NCBI GenBank assembly: GCA_965112635.1
Contig: OZ218778.1
Coordinates: forward strand, 1,845,807-1,909,806
Source of the DNA: an uncultured bacterium
Lineage (GTDB): Bacteria > Oederibacteriota > Oederibacteriia > Oederibacteriales > Oederibacteriaceae
Direction: 5' to 3'
Length of the DNA stretch: 64,000 nt
Shown: positions 1-64,000 of the stretch, piece by piece
How positions within the stretch are numbered: position 1 is the first letter of the stretch
Layout: the number at the start of each line of letters is the position of its first letter
Notes under the pieces: generated by a model
Seen by the model: only the letters and a program-made list of their open reading frames with translations
What the model was told of the DNA's origin: nothing
Databases searched by the model: none
Made by a program: the position numbers and the translations under genes

Positions 1-3000
1 CAGACCTACACGTTGACTAATACAGCTACCGTTACATCCACGAATACGAACACCCAGACCGCTACCGCCACGGCCACACAGACCTATTCTTTGACCAACA
101 CAGCTACAGCTACGGCCACGAACACAAACACGCGGACAGCTACCAGCACGGCCACTTACACGCTAACCAGCACCGCTACCGCCACGGCCACGCAGACCTA
201 TACTTTAACTAACACCGCTACAGCTACGGTTACGAATACAAACACGCGGACGGCCACAAGCACGGCTACCTATACTTTGACCAGCACCGCTACAGCTACG
301 AATACGGCCACGAACACGGCTACCAATACGGCTACTAGCACAGCTACAAATACGGCCACCCAGACGGCGACCTCAACCGCTACCGCCACAGCTACATCTA
401 CGGTTACCGCCACCAATACGGCCACCAGCACTACTACCAGCACAGCAACTAATACGACTACCAACACAGCTACTAATACAGCCACCCAGACCGCTACCGC
501 CACGGCCACACGGACCTATTCTTTGACCAACACAGCTACGAACACAGCTACACCAACGCTGACCTCAACTACTACCGCAACAGCTACATCTACGGTTACA
601 GCGACCAATACGACAACGAATACTGCAACAAATACGGCTACGAACACAACTACTCAGACAGCGACCTCAACTACTACTGCCACAGCTACATCCACGATTA
701 CAGCGACCAGCACGGCTACTAATACGGCCACTAACACAGCAACCAATACTGGGACAAATACTGCCACGAATACTGTTACCCAGACGATGACCGCAACTAT
801 TACTGTCACAGCTACATCTACAGCTTCAGCCACCAATTCGGCTACGAACACAGCTACTAACACGGCGACTAATACGGCCACGAACACGGCTACAAATACT
901 GCCACGAATACAGCCACCCAGACGGCGACCTCAACTGCTACCGCCACAGCTACATCTACGGTTACCGCCACCAATACGGCCACCAGCACTACTACCAGCA
1001 CAGCAACTAATACGACTACCAACACAGCTACTAATACAGCCACCCAGACCGCTACCGCCACGGCCACACAGACCTATTCTTTGACTAACACAGCTACCGC
1101 TACATCCACGAACACAAACACGCAGACGGCCACAAGCACGGCCACTTACACGCTAACCAGCACAGCTACGGCCACCGCTACGCAGACCTATACTTTGACC
1201 AGCACCGCTACAGCTACGGTTACGAATACAAACACGCGGACGGCCACAAGCACGGCTACCAATACGGCTACTAGCACAGCTACAAATACGGCCACCAACA
1301 CAGCTACGAACACAGCTACACCAACGCTGACCTCAACTACTACCGCAACAGCTACATCTACGGTTACAGCGACCAATACGACAACGAATACTGCAACAAA
1401 TACGGCTACGAACACAACTACTCAGACAGCGACCTCAACTACTACTGCCACAGCTACATCCACGATTACAGCGACCAGCACGGCTACTAATACGGCCACT
1501 AACACAGCAACCAATACTGGGACAAATACTGCCACGAATACTGTTACCCAGACGATGACCGCAACTATTACTGTCACAGCTACATCTACAGCTTCAGCCA
1601 CCAATTCGGCTACGAACACAGCTACTAACACGGCGACTAATACGGCCACGAACACGGCTACAAATACTGCCACGAATACAGCCACCCAGACGGCGACCTC
1701 AACTGCTACCGCCACAGCTACATCTACGGTTACCGCCACCAATACGGCCACCAGCACTACTACCAGCACAGCAACTAATACGACTACCAACACAGCTACT
1801 AATACAGCCACCCAGACCGCTACCGCCACGGCCACACAGACCTATTCTTTGACCAACACAGCTACAGCTACGGTTACGAATACAAACACGCGGACGGCCA
1901 CAAGCACGGCTACCAATACGGCTACTAGCACAGCTACAAATACGGCCACCAACACAGCTACGAACACAGCTACACCAACGCTGACCTCAACTACTACCGC
2001 CACAGCTACATCTACGGTTACAGCGACCAATACTTCTACGAATACAGCTACTAATACGCCCACCAATACAGCTACTTGGACTGCGACCCCAACCGCCACT
2101 GCCACATCAACATCTACAGTTACAGACACCAGTACAGCTACTTATACTGGGACAAATACGGCTACGAACACCACTACCAATACGGCCACTAACACGGCAA
2201 CCAACACAGCGACGAATACAGCTACAAGTACGGCAACCAGCACGAGTACCACGACAAATACGGTAACGAATACAGTTACTAACACAGCCACAAATACGGT
2301 TACTTGGACAATGACTAATACGGCTACCAACACAGCTACAAATACAGCCACCCAGACGGCGACCTCAACTGCTACCGCCACAGCTACATCTACGGTTACA
2401 GCGACCAATACGACAACGAATACTGCAACAAATACCGCAACGAACACAACTACTCAGACAGCGACCTCAACTACTACTGCCACAGCTACATCCACGATTA
2501 CAGCGACCAGCACGGCTACTAATACGGCCACTAAAACAGCAACCAATACTGGGACAAATACTGCCACGAATACTGTTACCCAGACGATGACCGCAACTAT
2601 TACTGTCACAGCTACATCTACGGTTACCGCAACCAATACGGCCACAAACACAGCTACGAATACGGCTTCTCAGACAACAACAGCAACAACTACTACTACA
2701 GCTACCAATACAGCTACTAATACGTCCACCAATACTGCTACTTGGACTGCGACCCTAACTGCCACTGCCACGTTAACATCTACAGTTACGGCCACCAGTA
2801 CAGCTACTTATACTGGGACAAATACGGCTACGAACACCGCTACCAATACAGCTACTTGGACAGCAACTAATACGGCCACCAACACAGCTACGAACACAAA
2901 TACTCAGACAGCGACCTCAACTGCTACTGCCACGGCTACGTCTACTAATACAGTAACCAATACGACAACCAATACGGCCACAAATACTGCAACAAATACA

Positions 3001-6000
3001 TCCACGATTACAGCTACCCAGACGGCAACAACAACTGCTACTGCCACTGCTACATCTACGGTTACAGCTACCAATACAGCTACTGATACGACAACGAATA
3101 CGGCCACAAATACGACTACGAACACCACTACCAATACGGTTACTAACACGGCAACAAATACAGCGACGAATACGGCTACCAGTACGGCAACCAGTACGAG
3201 TACCACTACGAACACAGCCACGAACACAGCCACTAATACTGCGACAAATACAGGCACAAATACTGCTACCCAGACGATGACATCAACTGTTACTGCCACA
3301 GCTACATCTACTGCTACAACTACCAATACGGCGACCAGCACGGCAACTAATACAGCTACGAATACAGCTTCTCAGACAGCAACCGCAACCCCTACCGCCA
3401 CAGCTACGGCTTCTAATACAACAACCAATACTGCAACAAATACTGTCACTACCACGACTACCAACACGGCCACTACTACAGTTACCAATACGGCTACAAA
3501 TACCACTACAGATACGGCAACTAATACGACTACCAGCACAGCTACAAACACAGCAACTCAGACTTCTACGAACACCACTACCAGCACAGCTACAAATACG
3601 GTTACAAATACGGCTACTTCTACAATAACCAACACAGCTTCGAGTACCGCTACAAACACAACAACTAATACGATTACCAATACTGCTACAAACACAGCGA
3701 CTCAGACTGTGACGAACACGGCTACCATTACAGCTACAAGCACGACTACAAACACAGCTACGAACACGGCAACTAGCACTGCGACAAATACAGCGACGAA
3801 TACAGCTACAAGTACTGCAACAAGTACGAGTTCCGCTACCAATACAGCTACCAACACTGCTACAAATACCGTCACTAATACTGCTACGAACACGGCAACC
3901 AATACTGCGACAAATACAACGACGATTACAGCTACCCAGACGGCGACCTTAACTACTACTACCACAGCTACATCTACGGTTACGGCAACCAACACGGCTT
4001 CTAATACAACAACAAATACTGCTACCAGCACGGCCACTAATACGGCAACAAATACTGCTACAAATACTGCCACGAATACTGCTACACAGACGGCGAGCTC
4101 AACTGTTACTGCCACAGCGACAGCTACATTGACAGCGACCAACACAACCACAAACACGACTTCCAATACAACTACGAACTCAGACACTCCAACAGCTACG
4201 AACACCGCTACCATTACAGTTACCAGTACGGCCACTAATACTATGACTAATACATCAACTAGTACTGGCACGAATACCAATACAACAACCCAAACAACCA
4301 CGAACACAACAACAAATACGGCTACTTGGACGGCGACTATTACTCCTACTAATACCACCACGAACACAGCTACAAACACGACTACAAACACAACCACGAA
4401 CACAGCAACTAACACTGCGACAATTACTTCAACTACTACCACTACCAATACTGCCACCAATACGGTTACTAACACTGCAAGCAATACTGCTACAAATACA
4501 GCGACGATTACTGCTACCCAGACGGCGACCTCAACTGCTACCGCCACAGCTACATCTACGGTTACAGCGACCATCACAACTACTAACACGACTACGAATA
4601 CCGCTACGAACACGACCACTAATACAGCTACCAATACAGCGACCAATACGGCTACGAATACCGCCACGAATACAACAACTAATACGACTACCAATACAGC
4701 TTCAAACACGGCAACCCAGACGGCTACGAACACCGCTACTATTACCTCTACAAACACGACTACAAACACAGCCACCAACACGGAAACTAACACTGTGACT
4801 ATTACTTCAACTACTACCGCTACCAATACTGCCACCAACACCGCGACGAGTACTGCAACTAATACAGCTACAAACACGACCACGGGAACCGTAACAAATA
4901 CTGCAACCAACACAGCGACTCAGACGGCTACGAGCACCACTACAAATACAGCTACCAATACGGCCACCAATACTGTGACCAATACATCAACTAGTACAGG
5001 TACGAATACCGATACGGCAACCCAAACAACTACGAATACAACAACAAATACGGCGACTTGGACGGCGACTAATACTCCTACTAATACCATCACGAACACT
5101 TCCACTAACACGACTACAAATACCACAACAAATACTGCAACTAATACGGTAACGAACACAAATACGATCACGAATACAGCGACCCAGACGATTACCAATA
5201 CTGTGACCAGTACAACAACAAGCACCACGACTTATACAACAACGAACACGAGCACCAGCACTAACACGGCGACTCAAACCGCAACGAATACAACTACAAG
5301 CACTGTTACAAATACAAGCACCCAAACAGCGACAAATACGACTACTCAGACCGCCACTCAAACAGCAACTCAGACAGAGACAGTTACTGCAACCGACACG
5401 GCAACTCAAACTGCCACCCAGACAATCACTCAGACAGCGTCAAGTACGGAGACCGTCACGAATACCACCACAGCAACCAGCACGACTACGACAACCAATA
5501 CAACTACTGCAACTTGTTCGTCTACCTTGACCGCAACTCCTACAGTGACCAGCACGTTGACAACGACCTTTACGGGGACAAGTTCAGCAACTCAAACGGC
5601 GACTGCAACTAGTACAAATACGAATACGAATACTGCAACAGGCACTACGACCAATACGGAAACTAATACAGCTACTCAGACTGCTTCGAGTACCGTGACA
5701 ACAACTGGCACGCCGACGAATACGGTTACCTCGACAGCCACTATTTCCCTTACATTCACAAATACAGTGACTCAAACCACAACAGCTACGGCTACTTTGA
5801 CGGTTACGACTACTACTACAAGTACAATTACAAATACTGCCACCACCACCAATACGGAGACATCGACATCTACCAGCACGACCACTGGTTCGGAGACTGC
5901 TACAAGTTCCGCGACAACGACGCCCACTAATACTGGTACCTCAACCACTACCGCAACGGAAACGATTACCGCTACTATAACTTGTACATTTACCGAAACT

Positions 6001-7974
6001 TACACGGAAACTAGCACATCAACTAATACAGCTACTCCTACAAATACCTGCACTGTAACTGTGACTACAACTTCAACTGAAACTATGACTTCCACCTGTT
6101 CTTACACTGCCACTTTGACAGATACAGTGACTTTAACTTGGACTGAAACAGCAACTTGTACTGAGACGGCAACCTGGACTGAAACAAGTTCACCAACAGC
6201 AACTGCCACGATCACGCTGACCCCAACCTCGACTCAGACAGGGACCCAAACGGCGACTCAGACTGATACGCAATCTGCAACCTCTACGGGCACCCCAACA
6301 AGCACTAACACAGTTTCGAATACAGTGACCCAGACAAGTACCAGCACTTTAACTTCAACGTTGTCATCTACCGGAACGACCACATCAACTGGGACAATAA
6401 CGAGCACGGGAACAATGACTATGACAGCGACTAATACAGGTACAGTGACGTTGAGTTCTACCTCAACCAATACCCCCACTCCAACTCCAACAAGTAGTGC
6501 CACCAATACGATTACGCTGACTTATACTCAAACTAAGACTGGCACCGTCACCACTACAGCAACACAAACAGCAACGGTGACCACGACAGGCACCATCACC
6601 CTTACCTTTACACAAACGGCTACATCTACGATGACCGCCACGACGACCATGACAGCAACGATCACCCTGACCAGTACTATTACTTTGACTTTTACGCAGA
6701 CGGCAACAGCTACTAACACGGCAACGATCACTCTGACTTTCACGAGCACCAATTCTGCTACAAACACTGATACAGCATCTAGGACGAGCACCGCCACCAT
6801 GACAGCGACTATTACTCTGACCCCAACTATCACCCAGACACCTACAACAACTACTACATATTCTTTGACCCTAACTCCGAGTTTAACCTTTACTTATTTG
6901 CCTTCTTCTACCCAAACCATGACAAGCACCATTAGCCCAACTTCATCCAAAACACCAACAATCACTTTGACATTTACCCAATCCTTAACAACGACTAATA
7001 CCGGTACCGTGACGGTTACCATGACCATCACTACTACCGGGACCATAACGGCTACCTCCACTTCAACACAAACTTATTCGAGGACGGCGACTATCACCCT
7101 CACTGCCACAATTTCCAATACGCCCTCTCAAACCCTAACGCTTACAATTACAACCACCTCGTCCCTCACGCCTACTTCGACTAACACCAGTACAGCAACA
7201 AGGACTGCGACAGTTACCGCGACGAGCATTGGAACCTCTACCCAAACATGGACCTTAACCACCACTCTGACCCTAACCTATACTCCCACTACCACTATGA
7301 CCATTACGCTCACCACGACCCCTACGACGACTCCAACGCCCTCACTTACCCTAACCAGCACCTATTCAGTCACGTCTTCCCAAACCTTCACTGCTAGCAC
7401 GACCTTCACGATCACTCCCACCCCTGGACCTTCTACTCTAACGGTCCAGGTTTTGGATGCGTTTGATGAACTGAGGTTGTCTGGGGCCACGGTTTCTATC
7501 ACAGGGCCTTCAGGAACGCTAACTGGCAGTACGGATGGACGGGGGAATGTTACCTTTAACGGACTAGTCTTTGGGTCATATACCGTAAGTGCTTCAATGA
7601 CCGGCTATAATGGATCTTCAGGGAATGCTGTGCTAGCTCAACTAAATAATAGTTTGTTGATACGGCTCTACACGCAGTACAAGTCCAGTGTCCCTTATCT
7701 GACCAAGAACATAATCAACCCACTGAAAAATGAGAGCCTTGAGATCGGATGTCTGCTTACTCAGAAAGAGCACGTTTTGATCAAGATATTTACCCTTTCT
7801 GGCGGGGCAGAGATCATCACTCTTGTTGATCAGGACATTAGTCAGGGTCGCTATGCTGTAGAATGGTTCGGCAAAACCATTAATGGTGACACTGTGGGCA
7901 ATGGGATTTATATAGTCTTTATTCAACTCGGGACTGACAGGTTCATCAAGAAAGTCGCTGTAGTTAAGCAATAA
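1..7974 (+). CDS. Giant surface/secreted protein, 5'-partial (>2,650 aa). About 2,400 residues of alternating Thr-X (TNTATNTAT...), then a CarboxypepD_reg-like beta-sandwich (~7441-7680) and a C-terminal FlgD-Ig/T9SS-CTD-like domain (~7690-7974)
   Basis: Frame 1 is open from nt 1 (QTYTLTNTAT...), so the N-terminus lies outside the window. Thr sits at every second position from residue 1 to about 2450. The C-terminus reads GATVSITGPSG..DGRGNVTFNGLVFGSYTVSASMTGY (CarboxypepD_reg pattern), then NPLKNESLEIG..VLIKIFTLSGGAEIITLVD..VEWFGKT.NGDTVGNGIYIVFIQL..KKVAVVKQ. The same C-terminal domain family is shared by all cargo proteins in this window. Confidence 0.8.
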   Translation, partial: QTYTLTNTATVTSTNTNTQTATATATQTYSLTNTATATATNTNTRTATSTATYTLTSTATATATQTYTLTNTATATVTNTNTRTATSTATYTLTSTATATNTATNTATNTATSTATNTATQTATSTATATATSTVTATNTATSTTTSTATNTTTNTATNTATQTATATATRTYSLTNTATNTATPTLTSTTTATATSTVTATNTTTNTATNTATNTTTQTATSTTTATATSTITATSTATNTATNTATNTGTNTATNTVTQTMTATITVTATSTASATNSATNTATNTATNTATNTATNTATNTATQTATSTATATATSTVTATNTATSTTTSTATNTTTNTATNTATQTATATATQTYSLTNTATATSTNTNTQTATSTATYTLTSTATATATQTYTLTSTATATVTNTNTRTATSTATNTATSTATNTATNTATNTATPTLTSTTTATATSTVTATNTTTNTATNTATNTTTQTATSTTTATATSTITATSTATNTATNTATNTGTNTATNTVTQTMTATITVTATSTASATNSATNTATNTATNTATNTATNTATNTATQTATSTATATATSTVTATNTATSTTTSTATNTTTNTATNTATQTATATATQTYSLTNTATATVTNTNTRTATSTATNTATSTATNTATNTATNTATPTLTSTTTATATSTVTATNTSTNTATNTPTNTATWTATPTATATSTSTVTDTSTATYTGTNTATNTTTNTATNTATNTATNTATSTATSTSTTTNTVTNTVTNTATNTVTWTMTNTATNTATNTATQTATSTATATATSTVTATNTTTNTATNTATNTTTQTATSTTTATATSTITATSTATNTATKTATNTGTNTATNTVTQTMTATITVTATSTVTATNTATNTATNTASQTTTATTTTTATNTATNTSTNTATWTATLTATATLTSTVTATSTATYTGTNTATNTATNTATWTATNTATNTATNTNTQTATSTATATATSTNTVTNTTTNTATNTATNTSTITATQTATTTATATATSTVTATNTATDTTTNTATNTTTNTTTNTVTNTATNTATNTATSTATSTSTTTNTATNTATNTATNTGTNTATQTMTSTVTATATSTATTTNTATSTATNTATNTASQTATATPTATATASNTTTNTATNTVTTTTTNTATTTVTNTATNTTTDTATNTTTSTATNTATQTSTNTTTSTATNTVTNTATSTITNTASSTATNTTTNTITNTATNTATQTVTNTATITATSTTTNTATNTATSTATNTATNTATSTATSTSSATNTATNTATNTVTNTATNTATNTATNTTTITATQTATLTTTTTATSTVTATNTASNTTTNTATSTATNTATNTATNTATNTATQTASSTVTATATATLTATNTTTNTTSNTTTNSDTPTATNTATITVTSTATNTMTNTSTSTGTNTNTTTQTTTNTTTNTATWTATITPTNTTTNTATNTTTNTTTNTATNTATITSTTTTTNTATNTVTNTASNTATNTATITATQTATSTATATATSTVTATITTTNTTTNTATNTTTNTATNTATNTATNTATNTTTNTTTNTASNTATQTATNTATITSTNTTTNTATNTETNTVTITSTTTATNTATNTATSTATNTATNTTTGTVTNTATNTATQTATSTTTNTATNTATNTVTNTSTSTGTNTDTATQTTTNTTTNTATWTATNTPTNTITNTSTNTTTNTTTNTATNTVTNTNTITNTATQTITNTVTSTTTSTTTYTTTNTSTSTNTATQTATNTTTSTVTNTSTQTATNTTTQTATQTATQTETVTATDTATQTATQTITQTASSTETVTNTTTATSTTTTTNTTTATCSSTLTATPTVTSTLTTTFTGTSSATQTATATSTNTNTNTATGTTTNTETNTATQTASSTVTTTGTPTNTVTSTATISLTFTNTVTQTTTATATLTVTTTTTSTITNTATTTNTETSTSTSTTTGSETATSSATTTPTNTGTSTTTATETITATITCTFTETYTETSTSTNTATPTNTCTVTVTTTSTETMTSTCSYTATLTDTVTLTWTETATCTETATWTETSSPTATATITLTPTSTQTGTQTATQTDTQSATSTGTPTSTNTVSNTVTQTSTSTLTSTLSSTGTTTSTGTITSTGTMTMTATNTGTVTLSSTSTNTPTPTPTSSATNTITLTYTQTKTGTVTTTATQTATVTTTGTITLTFTQTATSTMTATTTMTATITLTSTITLTFTQTATATNTATITLTFTSTNSATNTDTASRTSTATMTATITLTPTITQTPTTTTTYSLTLTPSLTFTYLPSSTQTMTSTISPTSSKTPTITLTFTQSLTTTNTGTVTVTMTITTTGTITATSTSTQTYSRTATITLTATISNTPSQTLTLTITTTSSLTPTSTNTSTATRTATVTATSIGTSTQTWTLTTTLTLTYTPTTTMTITLTTTPTTTPTPSLTLTSTYSVTSSQTFTASTTFTITPTPGPSTLTVQVLDAFDELRLSGATVSITGPSGTLTGSTDGRGNVTFNGLVFGSYTVSASMTGYNGSSGNAVLAQLNNSLLIRLYTQYKSSVPYLTKNIINPLKNESLEIGCLLTQKEHVLIKIFTLSGGAEIITLVDQDISQGRYAVEWFGKTINGDTVGNGIYIVFIQLGTDRFIKKVAVVKQ
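290..2650 (+). repeat. Near-perfect long tandem DNA repeats inside the giant ORF (units of about 560-780 bp; e.g. 537-1304 vs 1305-2072, 343-520 vs 903-1080 vs 1683-1860)
   Basis: Minus-strand antisense ORFs 654..1067 and 1422..1835 give identical 137-aa translations. Visible nucleotide identity over hundreds of bp (e.g. gccacccagacggcgacctcaactgctaccgccacagctacatctacggttaccgccaccaatacggccaccagcactactaccagc recurs three times). Confidence 0.85.
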
Positions 7975-8030
7975 ATACACATGATTTTCGGTTGTTTTAT
8001 CTGGGAGGAACAGTTGAAAGGCTGGCTTAA

Positions 8031-8426
8031 ATGAACTGGAAAAAGGTTGTTCTTTGTATTTTTATTACCCTTTTCTCCTTATGGGGCAATCTTGCATTCA
8101 GCCAAGGCATTCCATGGCTGGACCAAGATGGGTTGTTTCTGGGCCATAACAAGATCAATCCGCTGAATCATGAGTCTGTATCTGTTGTCTATCATTTGGC
8201 GCAGGACACCCATGTGGTCATAAAAATTTATGATCTTTCCGGCCAGAAACTTATCAGGACATTAGTGGACGGGAATTTTGGAGGGAGTTGGTCATACCAA
8301 GTTTTTTGGGATGGCACCAGTAGAAGTGGAGATGTTGTTGGAAATGGTATTTACGTCATTCAGTTAGTAACCAAAAGTGTAAATATACTCAAATTCATTG
8401 CCGTGGTTAAAACCACAGGCAGTTAA
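8031..8426 (+). CDS. Small secreted protein made only of a signal peptide plus one FlgD-Ig/CTD-like domain (CTD-only minigene; paralog of the giant ORF C-terminus)
   Basis: MNWKKVVLCIFITLFSLWGNLAFSQG signal peptide. NPLNHESVSV..VVIKIYDLSGQKLIRTLVD..VFWDGTSRSGDVVGNGIYVIQL..KFIAVVK closely parallels the last 90 aa of 1..7974. GGGAGG RBS at ~8001. Confidence 0.7.
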   Translation: MNWKKVVLCIFITLFSLWGNLAFSQGIPWLDQDGLFLGHNKINPLNHESVSVVYHLAQDTHVVIKIYDLSGQKLIRTLVDGNFGGSWSYQVFWDGTSRSGDVVGNGIYVIQLVTKSVNILKFIAVVKTTGS

Positions 8427-8432
8427 AGGGGG

Positions 8433-10085
8433 GTGGGTAGGGTGCAAATCTTTATGGTTGGTTTGGTCATTCTGTTGATGTGGGCGCCCAATGTTTTTGG
8501 CACGGCTTTTGGAACCACGGGCCAAAATTTTCTAACCATTGGCGTTGGTGCAAGGCCGACGGCGATGGGAGGGGCTTTCGTCGGTCTAGCTGACGACCCT
8601 GATGCGATCCACTGGAACCCAGCTGGTTTGATTAATCTTGAAGACTATGAAATTTCCCTGATGCATAGCGCTCTCATCGGAGACGTCAGCTATGATACCG
8701 TTTCCTACGCCCAGCCCATAGCTGTTGATTATGGTTATATTGGAGCCGGCATTGCCTATTTAGGTGTCCCCCCGTTTGATAATACCGTTGGTCGCGAAAA
8801 CTCGATCTCTGCCCATAATTTCCTGTTAGACATTGCCTATGCGAATCGATTGAGCGATATGTTTGATATAGGCAATCCAATCGGCCGGCGTTTAAGTTTG
8901 GGACTAGGTATAAAATGGATCAATTTTTCGATCGATAACTTGGTGAGTTATAATGACGTGGCCTTCGATGTTGGCACCTATTTCATCACTCCCTGGGAAC
9001 CGTTAACTCTGGGCGCGAGTTTGCAAAATTTAGGTATTTCTCTGGACCCTGCCGCTGTTTCAGACCCACTGCCTTTGACCTTTAGATGCGGAGCGTGTGT
9101 CCACATTGCAGACCTATCTATGCAGCTTGACCTGATCCAGCAAGTGGATAATGACGCCGTGATAGGATGGGGAACAGAATATAATTTCCAGGATTTATTG
9201 TTCCTAAGGGGTGGTTATGCGATTGGCGGGCCTTCTCTAAACGGGTTGTCCGGGATAACATGCGGTGCCGGATGGAGGATGAGGTCCTTTGAGTTTGATT
9301 ATACCTTTGTACCTATGGGGGAGTTGGGCGCCACCCACCGTTTTTCTCTTAACGTTTCCTTTGAACAGGAGCTCAAAGAATTACGTAAGAATCTGGCCGT
9401 GGAATCCAAAGACAAGGTCCAAAAAGATGAAATCATTGCTTTATATAAGAAGGGCAATGAATTCTATTATCAGGGGAACTACACTCAAGCTTTGGATGCC
9501 TGGCAGCAGATCCTGATCGTGGACCCGAAAAATCAAAAAGCGCAGGAAAGAATCACTTTTACCACGAACCTTTTGAACAAGAAGTTCACGGAAAACGAAG
9601 CAACGCAGTATTATGAACAGGGAATGAGTGATTATTCGGCTGGTGACTACGAAAAGGCTTTGGAACAATGGGCTAGTGTCCAAAAGATAGTTCCCGATTA
9701 CTTGAATATAAAGGAGATGATAAGTAAGGCAGAGGCGAAGTTGGCTGAAAAGAGAGTCGACAGGGCTGGAGTGGGTCCTTTGCTTGAAGCTGCTCGTACT
9801 TCCTATAAACAAGGGCAACTGCTGGATGCCGTCAAAGATTGGAGAAAAGTTTTAGAAGCAAATCCTCAAAATCAGGAAGCCCTGAAGTCGTTAAAGGATG
9901 CTAATGCGGAGATTTTAAACTTGGCAAAGAAAACCTATGATAAGGGGTTAGAATTTTACACCAATGGGGATTACGATAATGCCATTGCCACCTGGAAAAA
10001 TGTGGTAATACTTCAGCCTGATCACCCAACCGTATTGGGTGATATTGAGAGAGCCCAGAAAGAGGTAAATTCGTTGAAAAAATAA
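8433..10085 (+). CDS. FadL/TodX/PorV-family outer-membrane beta-barrel fused to a C-terminal ~240-aa TPR-like extension
   Basis: N-terminal signal peptide. FadL-family N-motif GARPTAMGGAFVGLADDPDAIHWNPAGL. Barrel ends with a beta-signal-like FSLNVSF, followed by four or more TPR-like repeats (YYQGNYTQALDAWQQILIVDPKN..., YEKALEQW..., WRKVLEANPQN..., YDNAIATWKNVVILQPDH). The start may be GTG 8433/8442 or ATG 8454. Confidence 0.65.
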   Translation: MGRVQIFMVGLVILLMWAPNVFGTAFGTTGQNFLTIGVGARPTAMGGAFVGLADDPDAIHWNPAGLINLEDYEISLMHSALIGDVSYDTVSYAQPIAVDYGYIGAGIAYLGVPPFDNTVGRENSISAHNFLLDIAYANRLSDMFDIGNPIGRRLSLGLGIKWINFSIDNLVSYNDVAFDVGTYFITPWEPLTLGASLQNLGISLDPAAVSDPLPLTFRCGACVHIADLSMQLDLIQQVDNDAVIGWGTEYNFQDLLFLRGGYAIGGPSLNGLSGITCGAGWRMRSFEFDYTFVPMGELGATHRFSLNVSFEQELKELRKNLAVESKDKVQKDEIIALYKKGNEFYYQGNYTQALDAWQQILIVDPKNQKAQERITFTTNLLNKKFTENEATQYYEQGMSDYSAGDYEKALEQWASVQKIVPDYLNIKEMISKAEAKLAEKRVDRAGVGPLLEAARTSYKQGQLLDAVKDWRKVLEANPQNQEALKSLKDANAEILNLAKKTYDKGLEFYTNGDYDNAIATWKNVVILQPDHPTVLGDIERAQKEVNSLKK

Positions 10086-10191
10086 GAATCATTAACTTAT
10101 CTCAGAGCCAAAAACGGTAATAATATCTATATATTTGACAATTAAAATTTGGATAGGTAGACTTTCAACCAAATGGTGAGGATAAGTAAAT

Positions 10192-12192
10192 ATGAAAAGT
10201 AATTCCAATAAGAGAAGCTATTTTCCTTTTTATTGTTTTTGGATAGTTGTAAGTTTATTTCTCCTCCTTTCTGTTTCCATGCTCCTTCAAATTGCGCTTG
10301 CCCAAGACAATGCTTCTCATGTTGCCTCTATATCTGTTGATGAGGGTGTTAAGGCTTATTTAGGGGGGGATTTAGATAAGGCTATTTTATCCTTTGAAGA
10401 TGCGTTAAATTCCGGTCAGGACGCCGAAAAAATAAAGGCTCTTTTAGTAAAAGCCCTGGTGGAGCGGAGCAACCAGTTGTTCGTGCAGGGAGATTTTACC
10501 AAAGCTTTTACTTACTCCAGCCGCGCCAAAGAGTTAGCTCCCAATAACCAGGAAGTGGCCTTAATTAATAGCCTTATCCTGCAAGCTAAAAGAGCCGTTG
10601 ATGTGCGGCCTATCAGAAAAACAGAAACGGTTTTGATCAGGGAGACCAGCACTGCTAACCGCCAGATGCAGAAGCAAATAGGGCAATTACTAGAGGCTTT
10701 CAAGCAGACCCAGCAGAAAATCTCCTTGTTGAATGTTTCACCCACAGCCGTATCAAAGTCGGTCGGCGCAGATATTATCTTTTATGTTTTATTGATTGGG
10801 GTGTTATTGGCCGGTGCGATTATCGTGTTTATTAGAGTGTGGTTTAGGTCCCACGAATCAATATTTACCCAGCAGCAAAATAAATTATTAGGTGTCATCT
10901 ATAACCAACAGCAAGTCCTGCTCAAAGATAACCAGAGGCTTGTTCCTGAGTCTACTCCAACCAACAAGGAAAGCATTAGCACGAGGGAAATGCTCAGCGA
11001 TCTCAATCCGCATGTCCGGGCCAGAGGCTTGGAGGTCTTGGCTGAGGAGCTCGAGCGCGAAAAGACTCCGAGCATTGTGGCCAAAAAGATCATTACCCCG
11101 TTTTTAAGCGAAAAAGACAATCGAGTCAGGGGCAATGCCGTTAAGGTTCTTTATAAATACGACGTTGAACAGGCGCGCGAGATCTTGAGGGAGATGTTTT
11201 GGAGTGGCAATGAATGGATGAGGCTTTCGGCAGCTTGGGTAATCGGGGAAGTAGCGGATCACGAGGGTGCGAGATGGATATTGCAGGCTATGGATGAGGC
11301 TCTGCCTCACCTGAAGCGGCGTTGCATCAAAACGATCCAGATATTTTTGAAGAATAGGAATCCACAATTACCCCTAGATCTTCATGACCAGATGAAGGAA
11401 ACGCTGGAAAAATTTAGGGATTATGTAGAAGAGGAAAACTCCCGACCTAATAGCCAGTCAGGAGTTTTGGGCACTACTACGGACAGTAAGGGGGGGGCTA
11501 CCGATGACAGTTCAAGCAGAAACATTTCGCCGAGGTGGAGGTACGTTTTAAAGAATTTATTTAGGAAACAGTGGCAAGCTCTAGAACGAGAGGTTCGGGA
11601 GCGCGAGCGGATAGCGTTCAAGTCCAGGGAAGACGTTGAATCTTTAGCTTTAGCAGAAAAGCAGAGGAATATTAGGCTTAGTACTGATATGGAAAAGTTG
11701 GAAAGGCAATATTTTGCCGTAAAAAAGAAGCTGGAAGAAGCAGAGAGCCAGTTTGCAGAATATAAAGCAGAGAATGACAGGGTGAGCAATCTGTTAAGTC
11801 AAAATTTGGCGGAGATCAATGAGCTCAAAAAGATCAAAGAAGATTTCAAAAAGGTCGTTGAAGAGAACAAAAACCTCCAGAATATGCTCATGGATAAAAG
11901 TAGTTCTTGGGCCACGGTTGTTCCAGGCGGGAGCCCTATTCTCGATGAAAGCAAAAGCAAAGCGGATGATGTACAGAATCTGGTCAATTCATACACGGAA
12001 TTGGAAAAACAGTGGCAAGCCATTTTGGCGGAGAAAGAAAGCCGTGTGGGTTCCCTTAAACAAAAAATGACGGAAACGGACGAGAAAGTCAAAAAAAAGG
12101 GGGAAGTTCGTAAGAAAGTAAGCAAAGAAAAAAGCAGCAGTATCGGAAGGTTGTATTATTTTGTGAACAAGAAATTGGGCGGTCTGCAGTAA
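10192..12192 (+). CDS. Membrane protein: N-terminal TM, periplasmic TPR-like region, second TM, cytoplasmic HEAT/PBS-lyase-like repeats and a long Lys/Glu-rich coiled coil
   Basis: Hydrophobic segments FPFYCFWIVVSLFLLLSVSMLLQIALA and IIFYVLLIGVLLAGAIIVFIRVWF. HEAT-like NPHVRARGLEVLAEEL..DNRVRGNAVKVLYKY..WMRLSAAWVIGEVAD. Coiled-coil C-terminus. sigma70-like promoter candidates in the AT-rich spacer 10086-10191. Confidence 0.5.
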   Translation: MKSNSNKRSYFPFYCFWIVVSLFLLLSVSMLLQIALAQDNASHVASISVDEGVKAYLGGDLDKAILSFEDALNSGQDAEKIKALLVKALVERSNQLFVQGDFTKAFTYSSRAKELAPNNQEVALINSLILQAKRAVDVRPIRKTETVLIRETSTANRQMQKQIGQLLEAFKQTQQKISLLNVSPTAVSKSVGADIIFYVLLIGVLLAGAIIVFIRVWFRSHESIFTQQQNKLLGVIYNQQQVLLKDNQRLVPESTPTNKESISTREMLSDLNPHVRARGLEVLAEELEREKTPSIVAKKIITPFLSEKDNRVRGNAVKVLYKYDVEQAREILREMFWSGNEWMRLSAAWVIGEVADHEGARWILQAMDEALPHLKRRCIKTIQIFLKNRNPQLPLDLHDQMKETLEKFRDYVEEENSRPNSQSGVLGTTTDSKGGATDDSSSRNISPRWRYVLKNLFRKQWQALEREVRERERIAFKSREDVESLALAEKQRNIRLSTDMEKLERQYFAVKKKLEEAESQFAEYKAENDRVSNLLSQNLAEINELKKIKEDFKKVVEENKNLQNMLMDKSSSWATVVPGGSPILDESKSKADDVQNLVNSYTELEKQWQAILAEKESRVGSLKQKMTETDEKVKKKGEVRKKVSKEKSSSIGRLYYFVNKKLGGLQ

Positions 12193-12295
12193 CCATCCGT
12201 GAGTAAGTCTGTTTTCCTGACGCAAGAATTCCTAGAGTAGATTGGTTCTTTAAATTTGAGTAATTGGTTGCATAAAAACACGGAGGCGAGAAAAA

Positions 12296-14278
12296 GTGCC
12301 AGAGAAAAGCGAGGTTGTTTTAAATATTGAGGGTAACAGGGTAACGGTTTCTGCAGAGACCAGTTCTTTGTCTATTCTGCGGATGTTTGTGGACAGAAAA
12401 CTTCGGGAGTTTTCCTTCAAACAAGATGACATTGATGCAATCGAATTGGCCGTTGACGAAGCCTGCACAAATATTATTGAGTACGCTTATCCTGATGCCC
12501 CAGGTCCAGAAAAGACCATTACGCTTGAAATTGGGTTGACCAGGGATGATGTCCATGTATTTATTATGGATTATGGAGTCCCCGTTCCCGAAAAGGTCGT
12601 AAAAAAATTTAGCAGCGTTAAAGGAAAGCCTAAAGGCGAACAAGTGGGGGGCTGGGGTATCTACTTAATTGCTAATTCGGTCAACGAGGTTCGATATAGT
12701 CGCAAAAAGAACGCAAATATTTTGAGATTAAAAAGAAAGCGTTTGAAATTATCAGCAGTCGCAGGGAGGCGTCCTTTTTTTGTGGGCTCTCTTTCTTTAC
12801 GGGCCCAATTTAACGCCTATATTTTCTTCATCTTTTTAGTAAGTGCTGTTTGTATAGCCTTTTTGATCATCCCACAAGAGCGCCGTATCATAGAAAGCAG
12901 ATCAATCAACAATGGCATATGGCTGGCTAGGAATTTCGCCGGCAGGGTCACGGCTCCTTACTTAGCGCATGATCAGTTGACCCTGGCAGTAACCGCCCGC
13001 TTAATGGAGGAAAATCCCCAGGTCGCCTACGCTGTCATTACCGATTCAAAAGATATAGTCCAAATAGACCCAAAAGGGCAGCTGTCTGGTTTATTATTCA
13101 GCCATGGGTATTTTGGAAATCCTATTTTAGCGCAAGAAAATGTGCGATGCAGAGAAGCGAGGGTTTTAGATATGAATGTCTATGACCTTCAGTCAGATCT
13201 CACAATCAGGCATCTTAATAAGGCAGTGACTCTCGGCTCCATTCACCTGGGTTTGAACCGCAATATCATTAATCAGGTCATCAATGATGCTATCAGGAAC
13301 ATTGGAATTATCGCTATTATGATCCTATTAGTCATACTTGTTTTAACGTCGATCATGACAGAGTTTGTAATTCGGCCTATTAGAAAGCTAATGGCCGGAG
13401 TTCGACAAATAGGGAACGGTTATTTCGATTATCGCCTTGATTTGAAAAGTACCCAGGAGTTAAAAGAGCTTTCGGATGCTTTTAATATCATGGCTCGCGA
13501 CTTAAAGCAAGGGCGCGAAACGCAGCTAGAAAAGATCAAGATCGAGCAGGAGCTGGATATGGCCAGCCATGTCCAAAAACTGTTATTGCCCAAAGAGATC
13601 CCGTCCATTCCGGGTTGCGACTTTGGAATGTTCTACCGGTCAGCCAAACAACTGGGAGGAGATTATCTAGATTTTATACCTATCAGTGATGAGTTGATGG
13701 GTATTGTGATCGCCGATGTGGCAGGAAAGGGAGTTCCCGCCGCATTGATGATGTCCAATGTTCGGAGTACCCTAAGGGCTGCAGCTAAAAGCGAAAGGTC
13801 ACCCAAAAAAGTTCTGACTTTTCTAAATGAGCAAATAACCAAAGATACCACGCCGGATGTTTTTATAACGATGCTTTACTGTATTTTTAATTTGCAAAAC
13901 AGGGAAATTAAATATGCTTCAGCAGGACATTGTCCCTTGCTTTGCTTGCCTGCTGGACGCAATAAGATTATTGAATATAAAACCCTGGGTTTTCCACTGG
14001 GAATAGAGCAGGGGCCAAAGTTTGAGGAAAGGTTGGAAGAAGGGGATCAATTGTTAAAGACCGGAGATATTATAGTGTTATACTCCGACGGGGTGAATGA
14101 AGCTTTTAACAACAGAGGTGAAGAATTCGGAGAAAAGAGACTTTTTGAAGCCATTCTTAAGAACCAAGATTTAACTGCCCAGCAGTTAGCTACTCTAATT
14201 GAAAATGAAGTTAGTTCCTTTATTGGACAAAAGAAACGCAGCGATGATATCAGTATTATCACCTGTAAAATAAAATAA
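12296..14278 (+). CDS. Partner-switching signalling protein: N-terminal RsbW/SpoIIAB-like GHKL anti-sigma kinase domain, TM, periplasmic sensor, TM, HAMP, then PP2C/SpoIIE Ser phosphatase
   Basis: GHKL motifs AVDEACTNIIEYAY..FIMDYGVP..GGWGIYLIANSV. Two TM helices flank a ~150-aa loop. HAMP (IRPIRKLMAGVRQIGNGYFDYRL..ELSDAFNIMARDL). PP2C motifs GGDYLDFIPI..GIVIADVAGKGVPAALMMS..VLYSDGVNEAFN..DDISIITCKI. GTG start with GGAGG RBS. Confidence 0.7.
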   Translation: MPEKSEVVLNIEGNRVTVSAETSSLSILRMFVDRKLREFSFKQDDIDAIELAVDEACTNIIEYAYPDAPGPEKTITLEIGLTRDDVHVFIMDYGVPVPEKVVKKFSSVKGKPKGEQVGGWGIYLIANSVNEVRYSRKKNANILRLKRKRLKLSAVAGRRPFFVGSLSLRAQFNAYIFFIFLVSAVCIAFLIIPQERRIIESRSINNGIWLARNFAGRVTAPYLAHDQLTLAVTARLMEENPQVAYAVITDSKDIVQIDPKGQLSGLLFSHGYFGNPILAQENVRCREARVLDMNVYDLQSDLTIRHLNKAVTLGSIHLGLNRNIINQVINDAIRNIGIIAIMILLVILVLTSIMTEFVIRPIRKLMAGVRQIGNGYFDYRLDLKSTQELKELSDAFNIMARDLKQGRETQLEKIKIEQELDMASHVQKLLLPKEIPSIPGCDFGMFYRSAKQLGGDYLDFIPISDELMGIVIADVAGKGVPAALMMSNVRSTLRAAAKSERSPKKVLTFLNEQITKDTTPDVFITMLYCIFNLQNREIKYASAGHCPLLCLPAGRNKIIEYKTLGFPLGIEQGPKFEERLEEGDQLLKTGDIIVLYSDGVNEAFNNRGEEFGEKRLFEAILKNQDLTAQQLATLIENEVSSFIGQKKRSDDISIITCKIK

Positions 14279-14294
14279 GGAAAGGAGTTAGTCC

Positions 14295-14654
14295 ATGAGT
14301 GAAACTGGTTTGGATATTGTTATTGCCGGGACAGAGTCTAAAAAAGGATGCAAATTAATATTAAAAGGGTATTTAGACGCTGAAACTGTTCCAAAGTTAA
14401 ATGCCAAAATGAAAGATGTTATCCAACAAAAAACAAGCAAAATAATACTTGATCTACAAGAGATATCTTTTATTAGCAGTGCAGGGTGGGGAGCGTTGGT
14501 GATTTTGGCAAAAACGGCTCAAAGAGAAAAAGGAAACATAGTACTAATCAATTTGGGCCCTAAGCTGGCCAGGACCTTTAATCTTTTGGACCTATCTCCA
14601 ATCTTGCAAGTATTTTCTAGTGAAGCCGATGCGTCTGCATTTTTGAATAAATAA
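14295..14654 (+). CDS. STAS-domain anti-sigma-factor antagonist (RsbV/SpoIIAA-like)
   Basis: 119 aa. KIILDLQEISFISSAGWGALVILAKTAQREKGNIVLINLGPKLARTFNLLDL has the typical STAS fold signature with the conserved phospho-Ser context (ISSAG). Lies 16 bp downstream of the kinase/phosphatase gene. Confidence 0.75.
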   Translation: MSETGLDIVIAGTESKKGCKLILKGYLDAETVPKLNAKMKDVIQQKTSKIILDLQEISFISSAGWGALVILAKTAQREKGNIVLINLGPKLARTFNLLDLSPILQVFSSEADASAFLNK

Positions 14655-14848
14655 ACTAATCGGTAGGTCTAACGAAAGTTCAGTGGTAACCTTTTAATTA
14701 AAACTATTCTTCTGTCATTTATGATGCCTAATCCCTTTTATTCCATTTTTTTTAATATTCCTATTGATTTTATTGAAAATAGTTGTATTTTTGTGTTAAA
14801 ATTGATATAATAAAATATGTTATAAAGTATGTAACAAAAGGGTTGCAA

Positions 14849-15718
14849 ATGCAAAAGTCTGTGGCTATTGGCACCGTGGTCAGAATGACCGGGCTCTCCA
14901 AGGTAGTGTTGCGTTATTGGGAAAAACTCGGTCTCATCAAACCTCTGCGTTCTGAAAAAGGACGCCGCCGTTATGATATGGACCAACTTAAAGAGATAAT
15001 CAGGATCAAAGAACTCCTGAAAAAGCACCGTATGCGGGTTTCAGAACTGGTCAACTCCACCGAGCTTCTAAAAGATAACTTCCTAAAAACGATTTTTGAC
15101 AACGAACTGGAACAGGATATTGATAACCTCAAGAGTGGAACAGGGGACCTTAAGCCAGGAGACTCAGGGTTTGTGCCGGATTCTATGGCCGCCAATATTA
15201 TGATGGAACGGATCGAACGAAGGATCGCCAAAGGTAAGCCGTTAGCCCTTATCTTCCTGGATATTCTCCATTTAGATGAATTCCGACAGCGGTACGGGGA
15301 GGAGCGCACTAACAAACTTTTGAATTTTTCCGCTGTCCTTATTTTAGATATGATCGGCAGTTACGGGAATGCCGAGGATAGCGTACATCACCTTGGCCAG
15401 GGCCGGTTCATTATTCTTACCACTCCCAATAAATTTCAGGGTATCATCCCATCAATCCTTTCTTCCTTCCAAGAATTCGTTGTTTTTAAATATGATGAGA
15501 AGGATCAGGCGCCTATGCTGTTGAGAATAAAATCCGGACTTTTAGAAGGGAAAGACCAGCCTGGAAAAGGATTTCCTGTCGCGGCCTTAAAAGTGCTTGT
15601 TCAGACCAACCGAAAGTTTATTAATCAAATCATGTCCAATCCAGAAAACAGGAGTGCTGATTCTGTTCTAAATAAGTTGAAAGAAACAAGCACGCCTTTT
15701 GTGCCGCCAACCTTATGA
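14849..15718 (+). CDS. MerR-family HTH regulator fused to a degenerate GGDEF-like domain (GQGRF in place of GG[DE]EF)
   Basis: MQKSVAIGTVVRMTGLSKVVLRYWEKLGLIKPLRSEKGRRRY is the MerR HTH signature. C-terminal LALIFLDILHLDEFRQRYGEERTNKLLNFSAVLILDMIG...HHLGQGRFIILTT follows the GGDEF-domain pattern (lALilLDiDhFKqiNDtyGH...aRlGGDEFvill) with a non-canonical active site. The ORF track start 14783 lies in AT-rich promoter DNA; ATG 14849 is preferred. The 3' end overlaps tsaB (ATGA). Confidence 0.6.
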   Translation: MQKSVAIGTVVRMTGLSKVVLRYWEKLGLIKPLRSEKGRRRYDMDQLKEIIRIKELLKKHRMRVSELVNSTELLKDNFLKTIFDNELEQDIDNLKSGTGDLKPGDSGFVPDSMAANIMMERIERRIAKGKPLALIFLDILHLDEFRQRYGEERTNKLLNFSAVLILDMIGSYGNAEDSVHHLGQGRFIILTTPNKFQGIIPSILSSFQEFVVFKYDEKDQAPMLLRIKSGLLEGKDQPGKGFPVAALKVLVQTNRKFINQIMSNPENRSADSVLNKLKETSTPFVPPTL

Positions 15719-16404
15719 AGACACAACGCCTCATTCTTGCCTTTGAAACAGCTACTTCTCTTGGGAGCGTGGCTCTTTTAGATTCACTAAACCTGTTAGG
15801 TGAGGTGTTTTTCAGCCAATCCCAAAACTATGAAGCAAGCATCATTAAATCCGTTGATTATTTGCTTAGGCAGCATAATAAGAATATTAAGAATATTGAT
15901 GTTATTGCTGTTTCTGCCGGGCCAGGTTCTTTCACAGGTTTGCGCGTAGGGCTGGCCACTGTCAGAGGACTGGCCCAAAGCCTAAACAAGAAAGTAGTAC
16001 CTGTTTGCACTTTGGATTCAATGGCTTTCCAGGAAATGGAAATGTCTAGTATTGATCTTTGTCCACTACTGGATGCGAAACGAGGCGAGGTCTTTTCAGC
16101 AGTATACCGCAAAACTTATCAGGGGATTGCGAGGAATACCCAGCCCTTTGTGAGCAGCCCCGAAGAACTATGCCGTAGGATCAAAAGACCAACCTGCTTT
16201 TTCGGAGAGGGGTGGCTGAAATATGGATCTTTAATAAGAGAAAATTTGGGTGCTGTGGCAGTTGATGGGCCGCCTCATTCTGGAGTTAGAGCTTCAATCG
16301 TGGGATTAATAGCAGCCAAGTCAAGCATGTTAACCAGGGCTATTGATTATAATGAGGTAGAGCCCTGGTATATCCGCAGGCCTTTTGCAAAACAAAAGAG
16401 CTAA
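15715..16404 (+). CDS. tsaB: tRNA threonylcarbamoyladenosine biosynthesis protein TsaB (YeaZ)
   Basis: MKTQRLILAFETATSLGSVALL...IDVIAVSAGPGSFTGLRVGLATVRGLAQSL is the TsaB/Kae1-family ASKHA fold; 229 aa; followed by rimI as in the conserved tsaB-rimI pair. Confidence 0.85.
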   Translation: MKTQRLILAFETATSLGSVALLDSLNLLGEVFFSQSQNYEASIIKSVDYLLRQHNKNIKNIDVIAVSAGPGSFTGLRVGLATVRGLAQSLNKKVVPVCTLDSMAFQEMEMSSIDLCPLLDAKRGEVFSAVYRKTYQGIARNTQPFVSSPEELCRRIKRPTCFFGEGWLKYGSLIRENLGAVAVDGPPHSGVRASIVGLIAAKSSMLTRAIDYNEVEPWYIRRPFAKQKS

Positions 16405-16426
16405 GAATGTTGGGAAACCCAGAATA

Positions 16427-16873
16427 ATGCCCATAAATATCGAAAAAATGACCCCAAAAGACATAGATCGAGTTTGGGAGATCGATAAGGCTGCTTTTCC
16501 GCTTCCCTGGAGTAGGAATATGTATGAAAGAGAGTTTCAACACGGTCTTTCCTATTATTTTGTGGCCAGAGAAGATGGGGAAATTGTGGGTTTTGGGGGG
16601 TTTTGGAAAATTGAGCAAGAAGCTCATTTGACTAATTTTGGTGTACATCCCAATTATCAACATAAAGGAATAGGAAGGCAACTTTTGAAGGAATTGTTGG
16701 AGCTGGCTGTTTCGCTAGGATGCCGCCGAGCAACCCTGGAGGTGAGGGTTAGTAATGAGCGGGCACGCCAATTTTATGAAAAAGCCGGTTTTGATATGAT
16801 TGCCATCAGAAAAAAATATTACCCCGATAATCAGGAAGACGCCCTGGTCTATTGGAACAACGGATTAAAATGA
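16427..16873 (+). CDS. rimI: Ribosomal-protein-alanine N-acetyltransferase RimI (GNAT)
   Basis: MPINIEKMTPKDIDRVWEIDKAAFPLPWS...VGFGGFWKIEQEAHLTNFGVHPNYQHKGIGRQLL..ATLEVRVSNERARQFYEKAGF carries GNAT motifs A/B. An alternative start at 16385 would overlap tsaB by 20 nt. Confidence 0.85.
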   Translation: MPINIEKMTPKDIDRVWEIDKAAFPLPWSRNMYEREFQHGLSYYFVAREDGEIVGFGGFWKIEQEAHLTNFGVHPNYQHKGIGRQLLKELLELAVSLGCRRATLEVRVSNERARQFYEKAGFDMIAIRKKYYPDNQEDALVYWNNGLK

Positions 16874-17035
16874 GTTACCCTTCCCTAAAAGGCTGACCGA
16901 AACAGCCAGAAATTCCTTGATTTAACAAACATAAAATGATAACTCTAGTCTTAATCATTTCCTAACAAAATACTAATAGTAGGAAACAATTCTGCGGAAA
17001 TATTCCGTGATATTAAGATTAAGGAGGAATGGAAC

Positions 17036-18478
17036 ATGATACAGAAAAAGAAATTGTTCCAATTTTCAGCAGTACAAGTTTCCAGGAAAGGAGCCTTGGT
17101 TTTAATTATCGGGCTGGCAGCATTGCTGACTATGGGCATATCCCAGGGAATTTACGCCCAAAACGCGGCGGTTCAGCCGGGTACTACGCCGCAAGCAGTT
17201 GATGCCATGCAACCGGCCATTACAGTGCAGCCAACACCGCAACCCGCTACTATTATACCTAGCAATGCGGTTCAGCCTACAACCTTACAGGTCAATTTGG
17301 GCAATAATGCCAATGTGACCCTGTACGGTGTTATTGACGCCAATATTGCCGACTCAACCGTTGGCGACAGCCATAGTACCGTCCAAACCAGAACCGTGTT
17401 CGGGCAGGGCCTTTTTAACGGCAGCCGCTGGGGTATCAAAGGTTCCCAGGACTTGGGCAACGGCAACAAGGCCATTTTTGACCTGGAGAGCGGTTTTTAC
17501 CTTGGTACCGCGGTTGCGGACCAGCAGGGCCAGTTGTTCGGCCGTCAGGCTTGGGTGGGTCTGGAAAGCAGCACCCTGGGGCAGTTGACGATGGGCCGTA
17601 CTTACGGTACTTTTTCCGATGCCATCGGGCTCGGAGACGTGTTTACCGCGGCCCATGGCAATTTGGTGCTCTACAAACCCTCTGCTCCCGGCACTGCCGC
17701 GGGTAACTACGGCGGAACTTTTGGGCAGGAAGACACGTTTTTTGAGAACTACTCCGGCCTGCGCTGGGATGAATCGGTCAAGTATACCGGCAAATTCTGG
17801 GGCGTGACCGTTGGCGGGCAGTACGCGTTCGGCAACCCGGCCGGCGATCTTGACGGCAACTGCATGTATGCCGCCAGCCTGGGATACGACATGGAAAAAC
17901 TAAAAGCCGTGGCTTCTTTCCAGAATGAGAATGACGGCATGGGCCGTAACCACCATGATGTCGGCGGCGGCCTGCAATGCAGCTGCATCCCGGCAGTTCA
18001 GCTTTATGGTTTCTACTTCCAGTCGAACTATGACAGGGGATTTGGGAACATCACCGTGGGTGATGAAATGATCGCGGGAACCGCCGTCACGACGACAGGG
18101 ATCGGTTCAACCGCTGTCGGCACCAACTCCGAGCTTTCCGGACCGGCTTCGGACCGCCAGGACCAAGTGCTGAACGTCGCGGCCAAATACGCCCCGGCAA
18201 GCGATTGGGAGTTTACCGCTTCTTATTTCAACGATTTTGCCTGCAATGTTGAGAGCGAAGGCGACTCCGGTACGCGTGATACCTATATGCTCGTAGCCGA
18301 TTATTACCTCAGCAAACAGAGCGACATTTATGCCGCCTATGCTTACAGCAACCTCACCGGTGTTGTTGACGGCACCGTGGCCGGGCAGACGAATTACTCG
18401 GCTGCTTCCGGAATGTTTGCCGCTGATGGCGTCAATGTGGCCCAACTCTATACCTTGGGCACTCGTTACCGCTTCTAG
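17036..18478 (+). CDS. General outer-membrane porin (Gram-negative Porin_4 / Neisseria-Burkholderia type)
   Basis: Signal peptide, then NVTLYGVIDANIA..GSRWGIKGSQDLGNGNKAIFDLESGF..RQAWVGLES...C-terminal YTLGTRYRF. AAGGAGG RBS at 17023-17029. Confidence 0.75.
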   Translation: MIQKKKLFQFSAVQVSRKGALVLIIGLAALLTMGISQGIYAQNAAVQPGTTPQAVDAMQPAITVQPTPQPATIIPSNAVQPTTLQVNLGNNANVTLYGVIDANIADSTVGDSHSTVQTRTVFGQGLFNGSRWGIKGSQDLGNGNKAIFDLESGFYLGTAVADQQGQLFGRQAWVGLESSTLGQLTMGRTYGTFSDAIGLGDVFTAAHGNLVLYKPSAPGTAAGNYGGTFGQEDTFFENYSGLRWDESVKYTGKFWGVTVGGQYAFGNPAGDLDGNCMYAASLGYDMEKLKAVASFQNENDGMGRNHHDVGGGLQCSCIPAVQLYGFYFQSNYDRGFGNITVGDEMIAGTAVTTTGIGSTAVGTNSELSGPASDRQDQVLNVAAKYAPASDWEFTASYFNDFACNVESEGDSGTRDTYMLVADYYLSKQSDIYAAYAYSNLTGVVDGTVAGQTNYSAASGMFAADGVNVAQLYTLGTRYRF

Positions 18479-18502
18479 ATCTATTTTTTACCTGACAAAA
18501 AA

Positions 18503-18535
18503 GCCCCTGTATTCAAGCACAGGGGCTTTTTTTTG
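18503..18535 (+). terminator. Rho-independent terminator after the porin gene
   Basis: gcccctgt-attcaagc-acaggggc stem-loop followed by TTTTTTTT. Confidence 0.7.
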
Positions 18536-18754
18536 AAAACCAGGTATTTTTGGATGACAAGAGCATGGTTGTTTTTCCTTGGATTTACTTTGTAAAACGA
18601 CAATTCCTGTCATTAAAACAGTGACAAAAATATTTTTGGTATATACTCGCTAAACACGTTTTCTTTGTCTAGAATAACAGTGTTTTTAAATTTTAAAATC
18701 AGGACTGCCCAGGGACCTTTCATAAAAATGCGGCAGCCTATTAAAGGAGCAAAG

Positions 18755-20347
18755 ATGCCGAATTATAAGATCATAGTCCTGGATCCACTAGCCGAGGAAG
18801 GGCTACAGGCCTTAAAAGCCGAGAAGGACATCGAGGTGGAGGTTAAACTCAAGCTGCCTCCCGAGGAGATCAAGAAGATCATTGGCGGCTATGACGCCGC
18901 CATTGTCCGGAGCGAGACCAAGCTAACGGCAGATGTTCTGGAGGCCGGAAAAAAATTAAAGATCGTGGGCCGGGCCGGTGTAGGTTTAGACAATATCGAT
19001 ATAGCTGCCGCTACCCAAAGAGGGATCATTGTCACCAACTCGCCGGATGCCAATACCCTGTCCACGGCCGAGCTGACCATGAGCATGATCCTGGCCTTAT
19101 CCCGCAAGATCGTCCAGGCTGACGCGTCGCTAAGAGCGGGCAAGTGGGAACGCAGCAAATTTACCGGCGTGGAACTCTATGACAAAACTCTTGGGATCGT
19201 GGGACTGGGCCGTATCGGCAAGGAAGTGGCCAAGCGGGCCATGTCCTTCGGGATGCAGGTCATTGGCTATGACCCCTATGTGACCGAAGAGCAGGCGAAA
19301 AAAGTTCAGATAGAGCTAGTTCCTATGGAAGAGATCATCAAAAGGTCGGATTTTATCACGGTCCATGTGCCTTTGACCAAGGACACCACCAAGCTCTTCG
19401 GGGCCAAGGAAATGAGTCAAATGAAAAAGGGCGTCAGGCTCATCAACTGCGCGCGCGGAGGTATTTATGATGAGAAGGCGCTTTTTGATGCCTTGCAGAG
19501 CGGGCAGGTGGCTGGCGTGGCTCTCGATGTTTATGAAAAGGAGCCACCCGTGGATAATCCTCTCCTGACCCTAGCCAATGTGGTCGTGGTCCCGCATTTG
19601 GGCGCTTCCACGGAAGAGGCCCAGAAAAAGGTCGGCAAACAGATCGCCGAGCAGATTATTGCGGGATTAAAGGGGGGGCCAAACTTGAGAGCGGTCAACG
19701 TGCCGTCCATCGACCCGGTCCTTCTCAAGGAGCTTAAACCCTACCTGGATCTCACGGAAAAGCTCGGCCGATTCATTGCCCAGCTGGCAGAAGGGCCCAT
19801 CAAAACCCTCAAGATCGTTTATTCCGGGGATGTCCTGCATTATGACCTGTCGCCTTTGACCGTCAGCGGCCTCAAGGGGGTATTGGAAGTACAGATCAAG
19901 GAAGCGGTTAATTTTGTCAACGCCGGAGTGATCGCCAAACAGCGCGGCCTCGAGGTCGTGGAGTCCCGAAGCACCCAACCCACCGATTATTCCAGTTTGA
20001 TCTCCTTTAAAGCTGAGGGGGAGGGCGGCAAGAGTTTCGTGGTTTCAGGGACCCTGCATGATAAAAAGGACCCCCGCTTTGTGAACATAAACGGCTATGA
20101 CACGGATGTGGAGCCGACCCAATATATGATAGTGCTGTCCCACTTGGACAAGCCCGGCATCGTCGGTCACCTGGGCACCATTTTAGGGGCCCATCAGGTC
20201 AATATCGCAGGTCTTTATGTGGGCCGGGAAAAGATCGGCGGCAAGGCCGTGGCGGTCCTGACCGTGGATACTGAAGTTTCCGGGGAAGTCCTAGGGGAGC
20301 TTTCTAAACATAAGAATATAGAAAAGGTCCGTCTGGTCAGGATGTAA
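18755..20347 (+). CDS. serA: D-3-phosphoglycerate dehydrogenase with C-terminal ACT domain
   Basis: MPNYKIIVLDPLAEEGL...GRAGVGLDNIDIAAATQRGIIVTNSP...GIVGLGRIGKEVAKRA (NAD Rossmann) plus an ACT domain at the C-terminus; AAAGGAG RBS. The ORF-track start at 18665 is probably leader sequence. Confidence 0.85.
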   Translation: MPNYKIIVLDPLAEEGLQALKAEKDIEVEVKLKLPPEEIKKIIGGYDAAIVRSETKLTADVLEAGKKLKIVGRAGVGLDNIDIAAATQRGIIVTNSPDANTLSTAELTMSMILALSRKIVQADASLRAGKWERSKFTGVELYDKTLGIVGLGRIGKEVAKRAMSFGMQVIGYDPYVTEEQAKKVQIELVPMEEIIKRSDFITVHVPLTKDTTKLFGAKEMSQMKKGVRLINCARGGIYDEKALFDALQSGQVAGVALDVYEKEPPVDNPLLTLANVVVVPHLGASTEEAQKKVGKQIAEQIIAGLKGGPNLRAVNVPSIDPVLLKELKPYLDLTEKLGRFIAQLAEGPIKTLKIVYSGDVLHYDLSPLTVSGLKGVLEVQIKEAVNFVNAGVIAKQRGLEVVESRSTQPTDYSSLISFKAEGEGGKSFVVSGTLHDKKDPRFVNINGYDTDVEPTQYMIVLSHLDKPGIVGHLGTILGAHQVNIAGLYVGREKIGGKAVAVLTVDTEVSGEVLGELSKHKNIEKVRLVRM

Positions 20348-20389
20348 TCCCCTGTAAACAAGGGGTGTCCGGTGCTTCAGGCCCTTCCC

Positions 20390-20418
20390 TTGACAGGGAA
20401 GGGCGAGGAGCATAAAAT
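20390..20418 (+). promoter_or_regulatory. sigma70-like promoter candidate for purA (TTGACA-17-TAAAAT)
   Basis: ttgaca at 20390-20395 and taaaat at 20413-20418 with a 17-nt spacer. Confidence 0.45.
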
Positions 20419-20502
20419 ACTTTTGGTTTCAGGGTATTTAAAAGAGGTGTCTCGGTTAGGGCGCCTCTTTTTTTGTGCGCATTTCATTTCCAAAGGGGTC
20501 TT

Positions 20503-21798
20503 ATGGCCAATATTGTCGTGGTGGGTTCCCAGTGGGGTGACGAGGGCAAAGGAAAAATAGTCGACTTCTTGACCAGCAAAGCCGACGTGGTTGCCAGATA
20601 CCAGGGCGGCAGCAACGCAGGCCATGAGGTGGTGGTAGGGGACGAACATTATGTCCTGCATCTTATTCCTTCCGGAATCCTCCATAAAGGCAAAGTCTGC
20701 CTCATCGGCAACGGCGTGGTCATCGACCCCAAGGCCCTTCTGGAGGAGATGTTGGACCTCCAAAAAAAGGGTTTCCGCATCCAGGGCAACCTGTTCATCA
20801 GCGAAGCAGCCCATGTGACCTTTCCTTACCACCGGGTCCTGGACGAGGCCAAAGAAATGAAGCGGGGTGGAACCCGCATCGGCACGACCCATCGCGGTAT
20901 TGGGCCGACCTATTCGGACAAGATGGGCAGGGTCGGCATCCGCGTGATAGACCTGATGGAGCCAAGGACCCTCAAAGCCAAACTTTACAAAAATGTTGAA
21001 GAGAAGAACGCTTTGTTCGCCCACTTTTACGGGATCAAACCCCTTTCAGCCAAAAAGATCTACCGGGAATACCTCGGCTACGCGAAAAAACTCCGACCTT
21101 TGGTGGCAGACACTTCGGTGTTGCTGGACCAGGCCTTTAAAAAAGGCAAAAGCGTCCTGCTAGAGGGCGCCCAGGGCACCTTTCTGGATGTTGATTTTGG
21201 GACCTATCCTTTTGTTACGGCTTCCAACCCGATTGCCGGAGGAGCCTGCATTGGCCTGGGGTTTGGACCCAGCAAAGTGGACAAGGTCATCGGCGTGATG
21301 AAGGCCTATACAACCAGAGTCGGTTTTGGGCCTTTCCCCACGGAGTTCCCGGCCAAGCTGGGGGAGCAGGTCAGAGAAAAGGGAAATGAATACGGCCGGA
21401 CGACTGGCCGGGCGAGACGGTGCGGCTGGCTGGACCTGGTTCTCCTCAAAAGGGCGGTCAGGGTCAATGGCTTGACCGGGATTGCGGTCACCAAGCTGGA
21501 CATCCTAGATGATATGGCCAAGATCAAGATTTGCGTGGCCTACCGTTGCGGAGGGAAGGTCTTCAGAGAGTTCCCCAACAGCTATAGCATGGTAGAAAAG
21601 GCCAAGCCACTATATATAGAAATGCCGGGATGGCAAAGATCCACGGAAAACGTGACCTCCTACCGCGAACTCCCGGTTCAGGCCAGGAGGTATCTGGAAA
21701 AAGTGGCTTCCTTTGTTGGCACCAAAATCTCATTGATCTCGGTCGGGGCCAAGAGAGACCAGATCATCGTGCTCGACCCCGGTCTCAAAAAACACTAA
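20503..21798 (+). CDS. purA: Adenylosuccinate synthetase
   Basis: MANIVVVGSQWGDEGKGKIVD..QGGSNAGH..GTTHRGIGPTYSDK..GAQGTFLDVDFGTYPFVT are classic PurA motifs; 431 aa. Confidence 0.9.
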   Translation: MANIVVVGSQWGDEGKGKIVDFLTSKADVVARYQGGSNAGHEVVVGDEHYVLHLIPSGILHKGKVCLIGNGVVIDPKALLEEMLDLQKKGFRIQGNLFISEAAHVTFPYHRVLDEAKEMKRGGTRIGTTHRGIGPTYSDKMGRVGIRVIDLMEPRTLKAKLYKNVEEKNALFAHFYGIKPLSAKKIYREYLGYAKKLRPLVADTSVLLDQAFKKGKSVLLEGAQGTFLDVDFGTYPFVTASNPIAGGACIGLGFGPSKVDKVIGVMKAYTTRVGFGPFPTEFPAKLGEQVREKGNEYGRTTGRARRCGWLDLVLLKRAVRVNGLTGIAVTKLDILDDMAKIKICVAYRCGGKVFREFPNSYSMVEKAKPLYIEMPGWQRSTENVTSYRELPVQARRYLEKVASFVGTKISLISVGAKRDQIIVLDPGLKKH

Positions 21799-21829
21799 TT
21801 TGTAAGAGGTTTATAAAGGACGACTTAAA

Positions 21830-23122
21830 GTGAAGTTCATCCGTTTTTCCTTTTATGTATGGTTATTCCTGTTGTGCGCCCCTGCTTTGGCCCAAAATCA
21901 GACCGCCACGCCGATCGATCCCCATTGTGCCCAATTAGCCGAAAAGCATTACCAACAAGGTTTGTCGTTTTGGGATAGAGATTGGAGGAAAAAGGCCGTT
22001 GAGGAATGGACAGCCGCTTTAAAGCTCAATCCCCAGCACGAAGGGGCGACGAAGAAACTGGATGAGGCCAAACATCCGATTTCCCTGGTTGAAGAAAGTT
22101 ACCAAAAAGGGCTTTCCTTTTATAAGAGCAGCCAGCTTGACGACGCCCAGAGCCAATGGTCGAACGCCTTAAAGATAGATCCGACTTTTGCCAAGGCCAA
22201 GACCGCCATGGCCATGCTGGCCGAAGAGAAATATCAGGAAGATCGTAATGTGCCTTTTGATGAGTTGGTCCAAAGTAGTTATGAAGAGGCTATGAAATTA
22301 TTCCGGCAGGAGAAATATCCAGAGGCTCTGGTCAAGCTCAAGGAGGCAGCTAAGATGGGGCCCAACCAGCCGCAAGTAAATCTTTTATTAAAGAGATGCC
22401 AGGGAAAAATTGACGCAAAAGAAAATGTTGATTCGATCCTAGAACATACAGCCAAAGCCAGGGAGGCCCAGGCTAAAGCTCTGACCGAGACGGCGCTGGC
22501 CGAGTGGGATGAGGTCCTCAAGCTGGACCCGGATGACAAGGAAGCGCGAAACGCCAAGGAAGTCCTGTCTAGTGCCGTTTTGCAAGAGAATGCTGGACGG
22601 ATCAAGGCTCTCCTGGCCAAGGCCCGGCAACTGGGAGACCAGGGAGACTGGGTAGGCGCGAAGAAATGTTATGAGGATGTCCTGGCTTTGAACCCTGCAG
22701 ATCAGGAAGCCCAGGAGGGGCTGGCGCAGGCCAAGACCAAGCTCGAAGCCAAGAGTGCAACAATAGAGATCGCCAGTCTTTTGAAGCAGGCGCAAGAAGC
22801 CTTTGACCAAAAGGATTTCAGGCAGGCCAAAAAGTTTTACCAGCAGGTCCTAGACCTTGATCCAAAACAGGCCGAGGCCCTGGCGGGCATGGACAGGCTG
22901 AGCGACGAGGAAAACCCCATGTCCTCGGATGCTTTTAAGAACGAACATTACAATAATGGGATAGGCTTATACACCTCGACTAATTACACCGAGGCGCTCA
23001 AGGAGTTCCGGGCCGTTCCAGATAACGATCCGGCCTTTGAACAGGCGCAGAAACACATCAAGTCCATCAAGGCAATCATGGAAGGTCCAAAGGAAGGGGC
23101 CCATGCGACACCAACGCCTTAG
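21830..23122 (+). CDS. Secreted/periplasmic TPR-repeat protein
   Basis: Signal peptide VKFIRFSFYVWLFLLCAPALAQ (GTG start), then repeated W/Y-x-[KE]A-x-x-x-[WYF]-x-x-[AV]L-x-L-[DN]P TPR motifs throughout. Confidence 0.6.
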   Translation: MKFIRFSFYVWLFLLCAPALAQNQTATPIDPHCAQLAEKHYQQGLSFWDRDWRKKAVEEWTAALKLNPQHEGATKKLDEAKHPISLVEESYQKGLSFYKSSQLDDAQSQWSNALKIDPTFAKAKTAMAMLAEEKYQEDRNVPFDELVQSSYEEAMKLFRQEKYPEALVKLKEAAKMGPNQPQVNLLLKRCQGKIDAKENVDSILEHTAKAREAQAKALTETALAEWDEVLKLDPDDKEARNAKEVLSSAVLQENAGRIKALLAKARQLGDQGDWVGAKKCYEDVLALNPADQEAQEGLAQAKTKLEAKSATIEIASLLKQAQEAFDQKDFRQAKKFYQQVLDLDPKQAEALAGMDRLSDEENPMSSDAFKNEHYNNGIGLYTSTNYTEALKEFRAVPDNDPAFEQAQKHIKSIKAIMEGPKEGAHATPTP

Positions 23123-25046
23123 CATTCTCTGTCTGTCCGCCTGTCTAGTGCTGTTCTGTATGGGCGGCGCAAGCACGGACAAACCGGCGAACAAATTCTT
23201 TTCCCTTAAGCAAAAGGACGGCAGGACCTGGTTGGCCGACCCGGACGGTAAGATCTTTTACAGTATGGGGGTCAACATGGTGGTGCCTTCGGATTATTCG
23301 CCCGACAGCCAGGCCAAATTCTACACCTGGCTTAAAAAACATCTCTATTTTCTGAGCCGGGAGGAGTGGGGGAAATCGGCGGTGGAACAGGTGAAAAAGT
23401 TCGGGTTCAACACCCTGGGCGCTTGGTCCGACGAAGTCACCTTTCACAAGGGCCTTCCTTTCACAGTGGACATGGGGCTCACGGCCGAAAAAGGTGAGGA
23501 ACAGGAAAGCGGCCAGGCTTCCAATCTGGTGGATGTATTCGACCCGGTTTGGGAAAGCATGGTCCATAAAAAAGTGGTCAGTGTGGTGGAGCTCTACAAG
23601 GACGACCCCGACCTCATCGGCTATTTCACGGACAACGAACTTCCGTGGTACGGTTCCAAAGACCAATACACGGCCGGGCCGGACCTTTTTAACCAATACT
23701 TGTCTCTTCCAGCCGAGGCGCCGGGCAAGAAGTTTTTGATCCAGTTCCTGATGGATCGTTACCATTCCGACATCCAACAGATCAACGCGGCCTGGAAGAC
23801 GGAGATGTCCAATTTCGAGAACCTAGGGGGCCCCCAGCTGCTGAGCAAGACCGAAGCGGCCGTGATCAGGGACAGCCGGGATTTCGAGGCGCTCGTGTTC
23901 AATAAATATTTTGAGATCACCACCAAGGCCATCCGTGCTATCGATCCCAACCACCTCATTCTCGGATGCCGTTTCCTGGAAAAGGTGCCTGACGACGCCG
24001 TTGCGGCTTGCGGGAAATACTGCGACATCGTTTCGGTCAACCATTTCAGCGGGTCGGGCCGGGTCAACCGCCACCTGCTGGACCGGATCTTCCTGGTCTC
24101 CGGCAAACCGATATTGATCACGGAGTTCTCTTTCCGGGCCACCGAAAACCAGAGCAACGACAGGAACCTCGTGGGGCCGAGCGTGACGGTCAAGACCCAG
24201 AAAGAACGCGCGGAACACTACAGAAGTTATGTTTTGAGCGCCCTGCCGCTCCCCTATGTGGTCGGCTGTCACTGGTACCAGTTCTTTGACGACCCGGACC
24301 TGGGGAGATGGGACGGCGAGGACAGCAATTTTGGCCTCGTGGACGTGGAGGGGAAGGAATACGAGGACCTTAAAAAAGCCGCAATCGAGCTGAATAGCGC
24401 AGCGATCAAGACCAGGATGGAAAGCCCGGTCTATTCTTTTCCTTTGACCGCAACAGGGCAGGCCAATAATCCCGCGGGTCTGACCCAGGTCCACAACGCG
24501 GATGAGTTCAAGGTCTTCAATGATTTCACCCAGCCGTCCCCTGATACCCAGGTCTGGATAGACAAGGCGCGGGGCGGGGTTTGTTCCTGGGAAAACGCAG
24601 GCGGAAGCCTCAAGCTGACCTATGATCCAGGCAAGGGCAAAGGAATTAAAGTAAGTATTTTCTCCAGCATGGGAGAGGCGGCGGATAAAAGCAAGAACAT
24701 GTCCGGGATGGGCGTCCTCAGCTTCACAGCCAGCCTTCCTCAGGACACGGTTTTCTACTTATTTATCAACGAGTCCGGTTTTGATGCTGCAGCCAGTGCC
24801 GGGTTTAAAGGGGTAGCCGGCGCGGATGGCGAATCCTTTGGGATCACCCACAGGCTTTACGGGCGTGGAGGGGATGCGGTATCCTATGTGGTCCCGCTGG
24901 TTGATTTTGAGCAGCGCTGGGAAGCTGGCAACCAAGAGGGAAACCAAACCTTGGATCTCCAGGCTATCAAGTCTGTGGACCTGTATATTCCCGGAGGCCA
25001 GTCGGCCGGGGTCGCGGTTATCAAGAGCGTTTATTTTACCCGTTGA
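23103..25046 (+). CDS. Putative secreted clan GH-A-like (TIM-barrel) glycoside hydrolase with a C-terminal beta-sandwich domain
   Basis: Signal peptide MRHQRLSILCLSACLVLFCMGGAS. Candidate acid/base FTDNELPW and nucleophile PILITEFSF motifs spaced as in retaining 4/7 hydrolases. Family not assignable by eye. Confidence 0.35.
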   Translation: MRHQRLSILCLSACLVLFCMGGASTDKPANKFFSLKQKDGRTWLADPDGKIFYSMGVNMVVPSDYSPDSQAKFYTWLKKHLYFLSREEWGKSAVEQVKKFGFNTLGAWSDEVTFHKGLPFTVDMGLTAEKGEEQESGQASNLVDVFDPVWESMVHKKVVSVVELYKDDPDLIGYFTDNELPWYGSKDQYTAGPDLFNQYLSLPAEAPGKKFLIQFLMDRYHSDIQQINAAWKTEMSNFENLGGPQLLSKTEAAVIRDSRDFEALVFNKYFEITTKAIRAIDPNHLILGCRFLEKVPDDAVAACGKYCDIVSVNHFSGSGRVNRHLLDRIFLVSGKPILITEFSFRATENQSNDRNLVGPSVTVKTQKERAEHYRSYVLSALPLPYVVGCHWYQFFDDPDLGRWDGEDSNFGLVDVEGKEYEDLKKAAIELNSAAIKTRMESPVYSFPLTATGQANNPAGLTQVHNADEFKVFNDFTQPSPDTQVWIDKARGGVCSWENAGGSLKLTYDPGKGKGIKVSIFSSMGEAADKSKNMSGMGVLSFTASLPQDTVFYLFINESGFDAAASAGFKGVAGADGESFGITHRLYGRGGDAVSYVVPLVDFEQRWEAGNQEGNQTLDLQAIKSVDLYIPGGQSAGVAVIKSVYFTR

Positions 25047-25103
25047 GACTTCTAATAAAAGCTCGCGAAAGGAGGCGTTATTTTGCAGGTCAAAGCTGGT
25101 GTG

Positions 25104-25649
25104 ATGGGCGCGGCGGGAGGGAAAATGTCCGCTGAAGCCAAGAAGAAATCCTATATGCTGGGCCGTGCCTTAGCTGAGGCCGGTTGCGTCGTGGTCACGG
25201 GAGGATGTCCCGGCCTGCCCTCAGAGGCCACCCGCGGGGCCAAATATGCCGGGGGCCTGACCCTGGGCATTTCTCCGGGCCTTAATCTCCAGGAACATGT
25301 GGAGCTTTACAAGTCTCCCACAGAATACCTGGATATCCTCATTTTCACCGGGTCGGGCTTGATGGGCCGAGAAGTCATCGGCGTCAGGAGCTGCGACATT
25401 ATCTTCATCGTAGGGGGTCGTTCCGGCACCCTGGGTGAGTTCAGTATCGCCTACGACGAGGGGCTGCCCATCGGAGTTTTAGAAGGGACGGGCGGCATCA
25501 CCCTGGGCTTGAGGCAGGTGCAAAAGCTCGTCAACAAGAAAACGGGCAGCGTGGTGCTTTACGACAAAGACCCCTACCAGCTGGTACGGCGGCTACTCAA
25601 AGAGCATGAAAAACACAAAATCAGAAAGATCAATTATTCCGCGGGGTAA
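25104..25649 (+). CDS. LOG/TIGR00725-family Rossmann-fold protein
   Basis: GRALAEAGCVVVTGGCPGLPSEATRGA...IFTGSGLMGREV..IIFIVGGRSGTLGEFSIAYDEGLPIGVL matches the LOG-like GGxxGxMxA / GGxGTxxE pattern. Confidence 0.55.
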   Translation: MGAAGGKMSAEAKKKSYMLGRALAEAGCVVVTGGCPGLPSEATRGAKYAGGLTLGISPGLNLQEHVELYKSPTEYLDILIFTGSGLMGREVIGVRSCDIIFIVGGRSGTLGEFSIAYDEGLPIGVLEGTGGITLGLRQVQKLVNKKTGSVVLYDKDPYQLVRRLLKEHEKHKIRKINYSAG

Positions 25650-26511
25650 ATTTTTCCTCTTTTTTTGTCTGGCTGTCATAACGCCATGCCTGGCTTGGGC
25701 CGGGGACAGGGTCTATTTTGATGTTCCCAATGCCCGGTATAACGCCGGAGATACCATCCTTGTGAAATACCAGACAAGCCGCAGGCCGTCCTTCCCGCGT
25801 CTTAAATTCCTCGGGCAAAATATCTCCCTTTATCTGGCTAAACAAGGCCCCAAAGGCCGGTTGTATCAAGGGCTGGTGGGAATACCTGTGGAGACCAAAC
25901 CCGGCAGGTATGCTTTGGATCTTAGCTTGGACCCCAAGAACAAGCTTATGGATATCCACCAAACCATAGAGGTCGGCAAAGAGGGGCTTCCCGCCAAATT
26001 GGTCAAGCTCCAGGTCCCCTCCCTGACCGCTCAAGGTTTGGAGGTGCTGTCCAAGGAAACAGGACAGCTGAAAAAAACCATTAAATCCAAACCGCGGGAC
26101 AGGATGTGGAGAGGGACCTTCATCATCCCGGTAAAAGGCAGGATCTCAGGCTATTTCGGGGAAAAAAGGGTTTATAACAAAGGTTTGGCTACCTGGTATC
26201 ACAAGGGAGTAGATATCGCGGCGCCAGCCAATACTCCCATCAAGGCTTCCAACCGGGGCGTGGTGATCCTGGCCGAGAAATTACAGGAGCACGGCAACAC
26301 GGTCATGATCGACCACGGCCTGGGCGTGAACAGCATTTACCTGCACCTCGGCAGGCTTAAGGTCAAGCCCGGCCAGACCGTGGCCAAGGGTCAGGTCATC
26401 GGCCTGGTAGGCACATCGGGCATTTCCACAGGTAATCATTTGCACTGGGGCATCCAGGTCCACGGAGTAGCGGTCAATCCGGTGCAATGGCTGAAAAAGA
26501 CCTTTTTCTGA
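25606..26511 (+). CDS. M23-family (LytM) metallopeptidase, secreted
   Basis: Signal peptide. WYHKGVDIAAPANTPIKASNRGVV..HGNTVMIDHGLGVNSIYLHL..GQVIGLVGTSGISTGNHLHWGIQVHG matches the HxxxD / HLH M23 signature. Overlaps the LOG gene by 44 nt. Confidence 0.8.
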   Translation: MKNTKSERSIIPRGKFFLFFCLAVITPCLAWAGDRVYFDVPNARYNAGDTILVKYQTSRRPSFPRLKFLGQNISLYLAKQGPKGRLYQGLVGIPVETKPGRYALDLSLDPKNKLMDIHQTIEVGKEGLPAKLVKLQVPSLTAQGLEVLSKETGQLKKTIKSKPRDRMWRGTFIIPVKGRISGYFGEKRVYNKGLATWYHKGVDIAAPANTPIKASNRGVVILAEKLQEHGNTVMIDHGLGVNSIYLHLGRLKVKPGQTVAKGQVIGLVGTSGISTGNHLHWGIQVHGVAVNPVQWLKKTFF

Positions 26512-26534
26512 ACTTCCTCGCCGGGTTGTATCTG

Positions 26535-26563
26535 TTGGAAAAGGGTGCAGGCGGGTCTATAAT
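26535..26563 (+). promoter_or_regulatory. Near-consensus sigma70 promoter upstream of secA (TTGGAA-17-TATAAT)
   Basis: ttggaa at 26535-26540, exact tataat at 26558-26563, 17-nt spacer; secA ATG lies 43 nt downstream. Confidence 0.55.
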
Positions 26564-26605
26564 GATTAATCCGTAATTTTAAGCGATGACGCGAAAGGAT
26601 TTTTG

Positions 26606-29251
26606 ATGTTTGGAAAGTTGCTGACCGACATTTTCGGGACCAAGCATGGACGGGCCGTCAAGGTTTTGATGCCCAGGGTCGAGGCTATCAATGCTGTGGA
26701 GCCGCAGATCCAAAAGCTCAGTGATGACGAGCTGAAGAACAAAACAGCCGAGTTCAAGGACCGGTTGAGCCATGGCGAGACTTTGGACGACCTCCTGGTG
26801 GAAGCGTTTGGCGTGGTCAGGGAGGCCAGTAAAAGGACCATGGGAATGAGGCATTTTGACGTCCAGCTTCTGGGCGGCATGTTCCTGCACCAAGGCAAAA
26901 TTTCCGAGATGAGGACAGGCGAAGGAAAAACCCTGGTGGCTACCCTGCCTGTTTATCTCAACGCCCTGACCGGCAAGGGCGTGCATGTGGTCACGGTCAA
27001 CGATTACCTGGCCGAGAGGGACAGCCTGGGCAGGGGTAATTTCAAGGGCATGGGAAACATCTACCAGTTCTTAGGGCTGACCGTGGGCTGCATCAAGCAT
27101 GACCTGCCTACCCTGGAGCGCCAGGCGGCCTACCACGCGGACATCACCTACGGGACCAATAATGAGTTTGGTTTTGATTATTTGCGGGACAATATGGTCA
27201 CGCACCCACAAGAGCGGGTGCAAAGGGAACTGAATTACGCCATCGTGGACGAAGTGGACAGCATCCTCATTGATGAGGCCAGGACACCCCTCATCATTTC
27301 AGGGCCAGCCGAGGAATCCACCGATAAATACGTGAAAATCGACCGCATTATCCCCAGGCTCAATCCCTCCACGGACTATAAAGTTGATGAAAAAAGCAGG
27401 ACCGTGGCCTTGACCGAGGAAGGCGTGACCAAAGCCGAGAAACTCATCAACGTGGGCAACCTCTATGACAACGTGAACATCGAACTGGTGCACCATATCA
27501 ACCAGGCCTTAAAAGCCCACACTCTTTTCAAGCGGGACGTCGATTATGTGGTGAAGGCCGGAGAGGTCATTATCGTGGATGATTTCACGGGCCGGCTCAT
27601 GCCCGGCCGCAGATACAGCGACGGCCTGCACCAGGCTTTGGAGGCCAAGGAAAAGGTCGAGGTGGCCCGGGAGAACCAAACCCTCGCCACGATCTCTTTC
27701 CAAAACTACTTCCGTCTGTACAAGAAGCTTTGCGGAATGACCGGTACGGCGGACACCGAGGCCGCGGAGTTCTGGGAGATCTACAAGCTGGACGTGGTGG
27801 TGGTCCCGACCAACCGGCCCATGGTCCGGGAAGACGCGCCTGACCTTATCTATAAGGACAAAAAGCAGAAGATCAAGGACGTGGTCAACGAGATCGCGGA
27901 ACGGAGCCGCAAGGGACAGCCTGTGCTGGTGGGAACGGTTTCGATAGAGAAGAACGAAGAGCTTTCCGAGGCTTTGAAAAAACGGGGAGTACCCCATCAG
28001 GTCCTCAATGCCAAGCAGCACGAACGCGAAGCCGAGATCATCTCCTTGGCCGGCCAAAAAGGGGCGGTCACGGTAGCCACCAACATGGCCGGCCGGGGCG
28101 TGGATATCGTGCTGGGCGAGGGCGTGGTGGACCTGGGCGGTTTGCATGTCATAGGCACGGAACGGCACGAGAGCAGGCGCATCGACAACCAGCTCAGAGG
28201 ACGGTCGGGCCGGCAAGGCGACCCGGGTTCCAGCCGGTTCTACGTGGCTTTTGAAGACGATCTGATGCGCATTTTCGCCAACCAATGGGTCACCTCGCTG
28301 ATGGGCAAACTGGACGACCTGGACGGGGCTCTTACAGACCATCCCTGGGTGAGCCGGGGCATCGAAAGGGCCCAAAAGGCCGTGGAAGGGCATAACTTTG
28401 AGATCCGCAAGCACCTCATTGAGTATGACGACGTGATGAACAAGCAGAGAGAGGTCATTTATAGGGAACGGAGCTTGGTGTTGGAGGGGGCCAACCTCAA
28501 GCCCCATGTCCTGGAGATGATGCGGGATGTGGTCAGCGAACTGGTCGGACCTTACGCGCCGGCCAAAGTCTATCCCGAAGAATGGCCCCTCAAGGACCTG
28601 CAGGCCAGGGTCAAGCAGGACTTTCCCGTCGTGCTGGACCTGACCGGCGTGGAAATAGTCCGGCTGACCCGTGAAAACCTGGAGAATATCCTATACGACG
28701 AACTTTTAAAGGCCTACGAGAACAAGGAAAAAGAGGTCGGGCCGGACACCCTGCGGGAAATAGAAAGAGCGGTCCTTTTGCAGGTTGTGGACACCCAGTG
28801 GAAAGACCATCTGTACAACATGGACCAGCTCAAGGAAGGCATCGGCCTGCGGGGTTATGGTCAAAAAGACCCTCTGGTGGAATACAAGAGGGAAGGTTAT
28901 GAGATGTTCAGCGCTATGATCCAGCGCATCAAGGAAGAGACCGTCCAGTTCATCTTCAAGGTCAAGGTGGTGACCCAGCAGGCTCCAGCCAGCAGTCTAT
29001 TGCCCAGGCGTTACAGGGAAGAGCACCCGGAGTTCGACCGGGCCAAGGCTGTGGCTCCCCAGAGGCAGCCGGAGCCCGCGGCAGGTCCTTACGGCCAGGC
29101 GCCTTTTGGAGCGCCGCCAGGTTATCCGCCGCCCCAGGAAGAGTCTAGGGAAAAATTGCAACCCGTCACCAGGGACAAGCCAAAAATTGGGCGTAATGAC
29201 CCCTGTTTTTGCGGCAGCGGTAAAAAGTACAAGAAATGCCACGGGGCCTAG
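26606..29251 (+). CDS. secA: Preprotein translocase ATPase SecA
   Basis: [34 protein letters not shown] (Walker A), [19 protein letters not shown], and C-terminal Zn finger [14 protein letters not shown]; ~881 aa. Confidence 0.95.
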
Positions 29252-29375
29252 TGAACTTGGTATTGGGACTAGACGAGCAGTGTTTTTGGAGAGTATGATA
29301 TCAATTCGTAGGTTTGAGTCTGTTTTTCTGAGCTTCATTAATTTAAATGGTCGGGGAAAGGGAGGTAGGTCAAAG

Positions 29376-32327
29376 ATGATCAGGAAGATCGGTTCCATAT
29401 TCGTTATCCTTGCCGCCATGGCGGCTGTTTTGAAAATGAGCGCCAGGGCGGAGGTGTTGACGCTTCCCATTACCCAGGACACTTCCATTTCCTGCTCCGA
29501 TGGGGAGCTGGATTTTAACCAGGGCAAATGCCCCAGGATCAAGATGAAAGGCATCGAGAACCTGCTGCTCCTGGGCATCGACCCGGCCTCCCTGAAGAAC
29601 AAAGTCATCACCAAGGCCATCCTTCATATCCAGGGCACGGACAAGAATATGATGGTCCGTAAAGTGGGTTTTTCCACGGTGGCCTATATCGGCTGGCCGG
29701 AGGGAAATTCGGAGCATGACAACAAGGGCACGGCAGGGGATTCTTGTTTCCTGACCCCGGAGCTGGGCTCCGGCAAAACCTGGGCCGGCCCGGGCTCCAA
29801 CTTTTTGGACGTGGTCTGGGGCCATGGCGGCACCTTTTGGACAGAGAGCTTTGTGCAGCCCGATGACCAGCAGTGGTACTTGATGGAGTTTGACGGCCGC
29901 ATTGTGGAGGCTTACGCGGCCGGTCTGTCAGGCGGTATCCTGGTCACCGACGACAACGGTGAGACCAAAGGCATAAGCAAAGATGCCGTTCCGGACACCA
30001 ACTATTCCAATAATTTATTCTTTGCCCATGAGCAAAACGCTTCGGCGCCGTTCCTTGTCGTGCATACCCAGGCGGCATCCAGGAGCGGGGCCAAGAGCCT
30101 CAAAGTGAGCGTCAAGCCGTGGAATTCAGGGGCTGATTTTGACAACGGCGGGCTGGAGCTATCCTGGCCCGGCCCCAGGGACCAAAAAGAATACAAGAGC
30201 ATCCTTGGATACAGGATCAAGATCACCAAGGGGGGCAAGACAGAGGACGTGCCTTTGTGGGCTCATCCGCCGCTGGCCAGACCAGGCGAAAGAGCCAGGG
30301 CTCTTTTGAAATATCCCGAAGCAGGCGCCAGGGTGACGGCCCGCGTCGAGGTAGTGGGCCGGGGCGGGGTCGTGGCGGCCTCGGGCGGAGCTAGCGGCGT
30401 CATATCCAAGAAGCTCAAAAATCCTAAGGCCCTTTCCTTTCCAGAGATCAAGAACGCTCCGGGAGAGCCTCTGTCCAACGACTTGGCCAAGATTTGGGTG
30501 ATCCCCGACTGTACCAAGGCTAATCCCATTACCGGCAATGTGCAGGAGGAAGCTGGCGTTTCCTATGACGGCGACCCCTCCGGCAGTTACCGCAACGCCA
30601 ATATGACCTGGAGCGGCAAAAACCACACGGTGACCTTGTCCGCCATCCGGGGCGAATGGGTCGGGTTCCAGGTCGTGTGCGAGAATGTCAGCACCACCAG
30701 CGTGACCTATAAGATCCAGCCGGGACCTCTCAAAGGTCCGGGGAGTTCCCTGATACCCGCCAAGGCCATTGAGCTTTCCAAGTTGTGGTATGTCAAGGTC
30801 GGCGACAAGGACAGGGACTGGTACGCGGACCCCATGCTGCCGCTCAAGGCCGGAGACTCTTTCTCGGTACCCGACGAAAAGAACGCCGTGCCCCAGCAAA
30901 GCAACCAGACCGTTTATGTCGAGTTTTTCGTGCCCTTAAAAGCAAAGCCCGGCAAATACGCGGGAAGCCTGGCCGTCAAAACAGGGGACCAGGGTACCTT
31001 GGCCCTCAAGGTCAATCTCCAGGTCGCGGCGCCGGTGATGCCCAAAGAAGCGCACTTTGTTTTCTCCATGAACGCTTACAACTCACCGGGCGGGCCTTAC
31101 GGAGACGCCTGTTTCAGTGATTTTAACAACGCCGAACGGACCTTCTATGTCATGGCCCATACCCATCGTACGGACCTTGTCGTGGTCCATTACAAACACA
31201 ACGGCGGCCTCGATGATGTGAACTGCATCGCTCCTCCTTTGACGGGCCAGGGCAAGAATTTGAGGGTCAAGGATTGGGCGTTGTGGGACAAGAGGTTCGG
31301 ACCGCTTTTTGACGCGTCCGCTTTTAAAGGGACCCCGCGGGAAGGCGTGCCGTTATCCCACTTTTTCCTGGTGTTCTCCGAGAACTATCCCACGACCATG
31401 GCCGACGGTTATAAGTGGAACAGCTCCACCTGGGAAGACCACTGGAAGGTGGCCGGCCAGCCCGAGGACGGGTTCAGCCAGGTTTACAAGGACCAGTGGG
31501 TGGCCTTGGCCAAGGATTACATCAAGCATTTCAAACAAAAACACTGGAAGACCAATTTCCTGCTGATGCCCAATGACAAGTGCGATTACAAACAATATAA
31601 CTCGGGCACCAAAAAAGACGGCAGCGGGGTCAGTTTCTGGAGGATGGATGAGCCGATGTTCGTCAGCGATTTTGAGGCCCTGGGAGTGCTGGGCAACCTG
31701 CTGCGGCAGGCCCAAAAAGGCGACCGCAGCAGCTTCAGCTTCCGGGCCGATATTTCCTACCCGCAGTGGGGCAGGGATGTCCTGGACAGGGTCCTGGACC
31801 TTAACTGTTCCGGCAATTTCACCGGATACAGGAGGTTCCTCCTGGACTGGAGAGAAAGGTACGGCGAAAGGATATGGACCTACGGCGGAACCCCTGCCTG
31901 CACGGACAGCCCGTTCGGGCTATGCGCTCACGCGTTGGATCTGTATTCCAGCGGAGCGGATGGTTTTGCGCCGTGGCTGGTGCTGGGCAACGAGGGCAAC
32001 TGGACCAAGTTCGAAGATACCAGCGTGATCTACACCGGCAAGCCCATGGGCATCATGGGAGCCTGCGCGTCGCTGAGGCTCAAAGCCTACCGCCGTGCGG
32101 AGCAGGATGTTGAGTATGTTTGGCTTTACGCGGCCAAGAAGGGATTGCTCAAGAACGACCCGAACCGGCTGCAAGTTGCCAAGGCGCTGGAAGGGGCCAT
32201 CAAGACCACCAAGCAGACCGGGAAACTTGATGCCAACGGCGGGGCGGAAGTGCAGACCTACATGAGCACCAACCCCGATGATTTTGAAAAGCTCAGGCTG
32301 GCCCTGGTCAAGGCGATGAAAAAGTAA
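29376..32327 (+). CDS. Large secreted hypothetical protein (~983 aa)
   Basis: GGAGG RBS at 29361, then MIRKIGSIFVILAAMAAVLKMSARA signal peptide. No recognisable catalytic motifs. The ORF-track start at 29106 would overlap secA and is unlikely. Confidence 0.5.
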   Translation: MIRKIGSIFVILAAMAAVLKMSARAEVLTLPITQDTSISCSDGELDFNQGKCPRIKMKGIENLLLLGIDPASLKNKVITKAILHIQGTDKNMMVRKVGFSTVAYIGWPEGNSEHDNKGTAGDSCFLTPELGSGKTWAGPGSNFLDVVWGHGGTFWTESFVQPDDQQWYLMEFDGRIVEAYAAGLSGGILVTDDNGETKGISKDAVPDTNYSNNLFFAHEQNASAPFLVVHTQAASRSGAKSLKVSVKPWNSGADFDNGGLELSWPGPRDQKEYKSILGYRIKITKGGKTEDVPLWAHPPLARPGERARALLKYPEAGARVTARVEVVGRGGVVAASGGASGVISKKLKNPKALSFPEIKNAPGEPLSNDLAKIWVIPDCTKANPITGNVQEEAGVSYDGDPSGSYRNANMTWSGKNHTVTLSAIRGEWVGFQVVCENVSTTSVTYKIQPGPLKGPGSSLIPAKAIELSKLWYVKVGDKDRDWYADPMLPLKAGDSFSVPDEKNAVPQQSNQTVYVEFFVPLKAKPGKYAGSLAVKTGDQGTLALKVNLQVAAPVMPKEAHFVFSMNAYNSPGGPYGDACFSDFNNAERTFYVMAHTHRTDLVVVHYKHNGGLDDVNCIAPPLTGQGKNLRVKDWALWDKRFGPLFDASAFKGTPREGVPLSHFFLVFSENYPTTMADGYKWNSSTWEDHWKVAGQPEDGFSQVYKDQWVALAKDYIKHFKQKHWKTNFLLMPNDKCDYKQYNSGTKKDGSGVSFWRMDEPMFVSDFEALGVLGNLLRQAQKGDRSSFSFRADISYPQWGRDVLDRVLDLNCSGNFTGYRRFLLDWRERYGERIWTYGGTPACTDSPFGLCAHALDLYSSGADGFAPWLVLGNEGNWTKFEDTSVIYTGKPMGIMGACASLRLKAYRRAEQDVEYVWLYAAKKGLLKNDPNRLQVAKALEGAIKTTKQTGKLDANGGAEVQTYMSTNPDDFEKLRLALVKAMKK

Positions 32328-32353
32328 GGCTTTACGATAGCTTGTTTTCAATC

Positions 32354-32396
32354 AGCCTATCCCTTGCGTAAAAGCAGGGGATAGGCTTTTTTTTTG
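32354..32396 (+). terminator. Rho-independent terminator
   Basis: agcctatccc-ttgcgtaaaagca-ggggataggct stem-loop followed by nine T. Confidence 0.7.
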
Positions 32397-32508
32397 GAAT
32401 TTAGACTGTTTCTAAGCATGTCGTCCGCCTGTAACTAACCGGAGATGATGGTAAACTTGACACAGCCGCTTCGTCGGGCATCCAAAATACATTTTTTGGG
32501 GCGTTGAA

Positions 32509-35175
32509 ATGGGCAGACGACTCGTTTTACTTATCATCCTATTTTGGTCTGTTTCGGCCTGGAAAGCTGAGGCGGCAGTGTACTGGTATATGGAGGCGCC
32601 CGGCTGGGTCGAACCCACCGGCAATCCCGATTGGACGAACCTGTCGTACTTTAATGTCTACAACGAGCTGACCACCACGGCCACAGGCCCAATCCTCGTG
32701 ACCTATACCCTGGCGAATGGTCTCACTTTTAAGCCCGTCTCTTTCGGATTACAGCCGTCCAGCGTCAACTATGACGCCGGCACCGGGGTGACCACCGTGA
32801 CCTATAATTTGGGCAGTATGGCCGGACAGACCAATAACTATGGTTATTGCGGCTTTGCTATCAATTACACCACGGTCAACCCCACGACCCTGATCCAGGA
32901 AAACCAGCAATTCACTGTGACAGCGACCCTGAGCGGGGCCAGCAGCGTCAGTGCCAACCCCCAGAGCTTCCAGGCGCCCGCTTTATTCGAGACCGTCGGC
33001 AAGAACATTGATCCCGACCCGATCGAGGCGGTGCCGAGCACGGCCACGGCCAACCTCTATTTGGAAACTTCGCAATATTATAACTGCTCCAACCTCGTGG
33101 TCTGGGATACGCTTCCCAACGGCACCTCCTACATCCCCGGCACCAGTTATCTGGATAACGAGACCAGCGATGAACCCGGGTCCGGGACCCAGCTCTGCCG
33201 TCCTGACGGGACTTCGCTGCTGGTGTGGTCTGTTCCAGCTGACCCTTGGACCCTGGCCGGGTCAGACCCCGTCCTGAGCTACGGGTTCACCATCAACTCG
33301 AATTACAGCGTTACGGGCTGCGACAGCGCCGGAGCGCCGGTCTATTGCACCGACATGCTGCCCAATCTCGTGGGTGACAGCTTTAATTACGCCAGCATCA
33401 GCGGCCAGTCCCCGGCCAACGCGGGATCCGCCCTGCAAACCGGTGTGTTTGCGGACATCGATATCGACGACCCCTCCATCACCAAGACCATCGGGAGCAT
33501 TACCGACAGCCAGGGTAACCCTGTTTCGGGTAGTTATGTCACGCCCGGCGATATCGTGACCTACAGCATCACGGTAGTTTCTCCGACGGCACCTACCCAT
33601 GACCTCAAGGTCAGGGATTTCCTGCCATCATCCATGGCTTTTTTGGGTTCCCTTACCAATTACACCACGACCGGAGGCGTGCCCGCGCCGACCCAGAGTT
33701 TTGTCAATTCCAATTTGTGCTACTGGACCTGGTCCGCGGATTTTCCCAAGGGCGGGTCCTGGAACGTCACCTTCCAGACCCAAGTGCTGGATAATACCTA
33801 TTTGCCCGACCCCGGGGCCTCGACCCTGACCAACATGGGCGATTTTTGGGACACTAATACCTCGGGGACCACCTCGGGGTTGGGACAGTACGATGCCCCG
33901 GATTTGACCTACCAGAACAATGTGGTTACGACCAAGAGCGCCAGCAAAAGCACGGGTACTGGCGGCGATATCATTAACTATACGATCGCGGTCACCAATA
34001 ACGGCGGCAGGGCCATTAACAATGTTGAGGTCTTTGACACCATCCCGGCCGGCATGACCTATGTCAGCAGCACGCCCACGGCCAGTTCCGAGGCCGTCAA
34101 CGGGGACTCCAGCACCACGGTCAAATGGAACAACCTGGGGATTCTGAACCCCGGCAGTTTCCTGACCCTCTATGTGTCCGCCTCGGTCAATCCGGGCGAC
34201 CCGGGAGGGGAGACACTGACCAATTTTGTCGCCCCTGTTTTTTACTCCTCCCAGCTGACCCCTGGAGCGCCCGGGAGGAACTATTACAACGGCGTTACGG
34301 CTTTGGCCAGCGTGCAGGTGGCCACCTGGACCATGACCCCGACCCAGACCAGGACAGCGACCGCCACCAGCACGCAGACCTATACCGCCAGCGCGACCGC
34401 CACCCCCACCAGCACCGCGACCCAGACCTCGACGGCGACGCAGACCCTGACCAGGACCTATTCGCTTACCGGGACGCAGACTTTCACTCTCACGCAGACC
34501 CTGACCCCGTCCCTGACGCTGACCAGCAGTTACACGGCCACCGCCACCAGCACGGCCACGCAGACATCCACTTCGACCTTGACGCTGACCCCATCCGAAA
34601 CTTTTACCCCCAGCGAGACGGCCACTTACAGCCAAACCTCCACGCAGTCCTATACGGTCACCCTGACCCTGACCCCTTCCAAGACTTTTACCCCCAGCGA
34701 GACGGCCACGATCACTTTGACCTGGACCATCACCTGCACTTCGACCAATTCCTATACCAGCACGCAAACCCTGACCCCTTGCCAGACCCTGACGCCATCC
34801 CAGACCCTGACGCCATCCCTGACCCAGACCCATACCCCAACCTTGACGCCGTCCCACACCGCGACAGCCACGCCTACCTTTATCACCACACCTCCCGCAG
34901 TCGGGACATCCTTTATTTATCCCTCACCGGCTACCGGGGACACGGCGGCCATTGCTTTTTTCATGTCCGTGCCAGGGAACTTCAAGATACGGGTGTATAA
35001 CGAGGCAGCCGAACTGGTGGAGACCGTAGAGGGGAATATGCAGGCAGGGCCGCAGTTGAGCATGATCCATACTAGGGACTATGTTTCAGGAGTTTACTTG
35101 TATATTATCAAGTTGGATTACGGGTCGCAGGGTTCCATCAAAATCGGTCCCAAGAAGTTCATTGTGTTGCATTAG
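32509..35175 (+). CDS. Secreted cargo protein: DUF11/CARDB-like repeat domains, TQT/TxT stalk, FlgD-Ig/CTD-like C-terminal domain
   Basis: Signal peptide. DUF11-type segments (VVWDTLPNGTSYIPGTSY; TIAVTNNGGRAINNVEVFDTIPAGMTYVSS). Stalk TQTRTATATSTQTYTASATATPTSTATQTSTATQTLT... (~34330-34900). C-terminus FIYPSPATGDTAAIAFF..FKIRVYNEAAELVETVEG......GVYLYIIKL. Confidence 0.7.
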   Translation: MGRRLVLLIILFWSVSAWKAEAAVYWYMEAPGWVEPTGNPDWTNLSYFNVYNELTTTATGPILVTYTLANGLTFKPVSFGLQPSSVNYDAGTGVTTVTYNLGSMAGQTNNYGYCGFAINYTTVNPTTLIQENQQFTVTATLSGASSVSANPQSFQAPALFETVGKNIDPDPIEAVPSTATANLYLETSQYYNCSNLVVWDTLPNGTSYIPGTSYLDNETSDEPGSGTQLCRPDGTSLLVWSVPADPWTLAGSDPVLSYGFTINSNYSVTGCDSAGAPVYCTDMLPNLVGDSFNYASISGQSPANAGSALQTGVFADIDIDDPSITKTIGSITDSQGNPVSGSYVTPGDIVTYSITVVSPTAPTHDLKVRDFLPSSMAFLGSLTNYTTTGGVPAPTQSFVNSNLCYWTWSADFPKGGSWNVTFQTQVLDNTYLPDPGASTLTNMGDFWDTNTSGTTSGLGQYDAPDLTYQNNVVTTKSASKSTGTGGDIINYTIAVTNNGGRAINNVEVFDTIPAGMTYVSSTPTASSEAVNGDSSTTVKWNNLGILNPGSFLTLYVSASVNPGDPGGETLTNFVAPVFYSSQLTPGAPGRNYYNGVTALASVQVATWTMTPTQTRTATATSTQTYTASATATPTSTATQTSTATQTLTRTYSLTGTQTFTLTQTLTPSLTLTSSYTATATSTATQTSTSTLTLTPSETFTPSETATYSQTSTQSYTVTLTLTPSKTFTPSETATITLTWTITCTSTNSYTSTQTLTPCQTLTPSQTLTPSLTQTHTPTLTPSHTATATPTFITTPPAVGTSFIYPSPATGDTAAIAFFMSVPGNFKIRVYNEAAELVETVEGNMQAGPQLSMIHTRDYVSGVYLYIIKLDYGSQGSIKIGPKKFIVLH

Positions 35176-35263
35176 CAAAAAAGGGGTCGGGTTGGATTTG
35201 CAAAAAGGAATAGACTCTAGGCAAATATCGAGGAGCATCACGCCTTTTCAGTGGCATTAGAGT

Positions 35264-36367
35264 CTAGTCCTTCAACCATTCTTCAAGATGTTTTTGGACA
35301 AAGGCGTCGTCGTTCAGGTGGGGGTAGGCCTTGTAGATGCGGTCGATTTCCCTGGCCTGGCCTGGGGAAAGGGTCAGGTGCGGGTCAAGGCACCAGATGC
35401 CTTTGAGGAGTCCCTGGCGGTGGAGGACTTCATGGAGGCCGGGAACGCAGCCTTTAAAATCGTGAGCTGAGTCAAAAAAAGCCGCATTGCAATCAGTGAC
35501 CTGAGGACCCAGTCGGACCAGCCAGCCAGGAATTGGCCTGTTTTTTTCCGTGACAGCGTGGATCTTGGCCAGCAATTCCACAGCGCAGCGAGTCCACACC
35601 GCCCAGTGCCCCAGCAGTCCTCCCTTGATACGCAGGGCGACCGTCTTTTTTCCCAGTTTGAATGTGTAAGGTGTAAGCAGGTCGCTGACGATATTATCGT
35701 CATTGCCCGTATAGAGAGTGATATCTTGAGCCCGGCTGCTGGCAGCCACGGCCCGGAGCACTTCCAAAGTCTGATAACGGTTAAAGGGCGAGATTTTGAT
35801 GCCTAGCACATTGTCAATCTCGGCGAACTCACGCCAAAATCCATAAGGGAGCGGGCGGCCTCCTACGGCCGGCTGAAGATAAAAACCAAGGATAGGAATG
35901 ACCTTGGCCACACGACGGCAGTGAGCCAACAGCTCTTGGACCGAAGCCTGGGACAAGGCGGCCAGGCTCAGCAGGCCGGCGTGGTATCCGCAGGACAGGG
36001 CCAGGCTGGCTTCTTTTATGGCCTGGTCAGTTTTACCGCAAAGGCCGGCAATTTTAAGCATGGACCTTTTATTTTTTACAGCGGCCTCATCCAAAGTTTC
36101 CGAGGCCAGTTGCAGTATAGGCAGGAAAAGATTGTATTTGGGCTGGCGGATCTCAAACTGGGTGGTATGGACACCCACGGCCAAACCTCCTGCTCCGGAC
36201 GCGTGATAATACCGGATCAAAGCTTTTTGTCTGATTGGGTCCAGGCGGCGCCGGCTATCCAGGGCCAGGGGCATGGCCGGTATGACCATGCCGCGCTGGA
36301 AATCAGCAAAAAGATTTTGCGGGACATCGTTGATTTTCATCTCAGTATTTTCCTGTCCGGACCTCAA
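35264..36367 (-). CDS. DHDPS/N-acetylneuraminate-lyase-family (class I aldolase) protein
   Basis: VIPAMPLALDSRRRLDPIRQKALIRYYHASGAGGLAVGVHTTQFEI resembles the DapA-family N-terminal TIM-barrel region. Overlaps the upstream SDR gene by 26 nt. Confidence 0.45.
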   Translation of the reverse strand: MRSGQENTEMKINDVPQNLFADFQRGMVIPAMPLALDSRRRLDPIRQKALIRYYHASGAGGLAVGVHTTQFEIRQPKYNLFLPILQLASETLDEAAVKNKRSMLKIAGLCGKTDQAIKEASLALSCGYHAGLLSLAALSQASVQELLAHCRRVAKVIPILGFYLQPAVGGRPLPYGFWREFAEIDNVLGIKISPFNRYQTLEVLRAVAASSRAQDITLYTGNDDNIVSDLLTPYTFKLGKKTVALRIKGGLLGHWAVWTRCAVELLAKIHAVTEKNRPIPGWLVRLGPQVTDCNAAFFDSAHDFKGCVPGLHEVLHRQGLLKGIWCLDPHLTLSPGQAREIDRIYKAYPHLNDDAFVQKHLEEWLKD

Positions 36368-37427
36368 AGTGCGTTGGTTTATTGAATTCCAGCCCCTTGT
36401 TTTTTACCCAATGCCCCACCCAGGCCACCATCTGGTCAACACTGACCCGGGGCTTTCCAAAAAGTTCCACGGCTTTGGAGGCGTTGGACAAGAGTGCCGT
36501 GTCGGATGCAACGCCCTCGAAAACCGGGTCGACGCCGAATATTTTACCGAATTGGCCGGCAATTGCCCTGATGGAAACAGTTTCCAAGCCCGTTACATTG
36601 ATGACCAGGGGAGGCGTCTGACAGAGGGGAAGGCTTCGCAGGACCATTTCCTGGGCGTCTCCCTGCCAGATGATATTGGCATAGCCGGTATTGAGGGGAA
36701 CTGCCTGACCCGTGAACACTTTTTTGGCCACATCCAAAAGCACCCCATAGCGCAGGTCAATGGCATAGTTGAGCCGGATGAGACAGGTCTTGGTCTTGTT
36801 CTCGCGGCTGAAATATTCAAAGATACGTTCCCTGGCCAGGCCGGACTGGGCATATTCTCCCACAGGGCCCGGAGTATCGGTTTCTTGGCAGCCGCCCATT
36901 TTAACAGGCGCGAGAGGATAGACATTGCCCGTTGAAAGCGCCACGATCCTGGAGCGTTTAAAACGGTTGGCGATGAAGGTAGGCGCCAGGGCATTGGTAG
37001 CCCAGGTCAGGTATTCGGCGCCGGTGGAGCCGAATTTGCGGCCTACCAGGAAAATAACATTGGCAGCGTCCGGCAAGTTCTTTATCTGGTCCTCGTTCAA
37101 AACGTCGGCGTTGAGGGTCCGGATATTATTTTTTTCCAGTTTTTCCTGGACACCAGGCTCGGAAAAACGGGAAACGCCGTACACATTACTTTTGAGGCCG
37201 CCAGCATCCAAGGCCCGGCGTAGCATCAAGGCCAGGGTGGGACCCATTTTCCCGGCAACGCCCAGGATGAGGAAATCCCCGGATAAGCGTTCCATGTCCC
37301 GTATAAGTTCAGGAGAAGGACGGGACATTACTTCTTCGAGTTCTTGTTCAGTAGATATGAATTTGGGGAGCTTCAGGTTTTTCGCTGCCATTTTCGGTCT
37401 CATTGTCCAGGGACCAGAGCCACACAA
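36342..37427 (-). CDS. NAD(P)-dependent epimerase/dehydratase-family (extended SDR) protein
   Basis: FLILGVAGKMGPTLALML Rossmann GxxGxxG at the N-terminus; ~361 aa; overlaps the RidA gene by 28 nt. Confidence 0.55.
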   Translation of the reverse strand: MCGSGPWTMRPKMAAKNLKLPKFISTEQELEEVMSRPSPELIRDMERLSGDFLILGVAGKMGPTLALMLRRALDAGGLKSNVYGVSRFSEPGVQEKLEKNNIRTLNADVLNEDQIKNLPDAANVIFLVGRKFGSTGAEYLTWATNALAPTFIANRFKRSRIVALSTGNVYPLAPVKMGGCQETDTPGPVGEYAQSGLARERIFEYFSRENKTKTCLIRLNYAIDLRYGVLLDVAKKVFTGQAVPLNTGYANIIWQGDAQEMVLRSLPLCQTPPLVINVTGLETVSIRAIAGQFGKIFGVDPVFEGVASDTALLSNASKAVELFGKPRVSVDQMVAWVGHWVKNKGLEFNKPTHFEVRTGKY

Positions 37428-37783
37428 TCGATCTCCAGGCTGAAAGTTCCCATGCCTGCCTGGACAGTGGTCCGGCTGGGGTAAGGTTCATGGACGAAAT
37501 TTTTATATACCTCGTTGAATTCAGAGAGGTTTTTAAAATCCGAAAGATATACATTTACCTTAACCACATTCTCCCAGGAAGTTTTGCTGGCCTCTAATAA
37601 AGAGCCCACATTGATCAAGGCTTGTTCTGCTTGGTCCTTGAAGGTCCCCTGTTTGGGTTCTCCAGTTACAGGGTCAACCGGAAGCTGGCCGGAAACAAAA
37701 ACGAGCGGTCCATCGACTTTCATGGCGGGTGAATAGGGGCCCTTGGGTTTGGCGCCCTTGTTTGAAAAGACGGCCTCACGCAT
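37400..37783 (-). CDS. RidA/YjgF/TdcF-family reactive-intermediate deaminase
   Basis: 127 aa. KPKGPYSPAMKVDGPLVFVSGQLPVDPVTGE...AEQALINVGSLLEASK..VVKVNVYLSDFKNLSEFNEVYKNFV..PSRTTVQAGM is the canonical RidA pattern. Confidence 0.85.
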   Translation of the reverse strand: MREAVFSNKGAKPKGPYSPAMKVDGPLVFVSGQLPVDPVTGEPKQGTFKDQAEQALINVGSLLEASKTSWENVVKVNVYLSDFKNLSEFNEVYKNFVHEPYPSRTTVQAGMGTFSLEIDCVALVPGQ

Positions 37784-37912
37784 GCTTTTTCCCTTTCCGT
37801 AACTTGATAATCGATCCCTAACTCTCTATACTTTAACAGAAAACTATTGTAATCTCATTTGCAGGCACGAACAATACCTGAAGAAAAACCATTGGTAAAA
37901 AAGAAGAAAACC

Positions 37913-39079
37913 ATGTTCCCAGGGAAACGACGAATCATCGCCTTGTTGGTGGTCTTTGGGGCCGTTGCGGGTTGGTCGGCAGTCCATGCTCAGACGAATA
38001 CTGCGACCAATACGGATACTGACACTGAGACGGCTACTGCAACCGCAACTCCCTCCGCTTCCGCGACAACCACCATGACTCTTACAGTCACCCCAACTCC
38101 CACGGCTTATTTATCCCTTATGAAGGTTGTGACGCCCAGCGGGGTTATCCTTCTTCCCGCGACTACCCAGACCCCAGTCACTTTTACCATCAGCTATTCC
38201 AATACGGGAGGCGAAGTTCTGACCAATGTGATGATTTGGGATACGCTTAATACCGGTTTGTGCTACCTGACCACCACGGCAGGGGCAGCCCTGACCGCCG
38301 ACAGCGTCATTTCTTGCACTTCAGGTTCTTTCCTGGTCTGGAACGCGCCATCTCCTCTAGTTCCCGGGAGCAGCGGCAATATTGTTTTTTCAGCCCTAAT
38401 TAATAATGTGCCCTATTACACCAATATAACTAATTTTGCGCTGGCCGGAGCCGACCAGCTAGCCAGCCCCGTGACCTCCACGACCACCAGTTCAATAATT
38501 ATTTATACCCTTCCTCAGGCGGGGAGCGCTCCTCCTACCTTTGTGTTGAATAATTTGTCCCTGCAGTTATCTTGGACCCCCGGCATAGCTGGAAGTTATC
38601 CTATAGCGGGATATCCTGTTTGGCGCAGCGCTGACGGTGGCTTTTCCTACTCGCAAATCACTTTGACCGGAAGCAGCATTACCAGTTGCACCGACCAACT
38701 TCCCGCAGTCCAAACGTTTATTTACCTCGTGAAGGTGATGGATACCCTGGGCAATGAAGTCGCTTATCCGCCTCTTGTCCTTAAACCTTTGCCGGTCAGC
38801 ATGGCACTGGACCACAACAGTTTTAATCCAGCCAAGGGCGGAACCTTGAACGTCAAATATCACCTCAGACAGCTCGGCAGTGTGTCCATCTACATCTATA
38901 ACCTCAGGGGAAATCTGGTCAGGAAATTGGTGGATGACACGGAGACTTTCGGGGAACATGTGGCCCAGTGGGACGGAAAGAACGGACAAGGAGATACAGT
39001 CAGCAGCGGGGTTTATTTGTTCCATTTAGAAGCCGCGGGAGGGGATGCCGTGAACCAGAGAGTGGCGGTCATCAAGTGA
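37913..39079 (+). CDS. Secreted cargo protein: short TxT stalk, DUF11-like and Fn3-like domains, FlgD-Ig/CTD-like C-terminus
   Basis: MFPGKRRIIALLVVFGAVAGWSAVHA signal peptide, then TNTATNTDTDTETATATATPSASATTT. C-terminus NSFNPAKGGTLNVKYHL..VSIYIYNLRGNLVRKLVD...AQWDGKNGQGDTVSSGVYLFHLEA. Its stop TGA 39077-39079 overlaps the ATG of the next gene. Confidence 0.7.
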   Translation: MFPGKRRIIALLVVFGAVAGWSAVHAQTNTATNTDTDTETATATATPSASATTTMTLTVTPTPTAYLSLMKVVTPSGVILLPATTQTPVTFTISYSNTGGEVLTNVMIWDTLNTGLCYLTTTAGAALTADSVISCTSGSFLVWNAPSPLVPGSSGNIVFSALINNVPYYTNITNFALAGADQLASPVTSTTTSSIIIYTLPQAGSAPPTFVLNNLSLQLSWTPGIAGSYPIAGYPVWRSADGGFSYSQITLTGSSITSCTDQLPAVQTFIYLVKVMDTLGNEVAYPPLVLKPLPVSMALDHNSFNPAKGGTLNVKYHLRQLGSVSIYIYNLRGNLVRKLVDDTETFGEHVAQWDGKNGQGDTVSSGVYLFHLEAAGGDAVNQRVAVIK

Positions 39080-40059
39080 TGGATAATTTCTTTCACCCAG
39101 GAAAATGCAGGAAGATCAATCCCGTGATCTTTGCTTGCTTATTTGTATTGTTCCCAACTTTTTTTATTGGGGTCTTTCCCAGCTTGAGCTGGGGCGGGGG
39201 AGCAGGAACAACTGGCGCTGATATTATGGCAGAGGAGTTGGGGGCCAGGCCCAGGGGCATGGGAGGCGCTTATGGGGCTGTGGCCAATGACGCCAATGCC
39301 GTAGATTATAATCCAGCGGGATTAACTCAGATCCTAAGGTCCAATGCTACCCTAACCCACTGGATCGAATTGGACGGCACGACCCTTGATTTCATTAGCT
39401 ATGTTTTGCCCCTGGGAGCCATGGGGACCGTGGCGGGCAGTGCGACCCTCCGTCAAGTCCCTTCCATCAGCAATACGACCGCTGAACCGTCAGTCAATGT
39501 GGACGATATTCTGGTGGGTCTATCCGGGGCAACAAAACTGGAGAATTGGTGGCCTGGTTTGTCGGGCGGAATGTCCTTAAAATTTGTCAGCTCCACCCTG
39601 GGAAACTATACGGCTTATACGGGAGCCCTTGACGCAGGGGTCCTCTTGGAGGACCTGCCCTACCATTCCAAGGCGGCTTTGGCCATGGAAAATTTAGGTA
39701 TGCCTATCAAATACATTGATGTGGCCGACCCCCTTCCGTTTTGCTTAAGGTTGGCCGGCTGCAGTCAGATCTTTGAAGATAGCGTCAAGGAGCTATTAGT
39801 AGCCGCTGATCTCGTTCAACCAATCAATGGCTACGCCAACTTGGACATCGGGGCTGAATTCATTTACCTCGGGTTCGTAGCTTTCAGGGGAGGTTATACC
39901 TTGGATTTTCAGGAAGGAACAAGGGGGCTCGTGGGCGGCCTTGGGATCAAGTATGTTTGGGATAAGACCGATTACAGACTGGATTATGCCTACAACCCTT
40001 TTTACTGGAAAAATAGTTACACGCCCACCCATCTGATCTCTCTGTCCGTATTCTTTTAA
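39079..40059 (+). CDS. FadL/TodX/PorV-family outer-membrane beta-barrel (cargo-adjacent paralog)
   Basis: Signal peptide, GARPRGMGGAYGAVANDANAVDYNPAGL N-motif, C-terminal beta-signal ...LISLSVFF. ATG 39079 shares its A with the upstream stop (TGATG). Confidence 0.65.
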   Translation: MDNFFHPGKCRKINPVIFACLFVLFPTFFIGVFPSLSWGGGAGTTGADIMAEELGARPRGMGGAYGAVANDANAVDYNPAGLTQILRSNATLTHWIELDGTTLDFISYVLPLGAMGTVAGSATLRQVPSISNTTAEPSVNVDDILVGLSGATKLENWWPGLSGGMSLKFVSSTLGNYTAYTGALDAGVLLEDLPYHSKAALAMENLGMPIKYIDVADPLPFCLRLAGCSQIFEDSVKELLVAADLVQPINGYANLDIGAEFIYLGFVAFRGGYTLDFQEGTRGLVGGLGIKYVWDKTDYRLDYAYNPFYWKNSYTPTHLISLSVFF

Positions 40060-40070
40060 GGCTTGCGGGA

Positions 40071-40820
40071 ATGAAAAATATATTTTGCAGAAGCTTATCA
40101 ATTATCCTGAGTCATTTGCTTCCCACGCATTGCCAGCAATGCCAGAAGATCCTGCGGGCCGCTCCAAACCCCTGTTTTTGTACGGAATGCTGGGGCAGTA
40201 TCAAGGTGGTCCGGAAACCGTTTTGCCAATACTGCGGGAAACCTTTCCCGTCTTCCCCTGGATTGGAGAAAAGCGGTCCCTCGCTGTGTTATTTCTGTAA
40301 GAAGAAAAAACCTTGTTTTGAAAAAGCAAGGGTAGCGGCGTTGTACGAGGGGGTCATGAAAAAAGCCATTCGTCTTTACAAGTTCGAGGATAAAGAAAGG
40401 CTGGCGCGCCCCCTCGCTGTTTTCCTTGAAAAAACCTGGAGGGACGAACCGGAGTTTGCGGGGTGCGAGGGGATCGTGCCCGTTCCTTTGTTTTGGAAAG
40501 TCCGAAAAGAGAGGGGATTTAACTCTGTCCTGCTTTTGGCCCAAGAGACAGGCAGGCTGTTGCGCTTGCCTGTCCTGGGTTACGGCTTGAAGAAAATCAA
40601 GCCCACCCTGCCGCAAAGGGGATTGAAAAGGAAACAGCGGTTGAAAAACATCCAGGGTGTCTTCGCGGCGGGCTCTGAATCCAATAAGATTGTCGGGAAA
40701 AAGATTTTGCTTGTGGACGACCTTTTTACAACTGGCGCCACCGCAGGCGAGTGCAGCATTGTCCTTAAACAAGCCGGAGCAAAACAGGTCTTTGTCTTGA
40801 CCTTGGCCCGGGGAGCCTGA
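40071..40820 (+). CDS. comFC: ComF/GntX-family phosphoribosyltransferase (competence protein ComFC)
   Basis: N-terminal zinc-ribbon Cys motifs CQQCQK..CFCTECW..CQYCGK; C-terminal PRTase motif KKILLVDDLFTTGATAGE. Confidence 0.8.
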   Translation: MKNIFCRSLSIILSHLLPTHCQQCQKILRAAPNPCFCTECWGSIKVVRKPFCQYCGKPFPSSPGLEKSGPSLCYFCKKKKPCFEKARVAALYEGVMKKAIRLYKFEDKERLARPLAVFLEKTWRDEPEFAGCEGIVPVPLFWKVRKERGFNSVLLLAQETGRLLRLPVLGYGLKKIKPTLPQRGLKRKQRLKNIQGVFAAGSESNKIVGKKILLVDDLFTTGATAGECSIVLKQAGAKQVFVLTLARGA

Positions 40821-40843
40821 GCCCAGAGAAAACAGGTTGGTTA

Positions 40844-40872
40844 TTGACAAGGAACAATGCATTGTTTAACAT
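40844..40872 (+). promoter_or_regulatory. Promoter candidate whose spacer is a perfect 14-bp palindrome AACAATGCATTGTT (putative operator)
   Basis: TTGACA at 40844-40849; palindrome at 40853-40866; TAACAT at 40867-40872; AAAGGAGG RBS and ATG at 40908. Confidence 0.4.
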
Positions 40873-40907
40873 TTGCTTCAAAACCAAACTTTAAAGGAGG
40901 GTTAAGC

Positions 40908-41453
40908 ATGAGGAAGATTGTTTTTGTTTTGGCGGTTGTTGTGGCCATGCTGTTCGCTTTAAAACCGGCACTGGCAAGAAAGAATGTGGCTGAGGAAGGC
41001 AGTGGCGGTATTGAGCAGATCGGCATTGGGTTGGATGCCATTCAGAATGCCAGTGGATCCGTTCCGGCTGCCGCTGTGCGGTTACAGATGGATAAGTTGA
41101 ATGTGGACGGCCTGCTGGGACTGCAGACCACCTCTAATCCCAGTGTGACCAATTTTGGGATTGGCGTGCAGGGCGGTTACCTGATCAAACAGACCACCAA
41201 CCTCAAAATAAGGGCCATGGGAAGATTCACCCTGGGCACCTACTCAGGGGGCGGCGTGAACGCCACGACGATCGGGCTAGGAGGGGGATTGAGCGCCGAG
41301 TTATTTTTATCCAATATCCCCGAACTTGGACTGGAAAGCAGCCTGTTGCTTGGATTGCTTTCCTCATCCGGGTCAGGCCAGTCCAGCACTACTTTTGGAA
41401 TTATGGGAAATGGGTTTACTCCGTTAACGCTGGCGATCCATTATTATTTCTAA
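40908..41453 (+). CDS. Small outer-membrane beta-barrel protein (OmpW/OmpA-like size)
   Basis: MRKIVFVLAVVVAMLFALKPALA signal peptide, alternating hydrophobic/Gly-rich strands, C-terminal aromatic beta-signal ...AIHYYF. Confidence 0.55.
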   Translation: MRKIVFVLAVVVAMLFALKPALARKNVAEEGSGGIEQIGIGLDAIQNASGSVPAAAVRLQMDKLNVDGLLGLQTTSNPSVTNFGIGVQGGYLIKQTTNLKIRAMGRFTLGTYSGGGVNATTIGLGGGLSAELFLSNIPELGLESSLLLGLLSSSGSGQSSTTFGIMGNGFTPLTLAIHYYF

Positions 41454-41486
41454 AAAATAGAACAGAAGTTTCTTAAAAAGGCCTTA

Positions 41487-42929
41487 TTGCTTGTTGGGAA
41501 TAAGGCCTTTTTCTTTGGCATAATATTGACTTTATCATTTGGCAAGCTACAATTTGCTCTAATGAATAACCCTTTGCGAAAAAACCCTTTAAAATCTATA
41601 AAAAATAGAAAAGCGGGAGCCGTTTTTTTATCGGTGCCAGTAGTCATTTTGCTGGTTTTGTCTGGTTTTTTGCCCGCATCCTCCGCTGTAAAAAAAGAGC
41701 CGGCCCGTGTTGTCCCTCAAGATAATTTGAACGGCAGTATCATCGGCATTCCCCTGAGCAAGGAAGTCAACGCCACCTATATCAATACCGGGCTTGTCCA
41801 TGGGGCAGAGCCGGGTATGCAATTCGGCGTCTACAGAAACGGTTCTTTGATCGCCGTATTAGAGATCACCATCGTGATGCAAAGGATGTCCGCGGTCAAA
41901 ATCGTACAGATGGAAAAAGGGGAATCGCTCCAAATCGGCGACCAAGTGGCCTTATTGCGCGGCGCTCCCGTCAGGCTTATCCCTAAGCGTAAGCCTGCAG
42001 AAGAAAGGCCCAAGCTTGCTCTGGGTCCGGAGAAACCGCCTGCTTACCTGCCTCAAGGACCGGCCAACGAACGGATCGCCCTACTGGAAAAACGGGTCGA
42101 TGAACTGGAAAAATTGCTGGCCAAGACTTACGCCATGATCCCCCAAGCCGGACCCCAGGAATTGGCAGTTCCGCCCTTGCCCGAGTTTCCGGTGGCCAAT
42201 GCGCCTTCCGCGACCACCCTCGCTTTGAATAATGCTCCTAAGGAAGAAGTCATTGAAGGCCCGCCTACAGCGGAATTAGAGAAGAAAACTGCTAAGCCAA
42301 AGGAAGAAGAGGTCGATCTTTGGAAGGCCGATACCCCTTATGATAAGATCCCGGAGACAGTACCCCAGACCCAGGAAGAAAAATCGCAGGATCTGGCAGA
42401 CACAGACAACGAATGGTCGTGGGGCACTCCTTATCAAAACAAGAAAGTCGGTCCCAAAGTCAGGCTTGACGTGGCCTTGCTGGATTCGGATGGGGATGAG
42501 TATCAGGGAGGGGCCAAGCTGACCGCCCGCTCCAATTTTGTGGACTGCAAAAATTGGGAACTCAAGATCGTGGACCAGGACGGGAAAGCGGTCAGGACCT
42601 ATTCAGGCAAAGACAAGCTTCCCACCGAAGTCGAATGGGACGGAAAAAACACCGCCTCGGAAAAGGTCAAGAACGGGCTTTACGCCTATGTGTTCAAGGC
42701 CGTAAGCATAGCAGGGGACCCAGCCGCTGCGGACGGTGAAATTCCCAGCCGGAACCCCACCCTGCTGGAAGAAAAGGACTGGAAAGCGGATACTCTGTAT
42801 GCTGATAATGCTCCGGGTACGAGTTCTGTTATCAAGGCGAAGCGCAAAGAAGACGTCGATTATCAAAGCCTTGTTTTGAATTCCGGTAAGATTTTATTTG
42901 CCATTGCCCTGCTTTTGTTGGTCCTGTAA
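41487..42929 (+). CDS. Membrane-anchored hypothetical protein with an internal FlgD-Ig-like domain and a C-terminal TM helix
   Basis: N-terminal hydrophobic segment, Pro/Glu/Lys-rich linker, NWELKIVDQDGKAVRTYSGKDKLPTEVEWDGKNTASEKVKNGLYAYVFKAV (same WDG..G.Y motif as the cargo CTDs), then GKILFAIALLLLVL at the extreme C-terminus. Alternative ATG start at 41562. Confidence 0.5.
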   Translation: MLVGNKAFFFGIILTLSFGKLQFALMNNPLRKNPLKSIKNRKAGAVFLSVPVVILLVLSGFLPASSAVKKEPARVVPQDNLNGSIIGIPLSKEVNATYINTGLVHGAEPGMQFGVYRNGSLIAVLEITIVMQRMSAVKIVQMEKGESLQIGDQVALLRGAPVRLIPKRKPAEERPKLALGPEKPPAYLPQGPANERIALLEKRVDELEKLLAKTYAMIPQAGPQELAVPPLPEFPVANAPSATTLALNNAPKEEVIEGPPTAELEKKTAKPKEEEVDLWKADTPYDKIPETVPQTQEEKSQDLADTDNEWSWGTPYQNKKVGPKVRLDVALLDSDGDEYQGGAKLTARSNFVDCKNWELKIVDQDGKAVRTYSGKDKLPTEVEWDGKNTASEKVKNGLYAYVFKAVSIAGDPAAADGEIPSRNPTLLEEKDWKADTLYADNAPGTSSVIKAKRKEDVDYQSLVLNSGKILFAIALLLLVL

Positions 42930-42935
42930 ACTTCC

Positions 42936-42957
42936 CCGCCCTAAAGGGCGGTGTTTT
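42936..42957 (+). terminator. Terminator-like hairpin (ccgccc-UAAA-gggcgg + tgttttc)
   Basis: Seen in sequence directly after the stop at 42929. Confidence 0.5.
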
Positions 42958-43013
42958 CATAAGGAGGAGATATCTTGTTTGTTCCTCCTCGCTACGCTCG
43001 GGCTGCCGTTTAT

Positions 43014-43040
43014 CCCCGGCCTAAAGGCCGGGGTTTTCTC
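43014..43040 (+). terminator. Second, stronger terminator-like hairpin (ccccggcc-UAAA-ggccgggg + ttttctc); near-duplicate of the first
   Basis: 8-bp GC stem, identical UAAA loop, U-rich tail. Confidence 0.55.
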
Positions 43041-43175
43041 GGCAGTAGTCATAAAACCGGCTTAAAATATTTCGTTGGTTTTGATGCAGAGGGCAAAAGC
43101 GTTTAGTGGCTAGTTCCAAGCAGGAGGCATTCTACGCAGTCGGAAACCGTCTGGGCGCGAGCTTGCAGGATCTCA

Positions 43176-45146
43176 TTGGGTTTAGTCTTATTATTATGCC
43201 CGCTTTTCTTTTGGCTTCAATGCGAAGACGCTTTTAACCTTCCCAAGCAGACCCTGTTGTATCTATTGCTGTTGCTCTCTTTGATCTTCTGGTGGACTAA
43301 ATCCGTGGAGTCTCGATTATTCTGGTATCCCCGGCATCTTGTACAGATCGTCCTGCTGGGCTGGCTGGCCTGCGGGATTTTGTCTGTTTTAGTGAACGGC
43401 TCCTCCGTCCTTGGCTGGGCCGCGTGGATCGAATGGCTGGCGCTCGTTGTTCTTTTTATTCTGGTCTTTGGCAGCATCGAGAACGACAGTCATCTCAATA
43501 TGTATTTTTCCCTGGCTTTAATTGCCTCAGGGTTGTATGGAGTTTATGGTTTTTTGCAATTTTTCGGAATAGACGTGATCCATTGGTCTTCCCTGGGCGC
43601 AGGCAGGATCTATTCGACCCTTGGGAATCCTGACCAATTAGCGGGCCAAATCGCTTTGGTTCTGCCCCTTGTCGCGATCTTTTTTGTTTTAGGCATCAAG
43701 CGTCTTTGGACCCTTCCCCTTTTTATGGTCCTGATTTGCGTCCTGTTCTTTACTCAATCCAAATCGGGACTTTTAGCCTCCTTTATCTCTTTCCTCCTCC
43801 TGGTCGTTGGAGTTCTGGTGTTCATGGGGCGGGCGGTTCTTCGGGAGCATCGGATCCAGGTGGTCACCTTGGTGGTAGTTTTTTTTGCCATAGCTTTTGC
43901 CAGCTTCATGGTTTCTCCTGGCAAAACTTCTCCCTCTTTGCCAACTTCCTTGTTCGATCTTAAACAAAGCTCTGCGTCGATCCGTATTTTTATCTGGAAA
44001 GGGGCGGTCCGGTTGATCGCAGAGTCCCCCCTTATAGGTCGTGGATTGGGGAGTTTTCAGGCGCTTAACCCCAGAGAGCAGGCGCAGGTCTGGCAGAGCG
44101 GAGGTTATGAAAGAACGGGGATCGATGTCCACGATGAGGCCTATGCGCATAATGATTATCTTCAGATGGCTGCTGAAGGGGGCCTGCTAACCCTGGTATT
44201 TTTCCTCGCATTTTTTATACTTATTTTCTCTAACGGGTTCAGCTATTTAAAAAAAGAAACCTTGCGCAACCGCCAGGGGGTCGTGTTGGCCTTAATGGCA
44301 GGATTGGCAGGGTTCCTTACTTTTGCGTTCTTTAATTTTCCGCTTAAGATGCCTTCTGTGGCGGCCACGGCGTTTGCTTGGGGCGCGATCTTGTGCCGTT
44401 ATGACGGTATTTTCGCTTCCGGCCGGGTCGTTGGCCTTGCCAAAGGAATTTTGGTCCATCCTTCCTTGAAAAAAGCGCTTGAGTCTTTGGGGGCCGTGGT
44501 ATTGCTTGCGCTGATGGTCTTTGTTTTCCAGGGATTTTTGGGCGGAGTTTTCTTTAAGTCGGGATTGCGGGCCATTGAAGCCCATAGGTCCCAAGATGCT
44601 TTGCCGTATTTGGATAGAGCCCTCAATTGTAATCCCTATAATATATCTTGCCTGTTCTATGACGCTTTAGCCTGGGAGGAGAGCGGTAACTGGCAGGAGG
44701 CCGTAAAACAATATAAGGCGACCTTGGCCCTTTATCCTTATTCCATGGGCGCTTGCTATAATCTAGCCAATCTGGAAAAAAGAGCAGGACGATATCAAGA
44801 AGCCGAGGAGTATTATTTAAGAGCCCTGGCTATCAAGCCGAACTATACCGACGCTTTGAACAATTTAGGGGCACTTTACTACCTTTGGGGGTCGAGCTTG
44901 AGGGACCCCTCCCTTAAATTGCAGGCCCAGCTTTATTACCAAAAAGCGGAGTTGCAATACGCCAAGGCCTTGCAGTACAGACCGGATTTTGTGGAAGCGC
45001 ATTTTAATTTGGGCGTTATTTACCTTGCGCTGGATGAAAAGGCGGGAGCAGAAAAAGAGTTGAAGCGTGTTCTGGAACTCGACCCGAATTATGACATGGC
45101 CAAGACCATTCTGAACAAGCTCAAGAAGAAGAAATCGAAGAAATAA
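43176..45146 (+). CDS. O-antigen-ligase (Wzy_C)-family polytopic membrane protein with C-terminal TPR repeats; candidate O-oligosaccharyltransferase
   Basis: More than 10 predicted TM helices. Wzy_C signature periplasmic loop (...DVHDEAYAHNDYLQMAAEGGLLTLVFFLAFF). C-terminal TPR repeats (AHRSQDALPYLDRALNCNPYN..., WQEAVKQYKATLALYPY..., YQEAEEYYLRALAIKPNY..., VEAHFNLGVIYL). Apparent TTG start. Confidence 0.65.
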   Translation: MGLVLLLCPLFFWLQCEDAFNLPKQTLLYLLLLLSLIFWWTKSVESRLFWYPRHLVQIVLLGWLACGILSVLVNGSSVLGWAAWIEWLALVVLFILVFGSIENDSHLNMYFSLALIASGLYGVYGFLQFFGIDVIHWSSLGAGRIYSTLGNPDQLAGQIALVLPLVAIFFVLGIKRLWTLPLFMVLICVLFFTQSKSGLLASFISFLLLVVGVLVFMGRAVLREHRIQVVTLVVVFFAIAFASFMVSPGKTSPSLPTSLFDLKQSSASIRIFIWKGAVRLIAESPLIGRGLGSFQALNPREQAQVWQSGGYERTGIDVHDEAYAHNDYLQMAAEGGLLTLVFFLAFFILIFSNGFSYLKKETLRNRQGVVLALMAGLAGFLTFAFFNFPLKMPSVAATAFAWGAILCRYDGIFASGRVVGLAKGILVHPSLKKALESLGAVVLLALMVFVFQGFLGGVFFKSGLRAIEAHRSQDALPYLDRALNCNPYNISCLFYDALAWEESGNWQEAVKQYKATLALYPYSMGACYNLANLEKRAGRYQEAEEYYLRALAIKPNYTDALNNLGALYYLWGSSLRDPSLKLQAQLYYQKAELQYAKALQYRPDFVEAHFNLGVIYLALDEKAGAEKELKRVLELDPNYDMAKTILNKLKKKKSKK

Positions 45147-45222
45147 TTTTTTTCCCTCCAGAACCGCGATTTTTCCTGCCATAATATGAAGTATCAGTTA
45201 ATCTACTATTGGAGTTGGGAAC

Positions 45223-45924
45223 ATGGCTAGATCTGCCGCAAAGACCAGGTGGGTCACGGATATTTTCACGGAGTGCGCTCCCTATTATGATGGCTTACAG
45301 CGGTATTTTACGCTAGGCCAGGACGAGCGTTTGCGCACCAAAGCAGCCAGGCTGCTGAAAAACCCAGAGGGAAACCTGTTGGAGATGTGCTGCGGCACGG
45401 GTGGTTTTACCCAGACCCTGCGCCGGCTTTATCCCGACCTTAGGATCACCGCGGTGGACCATTGCGAGGAAATGCTGCAGATAGCCCGTAAAAAAATGGC
45501 CGGTGAAAGAGGGGTGCATTTTACCGGCGGCAACGCGGAATCCCTTTCTTTTACCGACCATTCTTTTAATTTTGTGGCCATGGCCTTTGGGTTAAGGCAT
45601 GTTTCGGACAGCAGAACGGTCCTGGAAGAAGCCTTTCGCTTGCTCAAGAACGGCGGACAACTTGTCGTTCTGGATATCGTCAGCTCGGGATATAGGATGC
45701 CCTGCGACCTTTTTTACCATACTTACCACCATCTCTTTTACCCTTTCGCTTGTAAAAAAGTGTTAAGGGCAGACTGCTCTTACCAATATCTTTATGATTC
45801 CATTCTCCACTTTCCGTCCCCCAGGAAAATAAAGCGGTTGATGGAGGATGTTGGTTTTGACAATGTTCATTGGAAGCGCGCAGGCTTTGGGCTGGCTGTG
45901 ATCTGGACAGCCTGGAAAGGATAG
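45223..45924 (+). CDS. Class I SAM-dependent methyltransferase (UbiE/MenG-like)
   Basis: LLEMCCGTGGFT (motif I GxGxG), ITAVDHCEEML, VHFTGGNAESLSFTDHSFNFV. Confidence 0.65.
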   Translation: MARSAAKTRWVTDIFTECAPYYDGLQRYFTLGQDERLRTKAARLLKNPEGNLLEMCCGTGGFTQTLRRLYPDLRITAVDHCEEMLQIARKKMAGERGVHFTGGNAESLSFTDHSFNFVAMAFGLRHVSDSRTVLEEAFRLLKNGGQLVVLDIVSSGYRMPCDLFYHTYHHLFYPFACKKVLRADCSYQYLYDSILHFPSPRKIKRLMEDVGFDNVHWKRAGFGLAVIWTAWKG

Positions 45925-45931
45925 AAGGTAA

Positions 45932-47473
45932 ATGCAAACTCTCATCAGGGCATGTTTTGCTGTGGCATCAGGTATTTTGCTGGGCTTGAGTTTTCCCAAT
46001 ATTATAACCCCTGAATTCAGCGGTTGGACCTCCTGGCTGGTGTGGGTCGCCCTTATCCCGCTTCTTTTGATCCTGGAAAAGGGAAAAGCCCGCCAGGCTT
46101 TTTGCTTTGGATGGCTGGCGGGATTTGTTTATTTTTTCCTGTCCCTCTATTGGATCAGCCAAGTCCAGGAGTTGCAGGAATTTGCCTGGCCCGGCCTGTT
46201 GGCCCTGGCCCTCTATCTCGGTTTATATGTGGCCGTGTGGTGTTGGGCGGTGGTCTTCATAGAAAGGAACCTTGGTTTTTGGAGCTGGCTCATGGCCCCA
46301 TTCCTGTGGGCTTTGCTTGAATTCTGCCGGACCTATTTTTTAACGGGCTTTGCATGGAATACCCTGGCTAGTTCCCAATATTCCCAAAAGTTCCTGCTGC
46401 AGGTTGTTAATTTGACGGGGCAGGGAGGGCTCAGCGCTTTTATAGTCTTTTGCAATATAGCCCTTTATTTTTTGTGGCTTGATATCAAATACAAACATAG
46501 GGGCATAGGCGTCAGCTTATGCCTGGCTTGCCTGGTGCTGTTTTTGGGTTTGTTCTCTTACGGGGTTTATTTTGTTCTGATGTCTCAGACCGGGAAAACT
46601 TGCAGGGTGGCGGTCGTCCAGGGAAATATCGACCCTTCGGTTAAATGGAATAAGGAATTGTATGACCGGACCCTTTCGGTTTACCAGCGTTTGACCCTAG
46701 AGGCCGCGAAACAAAGACCCCAATTGATCGTTTGGCCAGAAACGGCCATTCCCGTTGTGCTTTTGTCCGACCCGCAGACCCTGGCCTGGTTAAGAAACCT
46801 GGCTAAAGAGTGCAAAATCCCCCTTTTGGTAGGCAGTTGCGATATCGCCAATCCTCTGGAAGCAAAGCCTGACCATGCGCAGTATTTGAATACGGCTTTT
46901 TTGGTCTCTCCAGACGGGGACATTTTGGGCCGCTATGACAAGATCCACCTGGTCCCTTTTGGCGAATTTATCCCTTTCAAGGATTATTTCCCTTATATCC
47001 AAAAAATAGCCGGCGGTTTTGGCGAGTCAGCGCCGGGCCGGGAGGCCAAGACCCTGGCTGTTGAGGGCAATTCTTTTGGCGTTCTGATATGTTTTGAAAC
47101 CATTTTCCCGGAGCTTTCCAGGTCGTTCGTCCGCCAAGGCGCTTCGTTTTTGGTGAGCATCACCAACGATGGATGGTACGGCTGGACGGCAGCTGCCTAT
47201 CAGCATGCCTCTTTTGCAGTGTTGAGGGCGGTAGAGAACGGCGTACCTCTGGCCAGGGCGGCCAATACCGGCGTTTCATTGGTCATCGACCAAAGAGGCA
47301 CGATCTTGGGATTTTTGCCCTTGTGGCAGGAGGGATTCCTGGTAAAAGATATCCGTTTGGGGACTGGTAAAACTTTTTATGCCAATTGGGGTGAATGGTT
47401 CACGGTGGTTTCGATATTGGTGGTCCTGGCCAGTTTTATTTTATATTTTATTCAAAGAGGCAGGAAGAAGTAA
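45932..47473 (+). CDS. lnt: Apolipoprotein N-acyltransferase
   Basis: N-terminal polytopic membrane domain plus C-terminal CN-hydrolase domain (RVAVVQGNI..LIVWPETAIP..HLVPFGEFIPF..ICFETIFPE..ITNDGWYG). Confidence 0.85.
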   Translation: MQTLIRACFAVASGILLGLSFPNIITPEFSGWTSWLVWVALIPLLLILEKGKARQAFCFGWLAGFVYFFLSLYWISQVQELQEFAWPGLLALALYLGLYVAVWCWAVVFIERNLGFWSWLMAPFLWALLEFCRTYFLTGFAWNTLASSQYSQKFLLQVVNLTGQGGLSAFIVFCNIALYFLWLDIKYKHRGIGVSLCLACLVLFLGLFSYGVYFVLMSQTGKTCRVAVVQGNIDPSVKWNKELYDRTLSVYQRLTLEAAKQRPQLIVWPETAIPVVLLSDPQTLAWLRNLAKECKIPLLVGSCDIANPLEAKPDHAQYLNTAFLVSPDGDILGRYDKIHLVPFGEFIPFKDYFPYIQKIAGGFGESAPGREAKTLAVEGNSFGVLICFETIFPELSRSFVRQGASFLVSITNDGWYGWTAAAYQHASFAVLRAVENGVPLARAANTGVSLVIDQRGTILGFLPLWQEGFLVKDIRLGTGKTFYANWGEWFTVVSILVVLASFILYFIQRGRKK

Positions 47474-47474
47474 T

Positions 47475-48518
47475 ATGGCGTTTATAGATGAGGTCAATGC
47501 CCAGCCTGATGTCTTGGAAAACTTGCTCAATTTTTACGAGGGAGCAGAGGGACAAAAAGTCCTTGGGCAAGCTTTCAGGTTGGTCAAAGGGCGGCCTGTA
47601 CGGTCTCTAGTTTTTTTAGGGATGGGCACTTCGTATTATGTCCCACTTTTAATAAGGGGCCAGATCAGTCCTCGTTATGCCGCCGTGATCTGGGATGCCG
47701 GAGAGTTCTTGCACTCTGGCTTGGGTTCGGTCAACAAGGACGACGTGGTTATCGCCATTTCGCAATCCGGTGAGAGCGTAGAAACCAAAAAATGCGTCGA
47801 AGCGCTAAAGAATCACGGGAGGTTGATCGCTTTGACCAATGATCCGGATTCTATCATGGCCAGATTATCTTCCCTGAACCTCCCCCTCATGGCAGGGCAG
47901 GAAGCTTCCATTTCCACAAAAACTTATACCAACTCTATGGCTTTGCTCCTTGTTTTGGCCCAGAGGTTGATGGCGGGTTCCCTGAAGCGGACCTTTAAGG
48001 AGCTTAGAGAGTGCGGCCGGGAAATGAGGCTGTTCTTCGCGCACAATAGAAACCTGATGGCAGAGGCAGGTGAATTTTTAAGAAAGGCGGTTTATCTTCA
48101 TTTTATTGCCCGCGGGCCGTGCAGCGCGGCGGCCCTGCAAGCCAGTTTGACCTGGATGGAAGGTGTTCATCTGGCCAACACGGCCTTTAGCGGCGGCAGT
48201 TTCCGTCATGGGCCTCTGGAAATGGCGGGCAAGGGACATCACGCTGTGGTTTACGCTCCGGAAGGCAAAGAAGGGGAGCTCACCGCTAGTTTGGCGGAAG
48301 AGATCAGCCGAATGGGCAGCAAAGTGGTGCTGTTCTCCGGAGGGAAGAGGAAGAACAAAAAAAATCTCCTGGTCATCCCTGTGCGACCGCCTCAGAACAG
48401 GGTCTTCAGCCTTTCCTGCGCTGTGCCTCAGGAAATGCTGCTGGCTGAAATGGCCCAGGCGAGATCTCTGGTTCCCGGCCATTTTGCCCATATCAGCAAG
48501 GTCACTAGGGTAGAATAA
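47475..48518 (+). CDS. Tandem SIS-domain sugar phosphate isomerase/aminotransferase-like protein (AgaS/GlmS-C-terminal-like)
   Basis: LVFLGMGTSYYVP...VVIAISQSGESVET is SIS motif one; a second SIS half spans ~HFIARGP..; ~347 aa. Confidence 0.6.
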   Translation: MAFIDEVNAQPDVLENLLNFYEGAEGQKVLGQAFRLVKGRPVRSLVFLGMGTSYYVPLLIRGQISPRYAAVIWDAGEFLHSGLGSVNKDDVVIAISQSGESVETKKCVEALKNHGRLIALTNDPDSIMARLSSLNLPLMAGQEASISTKTYTNSMALLLVLAQRLMAGSLKRTFKELRECGREMRLFFAHNRNLMAEAGEFLRKAVYLHFIARGPCSAAALQASLTWMEGVHLANTAFSGGSFRHGPLEMAGKGHHAVVYAPEGKEGELTASLAEEISRMGSKVVLFSGGKRKNKKNLLVIPVRPPQNRVFSLSCAVPQEMLLAEMAQARSLVPGHFAHISKVTRVE

Positions 48519-48552
48519 ACACAGGGGTGAAGCGTGAACAGGAAGGAGAAGG

Positions 48553-49599
48553 ATGAAAATTGAGGCGTTGACCCGGGACGAAGTAAGATCTGTTATTAAA
48601 GGTGAAGCTAAGACGCGGCGTGTCCCCGTTTATGTCCATATTTGGGTGCATACGGAAACTTTTGGAGACCGTGAGCCTGCAGTGAAGGAAATACTCAGCC
48701 GCTATCCCCAAGATGTCCAGCTTGTTTCATTCGTTATGCCGTGGGTGTTCCAGGGACCGAACGACAGGCCTGACTACAAATGGCTGCCTTATGACGATCC
48801 CTACATAGGCCGAACCGTAGCGATCGATGAGCAGATCGCTTTACCCGATTGGAACGATTTGGACTCGATACTCGCCCGTTTTCCCGATCCGGAGTATCCG
48901 AACCTGTTCAAGGGAGCGGAAGCTCCTCCGGACGGCCGCTACAGGCTGGCCCATTGGTGGTTTTGTCTCTTTGAGCGCCACTGGAGCCTGAGAGGGATGA
49001 CCAATGCTTTGTTGGACTATTATGAGCATCCGGCGGAGACGCACCGTCTTTTCCGGGCTCTGACGGACTTTTACTTACGGATCATTGAACGAGCTAAAAA
49101 GGAAAAGGGCTGCGACGGCATCTGGACCTCGGACGACCTGGGGACGCAGACCTCGACTTTCTTCTCGGTCAAGATTTTCCGGGAGTTTTTTAAGCCCTAC
49201 TACACAGAAATAGCCCAAAAGATCCACGATCTGGGCATGGATTTTTGGATGCACGCCTGCGGTTATGTTGAGCCGTTTATCCCGGAATGGATCGAAGCCG
49301 GGCTTGATGTTCTGCACCCGATCCAGAAGCACACGATGGATGAAAAGAAGATCGCCGGGAAATATGGAGACCGTTTGACCATCTTTTCCGGTTTGGATGT
49401 CCAGCGAGTCATCCCTTGGGGGACCCCGCAGGAAGTCCGCGCCGAGGTCAGGTACCTGATGGACACCTTTTGGAGGCCGGGGAAAGGACGCTGCATGATC
49501 ACAGCTGGCAACGGGATCAACCAGGACTGCACCTTGGAGAGCCTGGAGGCGTTCTTGGACGAGGCCGTCCGCTATGGTGCTCAAGTGGCGCTCCGATAA
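48553..49599 (+). CDS. Uroporphyrinogen-decarboxylase (URO-D)-family protein
   Basis: TIM-barrel URO-D-like C-terminal region ...LHPIQKHTMDEKKIAGKYGDRLTIFSGLDVQ...; function uncertain. Confidence 0.45.
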   Translation: MKIEALTRDEVRSVIKGEAKTRRVPVYVHIWVHTETFGDREPAVKEILSRYPQDVQLVSFVMPWVFQGPNDRPDYKWLPYDDPYIGRTVAIDEQIALPDWNDLDSILARFPDPEYPNLFKGAEAPPDGRYRLAHWWFCLFERHWSLRGMTNALLDYYEHPAETHRLFRALTDFYLRIIERAKKEKGCDGIWTSDDLGTQTSTFFSVKIFREFFKPYYTEIAQKIHDLGMDFWMHACGYVEPFIPEWIEAGLDVLHPIQKHTMDEKKIAGKYGDRLTIFSGLDVQRVIPWGTPQEVRAEVRYLMDTFWRPGKGRCMITAGNGINQDCTLESLEAFLDEAVRYGAQVALR

Positions 49600-49694
49600 C
49601 CTTAACGGCCTGGAGTGCCTGGGTTAATTCCTTGAAAAACAACAGTGGGTTTGGTAGATTTTTCAGTTAGATTAATCTAAGGGAGTTCAATAGA

Positions 49695-49769
<75 letters not shown>

Positions 49770-49783
49770 AATTCCATACTATC

Positions 49784-51199
49784 TCACTGGTCGACCATTT
49801 CCGTGACTTCGAGGACTTCCGACAAGGTGGTTACGCCGCTCAAAATCTTTTGGACACCGTCTTCGAACATCGTGACCATGCCGTTTTTGATGGATTCCTC
49901 TTTGATCTTGGAAGCCGTCTCTTTTTCCACCACCAGTTTCCTGATACCTTCGTTCATCTCCAGCAATTCCGAAATGACGGTCCGGCCGCGGAATCCAGTA
50001 TTGAAGCAGTTGCGGCATCCCGGAGCATAAAAGATCTTGTGAGGGGTATGGCCAGTCACTAAAAAGGCTTTTTTGTCATCCTCGGTGGGGACCGTCTCTT
50101 TTTTGCAACGCAAACACAATGTCCTGACCAGACGTTGGCTGATGACCGCGCGCAGGGAGCTGGCGATCAGGTAAGGAGGAACTCCCATTTCCACCAGTCG
50201 CACCACGGCCGATGGGGCGTCGTTGGTGTGAATGGTGGAGAAAACCAGGTGGCCGGTCAAAGAGGCCCGAATGGCGATCTCCGCGGTTTCCAGGTCCCTG
50301 ATCTCGCCGACCAAAATGATATCCGGGTCCTGGCGAAGGATGGACCTCAAGGCGTAAGTGAAGTTGAGCCCGATTTCGCTGTGCATCTGTATCTGCGTAA
50401 CGCCTTCGATCTCGTATTCCACGGGATCCTCCACGGTCGTGATGTTCTTAGTGCCCGTGTTGAGGGCCTGCAGGGCGCTATAGAGGGTCGTGGTCTTGCC
50501 GCTGCCCGTAGGGCCGCTCATCAGGATGATGCCATAGGTCTTGCGGATGATCCGCTTCAGGGCGTTCAACATATGAGGATTAAAACCGATATTATCCAAA
50601 CCCACGACCAAAACCCCTTTATCCAAGATACGCAGGACGACTTTTTCCCCGTTGATGGTCGGTGTGACGGCCACCCGGAAGTCTATTTCGCGGTTCTCCA
50701 CTTTGATATGAAAACTGCCGTCCTGGGGCATGCGGCGTTCCATGATATCGAGCTTGGACATGACCTTGATCCTCGAGACAACGCTCGGCGCCAAGGCCAG
50801 CGGCAAGGTCTGCGCGGGCTGCAGGACCCCGTCCACTCGATAGAACACCTTTAAAAATGTTTTGGTCGGGATGATATGGATGTCGCTGGCCCGTCGTAAA
50901 AAGGCTTCCAAAAGGATCAGGTTAACCGACTTGACCACCGTGCTTTTTTCGTTCTCTTCCTGGACCGAGGCGGAAGGCACGGCGAGGTTGTCTATCTCGA
51001 TCCCCAGCCTTTTGGTCAGCGTCACGCCTTTGTCCACCGCCGTGTTCAACATATGCTGGACGATGCTGACCTTGTAATGGTCTTGATATTCCATGAGTTT
51101 TTTCAGGATCTCACCGCGGGAGCCCATGGCCGCTTCAACCGGCCCCTGCAGGATGGCCTGGAGACGGTCCACCGTGTCCATATCCATGGGGTTTTCCAT
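49784..51199 (-). CDS. gspE: Type II secretion / type IV pilus assembly ATPase GspE/PilB family, ATPase and C-terminal Zn-finger portion
   Basis: Walker A GPTGSGKTTTLYS, Asp box, Walker B, His box, tetracysteine CLRCKK...CRNC. The N-terminal GSPII_E_N domain is missing from this ORF and found in the overlapping upstream ORF 51135..51509. Confidence 0.8.
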   Translation of the reverse strand: MENPMDMDTVDRLQAILQGPVEAAMGSRGEILKKLMEYQDHYKVSIVQHMLNTAVDKGVTLTKRLGIEIDNLAVPSASVQEENEKSTVVKSVNLILLEAFLRRASDIHIIPTKTFLKVFYRVDGVLQPAQTLPLALAPSVVSRIKVMSKLDIMERRMPQDGSFHIKVENREIDFRVAVTPTINGEKVVLRILDKGVLVVGLDNIGFNPHMLNALKRIIRKTYGIILMSGPTGSGKTTTLYSALQALNTGTKNITTVEDPVEYEIEGVTQIQMHSEIGLNFTYALRSILRQDPDIILVGEIRDLETAEIAIRASLTGHLVFSTIHTNDAPSAVVRLVEMGVPPYLIASSLRAVISQRLVRTLCLRCKKETVPTEDDKKAFLVTGHTPHKIFYAPGCRNCFNTGFRGRTVISELLEMNEGIRKLVVEKETASKIKEESIKNGMVTMFEDGVQKILSGVTTLSEVLEVTEMVDQ

Positions 51200-51509
51200 G
51201 GCTGACTATGGTGGTATTGTTCTTTTTCTCTATGGGGATCAACACCTTGCTGGAGGCCATATCCTGGGGGACCATGACCACGAGCTCCGGTTCCGGGGAC
51301 AGGTTCTCCACGTCCAGGAAGGTGATCCCCATCGTGGATGCCCTTAATTTAAGCAGCTGCAACTCCTCCAGAAGTCCCAGATGGAGCAAAGCTTCACCAA
51401 AGGGAACTTTTTGTTCTTCCTCGTAATGGTGGACTTCCTCGAGTTGCTGGGAGGTCAGGATTTTCCTGTGGATTATCTCGTTTTGCAGGGCCAGGTCCGC
51501 GGGTTTCAA
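51135..51509 (-). pseudogene. GspE/PilB N-terminal (T2SSE_N) domain fragment, out of frame with the ATPase body
   Basis: LTSQQLEEVHHYEEEQKVPFGEALLHLGLLEELQLLKL...VLIPIEKKNNTTIV matches the N1 domain; the tail HGKPHGYGHGGPSPGHPAGAG is the wrong-frame read of MENPMDMDTVDRLQ. Confidence 0.6.
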
Positions 51510-51662
51510 GAAACAATCTCCTTTTAATTAGAAGGGTGCTAAAAAAGTTCTCCACACTGGACTTTTTCAGATTTATTGAATTGTAAAGCATCGCCAATCC
51601 CTGCGGATTTGCGATGTAACAGGCTGCTAAATGACCCTCTATTAGGGTTTTTCAGCAGCCTG

Positions 51663-52583
51663 TTAGAAATCAACGGTCAAAGAAAAGCGATGGGCCTCGC
51701 CTAAACTGGCATAAGGCACAAAGGCGTAATCAAAATGATAATACATCAAACCCAGTAAAAGGGAATAGCCAAAACCCGTCGTGAACATGAAAGGCAGGGA
51801 GGTCTGCTCGATCAAGCCGAGCCTGACTGCCAGGTCCTGCGCGCCCCAACGGGAGTTGTATTCCAATCCCAGATGGATCCCCAAATCCTGGCCAATGAAA
51901 TCATAGGAGGTTTCAGCGGAGGCCAGAATATTGCGGGGTTGTTTTGTTTCTTCCTGCTGGCCGCCGATGTTTTCCATGAGTTCTCCCAAGGCGAACTTTT
52001 TAGCGATCCCTATCCTCAACAGCAAAGGCAGGGAATATCCGCCGAGCTCGGACCCGAGATTCTGCAGGGTCACGCCCAAGGAAGTTGCTTCGGCAAAAGG
52101 CCGGATGATGCCTCCCACATCAAAAGCGAAGCCGCTAAATCCCGCTCCCACAAAATCTTCGTGCAGCAGTTTAGCCGTGATGCCAGCGTGGAAGATCTTG
52201 GAAAAGGTCGTGCCATAACTTAATTCGCCGAACAAGGCTGAGAAATTGAGGCTGTCCGCGCTGGGCACGAACATGCCCGGCAAAGGGAAGGACGGGTCCG
52301 TGGGCGTCATTTCATCGGCTTTGGAAACAGGGGAGGACCCCAGACGATTAACGCAAATGCTGAGGCCGCTATGGTTGGAAAGGGGCAGGGCATAGGCCGC
52401 GCTGTCAAAACTGGTGCCCAGAAACCAGTTGATATGGGTGAAAGAAAGTTCCTGGAAGGACAGGTCGCCGAGGCCGGCCGGATTCCAATAGGTGGACAAG
52501 GTGCCGCTGGCCACGGCGCAATAGGCGTCCCCCAGACTGGACGGCCGGGAACCGGTGGCTATCAAAAACTCTTCGCCAGCCAC
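51663..52583 (-). CDS. FadL/TodX/PorV-family outer-membrane beta-barrel (cargo-cluster paralog); true N-terminus probably lies upstream (~52667)
   Basis: GSRPSSLGDAYCAVASGTLSTYWNPAGL N-motif; C-terminal ...HRFSLTVDF. The in-frame upstream sequence encodes a signal peptide (KSQAIAFLILFSILTHPLNSFAAG) with no canonical start codon. Confidence 0.65.
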   Translation of the reverse strand: MAGEEFLIATGSRPSSLGDAYCAVASGTLSTYWNPAGLGDLSFQELSFTHINWFLGTSFDSAAYALPLSNHSGLSICVNRLGSSPVSKADEMTPTDPSFPLPGMFVPSADSLNFSALFGELSYGTTFSKIFHAGITAKLLHEDFVGAGFSGFAFDVGGIIRPFAEATSLGVTLQNLGSELGGYSLPLLLRIGIAKKFALGELMENIGGQQEETKQPRNILASAETSYDFIGQDLGIHLGLEYNSRWGAQDLAVRLGLIEQTSLPFMFTTGFGYSLLLGLMYYHFDYAFVPYASLGEAHRFSLTVDF

Positions 52584-52780
52584 TGTGCCTGCCGCGAATG
52601 AATTCAGGGGATGCGTCAGAATAGAAAAAAGGATAAGGAATGCGATGGCTTGAGATTTTTGTGTCGTAGGGCTAACCTCCTAAAATATCGGGTCACTATC
52701 GGCAGAGAACCCAGGTATGGCTAGAGAATAATATTATACTACTGGTAAGAGAAGACCTGACCCAGGTTCACCATCATTCT

Positions 52781-53725
52781 TTAGAAGCTCGCTCCCAGGG
52801 ATATTCTTTGGGCATCACCCAGCTGGTCCATAGGCACAAAAGCGTAATCCAGGGCATATGCGCTGCTGCCGATTTCCAGGGCAAGCCCCACCCCGCAGCT
52901 CAGCAGCAGGTAGCTGCTGGTGGACTTGGCTATACCGCCGCGCAAGGCCAGGATGGTGCTGCCCATCTTAGGGGCCCATTCCAGGCCCAAATGAAACCCA
53001 TAGTCCTGGCTGTTCACCAGGTCGGTCAGGTCCAGGCTGGCCAGAATATCTTTGGCCGCCGTCTTATTCTCCGGGGCTAGGGCCAGCAGCTCCTCAATAT
53101 CCGTATAGCTCATCCTTTTGGCTATTCCGGCCCTGGCCATGAGGGGAAACGCAAACCCGTCCAATCCCGTGCTCATATTCTGCACAACCAGACCGGCTAT
53201 ATCCGTATCCGATAGTCTGACCTGCGCTCCCAGATCTCCTGCAAACCCGGTTGCGCTGTCGTCCAGCAGGTTTTCCTGGATACATTTGACATTGGCGCCG
53301 ACATTGAGCATGGGCAGCAGGCCCCAGCCAAACCCTATTCCGCCCATGATAGACCCTACACTGACCGTCTGGTTTGCAGGAGAGTATTGGCCGGACAAGG
53401 GGTTATCAGGGCTAGGCAATGTTTCATTGGTGACCGTGATGTCCGGGATACCCAGACGGCTTACAAACAGGCTTAACCCACTCTTTTTGCCTATGTTGAC
53501 GGCATAAGCCACAGTATCTAGGGAGATATTCTGCATCCACATCAGGTGGGTCAGGGAGATATCCTGGTATTGGAGTCTAGCCAGGCCAGCCGGGTTCCAA
53601 AAAGGGGCGAGAGCGCCGGTGACCACGGCTGTGTAGGCCTCAGCCATACCGCTGGGACGGGAACCGACCCCCAGCAACAGCTCATCGCCCGCGGTCTCTC
53701 CGGCCCCAAAGCAGTGGCTCACCAA
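52781..53725 (-). CDS. FadL/TodX/PorV-family outer-membrane beta-barrel (second paralog); true N-terminus probably lies upstream (~53785)
   Basis: GSRPSGMAEAYTAVVTGALAPFWNPAGL; C-terminal ...QRISLGASF. In-frame upstream RHYRIDKIITLICLCSLCLVSHCFGAG is a signal peptide lacking an ATG/GTG/TTG start. Confidence 0.65.
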   Translation of the reverse strand: MVSHCFGAGETAGDELLLGVGSRPSGMAEAYTAVVTGALAPFWNPAGLARLQYQDISLTHLMWMQNISLDTVAYAVNIGKKSGLSLFVSRLGIPDITVTNETLPSPDNPLSGQYSPANQTVSVGSIMGGIGFGWGLLPMLNVGANVKCIQENLLDDSATGFAGDLGAQVRLSDTDIAGLVVQNMSTGLDGFAFPLMARAGIAKRMSYTDIEELLALAPENKTAAKDILASLDLTDLVNSQDYGFHLGLEWAPKMGSTILALRGGIAKSTSSYLLLSCGVGLALEIGSSAYALDYAFVPMDQLGDAQRISLGASF

Positions 53726-53754
53726 ACACAGGGAACACAGGCAGATAAGAGTGA

Positions 53755-55992
53755 TTATCTTATCAATACGATAGTGCCGCGTGATGTCTGGCCTCCTCCT
53801 GAGACTAGGTAAAAATACACGCCTGGAGCGACTGCCTGACCGTTGTCATTGGTACCGTCCCAGGCGGCGTAGGTGGTGCTGGTGGCTATGCTTTTGACCA
53901 GCAGGGCTGACATGGTCCGTATCTCAATGGTCGAGCCAGCCGGGATATTGGCGAATTTCAGCTCATGGTTCAGGGCTGTTTTGACCCTAAAAGGATTGGG
54001 ATAGACCACCAGGCTGCCGATGCTCACCAGAGCCTTGTTGCTGGTCAGGGGGGAGTAGGGGGTTATCTGGCTGAGGATATCGTTGTAACTCATGCTAAAA
54101 GTGTTTGAAATGAACACCCCGGTTGGGTCATTGCTGTTGACCTTGGCTACAAGATTTTTGCTGACCGTGCTGTTGGGATTGACGTTGGCGATGGTCCAGC
54201 TATACAGGCCCGGCCCAAGCACGCTATATCCGCTGTCAGCGGAAACAAAGGTCATGGTGTTGGGCAGGGTGTCCCAGATAAGGACATTTTGGGCGGGACC
54301 GCCCCTGTTCTGACAGGAAAGGGTCCAGGTCACCTGGTCACCCTGGTTTGCTTTGGGAACATTGGAGGATTTGGCCAGGGTAAAGCTGGCCGGAAGAGGA
54401 GTTGGAGTATTGGTTGGAGTATAGGTGGAGGTAAAGGTATATGTGTTGGTAAAGGTCGGGCCCGCCGTGGACTCACCGGAATATTTGGTCAGGAAGCCCT
54501 GATTATCTAGGCCTTTGACCGTGTAGTAGTAAAAGGTACTTGTACAGGCATTAGTGGCGGTGGAGTCGGTATAAGTAGTGCCACCCACTAAAGAACCGTT
54601 GATCTGTGCATAGCCAGTTCCCTCGGTCGTACTACGGTAAACATTGTAGCCTGAGATGCCGAAGGTGGAGATGGGGGGAGCAGACCAGGTGAGAGATACA
54701 GTAGAAGGACAAGTAATGGTGGCAACCAGACCAGAGGGAGGAACCAAGGTGCCCATGGCATTATAGAAGTTGATGCGGCCGTAGCCCAGGTACTGATTCC
54801 AGCCATTAGCATCATAGGCATGATCGGCGGCATCGACCTTATCCGCGGTTTTGGTGATGCGGGTGGAGACTTCATCATAGGACACGCCGTTGGACATTAG
54901 GACAGCGGCCAGGGCACAAACATAGGGACACGACATGGATGTGCCGCCCCAGTTTGCGTATGCGGAAGGTCCTCCGATTTCAGTGGTCAAATCGCCTCCC
55001 GGGGCAGCGCATATGACATAAGAGCTATAGGTGGAATAGGTTGCCCATTCATCATGGCTTCCCGAGGCGGCTATAGCGAAAGCTATGCCATCTGAGGCAG
55101 GATAAATGAGTTCATAGGTTCCGCTATCCCCTGACGCGGCCATTGCAATATGATGGTCGGTGGAATAGGCATTGCTTATGGCTGTATCAACGCCGGAAGC
55201 GCTCACAAAACCCCAGCTGCAATTAAAGACCTGCGCGCCGTGCTGGGAGGCCCAGTCGATTCCCGCGATAGCGTTGGCCGCTGTCGCGTCCGTCCAATTG
55301 GTCGTGATTTTTACAGGCATGATCAGGCAATTCCAAGCCATGCCCGCTATACCCGTACTATTATTAACTTCTGCTCCCAGTAGTCCTGAGATCTCAGTGC
55401 CATGACCATGGATATCCGTAGTATCAGAACTATTGGAGATCACATTCCAACCCGGGACAATTTTATCCATCAGGTCCACGTGACTGGAATTTATTCCGGA
55501 ATCAATCACAGCAACCACGGTGGAGGTTAACCCTTTGGCCCAGGGCATCATGGCGGGAGTGTTCCAAGCTTTGTCTGTTTGGGTGATAGGAATCGGCCAC
55601 AAGACTCCGCTCTGGTAATAGGTATCGTTGGGAAGGGAGTAGGGGGTATAGGCCGGATGGGCGTAATAATTAGGATAGGCGTTTTTGATCTTAATATGTT
55701 TTTTCGCCTTCCCAGCATAGTCCAGAACATTTTTACCATGGGGTATTTTTAGGTGATAGATATCCAATCTGCCCAGTTTTTTTATAACTTCACAGCCTAA
55801 TTCTTTGGCAATGGCACGCGCTTCTGATTCGGGGACTTTTCCTTTTTCAAATTCAATTATTATCTCCCCTTCCACGTAATCAGGTTTTTCTCCGGCATAA
55901 AGGGGGTGTAATAAAAAGGGGATTATCAAGAAAACAGCCAAAAAAATATACGATATTATTATTCCCAATAGTATGTATTTTTTCATTGGCAA
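53755..55992 (-). CDS. Secreted subtilisin-like serine protease (S8) with Fn3/DUF11-like domains, TxT linker and FlgD-Ig/CTD-like C-terminus
   Basis: Catalytic triad contexts VAVIDSGINSSHVDL (Asp), HGHGTEISGLLGA (His), GTSMSCPYV (Ser); N-terminal propeptide; TFTNTYTFTSTYTPTNTPTP linker; C-terminus VVYPNPFRVK..STIEIRTMSALLVKSI..AWDGTNDNGQAVAPGVYFYLV. Confidence 0.85.
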   Translation of the reverse strand: MPMKKYILLGIIISYIFLAVFLIIPFLLHPLYAGEKPDYVEGEIIIEFEKGKVPESEARAIAKELGCEVIKKLGRLDIYHLKIPHGKNVLDYAGKAKKHIKIKNAYPNYYAHPAYTPYSLPNDTYYQSGVLWPIPITQTDKAWNTPAMMPWAKGLTSTVVAVIDSGINSSHVDLMDKIVPGWNVISNSSDTTDIHGHGTEISGLLGAEVNNSTGIAGMAWNCLIMPVKITTNWTDATAANAIAGIDWASQHGAQVFNCSWGFVSASGVDTAISNAYSTDHHIAMAASGDSGTYELIYPASDGIAFAIAASGSHDEWATYSTYSSYVICAAPGGDLTTEIGGPSAYANWGGTSMSCPYVCALAAVLMSNGVSYDEVSTRITKTADKVDAADHAYDANGWNQYLGYGRINFYNAMGTLVPPSGLVATITCPSTVSLTWSAPPISTFGISGYNVYRSTTEGTGYAQINGSLVGGTTYTDSTATNACTSTFYYYTVKGLDNQGFLTKYSGESTAGPTFTNTYTFTSTYTPTNTPTPLPASFTLAKSSNVPKANQGDQVTWTLSCQNRGGPAQNVLIWDTLPNTMTFVSADSGYSVLGPGLYSWTIANVNPNSTVSKNLVAKVNSNDPTGVFISNTFSMSYNDILSQITPYSPLTSNKALVSIGSLVVYPNPFRVKTALNHELKFANIPAGSTIEIRTMSALLVKSIATSTTYAAWDGTNDNGQAVAPGVYFYLVSGGGQTSRGTIVLIR

Positions 55993-56087
55993 TCCTTTGG
56001 AATAGGGAAATTAGAAGATTATCTACGTGTTTCTTCAATTATATGGCAAAAAACGGTTGTATTGGTCTTTGCAAATCCTGGGTATTT

Positions 56088-59000
56088 CTATTTAATTATA
56101 GAAATTTTTAACGGTTTCTTTTGAGTTTGACCGCTGACCTGGGAATCGGCTTCTACAATTCCCACATAAAGACCGGCCGCAGTATTATTGACATCCCAAC
56201 CCAGGGTGGCAATGCCAGGCCCGGCTGCGGGCAAGCTGAGGGTGTTCACCAGCTCTCCCACCACATCATAAATTCTCACGGTCAGGCTGGATTGGTCCTG
56301 CAAAGCGACCTTGAACCATACCTTGTGGTCTGGGGTGGAGAGGTACGGGTTGGGGTAGACCGAAGCGTCCATAAACCCGCTTAAATTGGAGCTTAACACG
56401 GTCACACTTTGCACCAGCACATCGTGCTGGTGGTTGTAGGTCTGATCTATTTTGATCAAATACTCTCCGCTTTGCACATAATTGCCCAAGGCCGTGGTGC
56501 CGTCCCAGGTCAGGCGGGCTTGGTTCAAGGAGCCTAGCCCATCTGCCATTAACTGACCTGTGGAGGAAAAGATGTTTATCCCGATCGTGGTTGTCCCTGT
56601 GGGTTGATTGCTTATCTGCAGTAAATTACTGGTCAACTTCATGCTTCCCAATTGTCCCTGGACGAAATAGCTCTGGTAAAGCTGTTTGACCAACTCTCCG
56701 CTGGTGGTGTAGATACTGACGGTCAAAAGGTCTCCTGACTTGAGCACGGTCAGGGGCATGACGACCGTATTGCCTTGCAGGCCGGGGATATCGGCTTTAA
56801 GCACATATTGCCCGCTGTCCACAAGGTAGCCCAGGTCGCTTTTGCCGTCCCAGGGGACATGGTAGATGATGCCAGCGCTTTTGATCTCGATATCAAAGAG
56901 GCCGGAGTTGGGGTCAAAGATGGTAGAGCCGCTGCCTGAGGAAAGCTGGATACCGCTAAACCCACCCAAGACAAGGACATTACTGAAGGTTTTGACCACT
57001 TCACCGGCTTCGTCGTAGACCTTGAGCTCCAGGTTGGTCATCACCGGGGTATTGGTAGCGGTCACGGTGGCGGTATGGGTCTGGGTTTGGGTTTTGGACG
57101 GAGTCCAGGTCAGGGAAGAAGTCAAGGTCACTGAAGAGGTCACGGTAACAGTGGAGGTCAGAGTGATGGTGGCTGTATTTGTCATTGTTGAAGTAGGCAG
57201 AGGTGTATAGGTGGTAGTGGTCGTGGCTGACTCAGTGAAAGTGTTGGTATTGGTTGAGGTGGGTAAGGGGGTAGGTGTAGTTGTAGGCGTCCCTGTTTCA
57301 GTGGCTGTGTAAGTAAAGGTGAAGGAGTATAAAGTCGTAACCGTGGCCGTAGGGGTCGCTGTATTGGTAGAGGTGCTAGTTAAAGTTATCGTAGCTGTAA
57401 CCGTGATGGTCGCTGTTGATGTTGGTGTATTGGTAGCAGTACTAGTTGGCGAAATGGTATGGGTTGGTGTAGCCGTACCCGTGTTTGTGCTGGTGTAGGT
57501 AGAGGTGGCGGTGCTGGTGTTGGTATTGCTGACGCAGGGAGTCACGTTTTCCACGTACACATCGCCGCAGTAGGGCCTTCCCAGCTCCTCGCCAAGGCCG
57601 GCTCCCATGACCAGGGAATTGGTGCCATTGCCGGTCAGGTCGCCTATAAGCACGTTGCCTCCTCCTACTTCTTCCCCGCCGGTGCCAAGGGAAACTCCGT
57701 AATAACGCATGGTATAGAACGCAGGGTTTGCTATATCCCTTATTTGGCCTTTGCCGGCGGTCCATGGTCCGGTGGTCACCCACACCACGCCATTTTCCCA
57801 AATGTTATTTGGTTTATTAGATAAGGCGCCGCTTCCGGCGTCGCCAGCTCCTATGGCCAGACTCGGCACCGGAGTACAGCTAAAACAAAGTTGGCCGATG
57901 GCCATATTGTCCCCAAAATCAGTAGCATAAGCTCCAAATGCGCCATCGCCGTCTAAGCGGATGTTGAAATTGTTTACAAGATTCAAGTCTACATCATTGC
58001 CATTACCTAAAGGGAAGTTAGTGGGGTTGTCATTGGAATAGACAATATAGACTGAGCCATTTCCATTCCTTCCTTGGCTGTTTTCTCCCGCCGCACCCAT
58101 GGCCAAATCCAGATTGCCATTTAAAAATCCCAGGGCTATCCCATCGCCAAGGTCTCCTGGTGCCGCGGTATAGGGCATTTCCTCTGAGGCATTGGCGCTT
58201 TGGGCCCCATCAAAACGCACGTTACAGTTATTAATATTATTCATGTCCACCATGACCCCCGGTCCGCCACCTATGGGTCCGTAGATCACATAGACTGCAC
58301 CATTGTTTACCTTGCCGTTCGTGGAGGTGCCGGGTGCGCTCATGATGAGATCAGGATGGCCGTCTGTATTACCTCCAGCGCCCCCTCCCACGTCAGCTAT
58401 GGCTACCTGCTGGCCCATGCCAACCTCAGCCGCAGCGCCGACGTAGAGGTGGTCATAGTTATTGACATTATTCAGATCCAGGATTGCGGCTGGACCCGCG
58501 GGCAGAGGGCCGTCTATCGTGAACACTGACCCGGAAATGAATCTGCCGGCAAAATTGTTATAGAAAATATCTCCGATGGCCAGGTCATTGATGTTGTCGC
58601 CGTTGATGTCCCCTATGGCGAATGAGGCGGCTCCGGCGTAATTATTGACGATCTCCACGTTATAGTTGTTAGGATTGGCGAAGCTCACCACTGCCCCAGG
58701 GCCGCCCGCAAACGGTCCGTATTTTACCCATACCGCCCAGCCGCCCCCCATAACCAGGTCGTTCACATTGTCATTGTTCAGATCGCCGATGGCTAAGGCA
58801 AACCCGAGGTTGGCCCCCCCGCCGGGGCCGTCGTAACGGATATCAAAATTATTGAATATATTGAGGTCGGGCTGGTTGGCCATGGTGAGAGGGAAATTGA
58901 CCAGCCCGCCATAGATGATATAGACCGAGCCGCTGCCACCGCCGTTGTAGCTGGCATTGCCATCCCCTATGACCAGGTCAGGGATGCCGTCTCCGTTGAG

Positions 59001-59744
59001 GTCGCCAATGGCCATGCCTCCCTGTGTCCCTTCCTCACCAAAGCTCAAAGTCCAATCGGCTTGCGCACCGACGAACTGCTCGTTGTAGTTGGCTGGAACA
59101 GCCAGATCAACATCCGGATCAATGACCGCCTCACCCTTGGAGCCTACAGAGACCTTTAATTGCAGGTCGATGATGCCGTCCCCTTTTTGCTCGTAGGCCA
59201 GCAACCGGTGGTCCATTTTGGCCACATCAGACCAGCTGAAGTACCCAACGGCTTGTTTATAGCCTCCCCGCACAGGGAACGTCAGAGAGGCTCCCTTCAT
59301 GACAGGCATGACATAGCGGCTTAGACCGGGATAGTCCTTGGCCGGCCGTTCCAATTCTTCGTGGGCGCGAAAGTCCAGGGCCTCTTTTTTCTCCGGCAGG
59401 GCGTACTCTTTGCCCTCATAAACAACGCGGTCCGTGTCGATCTGATAGTAGAGGTGGAGCGTGGTTGTCTTGTCTTTTTGAGTGGGATTTTTGACCCGGA
59501 TAGTTTGTTTTAACGACCGTTTTTGGGTCGCCGGCGATGCTTTGCCCAGGTCGTAGGTCACTTTGACCCTAAGCGCAGGATCATCACAGACAGCACGGAA
59601 ATCTTTAAATCCCTGTTTCAGGTCCTCTCGTAAACCGTTACTTTCGAACCCTGCCCCGGAAACTAGTTGGCTCATGCCGCCTACTAGGAGGAGGGTGCCT
59701 ATGGTCAGGACTATCGTGAAAAAAGTTGTCGACGATTTATGCAA
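56088..59744 (-). CDS. Large cargo protein (1,218 aa): FG-GAP/integrin-alpha-type beta-propeller repeats, TxT stalk, three tandem FlgD-Ig/CTD-like domains
   Basis: FG-GAP motifs GDLNGDGIPDLVIGD, IGDLNNDNVNDLVMGG, IGDINGDNINDLAIGD, GDLTGNGTNSLVMGAG. Stalk NTNTSTATSTYTSTNTGTATPTHTISPTSTATNTPTSTAT... Three C-terminal repeats (LKVYDEAGEVV..WDGKSDLGYLVDSGQYVL; VSIYTTSGELV..WDGTTALGNYVQSGEYLI; YPNPYLS..VRIYDVVGELV..WDVNNTAAGLYVGIV). Confidence 0.75.
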   Translation of the reverse strand: MHKSSTTFFTIVLTIGTLLLVGGMSQLVSGAGFESNGLREDLKQGFKDFRAVCDDPALRVKVTYDLGKASPATQKRSLKQTIRVKNPTQKDKTTTLHLYYQIDTDRVVYEGKEYALPEKKEALDFRAHEELERPAKDYPGLSRYVMPVMKGASLTFPVRGGYKQAVGYFSWSDVAKMDHRLLAYEQKGDGIIDLQLKVSVGSKGEAVIDPDVDLAVPANYNEQFVGAQADWTLSFGEEGTQGGMAIGDLNGDGIPDLVIGDGNASYNGGGSGSVYIIYGGLVNFPLTMANQPDLNIFNNFDIRYDGPGGGANLGFALAIGDLNNDNVNDLVMGGGWAVWVKYGPFAGGPGAVVSFANPNNYNVEIVNNYAGAASFAIGDINGDNINDLAIGDIFYNNFAGRFISGSVFTIDGPLPAGPAAILDLNNVNNYDHLYVGAAAEVGMGQQVAIADVGGGAGGNTDGHPDLIMSAPGTSTNGKVNNGAVYVIYGPIGGGPGVMVDMNNINNCNVRFDGAQSANASEEMPYTAAPGDLGDGIALGFLNGNLDLAMGAAGENSQGRNGNGSVYIVYSNDNPTNFPLGNGNDVDLNLVNNFNIRLDGDGAFGAYATDFGDNMAIGQLCFSCTPVPSLAIGAGDAGSGALSNKPNNIWENGVVWVTTGPWTAGKGQIRDIANPAFYTMRYYGVSLGTGGEEVGGGNVLIGDLTGNGTNSLVMGAGLGEELGRPYCGDVYVENVTPCVSNTNTSTATSTYTSTNTGTATPTHTISPTSTATNTPTSTATITVTATITLTSTSTNTATPTATVTTLYSFTFTYTATETGTPTTTPTPLPTSTNTNTFTESATTTTTYTPLPTSTMTNTATITLTSTVTVTSSVTLTSSLTWTPSKTQTQTHTATVTATNTPVMTNLELKVYDEAGEVVKTFSNVLVLGGFSGIQLSSGSGSTIFDPNSGLFDIEIKSAGIIYHVPWDGKSDLGYLVDSGQYVLKADIPGLQGNTVVMPLTVLKSGDLLTVSIYTTSGELVKQLYQSYFVQGQLGSMKLTSNLLQISNQPTGTTTIGINIFSSTGQLMADGLGSLNQARLTWDGTTALGNYVQSGEYLIKIDQTYNHQHDVLVQSVTVLSSNLSGFMDASVYPNPYLSTPDHKVWFKVALQDQSSLTVRIYDVVGELVNTLSLPAAGPGIATLGWDVNNTAAGLYVGIVEADSQVSGQTQKKPLKISIIK

Positions 59745-59809
59745 CAGTATTTCCCGTGAAACTTTTTTGAAGTTACAAGATCAATGGCCGGCCAAAAAAT
59801 GTTTCATGC

Positions 59810-62800
59810 TTATCTTATAATGATCACTTTGGTTATTGTTCTGTAGTTCGCAGCAGGGGTGTCCGCCTCCACGGCTGCCAGATACAAACCAGCGGACATC
59901 TTCCCCACATTCCAAGGGATGGCCAGCGTCCCGGACCCCGCAGCGGTGAGGGTCATGATCAAGTTGCCTGCCACATTGTAAATATTGATCCTGATGCTGG
60001 CTGCCTGATTGATATCCACCTTGAAATAAATGGTCTGCGACCCCATCTCCCGATAGGGATTGGGATACGCTTTGGCGTCAAACCCGGGGTTGGAGGAGGA
60101 GACCAGCACCGTGATGCTCTTGGAATAGGTCACGATCCTGCCATTGTAAACCTGGTCGGCCTTGAGGATGTATTCGCCGTTCTGCACCAGGTTCCCCAAG
60201 CTGTTAGTGCCGTCCCAAAGGATGCGGCCGGGGGCCAGAGTCCCGTTGCTGTCGGAGAGATAAAGGCCGTTATCCCCCAACGCGCCCACTCCAACCGTCG
60301 TGTTCTGTCCGGGGCCGGTCAGCAATAAGTTATTGGTCAAGGATATGCCTTCCAGCTGGCCCGAAGTGCTATATCCCTGGTAGATCTCCTTCACCAGCTC
60401 TCCGGAAGTCGTGTAAATGTCCACTTTTAGATGGTTGCCCAAGCTGGTCACTATCACGCTGTTCGTAAAGGTAGTGGCTTTGCCGAACTGCGTCACTTGG
60501 GATTTCAGGATATAGTCTCCGGGCTGCACCATGGCTCCCAGATCGTTGGTCCCGTCCCAGGGGATTTGCCATTGGCCTTTTTTGGTGGTCAGGAGGATCT
60601 CCAGCGGCACTCCGGAATCCTCCATCAGGGAGCCCGACCCGCCCAGCGTAATGGTGAGGTCGCTCAAATCGCCGAAGATCGGAACCCATCCAAGGGTCTT
60701 GACCACCTCGCCGTTGGTCGCGTAGATCACCAGGTCCACATTGAGCACAGGCGGCGTTATCGTTGGCGTGCAGGAGCTGGTCAGGGTCTTGCTCGGGGTG
60801 ACCGTATTGGTCCAGGTCAAAGTCTGGGTGGGCGAAAAGGGAGGAGTGGAGGTGTTGCTGGGCGTAGAAGTGCAGCTGGGCGTGGCAGTATTGCTGGCGG
60901 TCCCGGTATTGGTGAAGGTATAGGAAAAGGTCTTGGTCAAAGTGACGGTATTGGTCAAAGAAGAGGTAATGGTCAAAGAGGGGGTCTGGGTGCTGGAAGG
61001 GGTGTTGGTGATTGAGTAAGTGGGTGTGTAGGTGGTCGTGAGAGTGATGGTCTGGGTATTGCTTTGCGTTATCGTGGCCGAGCCTGTAGGGCTGGCGGTC
61101 AAGGTTGCTGTGACGGTGGACGTGTTGATGAAGGTGAAAGTCGCCGAAGCTGAGGGGCTGACGGTCAAGGTTGCCGTGGGGGTGGGAGTGTTGGTGGAGG
61201 TGTAAGTCGCCGAAGCTGAGGGACTGACGGTCAAAGTTGCTGTGGTCGTAAATGTATTGGTGGCCGTATAGGTTCCGGAGGCGGTAGGGCTGGCGGTAAC
61301 CGTGTAGGTATTGGTGGACGTGAAGAGGTTCGTGTAGGTTGCCGTGAGGGATGGGCTGGAGGTCAGGGTAGCTGAACTGGTGGCTGTGTTAGTGGCCGTG
61401 TTGGTGCTGGTGGCAGACGGGCTGACGGTCATCGTGGTCGTGCTGGTGCCTGTAATGGTGGCCGTGCTGGTGTCGGTGGCAGAGGGGCTGACGGTCATCG
61501 TGGCCGTGCTGGTGGCCGTGTTGGTGGCCGTGCGGGTACTGGTGGCAGAGGGGCTGACGGTCATCGTGGCCGTGGCGGTGGCTGTAATGGTGGCCGTGCT
61601 GGTGCTGGTGGCAGAGGGGCTGACGGTCATCGTGGCCGTGGCGGTGGCCGAGTTGGTAGAGGTGCGTGTGCTGGAGGCTGTCGGGCTGACCGTGGCTGTT
61701 GCGCTGGACGTGGAAGTTGAAGTGATGGTGTTGGTAATGGTGGAAGTGCAGGTGCTGCTGCCGGTCGGACTAGCCGTGGCGGTGGTCGTAATCGTGGGTG
61801 TGCATGTTGAAGTGCTGGTAGATGTGGCCGTATCGGTCGCGGTTGAGGTGCTGGTGTTTGTCGGGGCGCAATAAAGAGCCACTTGCGCGTCATTGGATGT
61901 AGTAGCCACTAAACCCGTGCCCTGGAGAGTACCGGTATTGTCGAGAAGGCCGGGACAGGCGGTCGTGGTCACCATAGCGGCAAAACCAAAAGGCGGAACA
62001 GAGGGCAGGTAGTATTTCACCACCACTTCGCAACTATCCACCGCCGAAGCGTCGGCTGGGCCGCTGACCGTGTTGTAGTAGCTGACGCGCAGGTTGTTCA
62101 GGTCAGCCCAGGTCCAGTTCGTATCCGCGGTGGCATCATAATAGCCGTCATCGGTGTTTCCATCAAAAGTTTCGCGCATAATATCAGCGGGAGCTCCGAG
62201 AAAGCCGTTGTTGGTCCCATCCATGGAATAGTTGAAATACAAGGGGTTGACTAATCCGTCGCCACCGTTAACGCCCTGTATTGTGCTGTGGAACATAACT
62301 CCGGCGATCACATATTGGTTCTGGTTCACCACGCCGGAGGGGCCGATTTGGAACCATCCCGTGTTGCCTGGAGTGAGGGTCGCAAAATTGCCGTCAGGGG
62401 CCCCTATGGTATTACCGGGGTTGGTCCATCCTGGAGCGTTAATGACAGAGGAAATATACTGGTCAGCGTAGTTGAAGGTCACCGAACCTGAGAGCGTGAA
62501 TGTCCAGGAGACCAGGTTGGTCACGGGGTTATAGGTTCCCCCGCCTGTCGCTGAAACAAAGGCCATGCCCGCCGGCACGGTGTCATAGACCGTGACCGTG
62601 CTGGCATCTTCGTCAAAGGAACCCATGGTGAAGGTGTAATTGACCGTACCGCCGGTAGCGGAAACGGTCACATCAGAGGCTTTGCTCAGGTCAATGTCAG
62701 AGCCTGGAAAGAAGAAATACTCCCTGTATAAATTCATATCACCGCAGTTATTATTAATAAGCCCCCATGCGCTTGGTCCGTTCCCCAGGTAGGGCACATA

Positions 62801-63373
62801 ACTATAGGGAACATTAGGCGGAGCAGGCATTATATAATACATCCACTGTCCTATGCCTGGCGTATCGTCAATAGGTGTGCCCCAGGTTGAATCATCAAAA
62901 CCCGGCATCATCCAATTGGCAGGCGGAACCGCCAGCTGACCGGCGCAGCCGCCGGGTGGATTTGTGCAACCACAACCTCCGGGAACATACAAAAATTTTA
63001 CGTTGGCGTCAGGATTGCTATAAATGACCACTGTGGGGGCGTCTGAATAATGGACAGTCAAGCGAAAAGTCACGGTCTGCGGACCGGAAGTATTGGGCGG
63101 ATTGTCAACAGCAATGAGGTTTGTTTGGTTGGGAAGGAAGTCGTGCAAGTCAAGAGTACCGTCCGCGGTGGAATAACTAGTGATTTGGTCAAAGTTCCAA
63201 CCAGTTGTCCCGCCATGAATTCCGTTAATGTAAAAATCTGCGTGGTCGTCTCCGGCTATTTCCAGGTCAGCTGAAACAATGTAGGCAATTGTTTGGCGGG
63301 GAACAAACAGTGATAGCAAACATAGAAAAATAATTTTCTTAAAAAATCTTTCTAGTACCTTTTGTTTAAGCAT
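59810..63373 (-). CDS. Large cargo protein (1,187 aa), paralog of 56088..59744: novel N-terminal head, DUF11-like segment, ~350-aa S/T-alternating stalk with 22-aa tandem repeats, three tandem FlgD-Ig/CTD-like domains
   Basis: Signal peptide MLKQKVLERFFKKIIFLCLLSLFVP. TVYDTVPAGMAFVSA (DUF11-like). Stalk ...TMTVSPSATSTSTATITATATA x4. C-terminal triple domain (VIYATNGEVV..WDGTNDLGAMVQPGDYIL; VDIYTTSGELV..WDGTNSLGNLVQNGEYIL; YPNPYREM..INIYNVAGNLI..WNVGKMSAGLYLAAVEA). Confidence 0.75.
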   Translation of the reverse strand: MLKQKVLERFFKKIIFLCLLSLFVPRQTIAYIVSADLEIAGDDHADFYINGIHGGTTGWNFDQITSYSTADGTLDLHDFLPNQTNLIAVDNPPNTSGPQTVTFRLTVHYSDAPTVVIYSNPDANVKFLYVPGGCGCTNPPGGCAGQLAVPPANWMMPGFDDSTWGTPIDDTPGIGQWMYYIMPAPPNVPYSYVPYLGNGPSAWGLINNNCGDMNLYREYFFFPGSDIDLSKASDVTVSATGGTVNYTFTMGSFDEDASTVTVYDTVPAGMAFVSATGGGTYNPVTNLVSWTFTLSGSVTFNYADQYISSVINAPGWTNPGNTIGAPDGNFATLTPGNTGWFQIGPSGVVNQNQYVIAGVMFHSTIQGVNGGDGLVNPLYFNYSMDGTNNGFLGAPADIMRETFDGNTDDGYYDATADTNWTWADLNNLRVSYYNTVSGPADASAVDSCEVVVKYYLPSVPPFGFAAMVTTTACPGLLDNTGTLQGTGLVATTSNDAQVALYCAPTNTSTSTATDTATSTSTSTCTPTITTTATASPTGSSTCTSTITNTITSTSTSSATATVSPTASSTRTSTNSATATATMTVSPSATSTSTATITATATATMTVSPSATSTRTATNTATSTATMTVSPSATDTSTATITGTSTTTMTVSPSATSTNTATNTATSSATLTSSPSLTATYTNLFTSTNTYTVTASPTASGTYTATNTFTTTATLTVSPSASATYTSTNTPTPTATLTVSPSASATFTFINTSTVTATLTASPTGSATITQSNTQTITLTTTYTPTYSITNTPSSTQTPSLTITSSLTNTVTLTKTFSYTFTNTGTASNTATPSCTSTPSNTSTPPFSPTQTLTWTNTVTPSKTLTSSCTPTITPPVLNVDLVIYATNGEVVKTLGWVPIFGDLSDLTITLGGSGSLMEDSGVPLEILLTTKKGQWQIPWDGTNDLGAMVQPGDYILKSQVTQFGKATTFTNSVIVTSLGNHLKVDIYTTSGELVKEIYQGYSTSGQLEGISLTNNLLLTGPGQNTTVGVGALGDNGLYLSDSNGTLAPGRILWDGTNSLGNLVQNGEYILKADQVYNGRIVTYSKSITVLVSSSNPGFDAKAYPNPYREMGSQTIYFKVDINQAASIRINIYNVAGNLIMTLTAAGSGTLAIPWNVGKMSAGLYLAAVEADTPAANYRTITKVIIIR
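61413..61690 (-). repeat. Tandem 66-bp (22-codon) repeats, about 4.2 copies, inside the stalk of 59810..63373
   Basis: Units begin gcagaggggctgacggtcatcgtggccgtg... at 61413, 61479, 61545, 61611 (plus-strand coordinates, antisense to the gene). Confidence 0.8.
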
Positions 63374-63563
63374 ATTTAATACCTATTGTCTTCTCACTAA
63401 ATTTTTATTACAAAATCTCCCTTATATCAGACAATTATAGACATTAAATGTTCCTGTCACAACACGGCGTATCTGATCTAATTTTGAATAATGATTGTAA
63501 TTGAAGTATTTAGGTGTATTCAATGGAGTTACGCCCGAGCCCGGACAGGGAAAGAGGGTTGTC

Positions 63564-64000
63564 TTAATGCCTAAAATGCTGTTCTTTCAAGCTGGCCCAG
63601 CCAACAATCTCGTCGCCGTATTTTTTGCGTAGTTGGTCCATGGCGGCTAAAAGTTTGTTTTTTGGGGCGGATTTTTCCTGGAACAGGTCCATCTGCCGGA
63701 GTTGCTGACTGGGATCCAGGCCGTGGACGGCGACCCCAACCAGCCTTAAAAGCCTATTATTTAATCCTTGCCTGTTATAAATTTCCAAGGCCTTTTTATA
63801 AAAGATCTGGGGATCTGAAGTGGGGCCGGCTAATTTAGCCTGACGAGTGATGGTTTTAAAGTCGGGAAAGCGCAGGGTCAAGGTCAGGGAGCCGGCGGCC
63901 AAGCCTGCTTCCCGGACCCTGCGGGCCACCTGCTCAGAAAGGAGCAGGAAAACTTTTTTGAGGAAATCCGGGTCTCGGGTATCTTTTTCAAAGGTCAGGC
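63564..64000 (-). CDS. dinB: DNA polymerase IV (DinB), C-terminal little-finger portion; gene continues past the window edge
   Basis: ...VARRVREAGLAAGSLTLTLRFPDFKTITRQAKLAGPTSDPQIFYKKALEIY...LRLVGVAVHGL..QMDLF matches the DinB little-finger domain pattern (vtlKlrfadFqtitRs..l.ePt...; vRLlGVsvsnL). The frame stays open to nt 64000. Confidence 0.75.
   Translation of the reverse strand, partial: LTFEKDTRDPDFLKKVFLLLSEQVARRVREAGLAAGSLTLTLRFPDFKTITRQAKLAGPTSDPQIFYKKALEIYNRQGLNNRLLRLVGVAVHGLDPSQQLRQMDLFQEKSAPKNKLLAAMDQLRKKYGDEIVGWASLKEQHFRH

Follow-up and report, generated by a model that had tools for sequence, protein, structure and literature searches.

The two genes and their products

The locus described here lies within a 64-kb stretch of DNA from an uncultured bacterium, the whole of which is referred to as the window. 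It consists of a gene for a CTD-bearing secreted protein, termed the cargo, and directly behind it a gene for a FadL/PorV-like barrel. The features of the locus are as follows.

37804..37832, + strand: promoter-like sequence (TTGATA-17-TATACT) ahead of the cargo gene, in a divergent intergenic region (10/12 consensus positions, a pattern match alone)
37913..39079, + strand: cargo gene, 388 aa by translation from the ATG at 37913
38825..39076, + strand: stretch of the cargo gene that encodes the CTD (residues 305-388, with ...RVAVIK at the end), which aligns with five other CTDs of the window
39076..39081, + strand: stop/start junction GTGATG, where the barrel start is either ATG 39079 (-1) or GTG 39076 (-4)
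39079..40059, + strand: barrel gene, 326 aa, placed by NF033709, an AF2 model, structural matches and an N-terminal alignment
40071..40820, + strand: gene of the ComF family that follows the barrel gene after 11 nt, with DZR_2 and ComF matches

The cargo begins with a Sec signal peptide (residues 1-26, AVHA/QT) and a Thr-rich linker, followed by a DUF11 domain at residues 84-175, whose Pfam score of 24.6 bits equals the cut-off of 24.6, and by a middle region that appears Ig/Fn3-like by eye alone and matches no family. At its extreme C-terminus lies an Ig-like beta-sandwich, a FlgD-Ig/T9SS-like CTD (residues ~303-388) that scores 34.4 bits against Pfam FlgD_ig PF13860 (cut-off 27). By the curated cut-offs this is not a type-A CTD of the T9SS, as both Por_Secre_tail PF18962 (22.3 vs 27) and TIGR04183 (21.7 vs 23) stay below threshold; so does the type-B model CHU_C, PF13585 (20.9 vs 27). 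The AF2 model of the cargo is unreliable overall (pLDDT 41.6) and its usable part is the CTD only (pLDDT 60-89), where the modelled beta-sandwich (303-388) matches the Ig domain of FlgD with an rmsd of 2.5 over 81 residues, and also PorU and PorZ. A search for homologues of the cargo returned none outside the same genome.

The barrel protein is composed of a signal peptide (residues 1-39, SWG/GGAGTTGA), a plug-like N-terminal segment and a beta-barrel of about 14 strands. It belongs to the PorV/PorQ family both by score and by structure: residues 44-324 match NCBIfam NF033709 (positions 1-324 of 326) with 105.5 bits (cut-off 90; E = 4e-30), and the best Foldseek matches of its AF2 model (pLDDT 87.6, pTM 0.81) in the PDB are PorV chains of T9SS translocon complexes (8gl6_F, E = 1.8e-14; 6h3i_F, E = 3e-11; both TM 0.71), with FadL ranking behind. 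Yet the protein is no orthologue of PorV, PorQ or PorP/SprF. The equivalog models for PorV (NF033710, 21.1 bits against a cut-off of 250), PorQ (NF033711, 50.8 against 220) and PorV2 (28.6 against 325) are all failed, PorP/SprF PF11751 gives no match at E <= 0.01, and the locus is not a combination of a PorP-SprF barrel with a type-B CTD (PF13585/TIGR04131). The domain matches, the AF2 model and the Foldseek results support the preliminary description of this DNA in reading the pair as a CTD-bearing secreted protein and a FadL/PorV-like barrel.

The stop/start junction and the start of the barrel gene

The cargo frame ends in ...GTC ATC AAG TGA, and the sequence confirms that the TGA (39077-39079) shares its single A with the ATG of the barrel gene (39079-39081), as the preliminary description had stated. 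An in-frame GTG (39076-39078) directly precedes this ATG, a detail absent from that description. As a result the hexamer GTGATG can be read as either of the standard overlaps, GTGA (-4) or TGATG (-1), and the two co-directional genes overlap by either 1 or 4 nt. An assembly error at the junction is ruled out by a contig from an independent short-read assembly (Logan, L004), which is 100% identical to positions 31226-43000 of the window. The Shine-Dalgarno (SD)-like match before the barrel start is weak (GAGTGGCGG, -5.5 kcal/mol; strong sites of the window reach -9 to -12), the fold at the junction is not unusual (z = -0.02), and an Rfam scan for an RNA element there gave zero matches. In a consensus scan, no site comparable to TTGATA-17-TATACT was present in the ~580 nt before the barrel start, and the single match that could serve as an internal promoter was a weak one (9/12) at ~580 nt upstream. 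No terminator-like site was found by scanning from 39079 to 40071, and the ComF-family gene probably shares the transcript of the barrel, although a functional relation is not obvious.

Two other readings of the junction were considered and rejected. One was a programmed frameshift or cargo-barrel fusion: the barrel frame is open from 38968 through the stop at 40057-40059, its 37 open codons upstream of the ATG are within chance (about 0.17), no slippery heptamer was seen by eye in 39020-39079, and the barrel needs a signal peptide of its own. Recoding of the TGA was discarded because the CTD terminates there in the family-typical ...VAVIK, and the cargo frame meets a second TGA 16 codons further on.

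The preliminary description had allowed for a barrel start further downstream, and the public gene call (P0001) does place it at Met50 (39226), giving 277 aa; that call is evidently wrong, as it drops the signal peptide and conserved residues. In the N-terminal alignment, the only signal peptide, like the family's conserved mature N-terminus (GAGTTGA), precedes Met50, and in the aligned homologues from other genomes a signal peptide occupies the same position, which argues that the overlapping start is genuine. The motif G-x-G-T-[TS]-G-A, lost with a Met50 start, is inside the protein in every aligned sequence except a truncated paralogue of the window (51663-52580). The same gene caller also cut the signal peptide from the cargo (334 instead of 388 aa), so its starts are unreliable at this locus. 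The other candidate, GTG 39124, has an AGGAAG 10 nt upstream, a weak site (-4.3 kcal/mol), and would leave a signal peptide of 27 residues, a typical length; against it, the n-region would lack K or R, a state shared by one of 55 family members (under a start-picking rule that preferred charged n-regions), and homologues with total signal peptide lengths comparable to that of the barrel do occur. Independent initiation at either downstream codon, with the overlap playing no role in translation, is thus quite improbable. With both public calls starting too far downstream and both signal peptides lost, the pair would escape secretome surveys.

Gene order in the window and in related loci

The overlap itself is commonplace and carries little functional information. 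Between co-directional prokaryotic genes, spacings of -1 and -4 nt occur most often (PMC10666635, PMC6728339), and at least two further overlaps of this kind in the window join functionally unrelated genes:

15715-15718: ATGA overlap of the MerR and TsaB genes
37400-37403: ATGA overlap of the RidA and epimerase genes

Since unrelated neighbours overlap likewise, this feature by itself says little in favour of a functional unit, and the earlier view that it was the strongest evidence for one in the window cannot be upheld. The real evidence lies in the recurring gene order. A CTD-protein gene followed directly by a barrel gene occurs at three loci of the window and precedes three of its four barrels; the two other loci are these:

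8031..10085, + strand: a 131-aa signal-peptide-plus-CTD protein (8031-8423), then a PorV-family barrel (8433/8442-10085)
51663..55992, - strand: an S8 subtilase-DUF11-CTD cargo (53755-55992), then two PorV-family barrels
52781-~53767 and 51663-~52667, - strand: these two barrels, neither of which has a canonical start codon, with NF033709 scores of 93.2 and 102 bits, both reaching the cut-off

At the first of these loci, which is preceded by a CTD protein of more than 2653 aa (13-7974), the gap between the two genes is 9-18 nt, a strong SD site stands before GTG 8442 (-11.9), and the barrel bears a C-terminal TPR domain. The window encodes at least eight CTD proteins and four barrels, so that most of the former do not have a barrel to themselves. 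No T9SS core gene (SprA/Sov, PorK/L/M/N, PorU) lies within these 64 kb of the ~2.9-Mb genome. The best PurA matches reach only 60% identity and come from several phyla, and searching genome contigs with the barrel gave no match.

The order extends far beyond this genome. In a first round of homologous loci, six of seven independent contexts had a CTD gene right before the barrel gene. A wider scan, made with an HMM built from six CTDs of the window (that of the cargo and the five others), covered 80 related loci from about a dozen phyla, including Elusimicrobia, FCPU426, Stahlbacteria, Zixibacteria, Marinimicrobia, Ignavibacteria, Calditrichota and Bacteroidota, and found the same arrangement in 55-56 of them (~70%). 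Among the 80 CTD-ending open reading frames in the scanned loci, 55 lie immediately upstream of the barrel on the same strand and one on the opposite strand. The proteins upstream of the barrels are otherwise unrelated (CBM30, M4 protease, Big_5/CARDB, S8 protease, DUF11), which leaves the CTD-barrel adjacency as the conserved element. The idea that the ~1100-1250-aa upstream proteins of FCB-phylum loci are PorU, and the loci therefore porU-porV, was rejected, as three representatives matched no NCBIfam or Pfam model of any kind.

Conservation of the overlap is another matter: the cargo-then-barrel order is strongly conserved, but the overlap is present in a minority of loci. The median gap is 14 nt, and most related loci have a spacer of 8-25 nt and an SD site of their own. 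An ATGA overlap occurs in 9 of 55 junctions, and P0003, which with one other protein is the nearest homologue (~33% identity), has ATGATG at its locus; the -1 class was seen nowhere else. Across the 55 junctions, SD sites are weak (median -3.3) where the genes overlap or stand at most 4 nt apart, and stronger (median -7.9) where at least 8 nt separate them (p = 5.5e-5). A Mantel/mirror-tree comparison of CTD and barrel similarity gave r = 0.61 (p = 0.018), which fell to r = 0.09 when one orthologous pair was removed, so the comparison gives no clear sign of the co-divergence that would point to cognate specificity.

A putative surface-protein module and its relation to known systems

Taken together, the cargo gene (37913-39079) and the barrel gene (39079-40059) are best read, with a probability of about 0.62, as a co-transcribed and translationally coupled module for a surface protein exported through Sec and the outer-membrane barrel dedicated to it. 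Transcription would start upstream of the cargo gene. Ribosomes that end at the cargo TGA would reinitiate at the overlapping GTG or ATG, as suggested by the anatomy of the junction and the published behaviour of such overlaps, and with only a weak SD site at its start the synthesis of the barrel would depend on that of the cargo. Stop/start overlaps of this type gave strict coupling in 13 of 14 tested pairs (PMC6728339), and coupling, for which genes must overlap or be very closely spaced, is enriched among the subunits of heteromeric complexes (PMC10666635). By analogy with these pairs, translation of the two genes is probably coupled. The 'stoichiometric' co-expression proposed in the preliminary description goes too far, since coupling makes translation of the barrel dependent on the cargo and does not fix a 1:1 ratio. 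Judging from their signal peptides, both proteins would be carried over the inner membrane by Sec, and the barrel would then insert into the outer membrane. The C-terminal Ig-like CTD of the cargo may dock on the barrel, as the CTDs of PorU and PorZ and type-B CTDs do on theirs, and docking would keep the DUF11/Ig-like passenger at the cell surface. The passenger itself could cross the outer membrane through an SprA-like translocon encoded elsewhere, or by another route.

Genome compaction offers a rival account, in which the genes share a transcript, the overlap is neutral and easily arises, and the barrel is a general PorV-like shuttle or porin for many CTD proteins. The frequency of the -1 and -4 classes in prokaryotes and the -4 overlaps of MerR/TsaB and RidA/epimerase agree with it, as do the excess of CTD proteins over barrels in the window and the missing co-divergence signal. 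What compaction explains poorly is the recurrence of the order at three of four window barrels and at 55-56 of 80 loci, with its strong asymmetry of strand and position, which is hard to obtain without a functional link, and the fact that among mutually unrelated upstream proteins only the adjacency of CTD and barrel is conserved; this account is considered unlikely. Far more remote is a role of the barrel as a FadL-type channel for hydrophobic compounds, with the CTD gene beside it by coincidence. The FadL/TodX transporters do share the 14-strand barrel and the N-terminal plug segment, their structures are significant in Foldseek (TM 0.5-0.59), and some homologues of the barrel carry precomputed Toluene_X or UPF0164 Pfam matches. 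The barrel itself has no Toluene_X match, it exceeds the cut-off of NF033709, its structural match to FadL is weaker than that to PorV, and its neighbours, conserved in position, are CTD-protein genes and not catabolic ones.

The proposed cargo-barrel module has counterparts on two levels, that of the gene junction and that of the proteins. It resembles stop/start-coupled pairs (Huber et al. 2019, PMC6728339; PMC10666635) in its co-directional overlap, its -4/-1 geometries and its weak SD site, with no structural difference; the products here plausibly form a complex. As cargo and barrel would be exported separately through Sec, the advantage of co-translational assembly described for cytoplasmic complexes cannot apply directly. 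The overlap adds nothing new to this class, being the commonest type of prokaryotic gene junction.

For Bacteroidota, it is established that type-B CTD proteins are paired with dedicated PorP/SprF barrels. In Flavobacterium johnsoniae, the gene of a PorP/SprF-like shuttle lies directly downstream of its type-B CTD substrate (SprB-SprF, Fjoh_3952-Fjoh_3951), and that work inferred that matched amounts of both proteins are necessary and that the barrel anchors its own cargo (PMC12618676, PMC9143113). The pair described here is alike in having a cargo gene followed by an outer-membrane barrel gene and several paralogous pairs per genome; it differs in that its barrel is of the PorV/PorQ family (NF033709), its CTD is FlgD-Ig/type-A-like and not type B, its host is from a deep lineage, and no T9SS core gene was seen in the window. 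A further analogy is offered by PorU-PorV and PorZ-PorQ of the T9SS attachment complex, in each of which a protein remains attached, by its uncleaved CTD, to a 14-strand FadL-like barrel of the PorV/PorQ family; the CTDs of PorU and PorZ are retained on PorV and PorQ (PMC10202324). The gene order of PorU-PorV is also the same, porU (PG0026) and porV (PG27) of Porphyromonas gingivalis having consecutive locus tags (PMC5562754, PMC10202324), and the modelled cargo CTD can be superposed on portions of PorU and PorZ that are presumably their CTDs. However, matches of the cargo to NF033707 and NF052228 span the CTD only and are far under cut-off, the barrel fails the PorV and PorQ equivalog cut-offs, and the passenger is a small DUF11/Ig-like protein instead of a sortase or an LPS carrier.

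The significance of the locus thus lies in a PorV/PorQ-family barrel gene placed right behind the gene of a CTD-tagged protein, repeatedly. In the literature, no description was found of pairs of a FlgD-Ig/type-A-like CTD protein with a PorV/PorQ-family barrel, especially in lineages said to be T9SS-free. Should SprA and PorKLMN really be missing from such genomes, the pairs would reveal how a CTD and a barrel recognise each other, and perhaps how this recognition arose, independently of the full secretion machine. A more speculative and rather doubtful extension is that such a pair is a self-contained module for surface display or export that works without the canonical T9SS. Such pairs are present in several copies per genome also outside the FCB group, in Elusimicrobia, FCPU426, Stahlbacteria, Desantisbacteria and the lineage of the window, where T9SS genes are reported absent; if the extension were true, these pairs would represent either the ancestral core of the T9SS attachment complexes or a new means of installing proteins on the outer membrane.

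Stop/start junction and start codon of the barrel gene

The cargo gene of locus 2 and the elements discussed with it are located as follows.
37804-37832: promoter-like site upstream of the cargo gene
37913-39079, + strand: cargo gene (388 aa), stop codon TGA at 39077-39079
39079-40059, + strand: barrel gene (326 aa), start codon ATG at 39079-39081
15715-15718, + strand: ATGA stop/start overlap of MerR-family regulator and TsaB genes, functionally unrelated
37400-37403, - strand: ATGA stop/start overlap of RidA-like and epimerase genes, functionally unrelated

The cargo frame ends in GTC ATC AAG TGA, and the barrel frame is opened by the ATG that overlaps this stop, as the preliminary description had claimed. 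Since the barrel-frame codon preceding the ATG is GTG (39076-39078), the junction GTGATG allows both standard geometries, GTGA (-4) and TGATG (-1). The junction is no assembly artefact, because positions 31226-43000 are 100% identical to a Logan short-read contig (L004).

Public gene calls begin the barrel at Met50 (P0001, 277 aa) and the cargo at Met55 (P0163, 334 aa), and in both proteins an obvious Sec signal peptide is thereby cut off; these public starts are too far downstream. The ComF gene is also shortened in its public call. The Met50 call favours independent initiation of the barrel at a downstream start, which the preliminary description had named among the findings that would count against its reading, but such a start leaves out both the signal peptide and the conserved mature N-terminus of the family, with which barrel residues 40-47 (GGAGTTGA) align upstream of Met50. 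In all aligned homologues from other genomes a signal peptide lies just ahead of this conserved motif. From ATG 39079 the protein opens with MDNFFHPGKCRKINP; a hydrophobic core and SWG|GGAG come next, which plausibly makes this a signal peptide, and total signal peptide lengths comparable to it occur among relatives. GTG 39124, the only other candidate start that retains the hydrophobic core, gives an n-region without charge. The barrel starts at the overlapping codon, and a downstream start is quite unlikely.

The overlap had been put forward as the strongest evidence in the window for a cargo-barrel unit. This weight is reduced by the identical overlaps that join the unrelated MerR/TsaB and RidA/epimerase genes, and further by the finding that, across the window, roughly one in four neighbouring gene pairs on the same strand are no more than 11 nt apart; as a translational feature, the overlap is ordinary. 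'Stoichiometric' co-expression was likewise too strong a term, in that coupling limits barrel synthesis by cargo synthesis and leaves the ratio unset. The window scan revealed no promoter-like site near the barrel start, and no terminator-like site ahead of the ComF gene, which lies 11 nt 3' of the barrel.

Domain architecture of the cargo and the barrel

The cargo is formed by a signal peptide (cleavage AVHA|QT), a Thr-rich linker, a DUF11 domain and a C-terminal domain (CTD), and has no detectable homologues outside its own genome. The CTD scores above the FlgD_ig cut-off and slightly under the T9SS type-A CTD cut-offs. It is the only part of the protein modelled with useful confidence, and structural superposition matches it to FlgD Ig domains and to portions of PorU and PorZ.

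The barrel passes the NCBIfam PorV/PorQ model NF033709 (105.5 bits, cut-off 90) and is far under the NCBIfam equivalog cut-offs for PorV, PorQ and PorV2; the family-model search gave no match to PorP/SprF or Toluene_X. Its AlphaFold2 model, made from 35 sequences, is confident (pLDDT 87.6, pTM 0.81) and predicts an N-terminal plug-like segment followed by about 14 strands. In the PDB it is matched best by 8gl6_F and 6h3i_F (TM 0.71), the PorV chains of Flavobacterium T9SS translocon complexes, with FadL behind them; that the barrel is a FadL-type transporter is very improbable.

Gene order in the window and in other genomes

Four barrels of the PorV family are encoded in the window, along with no fewer than eight proteins that end in a CTD. 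A CTD protein directly precedes three of the four barrels, the fourth being a tandem copy within locus 3.
8031-8423, + strand: locus 1, CTD protein
8433-10085, + strand: locus 1, barrel
53755-55992, - strand: locus 3, CTD protein (S8 cargo)
52781-53767, - strand: locus 3, barrel 3a
51663-52667, - strand: locus 3, barrel 3b
13-7974: large secreted protein, >2653 aa, extending past the window start
32509-35175: large secreted protein, DUF11-only, no CTD family match
41487-42929: large secreted protein
56088-59744, - strand: large secreted protein
59810-63373, - strand: large secreted protein
49695-49769, + strand: tRNA-Gly(CCC), the sole RNA gene detected in the window

Large secreted proteins are unusually dense (at least eight CTD/FlgD_ig-ending proteins per 64 kb), most of them without an adjoining barrel. 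Ordinary chromosomal genes are also present (SecA, PurA, SerA, Lnt, TsaB, RimI, GspE), and the lineage is a deep one with sparse sampling: the closest PurA is only 60% identical. Two public assemblies agree over 7.8 kb and then lose register in GspE (L096 ~7782; window ~51200, minus strand), which suggests a 1-nt indel in one of them.

At locus 1, the upstream protein (131 aa) is little beyond a signal peptide and CTD, and the barrel, which starts 9-18 nt later, has 550 aa and ends in a C-terminal TPR fusion. L035 contains another barrel with TPR matches that is similarly long, and barrel ORFs of unusual length (about 500-680 aa, judged by length only) occur in L018, L034, L066 and L072. In L005, L006 and L009/L010 (7543-8326), a BamD/YfiO-like TPR gene follows a PorV-family barrel of ~500 aa, which may be of interest beside BamG, the FadL-like subunit recently found in BAM complexes of Bacteroidota (PMC12578637). 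In both locus 3 barrel genes, coding sequence resembling a signal peptide precedes the first canonical start, and ATG, GTG and TTG are all absent from it. Candidate starts are ATT 53767 or ATA 53758 for barrel 3a, the latter a near-cognate codon forming ATAA (-4 geometry) with the TAA of the S8 cargo (53757-53755), and for barrel 3b ACG 52667, 8 nt beyond a strong AGGAGG (52681-52676). These regions are the same in L096, a second assembly, and could reflect non-canonical initiation, gene decay or a consensus error common to both assemblies.

The nearest homologues of the locus 2 barrel are ~33% identical. A CTD-ending gene lies directly upstream of the barrel in six of seven independent genomic contexts inspected, one with a frameshifted cargo; in the seventh a glycosyltransferase takes its place. 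A wider scan, in which each species was represented by a single genome, gave 389 relatives, and 80 loci were kept (Elusimicrobia, FCPU426, Stahlbacteria, Zixibacteria, Marinimicrobia, Ignavibacteria, Calditrichota, Bacteroidota, Eisenbacteria and others). With an HMM built from six window CTDs and matched to the extreme C-terminus of ORFs, a same-strand upstream ORF was detected in 56 of the 80 loci. These loci contain 80 CTD-ending ORFs: 55 immediately upstream of the barrel, 16 starting <=1.5 kb downstream, 8 elsewhere on the same strand and 1 on the opposite strand. The 16 downstream ORFs (L014-L093) share the strand of the barrel, and some of these loci may be cargo-barrel-cargo arrays. 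The upstream proteins are otherwise mutually unrelated (CBM30, M4 protease, Big_5/CARDB, CarboxypepD_reg, S8, DUF11 and one large unannotated family), so the conserved feature is the CTD-barrel adjacency. NF033709 membership was found in all ten barrels tested, none of which reached an equivalog cut-off. This conserved order speaks against neutral compaction with a general-purpose barrel, which is unlikely. In a mirror-tree (Mantel) test for cognate co-divergence, CTD and barrel similarity correlated with r = 0.61 (p = 0.018), falling to r = 0.09 when one orthologous pair was taken out.

Spacing is tight (median gap 14 nt; 31 of 55 junctions <=15 nt), while the overlap itself is conserved only in part. 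It recurs as ATGATG (-4 and -1) in L001, whose barrel P0003 is among the two closest homologues, but the other junctions inspected have gaps of 8, 15, 23 and 23 nt with clear Shine-Dalgarno (SD) sites; in the wider scan, ATGA occurs at 9 of the 55 junctions and the -1 class at none. Median SD strength is -3.3 kcal/mol at overlaps or gaps <=4 nt versus -7.9 at gaps >=8 nt (p = 5.5e-5), and the locus 2 junction (-5.5 kcal/mol) groups with the weak-SD class. This suggests that overlap with weak SD and gap with own SD are two interchangeable ways of tying barrel to cargo synthesis.

Among the 56 CTD proteins encoded upstream, 34 belong to a single homologous family of about 1100-1250 aa, which occurs in phyla of the FCB group, Bacteroidota included (e.g. 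L043 232-3915, L049 527-3994, L015 585-4013; 31 other loci). Three representatives had no Pfam/NCBIfam match and are neither PorU nor PorZ; the family seems to be a conserved but uncharacterised companion of a PorV-family barrel.

Coupling, docking and known systems

Stop/start overlaps of this kind gave strict translational coupling by termination-reinitiation in 13 of 14 pairs (PMC6728339), whereas gaps of about 20 nt abolish most coupling, and subunits of complexes are over-represented among such pairs (PMC10666635). By extension from published overlaps, barrel translation would be coupled to that of the cargo by termination-reinitiation. The CTDs of PorU and PorZ dock on PorV and PorQ, respectively (PMC10202324), and by analogy the cargo CTD may dock on its own barrel. 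The pair is a variant of the known theme of a CTD protein plus a dedicated PorV-like barrel, from which it differs in barrel family, CTD type and phyletic spread. No prior description of the pairing was found in the one literature collection searched, which does not prove novelty. The spread takes in phyla outside the FCB group, FCPU426 among them, in which T9SS genes are described by reviews as absent (PMC11285876). A putative T9SS-independent display or export module is a doubtful reading, at somewhat under one in five. As the signal peptides are lost from the public calls, surveys of secretomes or outer-membrane proteins that use P0001 and P0163 would miss the pair.

Follow-up and report, generated by a model that had tools for sequence, protein, structure and literature searches.

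The window analysed here is a 64-kb stretch of a 2.88-Mb contig, and the genome-content searches described below cover this window. Six ORFs were identified on the minus strand at locus 3 (49784-63373), encoding three cargo proteins, two beta-barrels and one ATPase. When recomputed from the ORF coordinates, their shared direction and the five gaps between them (65, 95, 29, 197 and 153 nt) proved to be exactly those of the original prediction. SecA puts the organism, which belongs to a deep-branching, uncultured lineage, nearest to candidate division FCPU426, Firestonebacteria and Goldbacteria. A promoter-like site was found upstream of the first cargo gene. Across the region, sites of this kind are no more frequent than in shuffled sequences (16 versus 12.7 +/- 3.1), and this one is thus treated as a promoter candidate only.

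Table 1 Features of locus 3 and their positions in the window.
Feature	Position	Strand	Description
Promoter-like site (candidate)	63434..63462	-	TTGTGA-17-TATAAT; 10/12 positions match; within the gap (190 nt) that precedes cargo 1
Cargo 1, 1187 aa	59810..63373	-	Signal peptide, N-terminal head with DUF11, Thr-rich stalk, FlgD_ig-like Ig domains, terminal CTD
Cargo 1 CTD	59810..60073	-	Alignment A3; profile matches PorU CTD and PorZ CTD
Cargo 2, 1218 aa	56088..59744	-	Signal peptide, FG-GAP repeats, Thr-rich stalk, Ig domains, terminal CTD
Cargo 2 CTD	56088..56357	-	CTD alignment and profile search
Cargo 3, S8 subtilase, 745 aa	53755..55992	-	Fervidolysin-type prodomain, Peptidase_S8, fn3, DUF11, terminal CTD
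S8 protease CTD	53755..54012	-	Sequence used for AF2 model, pLDDT 80.6
Barrel 1, PorV/PorQ family	52781..53767	-	NF033709 93.1 bits; listed ORF 52781-53725, start TTG 53725
Barrel 2, PorV/PorQ family	51663..52667	-	NF033709 102 bits; listed ORF 51663-52583, start GTG 52583
Hairpin 1	51665-51617	-	Takes in the barrel 2 stop codon
Structured spacer, 153 nt	51510..51662	-	MFE -60.2 kcal/mol, z -7.55
Hairpin 2	~51616-51589	-	Spacer fold
Hairpin 3, terminator-like	~51570-51539	-	Ends in UUUUUU
ATPase Shine-Dalgarno	~51525-51518	-	AAAGGAGA; the ATPase's own
PilB/GspE-family ATPase, MshEN + T2SSE	49784..51509	-	T2SSE (PF00437) 433.5 bits; frameshifted in the window (ORFs 49784-51199 plus 51135-51509)

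The domain scan identified a FlgD_ig- or Por_Secre_tail-like domain common to the three cargo proteins, and this C-terminal domain (CTD) forms the very end of all three. In cargo 1, FlgD_ig scores 36.6 bits (cut-off 27), DUF11 27.1 bits and Por_Secre_tail 25.4 bits (cut-off 27), and the Thr-rich stalk extends over about 350 aa. The scores of cargo 2 are 58.7 bits for FG-GAP, 56.7 bits for FlgD_ig (cut-off 27) and 25.0 bits for Por_Secre_tail (cut-off 27). These two proteins share 38% identity over 483 residues, spanning the stalk plus the Ig/CTD module. The third cargo, which likely starts at the ATG at 55986, carries a Peptidase_S8 domain scoring 114.6 bits, and on reading, its sequence shows stretches similar to the subtilase catalytic motifs (Asp, His and Ser). 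At its C-terminus it aligns with the CTD portions of the PorZ and PorU models.

The relationship of these CTDs to solved structures was traced at both the profile and the fold level. The CTD profile A3 matches the PorU CTD over its full length (E 1.2e-7), the PorZ CTD (E 1.3e-4) and the T9SS substrate CTD 8glj_D (E 0.014), and the best Foldseek match of the S8-protease CTD model is PorZ (5m11; E 2.5e-4, TMq 0.72). On profile and model, the cargo CTDs are terminal beta-sandwich domains homologous to the solved T9SS CTDs. Against the type A CTD model TIGR04183 (cut-off 23), the three cargo proteins stay just below the threshold, at 21.8, 22.5 (cargo 2) and 17.9 bits, and the cut-off of PF18962 (27) is narrowly missed by the two that reach 25.4 and 25.0 bits, while cargo 1 and cargo 2 both exceed that of FlgD_ig (PF13860). 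The type B model CHU_C (PF13585) gave a score for the S8 protein only, and its 16.8 bits fall short of the 27-bit cut-off. Elsewhere in the window, a CTD-only ORF at 8031-8426 passes TIGR04183 at 25.7 bits.

The two barrels, 36% identical to each other, both exceed the 90-bit cut-off of the NCBIfam PorV/PorQ family (NF033709). Two further paralogues in the window score 161.5 and 104.8 bits in this family, and the 64 kb hold four PorV-like genes. The equivalog models (NF033710 and NF033711, tested for PorV/PorQ) are not reached by the locus-3 barrels, which score 16 bits against 250 for PorV and 32-39 bits against 220 for PorQ; likewise, they score 42-57 bits against 325 for the PorV2 model, and neither barrel matches PorP/SprF (PF11751) at E <= 0.01. 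The AF2 model of barrel 2 (pLDDT 91.4) has as its best Foldseek match in the PDB the PorV chain of the RemA-CTD-bound T9SS complex (8gl6_F; E 2.7e-13, TMq 0.72), with FadL and TodX ranking behind PorV. Furthermore, the profile of the barrel family, for which a threshold of E <= 1e-3 yields 33,087 cluster representatives, matches Flavobacterium johnsoniae PorV (6h3i_F/8gl6) at E 1.1e-30 versus 0.07 for FadL. Profile and model together show that the barrels belong to the PorV/PorQ family, with a FadL-superfamily outer-membrane beta-barrel fold closest to that of PorV.

The starts of both barrel genes are unusual. The listed TTG and GTG codons remove an in-frame signal-peptide-like stretch, and no ATG, GTG or TTG lies ahead of this stretch in barrel 1 or barrel 2. 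For barrel 1, the probable start is an ATT at 53767-53765, which yields the signal peptide MDKIITLICLCSLCLVSHCFG followed by AGETAG and makes the gene overlap the final 13 nt of the S8 gene. For barrel 2, an ACG at 52667-52665 is the probable start, yielding MTQKSQAIAFLILFSILTHPLNSFA followed by AGTVAG, and an AGGAGG motif (52681-52676) lies 8 nt before it. Among 100 ORFs of the family, these are the only two without a canonical start before the signal peptide, and the barrels may for this reason be weakly expressed or inactive.

The ATPase gene had been described as a split gspE. The split is indeed present in the window, where the upstream fragment encodes the MshEN N-terminal domain, and it results from one extra C at position 51204 (GTCAGCC versus GTAGCC). 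L001 (ENA) and L002 (Logan), two further assemblies that cover this DNA, lack the C and encode an intact protein of 574 aa (P0061), so the frameshift may be an assembly error. Reading the intact translation revealed a Walker A motif (GPTGSGKTT) and a CxxC...CxxC tetracysteine motif. Scanned as its C-terminal 471-aa fragment, the ATPase scores 529.4 against 630.25 for GspE (TIGR02533) and 517.8 against 675.65 for PilB (TIGR02538). Domain scans of nearly all window ORFs of at least 200 aa found no pilin, platform (GspF/PilC) or secretin gene, and no prepilin motif was found in window ORFs of at least 60 aa, in agreement with the original prediction that no other pilus or T2SS genes are in view.

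The irregular starts and the frameshift could together mean that decay has set in across the 3' half of the locus, with an ATG lost from both barrels and with barrels and ATPase non-functional in the population. A single base separates ATT, and likewise ACG, from ATG, such starts are as rare in PorV-like ORFs as given above, and the 2.88-Mb assembly carries the frameshifted ATPase. We nevertheless regard decay as improbable: both barrels have an intact reading frame of more than 320 codons, signal-peptide region included, the AGGAGG motif precedes the barrel 2 ACG by 8 nt, the overlap of the barrel 1 ATT with the upstream stop codon is a layout compatible with translational coupling, and the frameshift is missing from the two other assemblies.

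The order of cargo and barrel genes recurs well beyond locus 3. A CTD cargo followed by a PorV-like barrel forms three cassettes in the window. In a comparison set of 80 PorV-like loci drawn from metagenomes and totalling 821 kb, a CTD ORF is present in 62, lies within 500 nt and on the same strand as the barrel in 55, and is directly upstream of the barrel in 40, while 19 of the loci have two or three barrels. The control, 347 kb of ATPase-centred loci, contains a single CTD ORF. The adjacency of cargo to barrel is far beyond chance, that of the ATPase is not, and the cargo-barrel pairing is widespread in uncultured bacteria. An S8 gene occurs in none of the 80 loci. The predicted surface-display module of cargo with FadL/PorV-like barrels is supported by family membership, structure and conserved gene order. 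The same data bear on a rival reading, in which the barrels take up hydrophobic compounds as FadL-type channels and have no relation to the cargo beside them. Such channels would fit the rank of FadL and TodX, second best among the structural matches; the better fold match to PorV, the strong preference of the family profile for PorV over FadL and the close, same-strand CTD genes in 55 of the 80 loci make this reading exceedingly improbable.

Collectively, we consider it fairly probable that locus 3 is a T9SS-type cargo/anchor cassette and that the ATPase is an independent neighbouring gene. The cell would produce three surface proteins exported by Sec (the FG-GAP protein, the S8 protease and the DUF11 protein), all having a functional head and a C-terminal beta-sandwich sorting domain and two of them a long Thr-rich stalk. 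For barrels and CTDs alike, family and fold are observed, and so is the conservation of the cargo-then-barrel order; from here on, we infer that the cargo passes the outer membrane through a separate translocon encoded outside the window, and that its CTDs would dock onto the PorV/PorQ-family barrels encoded directly downstream. The barrels would then retain the cargo at the cell surface, as in the PorV-PorU, PorQ-PorZ and SprF-SprB pairs of Bacteroidota. The 574-aa MshEN-T2SSE ATPase would be a solitary PilB/GspE-family gene, with any partners elsewhere, that a rearrangement brought next to the cassette in a genome where cassettes of this kind abound.

The window ORFs scanned (64 kb) contain no T9SS translocon or motor genes (SprA/Sov, PorK/L/M/N) and no other core genes (PorU, PorT), which weighs against the T9SS-type reading. 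The cassette may instead be self-sufficient, with PorV-family barrels, alone or paired, receiving and displaying the neighbouring cargo without a SprA-type translocon or PorKLMN motor. The core genes are likewise absent from the recurring neighbour families of the 80 loci, a T9SS is not reported in the literature searched for FCPU426, Firestonebacteria and Goldbacteria, the nearest relatives of this organism, and the one-cargo-one-barrel layout and the large size of the barrel family suit a modular system. However, folded multi-domain proteins are too wide for the pore of a FadL-type barrel of roughly 300 aa. In addition, a TonB-dependent receptor with a CarboxypepD_reg domain was found in 13 of the 80 loci; this combination is common in Bacteroidota and their relatives, and many of the loci may therefore derive from T9SS-bearing lineages. 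We hold a self-sufficient cassette to be rather unlikely. The broader proposal that pairs of CTD cargo and PorV-family barrel constitute a display pathway without SprA and PorKLMN outside the Fibrobacteres-Chlorobi-Bacteroidetes group, for example in FCPU426/Goldbacteria and Elusimicrobiota, is unlikely to the same degree, and so is its joint part, in which each barrel would be the dedicated receptor and anchor for the adjoining cargo.

The ATPase is separated from barrel 2 by a strongly folded spacer. None of 200 shuffles folds as well, an inverted repeat (I1) was detected in it, and three predicted hairpins precede the Shine-Dalgarno sequence of the ATPase. The spacer matches no Rfam family, and its hairpin is not a repeated element within the window. 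No known promoter type for the ATPase was found in it, so read-through from the barrels into the ATPase is possible.

The original prediction left two options for the ATPase, coincidental synteny or a motor that powers export for this system, and suggested examining its synteny in relatives. The adjacency is not conserved. No T2SSE ATPase occurs in the 80 PorV-like loci, although the HMM positive control worked, and two of the three window cassettes lack one. Conversely, among 11 contigs with the closest homologues of the ATPase (50-58% identity), none has a cargo/barrel cassette beside it and none has adjoining pilus or type II secretion genes; the homologues stand among housekeeping genes, with RNase R directly downstream in 6 of the 11. 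Prepilin (N_methyl) genes occur about 8 kb from the ATPase in L022 and L106. The adjacency at locus 3 is probably coincidental, because it is not conserved, the spacer carries strong hairpins, one of them followed by a U-run, and a separate Shine-Dalgarno sequence serves the ATPase. The earlier interpretation is thus retained in part: the surface-display module stands, and of the two options for the ATPase coincidence is favoured and the motor role is not.

Such a motor role would require a PilB/GspE-type ATPase, with an inner-membrane platform encoded elsewhere, to energise the export or surface assembly of CTD cargo via PorV-like barrels. The ATPase is co-directional with the cluster and only 153 nt away from barrel 2, across a spacer without a promoter-like site, and its clade has no adjoining pilus or type II secretion genes in any context seen. 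In L019, L020 and L103, moreover, a TPR-tailed PorV-like gene is found two genes downstream from the orthologous ATPase, and L017 has a pair of S8-CTD and PorV-like genes 3.9 kb upstream of two ATPases of this kind. The barrel in L019, L020 and L103 is of a different subtype, follows rnr and has no CTD cargo, while in L017 the pair and the ATPases are separated by unrelated genes, one of them on the opposite strand. Chance proximity is also expected with four PorV-like genes in 64 kb, and the spacer fold includes a terminator-like hairpin. GspE/PilB ATPases work on the inner-membrane GspF/PilC platform to polymerise pilins. The T9SS is powered by proton-motive force via PorLM/GldLM motors (PMC8986121, PMC9127263). 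Taken together with the missing ATPase in the 80 loci and in the other window cassettes, these points make an export motor highly improbable. A looser association between the ATPase and PorV-like genes is conceivable, given the PorV-TPR genes in L019, L020 and L103.

The reviews consulted confine T9SS sorting domains and PorV-type barrels to Bacteroidota or to the Fibrobacteres-Chlorobi-Bacteroidetes superphylum. Here, both parts repeat as cargo-plus-barrel cassettes in a deep-branching uncultured lineage. If each barrel is indeed a private anchor, gene order alone would predict displayed surface enzymes and adhesins, and the known range of T9SS-like sorting would be widened. Setting the ATPase apart from the module also avoids a false annotation as a new ATP-driven secretion system.

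Compared with known systems, locus 3 resembles the F. johnsoniae T9SS (SprA-PorV-RemA-CTD; 8gl6, 6h3i) in barrel fold and sequence family, and its cargo likewise has at the terminus a beta-sandwich CTD with relatives among the solved CTDs of the T9SS. It differs in that the barrels fall far under the PorV equivalog cut-off, no SprA is found in the window, and the organism lies outside Bacteroidota; furthermore, F. johnsoniae uses one shared shuttle, whereas several barrels occur here per 64 kb, each adjoining its own cargo. In the attachment complex of Porphyromonas gingivalis (PorU-PorV, PorZ-PorQ), the CTDs of PorU and PorZ are uncleaved and kept bound to PorV and PorQ, these being the two proteins that do so (PMC10202324). 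The PorU and PorZ CTDs are the best solved relatives of the window CTD profile, and two barrels stand side by side in locus 3. In contrast to that complex, there is no PorU-type peptidase or PorZ here, the PorQ equivalog cut-off is not reached by the barrels, and the S8 protease, with no counterpart in the 80 related loci, is no general partner.

The ATPase shares the MshEN domain, the T2SSE core, the Walker A motif and the tetracysteine motif with PilB, GspE and MshE ATPases, but it stays below both equivalog cut-offs, has no adjoining platform, pilin or secretin gene here or on the 11 homologue contigs, and has RNase R as its recurrent neighbour on those contigs. As for the type B CTD proteins and PorP/SprF barrels of Bacteroidota (for example SprB-SprF), the locus-3 barrels have no PorP/SprF match and the CTDs are type-A-like or FlgD_ig-like; the arrangement of a cargo gene clustered with a dedicated barrel gene is nevertheless the same, and for type B cargo the cognate PorP/SprF barrel has been proposed as the surface anchor (PMC10202324).

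Six open reading frames were found on the minus strand of locus 3 at the coordinates of the original prediction, the resulting gaps of 65, 95, 29, 197 and 153 nt agree, and domain scans of all six backed their labels as cargo (secreted surface proteins), barrels and secretion ATPase; the cluster is real. Of the proposed surface-display module, the first five genes stood as a T9SS-like cargo/anchor cassette, whose layout is widespread and little described, while the ATPase next to the cassette most probably has no relation to it. Cargo 1 and cargo 2 share 38% identity across 483 aligned residues, a region that takes in a portion of the stalk along with the Ig domains and the C-terminal sorting domain (CTD), and the two barrels are collinear with 36% identity.

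Table. Genes of locus 3, other window features and related gene pairs on contigs of other assemblies
Feature	Position	Strand	Content
Cargo 1	59810-63373	-	DUF11; C-terminal FlgD_ig/Por_Secre_tail-like domain (domain scan)
Cargo 2	56088-59744	-	FG-GAP repeats; same C-terminal FlgD_ig/Por_Secre_tail-like tail
Cargo 3	53755-55992	-	Peptidase_S8, fervidolysin-type prodomain, fn3, DUF11, FlgD_ig/Por_Secre_tail-like tail
Barrel 1	52781-53725 (as listed)	-	NCBIfam PorV/PorQ family, 93.1 bits (cut-off 90)
Barrel 2	51663-52583 (as listed)	-	NCBIfam PorV/PorQ family, 102 bits (cut-off 90)
Last gene of locus 3	49784-51509	-	T2SSE ATPase; MshEN N-terminal domain carried by upstream fragment
Cassette 1, first ORF	13-7974	+	>2653 aa, open at window edge
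Cassette 1, second ORF	8031-8426		131 aa, CTD only
Cassette 1, third gene	8433-10085		PorV+TPR fusion
Cassette 2 (locus 2), cargo	37859-39079		
Cassette 2 (locus 2), barrel	38968-40059		
ComF-like protein	40071-40820	+	Double zinc ribbon, phosphoribosyltransferase domain
480-aa protein	41487-42929	+	FlgD_ig/CHU_C-like domain at residues 353-405
PorV+TPR and SpoIIE homologues, window	8433-14278		HEAT-repeat protein in between
PorV+TPR, then HATPase_c_2-HAMP-SpoIIE phosphatase, L019	13797-17560		
Same pair, L020	8426-12139		
Same pair, L103	13825-17564		
Two tandem MshEN-T2SSE ATPases, L017	9977-13448		

The barrels resemble PorV in sequence and, for barrel 2, in modelled structure. A profile of 20 barrel-family sequences matched F. 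johnsoniae PorV (6h3i_F, also in 8gl6) with an E-value of 1.1e-30, compared with only 0.07 for FadL. Among PDB entries, the AF2 model of barrel 2 (pLDDT 91.4) best matches the PorV of 8gl6, a T9SS complex with bound substrate (E 2.7e-13, TMq 0.72), and FadL and TodX rank behind it. Both barrels score far under the cut-off of the PorV and PorQ equivalog models, so they are not PorV or PorQ orthologues proper. The CTD is common to seven window proteins and carries (Y)PNP close to its beginning, G-x-Y towards the end, WDG in several cases and a hydrophobic-K/R terminus. Its profile matches the CTD of PorU over the full length (E 1.2e-7), that of PorZ (E 1.3e-4) and that of a T9SS substrate (E 0.014), as well as FlgD Ig domains, and the best structural match of the modelled CTD (pLDDT 80.6) is PorZ. 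The CTDs of PorU and PorZ stay attached to PorV and PorQ (PMC10202324). The locus-3 CTDs fall slightly under the TIGR04183 and PF18962 cut-offs, and the CTD-only ORF of cassette 1 exceeds that of TIGR04183.

The pairing of cargo and barrel recurs within the window, which contains three such cassettes, and far beyond it. A metagenome scan seeded with the 20-sequence barrel alignment yielded 80 PorV-like loci totalling 821 kb. A CTD ORF is present in 62 of them, lies on the same strand within 500 nt of the barrel in 55 and immediately upstream in 40; the adjacent cargo, some of it cut by contig ends, ranges from 64 to 2615 aa and belongs to several families. The control, 347 kb of loci centred on the ATPase, held a single CTD ORF, itself adjoining a PorV-like gene. 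Clustered at 50% identity, the barrel family has 33,087 representatives at E <= 1e-3. All-against-all clustering of the neighbours in the 80 loci revealed neither a T9SS core family nor an ATPase family that recurs; apart from barrels and CTD cargo, the one recurring family of any size is a TonB-dependent receptor with CarboxypepD_reg and Plug domains (13/80 loci, e.g. 713-3820 of locus L072). Two or three barrels occur in 19/80 loci. A conserved heterotypic pair was considered for the locus-3 tandem and not supported: each of 14 tandems from metagenomes combines a member similar to both locus-3 barrels with one of a more distant type. At 36% identity, the locus-3 pair looks like a local duplication. 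The S8 protease was rejected as a general PorU-like processing partner of the barrels, with an S8 gene in 0/80 loci.

The first ORF of cassette 1 consists almost entirely of T-x-T-x low complexity (TNTATNTAT...), followed in its C-terminal part by an Ig-like region and then the CTD, and it gives a GC skew of about -0.39 and an AT skew of about +0.40 across the first 6 kb. The 480-aa protein has no terminal CTD; it ends instead in an extension of about 75 residues with the hydrophobic tail ILFAIALLLLVL, which may represent a different anchoring mode. The ComF-like protein directly after the locus-2 barrel is the window's only competence- or pilus-associated family besides the ATPase.

Ahead of the listed start, both locus-3 barrels encode an in-frame stretch that makes a convincing signal peptide, and no ATG, GTG or TTG precedes it. 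The candidate start of barrel 1 is an ATT (53767-53765) overlapping the end of the S8 gene including its stop codon (site 53755-53767), and that of barrel 2 is an ACG (52667-52665) located 8 nt 3' of AGGAGG (site 52665-52681); each is one base off ATG. A motif-anchored survey covered 100 PorV-like family ORFs, drawn from the window and from the fetched loci. The two locus-3 barrels alone have no canonical start at a sufficient distance upstream, and their start regions are identical in three assemblies. Judged from the sequence, the non-canonical starts point to low-level or coupled translation, or early decay.

The gspE gene was originally described as split, and two ORFs are indeed present in the window; the split traces to one extra C at 51204, and the gene is intact in two other assemblies. 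Records of the barrel-2 protein exist for three assemblies, in one of them on an NCBI contig of 2.88 Mb. The window and a 140-kb ENA contig are identical over 20.6 kb except for this base (GTCAGCC in the window, GTAGCC in the ENA contig), which a Logan contig likewise lacks. Once the extra C is left out, a single intact protein of 574 aa is encoded, which contains the Walker A and CxxC...CxxC motifs. Since the other assemblies encode the intact protein, the split is either an error of assembly or an uncommon variant and not a feature of the locus.

The placement of the ATPase argues against its membership of the cassette. It is set apart from barrel 2 by a strongly folded 153-nt spacer (51510-51662; MFE -60.2 kcal/mol, z -7.55 against shuffles), in which a long hairpin spanning the barrel-2 stop codon is followed by a second hairpin and a third one running into UUUUUU; all three precede the AAAGGAGA and TTG that belong to the ATPase itself. 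A riboswitch or other known RNA was rejected for the spacer (no credible Rfam match, best E-value 2.7), as was a dispersed repeat for hairpin 1, which has no further copy within the window. Promoter and terminator consensus sites are candidates only, because their counts are not above those of shuffles. Two of the three window cassettes lack the ATPase, and pilin, platform and secretin genes were searched across the window and none was found, as originally noted. PilB/GspE ATPases power pilin polymerisation on an inner-membrane platform, and T9SS is powered by the proton-motive force via PorLM/GldLM.

The adjacency of gspE to the cassette is not conserved in the loci compared. A T2SSE ATPase occurs in 0/80 PorV-like loci, by an HMM that recovered every known positive. 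On 11 contigs of the closest homologues among the matches listed (50-58% identity), the ATPase lies among housekeeping genes, with a cargo/barrel cassette adjoining on 0/11; neither pilC or gspF nor a pilin or secretin gene adjoins it there, and a GTDB genome scan gave matches of only 35-43% identity in scattered phyla. RNase R follows directly downstream on six of the 11 contigs (L019, L020, L022, L103, L105 and L106), frequently overlapping the ATPase (about 10001-11700; 4590-6278 in L020) by 4 nt. On these six contigs the pair has no type II secretion or pilus genes nearby, and the window lacks the pairing. In favour of a functional tie between ATPase and cassette, L019, L020 and L103 (the last of these labelled Goldiibacteriota) carry a PorV+TPR gene near the ATPase in the conserved block recX-alaS-ruvX-yceG-hyp-ATPase-rnr-PorV+TPR-SpoIIE-type phosphatase-his genes, and L017, a MAG labelled Spirochaetia, has an S8-CTD and PorV-like pair 3.9 kb upstream of its tandem ATPases. 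However, the barrel of the conserved block is of a different subtype without CTD cargo, and unrelated genes separate the L017 pair from the ATPases. On a rough estimate, such ATPase-barrel proximities would be expected by chance, given four PorV-like genes in 64 kb. A functional tie is very improbable, and an unrelated neighbour is preferred. No other pilus genes were found in the 21 kb of L017. The window homologues of the PorV+TPR and SpoIIE genes lie 36 kb from the ATPase; PorV+TPR and SpoIIE may form a regulatory pairing.

The documented distribution of T9SS does not extend to the lineage that carries locus 3. The best named relatives of its SecA come from candidate division FCPU426 and Firestonebacteria (64-65% identity) and Goldbacteria (about 62%), with FCPU426 treated as overlapping with Goldbacteria (PMC7031533), and the named barrel homologues come from Elusimicrobiota. 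T9SS CTDs are described as restricted to Bacteroidota (PMC10202324), and T9SS is found in the Fibrobacteres-Bacteroidetes-Chlorobi superphylum (PMC11205867); of the top-ranked papers retrieved for T9SS together with Goldbacteria, Firestonebacteria or Elusimicrobia, none mentions T9SS. Among described systems, the locus-3 gene layout comes closest to that of type B CTD cargo genes, which cluster with their cognate PorP/SprF barrel genes (PMC10202324), whereas the locus-3 barrels are of the PorV/PorQ kind and the CTDs of the type-A/FlgD_ig kind.

Follow-up and report, generated by a model that had tools for sequence, protein, structure and literature searches.

Candidate ACG start codons behind perfect Shine-Dalgarno sequences at three envelope-protein genes of one bacterial genome

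In the stretch of DNA analysed here (the window, 64,000 nt of a 2.87-Mb NCBI contig), a gene for an outer-membrane beta-barrel of the PorV/PorQ family (paralogue 2) had a signal peptide and a perfect Shine-Dalgarno sequence (SD) at its 5' end, and an ACG where its start codon was to be expected (Table 1). The same arrangement was found at two other genes of the window, encoding a second PorV paralogue (paralogue 1) and a Wzy_C/TPR membrane protein. Taking layout and homologues together, we consider it reasonably probable that ACG 52667-52665 is a genuine, weak initiation codon of the barrel gene, aided by a maximal SD, and the uncultivated host bacterium probably starts translation at ACG, a codon outside the accepted bacterial start list. 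As the same layout occurs at three genes, ACG looks like a start codon of deliberately low strength that some envelope genes of this lineage use repeatedly, rather than like damage to a single gene.

The barrel gene lies on the minus strand, and its public call starts at GTG 52583-52581, giving a protein of 306 aa (P0001). Read directly on the minus strand, the same frame stayed open for 32 codons upstream of this GTG and was ended by a TAG (52682-52680) that shares bases with the AGGAGGT at 52681-52675 (T-AGGAGGT). The in-frame ACG follows 8 nt past AGGAGG (7 nt past AGGAGGT) in the context cctACGaca and is the sole near-cognate codon at SD spacing; no ATG, GTG or TTG was found in any frame from 52584 to 52695, the nearest being an out-of-frame GTG at 52696. 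The peptide from the ACG reads (T/M)TQKSQAIAFLILFSILTHPLNSFA|AGTVAGEEF, with one Lys ahead of the hydrophobic core, Ser/Ala at -3 and -1 and a maximum 10-residue Kyte-Doolittle hydropathy of 3.15, whereas the N-terminus from GTG 52583 reaches 1.27, which corresponds to no signal peptide, and no SD precedes that GTG. The ORF comprises 334 codons and has no other stop or frameshift. An earlier, sequence-only reading of this DNA had already claimed the textbook signal peptide, the ACG as the only codon at proper spacing and a region of roughly 100 nt devoid of canonical starts, all of which we confirmed; it had counted 31 open codons, one too few, back to the correct TAG, and had set the SD immediately after that TAG, which the SD in fact overlaps. 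It had also pointed to a TATAAT upstream, which is present (52738-52733) and weaker as promoter evidence than was implied, having no -35 partner and being one of 26 copies in the window on both strands. It had overlooked that the neighbouring PorV paralogue lacks a canonical start as well.

Table 1. Features of the three proposed ACG-initiated genes, in window coordinates (SD, Shine-Dalgarno sequence)
Feature	Position	Strand	Basis or remark
TATAAT, -10-like hexamer	52733..52738	minus	In the 113-nt spacer between the two PorV paralogues; weak
In-frame TAG closing the frame	52680..52682	minus	Overlaps the SD
SD AGGAGGT (perfect AGGAGG)	52675..52681	minus	One of 6 perfect-SD gene starts in the window
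ACG, proposed initiation codon of PorV paralogue 2	52665..52667	minus	SD spacing, alignment to the Met of P0002, three assemblies
Signal-peptide coding region, 25 codons, (M)TQKSQAIAFLILFSILTHPLNSFA	52593..52667	minus	Alignment with P0002 and P0003, hydropathy, model helix; predicted cleavage before AGTVAGEEF
GTG, start of the public call (P0001)	52581..52583	minus	Most likely codes for Val inside the conserved AGTVAGEEF
Mature PorV/PorQ-family outer-membrane beta-barrel	51663..52592	minus	NCBIfam, AlphaFold2 and PDB matches; C-terminus ...SLTVDF, then stop codon
AGGAGGAGG, SD of PorV paralogue 1	53792..53800	minus	Inside the 3' end of the S8 protease gene
ATC-ACG, proposed start of PorV paralogue 1	53780..53785	minus	ACG 53782-53780 at 9 nt from the SD
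Remainder of PorV paralogue 1, to the stop codon	52781..53779	minus	NCBIfam PorV_fam, 92.9 bits (cut-off 90); 35% identity with paralogue 2
AGGAGG, SD of the Wzy_C/TPR gene	43122..43127	plus	Read from the sequence
ACG, proposed start of the Wzy_C/TPR gene	43134..43136	plus	6 nt after the SD; N-termini of homologues
Remainder of the Wzy_C (O-antigen-ligase-like) and TPR gene	43137..45146	plus	Pfam families on public gene calls, translation

Several other routes into the open frame were considered and rejected. Frameshifting from a small ORF (GTG 52696, 26 codons in another frame, over a T6 run) failed because GTG 52696 lacks an SD, and because the core AIAFLILF, which aligns with the signal peptides of the homologues, is encoded in the main frame before the T run is reached. 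Read-through of the TAG was discarded as the spacer holds no in-frame canonical start further upstream, and ATC 52646 or other in-frame near-cognates as these are at least 29 nt away from the SD and, used as starts, would cost the signal peptide its N-terminal region. The TATAAT was dismissed as part of a real sigma-70 promoter for want of a -35, and a promoter scan returned 0 sites. The leader RNA was not unusually structured, folding no better than shuffled sequence (z = +1.1), and a search of Rfam gave nothing beyond one tRNA and one insignificant match; on these two results a regulatory RNA in the leader was also rejected.

Two homologues locate the start of the barrel gene upstream of the public call. 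P0002, a paralogue encoded ~23 kb away on the same contig (54% identical), starts with ATG and reads MINSIKTIAAALALALIAVEAQA-AGTVAGEEF, and P0003, a relative on a JGI metagenome contig (sample 3300005529; 42% identical), likewise starts with ATG and reads M...FAFLLLTFNLGHA-AGTVAGEEF. The AAGT directly before GTG 52583 is conserved in both as AAGTVAGEEF, both have a signal peptide, and ACG 52667 of the window aligned opposite the Met of P0002. Because the AAGT is conserved and both homologues have an ATG and a signal peptide, translation must begin upstream of GTG 52583. Among PorV-family loci of other lineages, 113 of 114 had a canonical start 12-70 codons before the mature N-terminus. The sole exception (JGI contig Ga0257143_1001926, ~141-725) had no canonical start before its predicted mature N-terminus and an in-frame stop 3 codons upstream, and may be a projection artefact. 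A search of 5.8 billion proteins, together with GTDB genomes and JGI metagenomes, returned only the one paralogue and the one 42%-identical relative, and the scans of GTDB genomes and JGI metagenomes gave only homologues of at most 36% identity. ATG is the start in the nearest homologues, and the collections searched yielded no orthologue in which the ACG is conserved, which is explained by a lineage that has no close relatives; the ACG is conserved only across three assemblies of the same organism. Synteny-based retrieval of orthologues was impossible, as the flanking PilB-like ATPase had no public relative above 56% identity.

The barrel is a member of the PorV/PorQ family but no identified orthologue of PorV, PorQ or PorV2. 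It exceeded the 90-bit cut-off of NCBIfam PorV_fam (NF033709) at 101.6 bits, residues 35-334 covering profile positions 8-326 of 326, and scored 16.9 vs 250, 42 vs 220 and 43.2 vs 325 bits against the cut-offs of the equivalogs NF033710, NF033711 and NF052325 (T9SS PorV, PorQ and PorV2). An AlphaFold2 model built with 57 homologues (pLDDT 90.2, pTM 0.84) had an N-terminal helix at residues 3-17, followed by a beta-barrel, and its best Foldseek matches in the PDB were 8gl6_F (E = 2.5e-12) and 6h3i_F (E = 6.9e-11), each chain F of a T9SS translocon structure, and then FadL. Of the features for outer-membrane targeting, the C-terminal aromatic residue (...SLTVDF) is present in any case and the Sec signal peptide only with the ACG start. 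The gene is the last in a minus-strand row in which three proteins that have a T9SS-like C-terminal domain (CLIPPER/DUF11, FG-GAP and S8 protease) are encoded upstream, followed by the two PorV paralogues. The likeness to the T9SS shuttle PorV, with its FadL-like fold, thus lies in the family score, the top PDB matches and the T9SS-CTD-like tails of the neighbours; unlike T9SS PorV, PorQ and PorV2, the barrel falls far below the equivalog cut-offs, and neither SprA, PorU nor other core T9SS genes were identified in the window. The PilB-like ATPase follows downstream, its best matches (53-56% identical) coming from Elusimicrobia and unclassified bacteria, and judged by these matches the host lineage is not Bacteroidota-like.

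Five PorV/PorQ-family barrel genes were counted within ~90 kb of this genome (window 8442-10085, 39079-40059, 51663-52667 and 52781-53782, and 6001-6999 of L001, part of an 18-kb extension), each with neighbouring genes whose products end in FlgD_ig/Por_Secre_tail-like C-termini. Starts and signal peptides were normal in the window's other two PorV paralogues. The minus-strand gene at 59810..63373, encoding a CLIPPER/DUF11 protein of 1187 aa with a T9SS-like C-terminal domain, carried tandem 66-bp (22-residue) repeats at 61089-61743, in 4-5 copies of 85-88% identity, and a very large open frame on the plus strand (1-7974, >2,657 codons) extended past the left end of the window.

In PorV paralogue 1 (52781-53782, minus strand), the first canonical start, TTG 53725, leaves only MVSHCFG ahead of the mature AGETAGDELL, that is, no signal peptide (maximum hydropathy 1.45), whereas translation from ACG 53782 gives MRHYRIDKIITLICLCSLCLVSHCFG|AGE with a hydropathy of 3.06. 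The adjacent ATC (53785-53783), 6 nt from the SD, is an alternative start for this paralogue. Its ORF of 333 codons has no other stop or frameshift, its start context is atcACGcgg, and the S8 protease gene shares its last 28 nt with the SD and start of this paralogue. The third gene, encoding the Wzy_C/TPR protein on the plus strand, had no canonical start from the upstream stop to TTG 43176, which lies 14 codons further in than the ACG and falls within the first transmembrane helix (TM1). Five distant homologues, when aligned, start 13-25 residues before an invariant Pro-Leu (PL motif); the ACG start places 22 residues before the motif and the TTG start 8, with loss of the basic residue before TM1. 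At all three genes, the N-termini of homologues thus favour the upstream start. A weak AGGA core is found a few nt upstream of TTG 43176, which could serve as a start too. The ORF (670 codons, start context tctACGcag) was again free of any other stop or frameshift. The 200-nt spacer that precedes this gene has, at 42936-43031 on the plus strand, a AAGGAGGAG...CTCCTCCT hairpin flanked by two terminator-like hairpins of nearly the same sequence, CCGCCCTAAAGGGCGG and CCGGCCTAAAGGCCGG, both of which run into a T-rich tail; the number of such hairpin matches expected by chance is zero, and a Logan contig of this genome ends inside the second hairpin.

We evaluated how often a perfect SD is paired with ACG by scanning the whole window for AGGAGG 5-9 nt before an in-frame codon at the 5' end of ORFs of at least 150 codons. 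Seven sites passed: three canonical starts (ATG 17036, TTG 25083 and ATG 40908), three in-frame ACG codons at 6-9 nt and one spurious antisense ORF. ACG thus stood at 3/6 of the perfect-AGGAGG gene starts and at 3/3 of the perfect-SD gene 5' ends that lacked a canonical start. ACG accounts for 1.2% of trinucleotides in the window, and an in-frame ACG at 5-9 nt is expected at ~0.02 of sites; its presence at all three such ends, against an expectation of ~2%, is more than chance. The SD was complete (6/6) at all three ACG sites vs at most 3 of ~44 canonical gene starts, and no further ACG, ATT, ATC, ATA or CTG candidates were found in the window, also when 4-nt SD cores were allowed. A tendency of weaker start codons to come with stronger, compensating SDs has been reported by Belinky et al. 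(PMC5622118); the confinement of ACG to perfect-SD genes fits it and is what selection for such compensation would produce. No further case of SD and ACG was found in an extra 18 kb of the same genome (L001 and L054), which brought the coverage to 82 kb of 2.87 Mb in total.

All three ACGs were identical in the window, in ENA contig_40024 and in contigs of the Logan assembly ERR11523656, though the assemblies may share reads. The ENA contig matched window positions 41662-62583 with 0 mismatches and 1 gap; Logan contigs L004 and L135 together span all three sites, L004 differing from the window by one SNP and the same gap. The SNP at 54759 (G in the window, C in L004) changes Ala to Pro in the S8 protease. 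A C at 51204 in the window, outside any homopolymer (CATAGT[C]AGCC), is absent from the ENA and Logan assemblies; it may reflect an assembly error or a real variant, and it splits a 574-aa PilB-like ATPase (MshEN and T2SSE) into ORFs 51135..51509 and 49784..51199. Exact matching to 15 billion public proteins gave only the truncated gene calls and no full-length protein of an ATG allele.

Initiation at ACG would require no component beyond those of ordinary bacterial translation. We postulate that the perfect, optimally spaced SD docks the 30S subunit so as to place the ACG in the P site, where initiator fMet-tRNA would pair with it at positions 1 and 3 and be mismatched at position 2. Near-cognate initiation of this kind is opposed by IF3, so output would be low and possibly dependent on the level of IF3. 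The precursor, beginning with Met and carrying a 25-residue Sec signal peptide, would then be made at a low rate, exported by Sec and cut after ...NSFA. A low, fidelity-sensitive output would plausibly suit parts of the envelope that do harm in excess or of which little is required. In E. coli, ACG can initiate with an N-terminal Met at 0.1-1% of the AUG level (bioRxiv 10.1101/063800), and the start codons listed for 34 well-annotated genomes do not include it. If the E. coli figure applied, output at no more than 1% of AUG may be too little for a structural outer-membrane protein. Our literature search for a native bacterial gene initiated at ACG found none.

The alternative that survives best, to which we assign a small but real probability, is that the three ACGs are start-loss alleles, former ATGs altered by T-to-C changes, and that the genes, now silent or near-silent, are off-state alleles or pseudogenes of recent origin. 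Transitions from T to C are common, only two transition products of ATG are no longer canonical starts, ACG being one of them, and ATG-to-ACG is an accepted and routinely used bacterial start knock-out. P0002 and P0003 both have ATG, with the ACG aligned to the Met of P0002, and the frameshift in the PilB-like ATPase of the window's assembly could hint at decay of the locus. However, this reading needs three lesions among ~45 genes whose ORFs of 334, 333 and 670 codons are otherwise undamaged, and all three on genes with a perfect SD, a rarity among canonical starts that random loss does not predict; the ATPase frameshift is missing from the other two assemblies, and the barrel still models at pLDDT 90. 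The sequence-only reading had held that orthologues with a normal ATG would mark the codon as a lesion. The homologues do start with ATG, but the comparison was too simple a guide: three genes show the layout, every one of them with a perfect SD, and this speaks against a lesion. Among the options that it had listed, non-canonical initiation is the best supported, given the conserved AAGT and signal peptide upstream of the GTG and the ACG at SD spacing.

Of comparably low probability is a stronger version of ACG initiation, in which ACG would be a regular, efficient start in a deep-branching lineage through dedicated machinery, such as a second initiator tRNA with a CGU anticodon, a relaxed IF3 or C-to-U editing. 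If this were true, every standard gene caller would miss or truncate some percent of the genes (3 of ~45 in the window). A variant initiator tRNA was looked for and rejected: tRNA-Gly(CCC) was the only tRNA in the window, and the 18-kb extension added one doubtful 97-nt tRNA-Lys call.

A systematic sequencing or base-calling error, by which a true ATG was miscalled with the same T-to-C change in all assemblies (e.g., through modified bases in long reads), is decidedly unlikely. Contig names such as contig_40024 and the one non-homopolymer indel are compatible with what we infer to be a long-read metagenome assembly, and the three assemblies may derive from one read set. On the other side, the sites share no motif beyond Y-ACG, and the SD-ACG spacings of 8, 9 and 6 nt leave no fixed bipartite methylation motif; CATG, TATG, CTATG and TCATG are undepleted in the window (366, 311, 99 and 86 occurrences), and nearby perfect-SD starts, e.g., aacATGata, were called normally. 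The errors would need to strike exactly three start codons, and the independent Logan assembly differs from the window elsewhere, not at the three ACGs. The one-off C/T error that had also been put forward for the barrel gene is disfavoured in the same way, since three assemblies agree and the pairing of SD and ACG recurs at two other genes.

Correction at the RNA level, the C of ACG being deaminated to U in the mRNA to give AUG as in plant organelles, would explain why ACG alone among near-cognate codons was found, and we regard it as very unlikely. To our knowledge, C-to-U mRNA editing has not been described in bacteria. Neither a deaminase gene nor a PPR/DYW-like one was detected in the 64 kb of the window or in the 18-kb extension, the three sites had no cis-element in common and the leader had no conserved structure, and direct near-cognate initiation requires no extra machinery. 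The least probable reading is that the public annotation is right, with starts at GTG 52583, TTG 53725 and TTG 43176 as chosen by gene callers (the last with its weak AGGA) and non-coding open frames upstream, as it would put the barrel start at an SD-less GTG inside the conserved AGTVAGEEF with a conserved AAGT before it, would leave two barrels of a family in which 113/114 members have a signal peptide with none, and would cost the Wzy protein half of TM1.

Public gene callers disallow ACG, and all three proteins are consequently cut to the next TTG or GTG. Every public call is thereby mis-annotated under ACG initiation, two outer-membrane barrels being left without a signal peptide and one membrane protein with half of its first helix missing. 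If ACG initiation holds, ACG would enter the natural start repertoire of bacteria, from which it is now excluded by NCBI table 11 and all common gene finders, and ATG-to-ACG "start knock-outs" would not be safely silent in every organism. The recurrent pairing of the weakest kind of start with the strongest SD suggests a deliberate low-expression design for envelope proteins, possibly dependent on the level of IF3, and offers a testable handle on how strictly start codons are discriminated outside model bacteria.

Three known systems bear comparison with the proposed ACG starts. Plant-organelle editing depends on PPR-type factors. As at the edited starts of ndhD and psbL, the genes described here combine a genomic ACG where homologues have ATG with intact reading frames and bacterial-type translation; unlike in plant organelles, PPR-type factors were not found in the window, and we know of no such editing in free-living bacteria. 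Start-creating ACG-to-AUG editing is well known from chloroplasts and plant mitochondria (e.g., PMC9845219 and PMC12548569).

Closer to the preferred reading, initiation at a weak ACG, are the near-cognate starts discriminated against by IF3. The infC gene of E. coli starts with AUU, a near-cognate codon of this kind, and Sussman, Simons and Simons are said to have defined in 1996 a weak set of AUU, AUC, AUA, CUG and ACG against which IF3 discriminates. The proposed ACG starts resemble these in their one-base mismatch to the initiator anticodon, in their dependence on an SD and in an output that would be low. They differ from the native near-cognates known so far (AUU, AUC, AUA and CUG) in the codon itself, in occurring at three genes and in always having a maximal SD, and from infC in that no regulatory logic resembling its autoregulation is evident at the ACG genes. 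Near-cognate initiation at AUU, AUC, AUA and CUG is thus already known, and what is new, as we believe with moderate confidence, would be SD-guided native initiation at ACG recurring within one genome. Native ACG starts do occur in eukaryotic viruses, namely in Sendai virus C' and AAV VP2 (as cited in PMC9845219). As proposed here for the three envelope genes, the ACG in those viruses is a deliberate weak start that sets a low protein level; unlike the viral starts, which are reached by scanning and depend on Kozak context, the ACGs of this bacterium would be selected by guidance from the SD.

Follow-up and report, generated by a model that had tools for sequence, protein, structure and literature searches.

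ACG lies outside the start set of translation table 11. In E. coli, infC and pcnB start with AUU, and near-cognate (class II) initiation codons were reportedly classified by Sussman and co-workers in 1996. The known natural near-cognate starts are AUU, AUA, AUC, or CUG, ACG not being known among them, and near-cognate initiation in bacteria is known only from rare exceptions (infC) and from measurements in the laboratory. In plant chloroplasts and mitochondria, ACG starts (e.g., those of psbL and ndhD) become AUG through C-to-U RNA editing, which depends on PPR/DYW factors that are not known from bacteria. Literature searches turned up no report of a bacterial gene that naturally starts with ACG. 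When initiation from AUA, AUC, AUU, CUG, and ACG was measured in E. coli, near-cognate codons reached roughly 0.1–3% of the AUG level; both ACG and AUC initiated with Met at a low level, ACG being among the weakest (0.1–1% class; Hecht et al., bioRxiv 10.1101/063800).

Two intact barrel genes without canonical starts

The window (the whole stretch of 64,000 nucleotides analyzed here) contains two neighboring genes on the minus strand, barrel 1 (52781..53785; 334 codons from ATC 53785, 333 from ACG 53782; stop codon TAA 52783-52781) and barrel 2 (51663..52667; 334 codons from ACG 52667), the products of which are 35% identical in an alignment. Both are intact outer-membrane β-barrels of the PorV/PorQ family. 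They score above the cut-off (90) of NCBIfam NF033709 (92.8 bits for barrel 1 and 101.6 bits for barrel 2) and stay below the equivalog cut-offs of PorV, PorQ, and PorV2. Translation of barrel 1 revealed no internal stop, the ORF of barrel 2 is likewise intact, and both have kept the C-terminal Phe as well as the nearly invariant columns of the family. The AlphaFold2 model of barrel 1 (pLDDT 90.4, pTM 0.84) contains 14 long strands; a hydrophobic helix (residues 7-18) and a stretch of low confidence (residues 20-27) precede the barrel domain, which begins at about residue 30, and the NF033709 profile match starts at residue 33. The best PDB matches of this model were two PorV chains, 8gl6_F (E = 2e-12) and 6h3i_F, with FadL and TodX next. 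Orthologues outside this genome were sought by protein searches and by scans of two GTDB and two JGI metagenome collections, none of which returned one above 32% identity. The host belongs to an uncultured lineage, and its SecA protein is 64% identical to that of a genome from candidate division FCPU426; the sample accessions were not found in the literature searched.

Of the ∼50 family homologues that were read, nearly all carry an N-terminal signal peptide, and the few without one look like truncated or misextended gene calls. Both barrels also have a Sec signal peptide in frame, yet only with a non-canonical start. The frame of barrel 1 is open from 53845 and, in agreement with the earlier note, contains no ATG, GTG, or TTG between there and 53725. 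Its first table 11 starts, TTG 53725-53723 and, directly following, GTG 53722-53720, both lie within ...RHYRIDKIITLICLCSLC-L-V-SHCFG|AGETAGDE; they are the starts that ORF and gene callers choose (P0131, 314 aa, and P0001, 313 aa, respectively). No purine-rich Shine-Dalgarno sequence is present in the 20 nt upstream of either. That TTG 53725 falls inside the signal peptide and is not the true N-terminus, as had been proposed from the sequence at the outset, agrees with both the translation and the alignment with paralogues. The detection of a proteomic N-terminus downstream of this TTG, suggested earlier as counter-evidence, would not discriminate between the models because cleavage at CFG|AG leaves such an N-terminus under each of them.

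The Shine-Dalgarno sequence of barrel 1, AGGAGGAGG (53800-53792, minus strand), is embedded in protease codons TCA GGA GGA GGC (S-G-G-G), a spelling that is improbable from codon usage alone, as GGA accounts for 21% of Gly codons and TCA for 8% of Ser codons in the window. Two candidate starts follow, ATC (53785-53783) at 6 nt after the last AGGAGG, the good spacing already ascribed to it in the earlier note, and ACG (53782-53780) at 9 nt. Further in-frame near-cognate codons are the previously noted ATT (53767-53765), which lacks a Shine-Dalgarno sequence, ATA (53758-53756), and ATC (53755-53753); the last two, like ACG 53782-53780, are absent from the positions given in the earlier note. The predicted signal peptide, (M)TRHYRIDK-IITLICLCSLCLV-SHCFG|AG, encoded at 53705..53785 (minus strand), aligns with those of the paralogues; a lipoprotein signal was ruled out because the lipobox is absent.

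Upstream of barrel 1 lies a cargo gene for a probably secreted S8 subtilase (53755..55986, minus strand) with a fervidolysin-like prodomain, fn3, DUF11, and a C-terminal FlgD_ig/T9SS-type sorting domain (Pfam, NCBIfam). Its stop codon (TAA 53757-53755) is bracketed by a 7-bp hairpin at the barrel 1 5′ region, and its 3′ end overlaps that region in another frame, as had been recognized before, by 31 nt if counted from ATC 53785 and by 28-31 nt across the ATC/ACG candidates. A frameshift from protease to barrel was ruled out: a -1 shift would be needed, and no X XXY YYZ slippery site is present downstream of the Shine-Dalgarno sequence; the resulting fusion would also bury a signal peptide. The barrels adjoin cargo genes whose products end in a sorting domain (FlgD_ig/Por_Secre_tail matches), and other cargo-barrel pairs of the window are tightly coupled, with TGATG at 39079 and a GTG 7 nt after TAA at 8433. 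T9SS core genes (SprA/Sov, PorK/L/M/N) were not identified within the window.

The second paralogue has the same defect, as stated in the earlier note. Barrel 2 begins 113 nt past the barrel 1 stop codon, and its last in-frame stop, the intergenic TAG 52682-52680, overlaps its AGGAGG (52681-52676, minus strand); the frame opens directly after TAG. Between this stop and the hydrophobic core, the codons read GAG GTT AGC CCT ACG ACA CAA AAA TCT CAA GCC, and the only near-cognate codon suitably spaced from the Shine-Dalgarno sequence is ACG 52667-52665 (8 nt). The predicted signal peptide (coding region 52593..52667, minus strand), read as TTQKSQAIAFLILFSILTHPLNSFA|AGTVAGEEF, can be divided into (M)TQKSQ-AIAFLILFSIL-THPLNSFA|AGTVAGEEF. 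The earliest canonical codon, GTG 52583, lies past the cleavage site and lacks a Shine-Dalgarno sequence. Read-through of TAG was ruled out because a second in-frame stop is present upstream. A TATAAT was read by eye at 52738-52733.

A third paralogue from another part of this genome, P0011, starts normally with ATG and has a signal peptide (MINSIKTIAAALALALIAVEAQA|AGTVAGEEFF) and a Shine-Dalgarno sequence of AAGGA only. In the alignment, the signal peptides of P0011 and both barrels end at the same AG(T/E)xAG(E/D)E junction. The strong AGGAGG found with ACG/ATC in the barrels, compared with AAGGA and ATG in P0011, fits compensation of a weak codon.

A third candidate and the distribution of the motif

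A gene for an O-antigen-ligase-like (Wzy_C) and TPR membrane protein (43134..45146, plus strand; Pfam) probably also starts at ACG. Here, AGGAGG (43122-43127) is followed after 6 nt by an in-frame ACG (43134-43136). The first canonical start, TTG 43176, is usable (AGGA, 5 nt, TTG) but, judged by homologues, would cut into the first transmembrane helix. In five of six aligned homologues, 16-25 residues precede the invariant Pro-Leu of this helix (the sixth is much longer), and the corresponding number is 23 from ACG and 9 from TTG. Two terminator-like hairpins precede the gene, and the Logan contig has the identical sequence in the start region. The public calls for barrel 1, barrel 2, and the Wzy_C gene all lack the signal peptide or the first transmembrane helix.

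The start anomaly of the barrels exceeds chance. In all six frames, 62 ORFs span 100 codons or more and can be extended in frame by 15 codons or more ahead of their first canonical start. When these extensions were ranked by hydrophobicity, the two barrels came first and third; the second is a spurious antisense ORF. The motif AGGAGG-N5-10-ACG occurs seven times on both strands of 86 kb, and four of these occurrences are in frame before the first canonical start of a long ORF, a situation that applies to 0.68% of positions. Protein-level support exists for three of the four (the Wzy_C gene included). The fourth, at a GT2 gene (L002), was dismissed as chance because the real start of that gene, TTG, overlaps the upstream TGA. 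AGGAGG alone is not evidence, as its 38 sites in the window, versus ∼31 expected, make it no more common than chance. As a Shine-Dalgarno sequence it is of the strongest class, shared by few genes of the window; those with a canonical start (at 17036, 25083, and 40908) show a spacing of 7-8 nt. About 15 other signal-peptide genes of the window have canonical starts.

No DNA similarity among the three 5′ regions was apparent in an alignment, and RNA folding and alignment revealed no significant or shared structure (z-scores +1.0, -1.45, and +0.5). Scanning the window with Rfam and for tRNAs gave a single match, tRNA-Gly, and the promoter and terminator scan yielded nothing above shuffle expectation.

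Proposed near-cognate initiation and competing explanations

The barrels are probably functional, signal-peptide-bearing proteins translated from a near-cognate codon 6-9 nt after a perfect AGGAGG, most likely ACG 52667 in barrel 2, and in barrel 1 either ACG 53782 or its neighbor ATC 53785. Both the occurrence of translation and the identity of the start codon are inferred here from the DNA. By pairing strongly with 16S rRNA, the Shine-Dalgarno sequence would keep the 30S subunit over the site, where initiator tRNA (anticodon CAU) could read ACG or AUC with one mismatch. The protein would begin with (f)Met, be exported by the Sec pathway, and be cleaved at CFG|AG (barrel 1) or SFA|AG (barrel 2). 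At an efficiency like that in E. coli, expression would be deliberately low and possibly IF3-sensitive. The suggestion of a non-AUG start (AUC, AUU, or ACG) holds up as the best explanation. The feature common to the three genes is ACG at 6-9 nt after AGGAGG; ATC and ATT are not shared.

The main rival, although unlikely, is that the barrels are pseudogenes or silenced genes that have lost their start codons, a former ATG having become ACG (and/or ATC), in which case signal peptides, Shine-Dalgarno sequences, and ORFs would be recent relics. ATG to ACG is a single transition and, T-to-C being a common one, the expected form of such a mutation; in P0011, the closest paralogue, the aligned codon is ATG, which also speaks against ACG initiation as such. 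Translation from ACG in E. coli amounts to only ∼0.1–1% of the AUG level (Hecht et al., bioRxiv 10.1101/063800), and redundancy among five PorV-like genes in 86 kb could relax selection. However, nonsense and frameshift lesions have a far larger mutational target than the tiny one of start codons, and two (probably three) genes in ∼40 would have suffered this lesion alone, whereas the 86 kb of ENA assembly contain no further gene that appears damaged. Accompanying decay is absent: each ORF runs uninterrupted for 334 codons, conserved residues are kept, and the model of barrel 1 is confident. A Shine-Dalgarno sequence of the strongest class in both genes would be coincidence under decay, and is expected under compensation. 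It is highly improbable that the true sequence is ATG and T was systematically miscalled as C. The assembly of the window contains at least two indel errors relative to ENA (an extra C at 51204; P0130 is frameshifted relative to P0011), which suggests a long-read draft, and one read set may underlie all three assemblies. Nevertheless, the bases of the barrel start regions recur identically in two other public assemblies, ERZ25039471 (ENA) and that of ERR11523656 (Logan), which makes a random sequencing error, considered less likely already in the earlier note, very unlikely. All three assemblies concur at all three ACG sites, which have no sequence motif beyond ACG in common, and dozens of normal ATG starts are found nearby; over 36.8 kb, the window and the ENA contig differ by no substitution and one indel. 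Homopolymer indels would not give a start in any frame (with A5 at 52660-52656 shortened to A4 or lengthened to A6, the shifted frame still has no start codon), and a miscalled T would leave ATC 53785 unexplained.

For barrel 1 only, termination-reinitiation from TAA 53757-53755 to the overlapping ATA 53758 (ATAA) or to ATC 53755 was also considered, and is improbable; it would yield a short signal peptide (MITLICLCSLCLVSHCFG). The tight coupling of the other cargo-barrel pairs, the ATA/TAA overlap, which is analogous to ATGA, and the hairpin bracketing the stop codon are in its favor. Yet the positively charged n-region would be lost, a suitably spaced Shine-Dalgarno sequence is missing (AGGAGGAGG is 33 nt upstream), and a non-canonical codon would still be required. 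Nor would it account for barrel 2 and the Wzy_C gene, as no upstream ORF extends into either of them. As a general mechanism, upstream-coupled reinitiation, offered earlier as a possibility, is not supported, since barrel 2 starts 113 nt after the preceding stop and directly after an in-frame stop, and two terminator-like hairpins precede the Wzy_C gene. That the annotated starts (TTG 53725/GTG 53722 for barrel 1 and GTG 52583 for barrel 2) are right, and the barrels have no signal peptide, is hardly credible. They are the first table 11 codons and used by public gene calls, but none has a Shine-Dalgarno sequence, and all are located inside or past a recognizable signal peptide in a family whose members nearly all have complete ones; a barrel without signal peptide could not reach the outer membrane.

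Implications and comparison with known systems

With near-cognate initiation as the preferred reading, candidate ACG starts would be found in three of ∼40 genes here, all for envelope proteins. It is possible, if doubtful, that ACG is a regular, lineage-specific start in this FCPU426-related host, used by several per cent of its genes and always with a perfect AGGAGG. If so, discrimination by IF3/initiator tRNA may be relaxed, a dedicated initiator-like tRNA may read ACG, or the mRNA may undergo C-to-U editing, and table 11 gene callers would systematically truncate such genes. With a genuine and recurrent ACG start in a phylum sampled so sparsely, the set of bacterial start codons would be lineage-dependent and extend beyond table 11, annotation pipelines would silently truncate secreted and membrane proteins in such genomes, and envelope proteins may be tuned by pairing a weak codon with a strong Shine-Dalgarno sequence.

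With the PorV/PorQ family, known from the T9SS outer-membrane shuttle (6h3i_F, 8gl6_F), and with FadL-type 14-stranded barrels, the barrels share HMM membership and predicted fold; an N-terminal signal peptide, a C-terminal aromatic residue, and a neighboring cargo gene with a T9SS-type C-terminal domain are further features in common with the PorV/PorQ family. In contrast, identity to solved PorV structures is only 16-17%, the host belongs to an FCPU426-related lineage and not to the Bacteroidota, and the barrels recur in cargo-barrel gene pairs. The overlap of the barrel 1 5′ end with the protease 3′ end resembles stop/start coupling of the ATGA or TGATG type, TGATG being present in the sister pair at 39079, but it is longer (28-31 nt), has an internal Shine-Dalgarno sequence and a non-canonical start, and has no counterpart in barrel 2. 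As in plant organelles, ACG is found in genomic DNA exactly where the N-terminus of the protein must be, in a bacterial-type translation system; organelle editing, however, needs PPR/DYW factors. Also comparable are the class II codons of E. coli (infC, pcnB), where initiator tRNA reads a one-mismatch codon that follows a Shine-Dalgarno sequence; low output, discrimination by IF3, and compensation by a strong Shine-Dalgarno sequence would be common to these and the proposed barrel starts. The barrels, unlike infC, have no evident autoregulatory logic, and the same rare codon, ACG, recurs in 64 kb as the putative start of two or three genes for envelope proteins, which sets them apart from the E. 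coli examples.

Start regions of the two adjacent barrel genes

The frame of barrel 1, a PorV/PorQ-family gene on the minus strand (52781..53785), is open from 53845, and its earliest ATG, GTG or TTG codon is TTG 53725, directly followed by GTG 53722. In frame upstream of this TTG, the translation reads ...RRRPD-I-T-RHYRIDKIITLICLCSLCLVSHCFG|AGETAGDE, i.e., a basic n-region, a hydrophobic core of 13 residues and a small-residue cleavage motif, which puts TTG 53725 and GTG 53722 in the middle of the core. A purine-rich tract was looked for upstream of these two codons and not found. The earlier note had described a signal peptide around the TTG, with no ATG, GTG or TTG in frame further upstream, and all its statements on the barrel 1 sequence are correct. 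A Shine-Dalgarno sequence, AGGAGGAGG, is located at 53800-53792 (−); near-cognate codons (one mismatch to a canonical start) are found in frame at ATC 53785, ACG 53782, ATT 53767, ATA 53758 and ATC 53755. ATC 53785 and ACG 53782 are spaced 6 and 9 nt, respectively, from the last AGGAGG; no Shine-Dalgarno sequence accompanies ATT 53767 or ATA 53758. The S8 protease gene directly upstream (53755..55986, −) ends with the TAA at 53757-53755, so that its overlap with barrel 1, proposed before to be ∼30 nt, amounts to 31 nt when counted from ATC 53785. Within the protease, the Shine-Dalgarno sequence is spelled by the codons TCA GGA GGA GGC, a choice that looks selected because GGA makes up 21% of the Gly codons and TCA 8% of the Ser codons here. 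The protease stop codon also lies in the loop of a 7-bp inverted repeat (GATAAGA-TAATCAC-TCTTATC; 53744-53764, −) within the signal peptide-coding region of barrel 1; folding of the wider region was not significant (z = −1.45).

The same defect had been claimed for the neighboring paralog, barrel 2 (51663..52667, −), and its pattern matches. Its frame opens directly after TAG 52682-52680, AGGAGG is present at 52681-52676 (−), and 8 nt further follows ACG 52667. The signal peptide, TTQKSQAIAFLILFSILTHPLNSFA|AGTVAGEEF, precedes the earliest canonical codon, GTG 52583, which is three residues past the cleavage site. Among the in-frame codons at 2, 5, 8, and 11 nt from the AGGAGG (AGC, CCT, ACG, and ACA), ACG is the only one with a single mismatch. 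The intergenic region between the two barrel genes (52733-52767, −) contains a small hairpin just past the barrel 1 stop codon and, about 50 nt ahead of the barrel 2 Shine-Dalgarno sequence, a perfect TATAAT (52738-52733, −). Barrel 2 may be transcribed from a promoter of its own; in this region, no complete promoter was called by the consensus scan.

The locus is also present in the ENA assembly ERZ25039471 (contig_40024) and in the Logan assembly of ERR11523656. Compared over 6.4-6.9 kb, the window differs from both by a single indel, one additional C at position 51204; the Logan contig has one further substitution, at 54759, and neither is near the barrel start regions. Over 36.8 kb, window and ENA contig differ by no substitution. 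The doubt cast earlier on a random sequencing error is thus borne out, as the start regions are the same in both other public assemblies. Neither a homopolymer indel nor any other single-base indel would put a start codon, whatever the frame, ahead of either signal peptide, and this explanation was rejected. The start-region sequence is very probably right, with a small residual doubt because the three assemblies possibly stem from shared reads. Indel errors do occur in this assembly: the extra C at 51204, probably an assembly indel, splits a GspE/PilB-type secretion ATPase gene (49784..51509, −) that is intact (574 aa) in ENA and Logan, and the same genome record holds a frameshifted copy (P0130) of the barrel paralog P0011.

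Relatives, fold, and cargo pairing

Searches of the protein collection, the GTDB representative genomes, and the JGI metagenomes yielded no ortholog with more than 32% identity. The SecA of this genome shares 64% identity with that of a candidate division FCPU426 MAG and of a Microflora Danica MAG, which indicates that the host lineage is barely sampled. The only close relative is P0011, encoded in the same genome outside the window (54% identity to barrel 2 by BLASTP, 51% in a three-way alignment), which starts with ATG and has only a weak AAGGA ahead of it. In the alignment, the upstream extensions of barrel 2 and barrel 1 stop at precisely the end of the P0011 signal peptide, MINSIKTIAAALALALIAVEAQA|AGTVAGEEFF, which identifies them as genuine signal peptides. 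By the same comparison, the predicted N-terminus lies no more than a few codons from the ACG.

Barrel 1 and barrel 2, 35% identical to one another, pass the curated cutoff (90) of the PorV/PorQ family NF033709 with 92.8 and 101.6 bits, respectively. An AlphaFold2 model of barrel 1 (pLDDT 90.4; alignment of 33 sequences) has a helix at residues 7-18, low confidence at 20-27, and the barrel from about residue 30; its best matches among solved structures are the PorV chains 8gl6_F and 6h3i_F (Flavobacterium type 9 translocon), then FadL and TodX. Both proteins end with Phe, the usual outer-membrane beta-signal. Nearly all of ∼50 family homologs have an N-terminal signal peptide, and the few without look like truncated or misextended gene calls.

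The protease upstream of barrel 1 is an S8 subtilase with prodomain, fn3, DUF11, and a FlgD_ig/T9SS-type C-terminal domain. This arrangement, a secreted cargo protein with such a sorting domain directly followed by a tightly linked or overlapping PorV/UPF0164-like barrel gene, is repeated in this genome in four pairs: 8031/8433 (8031-10085), 37913/39079 (37913-40059; TGATG overlap at 39079), protease/barrel 1 (52781-55986, −), and, about 20 kb past the window end, P0011 behind the gene of a CLIPPER-domain protein; the coordinates given for the pair outside the window are 8360-10999 of locus L002. Such repetition points to dedicated modules of cargo and barrel genes in a lineage that does not belong to Bacteroidota. 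FlgD_ig, together with DUF11 and Por_Secre_tail, also occurs in the 1187-aa secreted product of gene 59810..63373 (−), which contains internal tandem DNA repeats (61074-61690; 77-84% identity, offsets of 66 and 132 nt).

Recurrence of AGGAGG-ACG

A scan for a strong Shine-Dalgarno core followed by a near-cognate codon, in frame with a long ORF and without canonical start upstream, yielded four AGGAGG-ACG matches: barrel 1, barrel 2, a Wzy_C gene, and a GT2 gene of L002. Other matches were spurious or had a canonical TTG immediately after. The GT2 match was rejected as chance, its real start being a TTG that overlaps the upstream TGA and has its own AGGAG. In the Wzy_C gene (43134..45146, +), encoding an O-antigen-ligase-like membrane protein with TPR, AGGAGG 43122 is followed after 6 nt by ACG 43134 (43122-43176, +), with identical bases in the Logan contig. 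From its earliest canonical start, TTG 43176, the product (MGLVLLLCPLF...) would have a first helix of ∼14 residues without preceding basic residue. The invariant Pro-Leu of this helix is preceded by 16-25 residues in five of six aligned homologs (the N-terminus of the sixth is much longer), by 23 when counted from ACG, and by 9 from TTG. Because TTG 43176 has AGGA at 5 nt, a ribosome-binding site usable in this genome, the odds that this is a third ACG start are about even. No canonical start keeps the first transmembrane helix, and public calls begin as far downstream as 43305 (P0135, 613 aa). Ahead of the gene, after gene 41562..42929, two successive GC-rich hairpins with T-tracts (CCCGCCCTAAAGGGCGG-TGTTTTC and CCCCGGCCTAAAGGCCGGGG-TTTTC; 42925-43050, +) look like tandem terminators, with an AGGAGG...CCTCCT inverted repeat between them.

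AGGAGG is not overrepresented (38 sites observed, about 31 expected); it is its position, not its abundance, that counts. Its spacing to canonical starts in the window is 7-8 nt (17036, 25083, and 40908), and ACG accounts for 4 of 12 in-frame codons at AGGAGG spacing. In 86 kb, four of seven AGGAGG-N5-10-ACG motifs lie in frame and ahead of any canonical start in ORFs of 250 codons or more (0.68% of positions), a placement with a binomial probability of 7e-8 for four matches and 1e-5 for three. These statistics are supportive, not decisive, since the null model is too generous, as the GT2 false positive shows. On inspection, credible canonical starts were seen in all other protein genes of the window (about 36), some 15 of which encode signal peptides; no unexplained gaps in gene coverage were found. 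A giant ORF (>2650 codons; 1-7974, +), running off the window start, encodes a near-pure Thr-X dipeptide repeat (TATNTATQTATSTAT...) with extreme strand composition (GC skew −0.38, AT skew +0.39).

Probable initiation at ACG and its alternatives

Real initiation at ACG, or at AUC for barrel 1, is the best-supported reading of these start regions, and the maximal Shine-Dalgarno sequence would aid it. Were the annotated starts correct, the resulting barrels would not be exportable, and a barrel without signal peptide makes no biological sense. The main rival is that the genes are start-loss pseudogenes, for which a single transition, ATG to ACG, would suffice. However, decay does not predict that two or three of about 40 genes carry a lesion of the start only, with frameshifts and stops absent elsewhere, nor that all cases stand behind the rarest and strongest class of Shine-Dalgarno sequence. 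Of the two options raised in the earlier note, non-AUG initiation is thus favored, whereas reinitiation could operate, at the ATAA overlap, in barrel 1 only and would still need a noncanonical codon. Frameshifting and stop read-through were examined and rejected.

Bacteria are known to initiate translation at codons other than AUG. Literature searches turned up no description of a natural ACG start that recurs within one genome; what they matched was mostly editing sites of plant organelles, along with eukaryotic and viral cases. A more radical and less probable reading is that ACG starts are lineage-wide, via a dedicated initiator tRNA or RNA editing. For initiation at ACG or AUC, low-level expression would be expected because in E. 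coli AUA, AUC, AUU, and CUG support initiation at 1-2% of the level of AUG, with ACG in the 0.1-1% class; mass spectrometry of an E. coli ACG construct revealed N-terminal Met and some Thr (bioRxiv 10.1101/063800).
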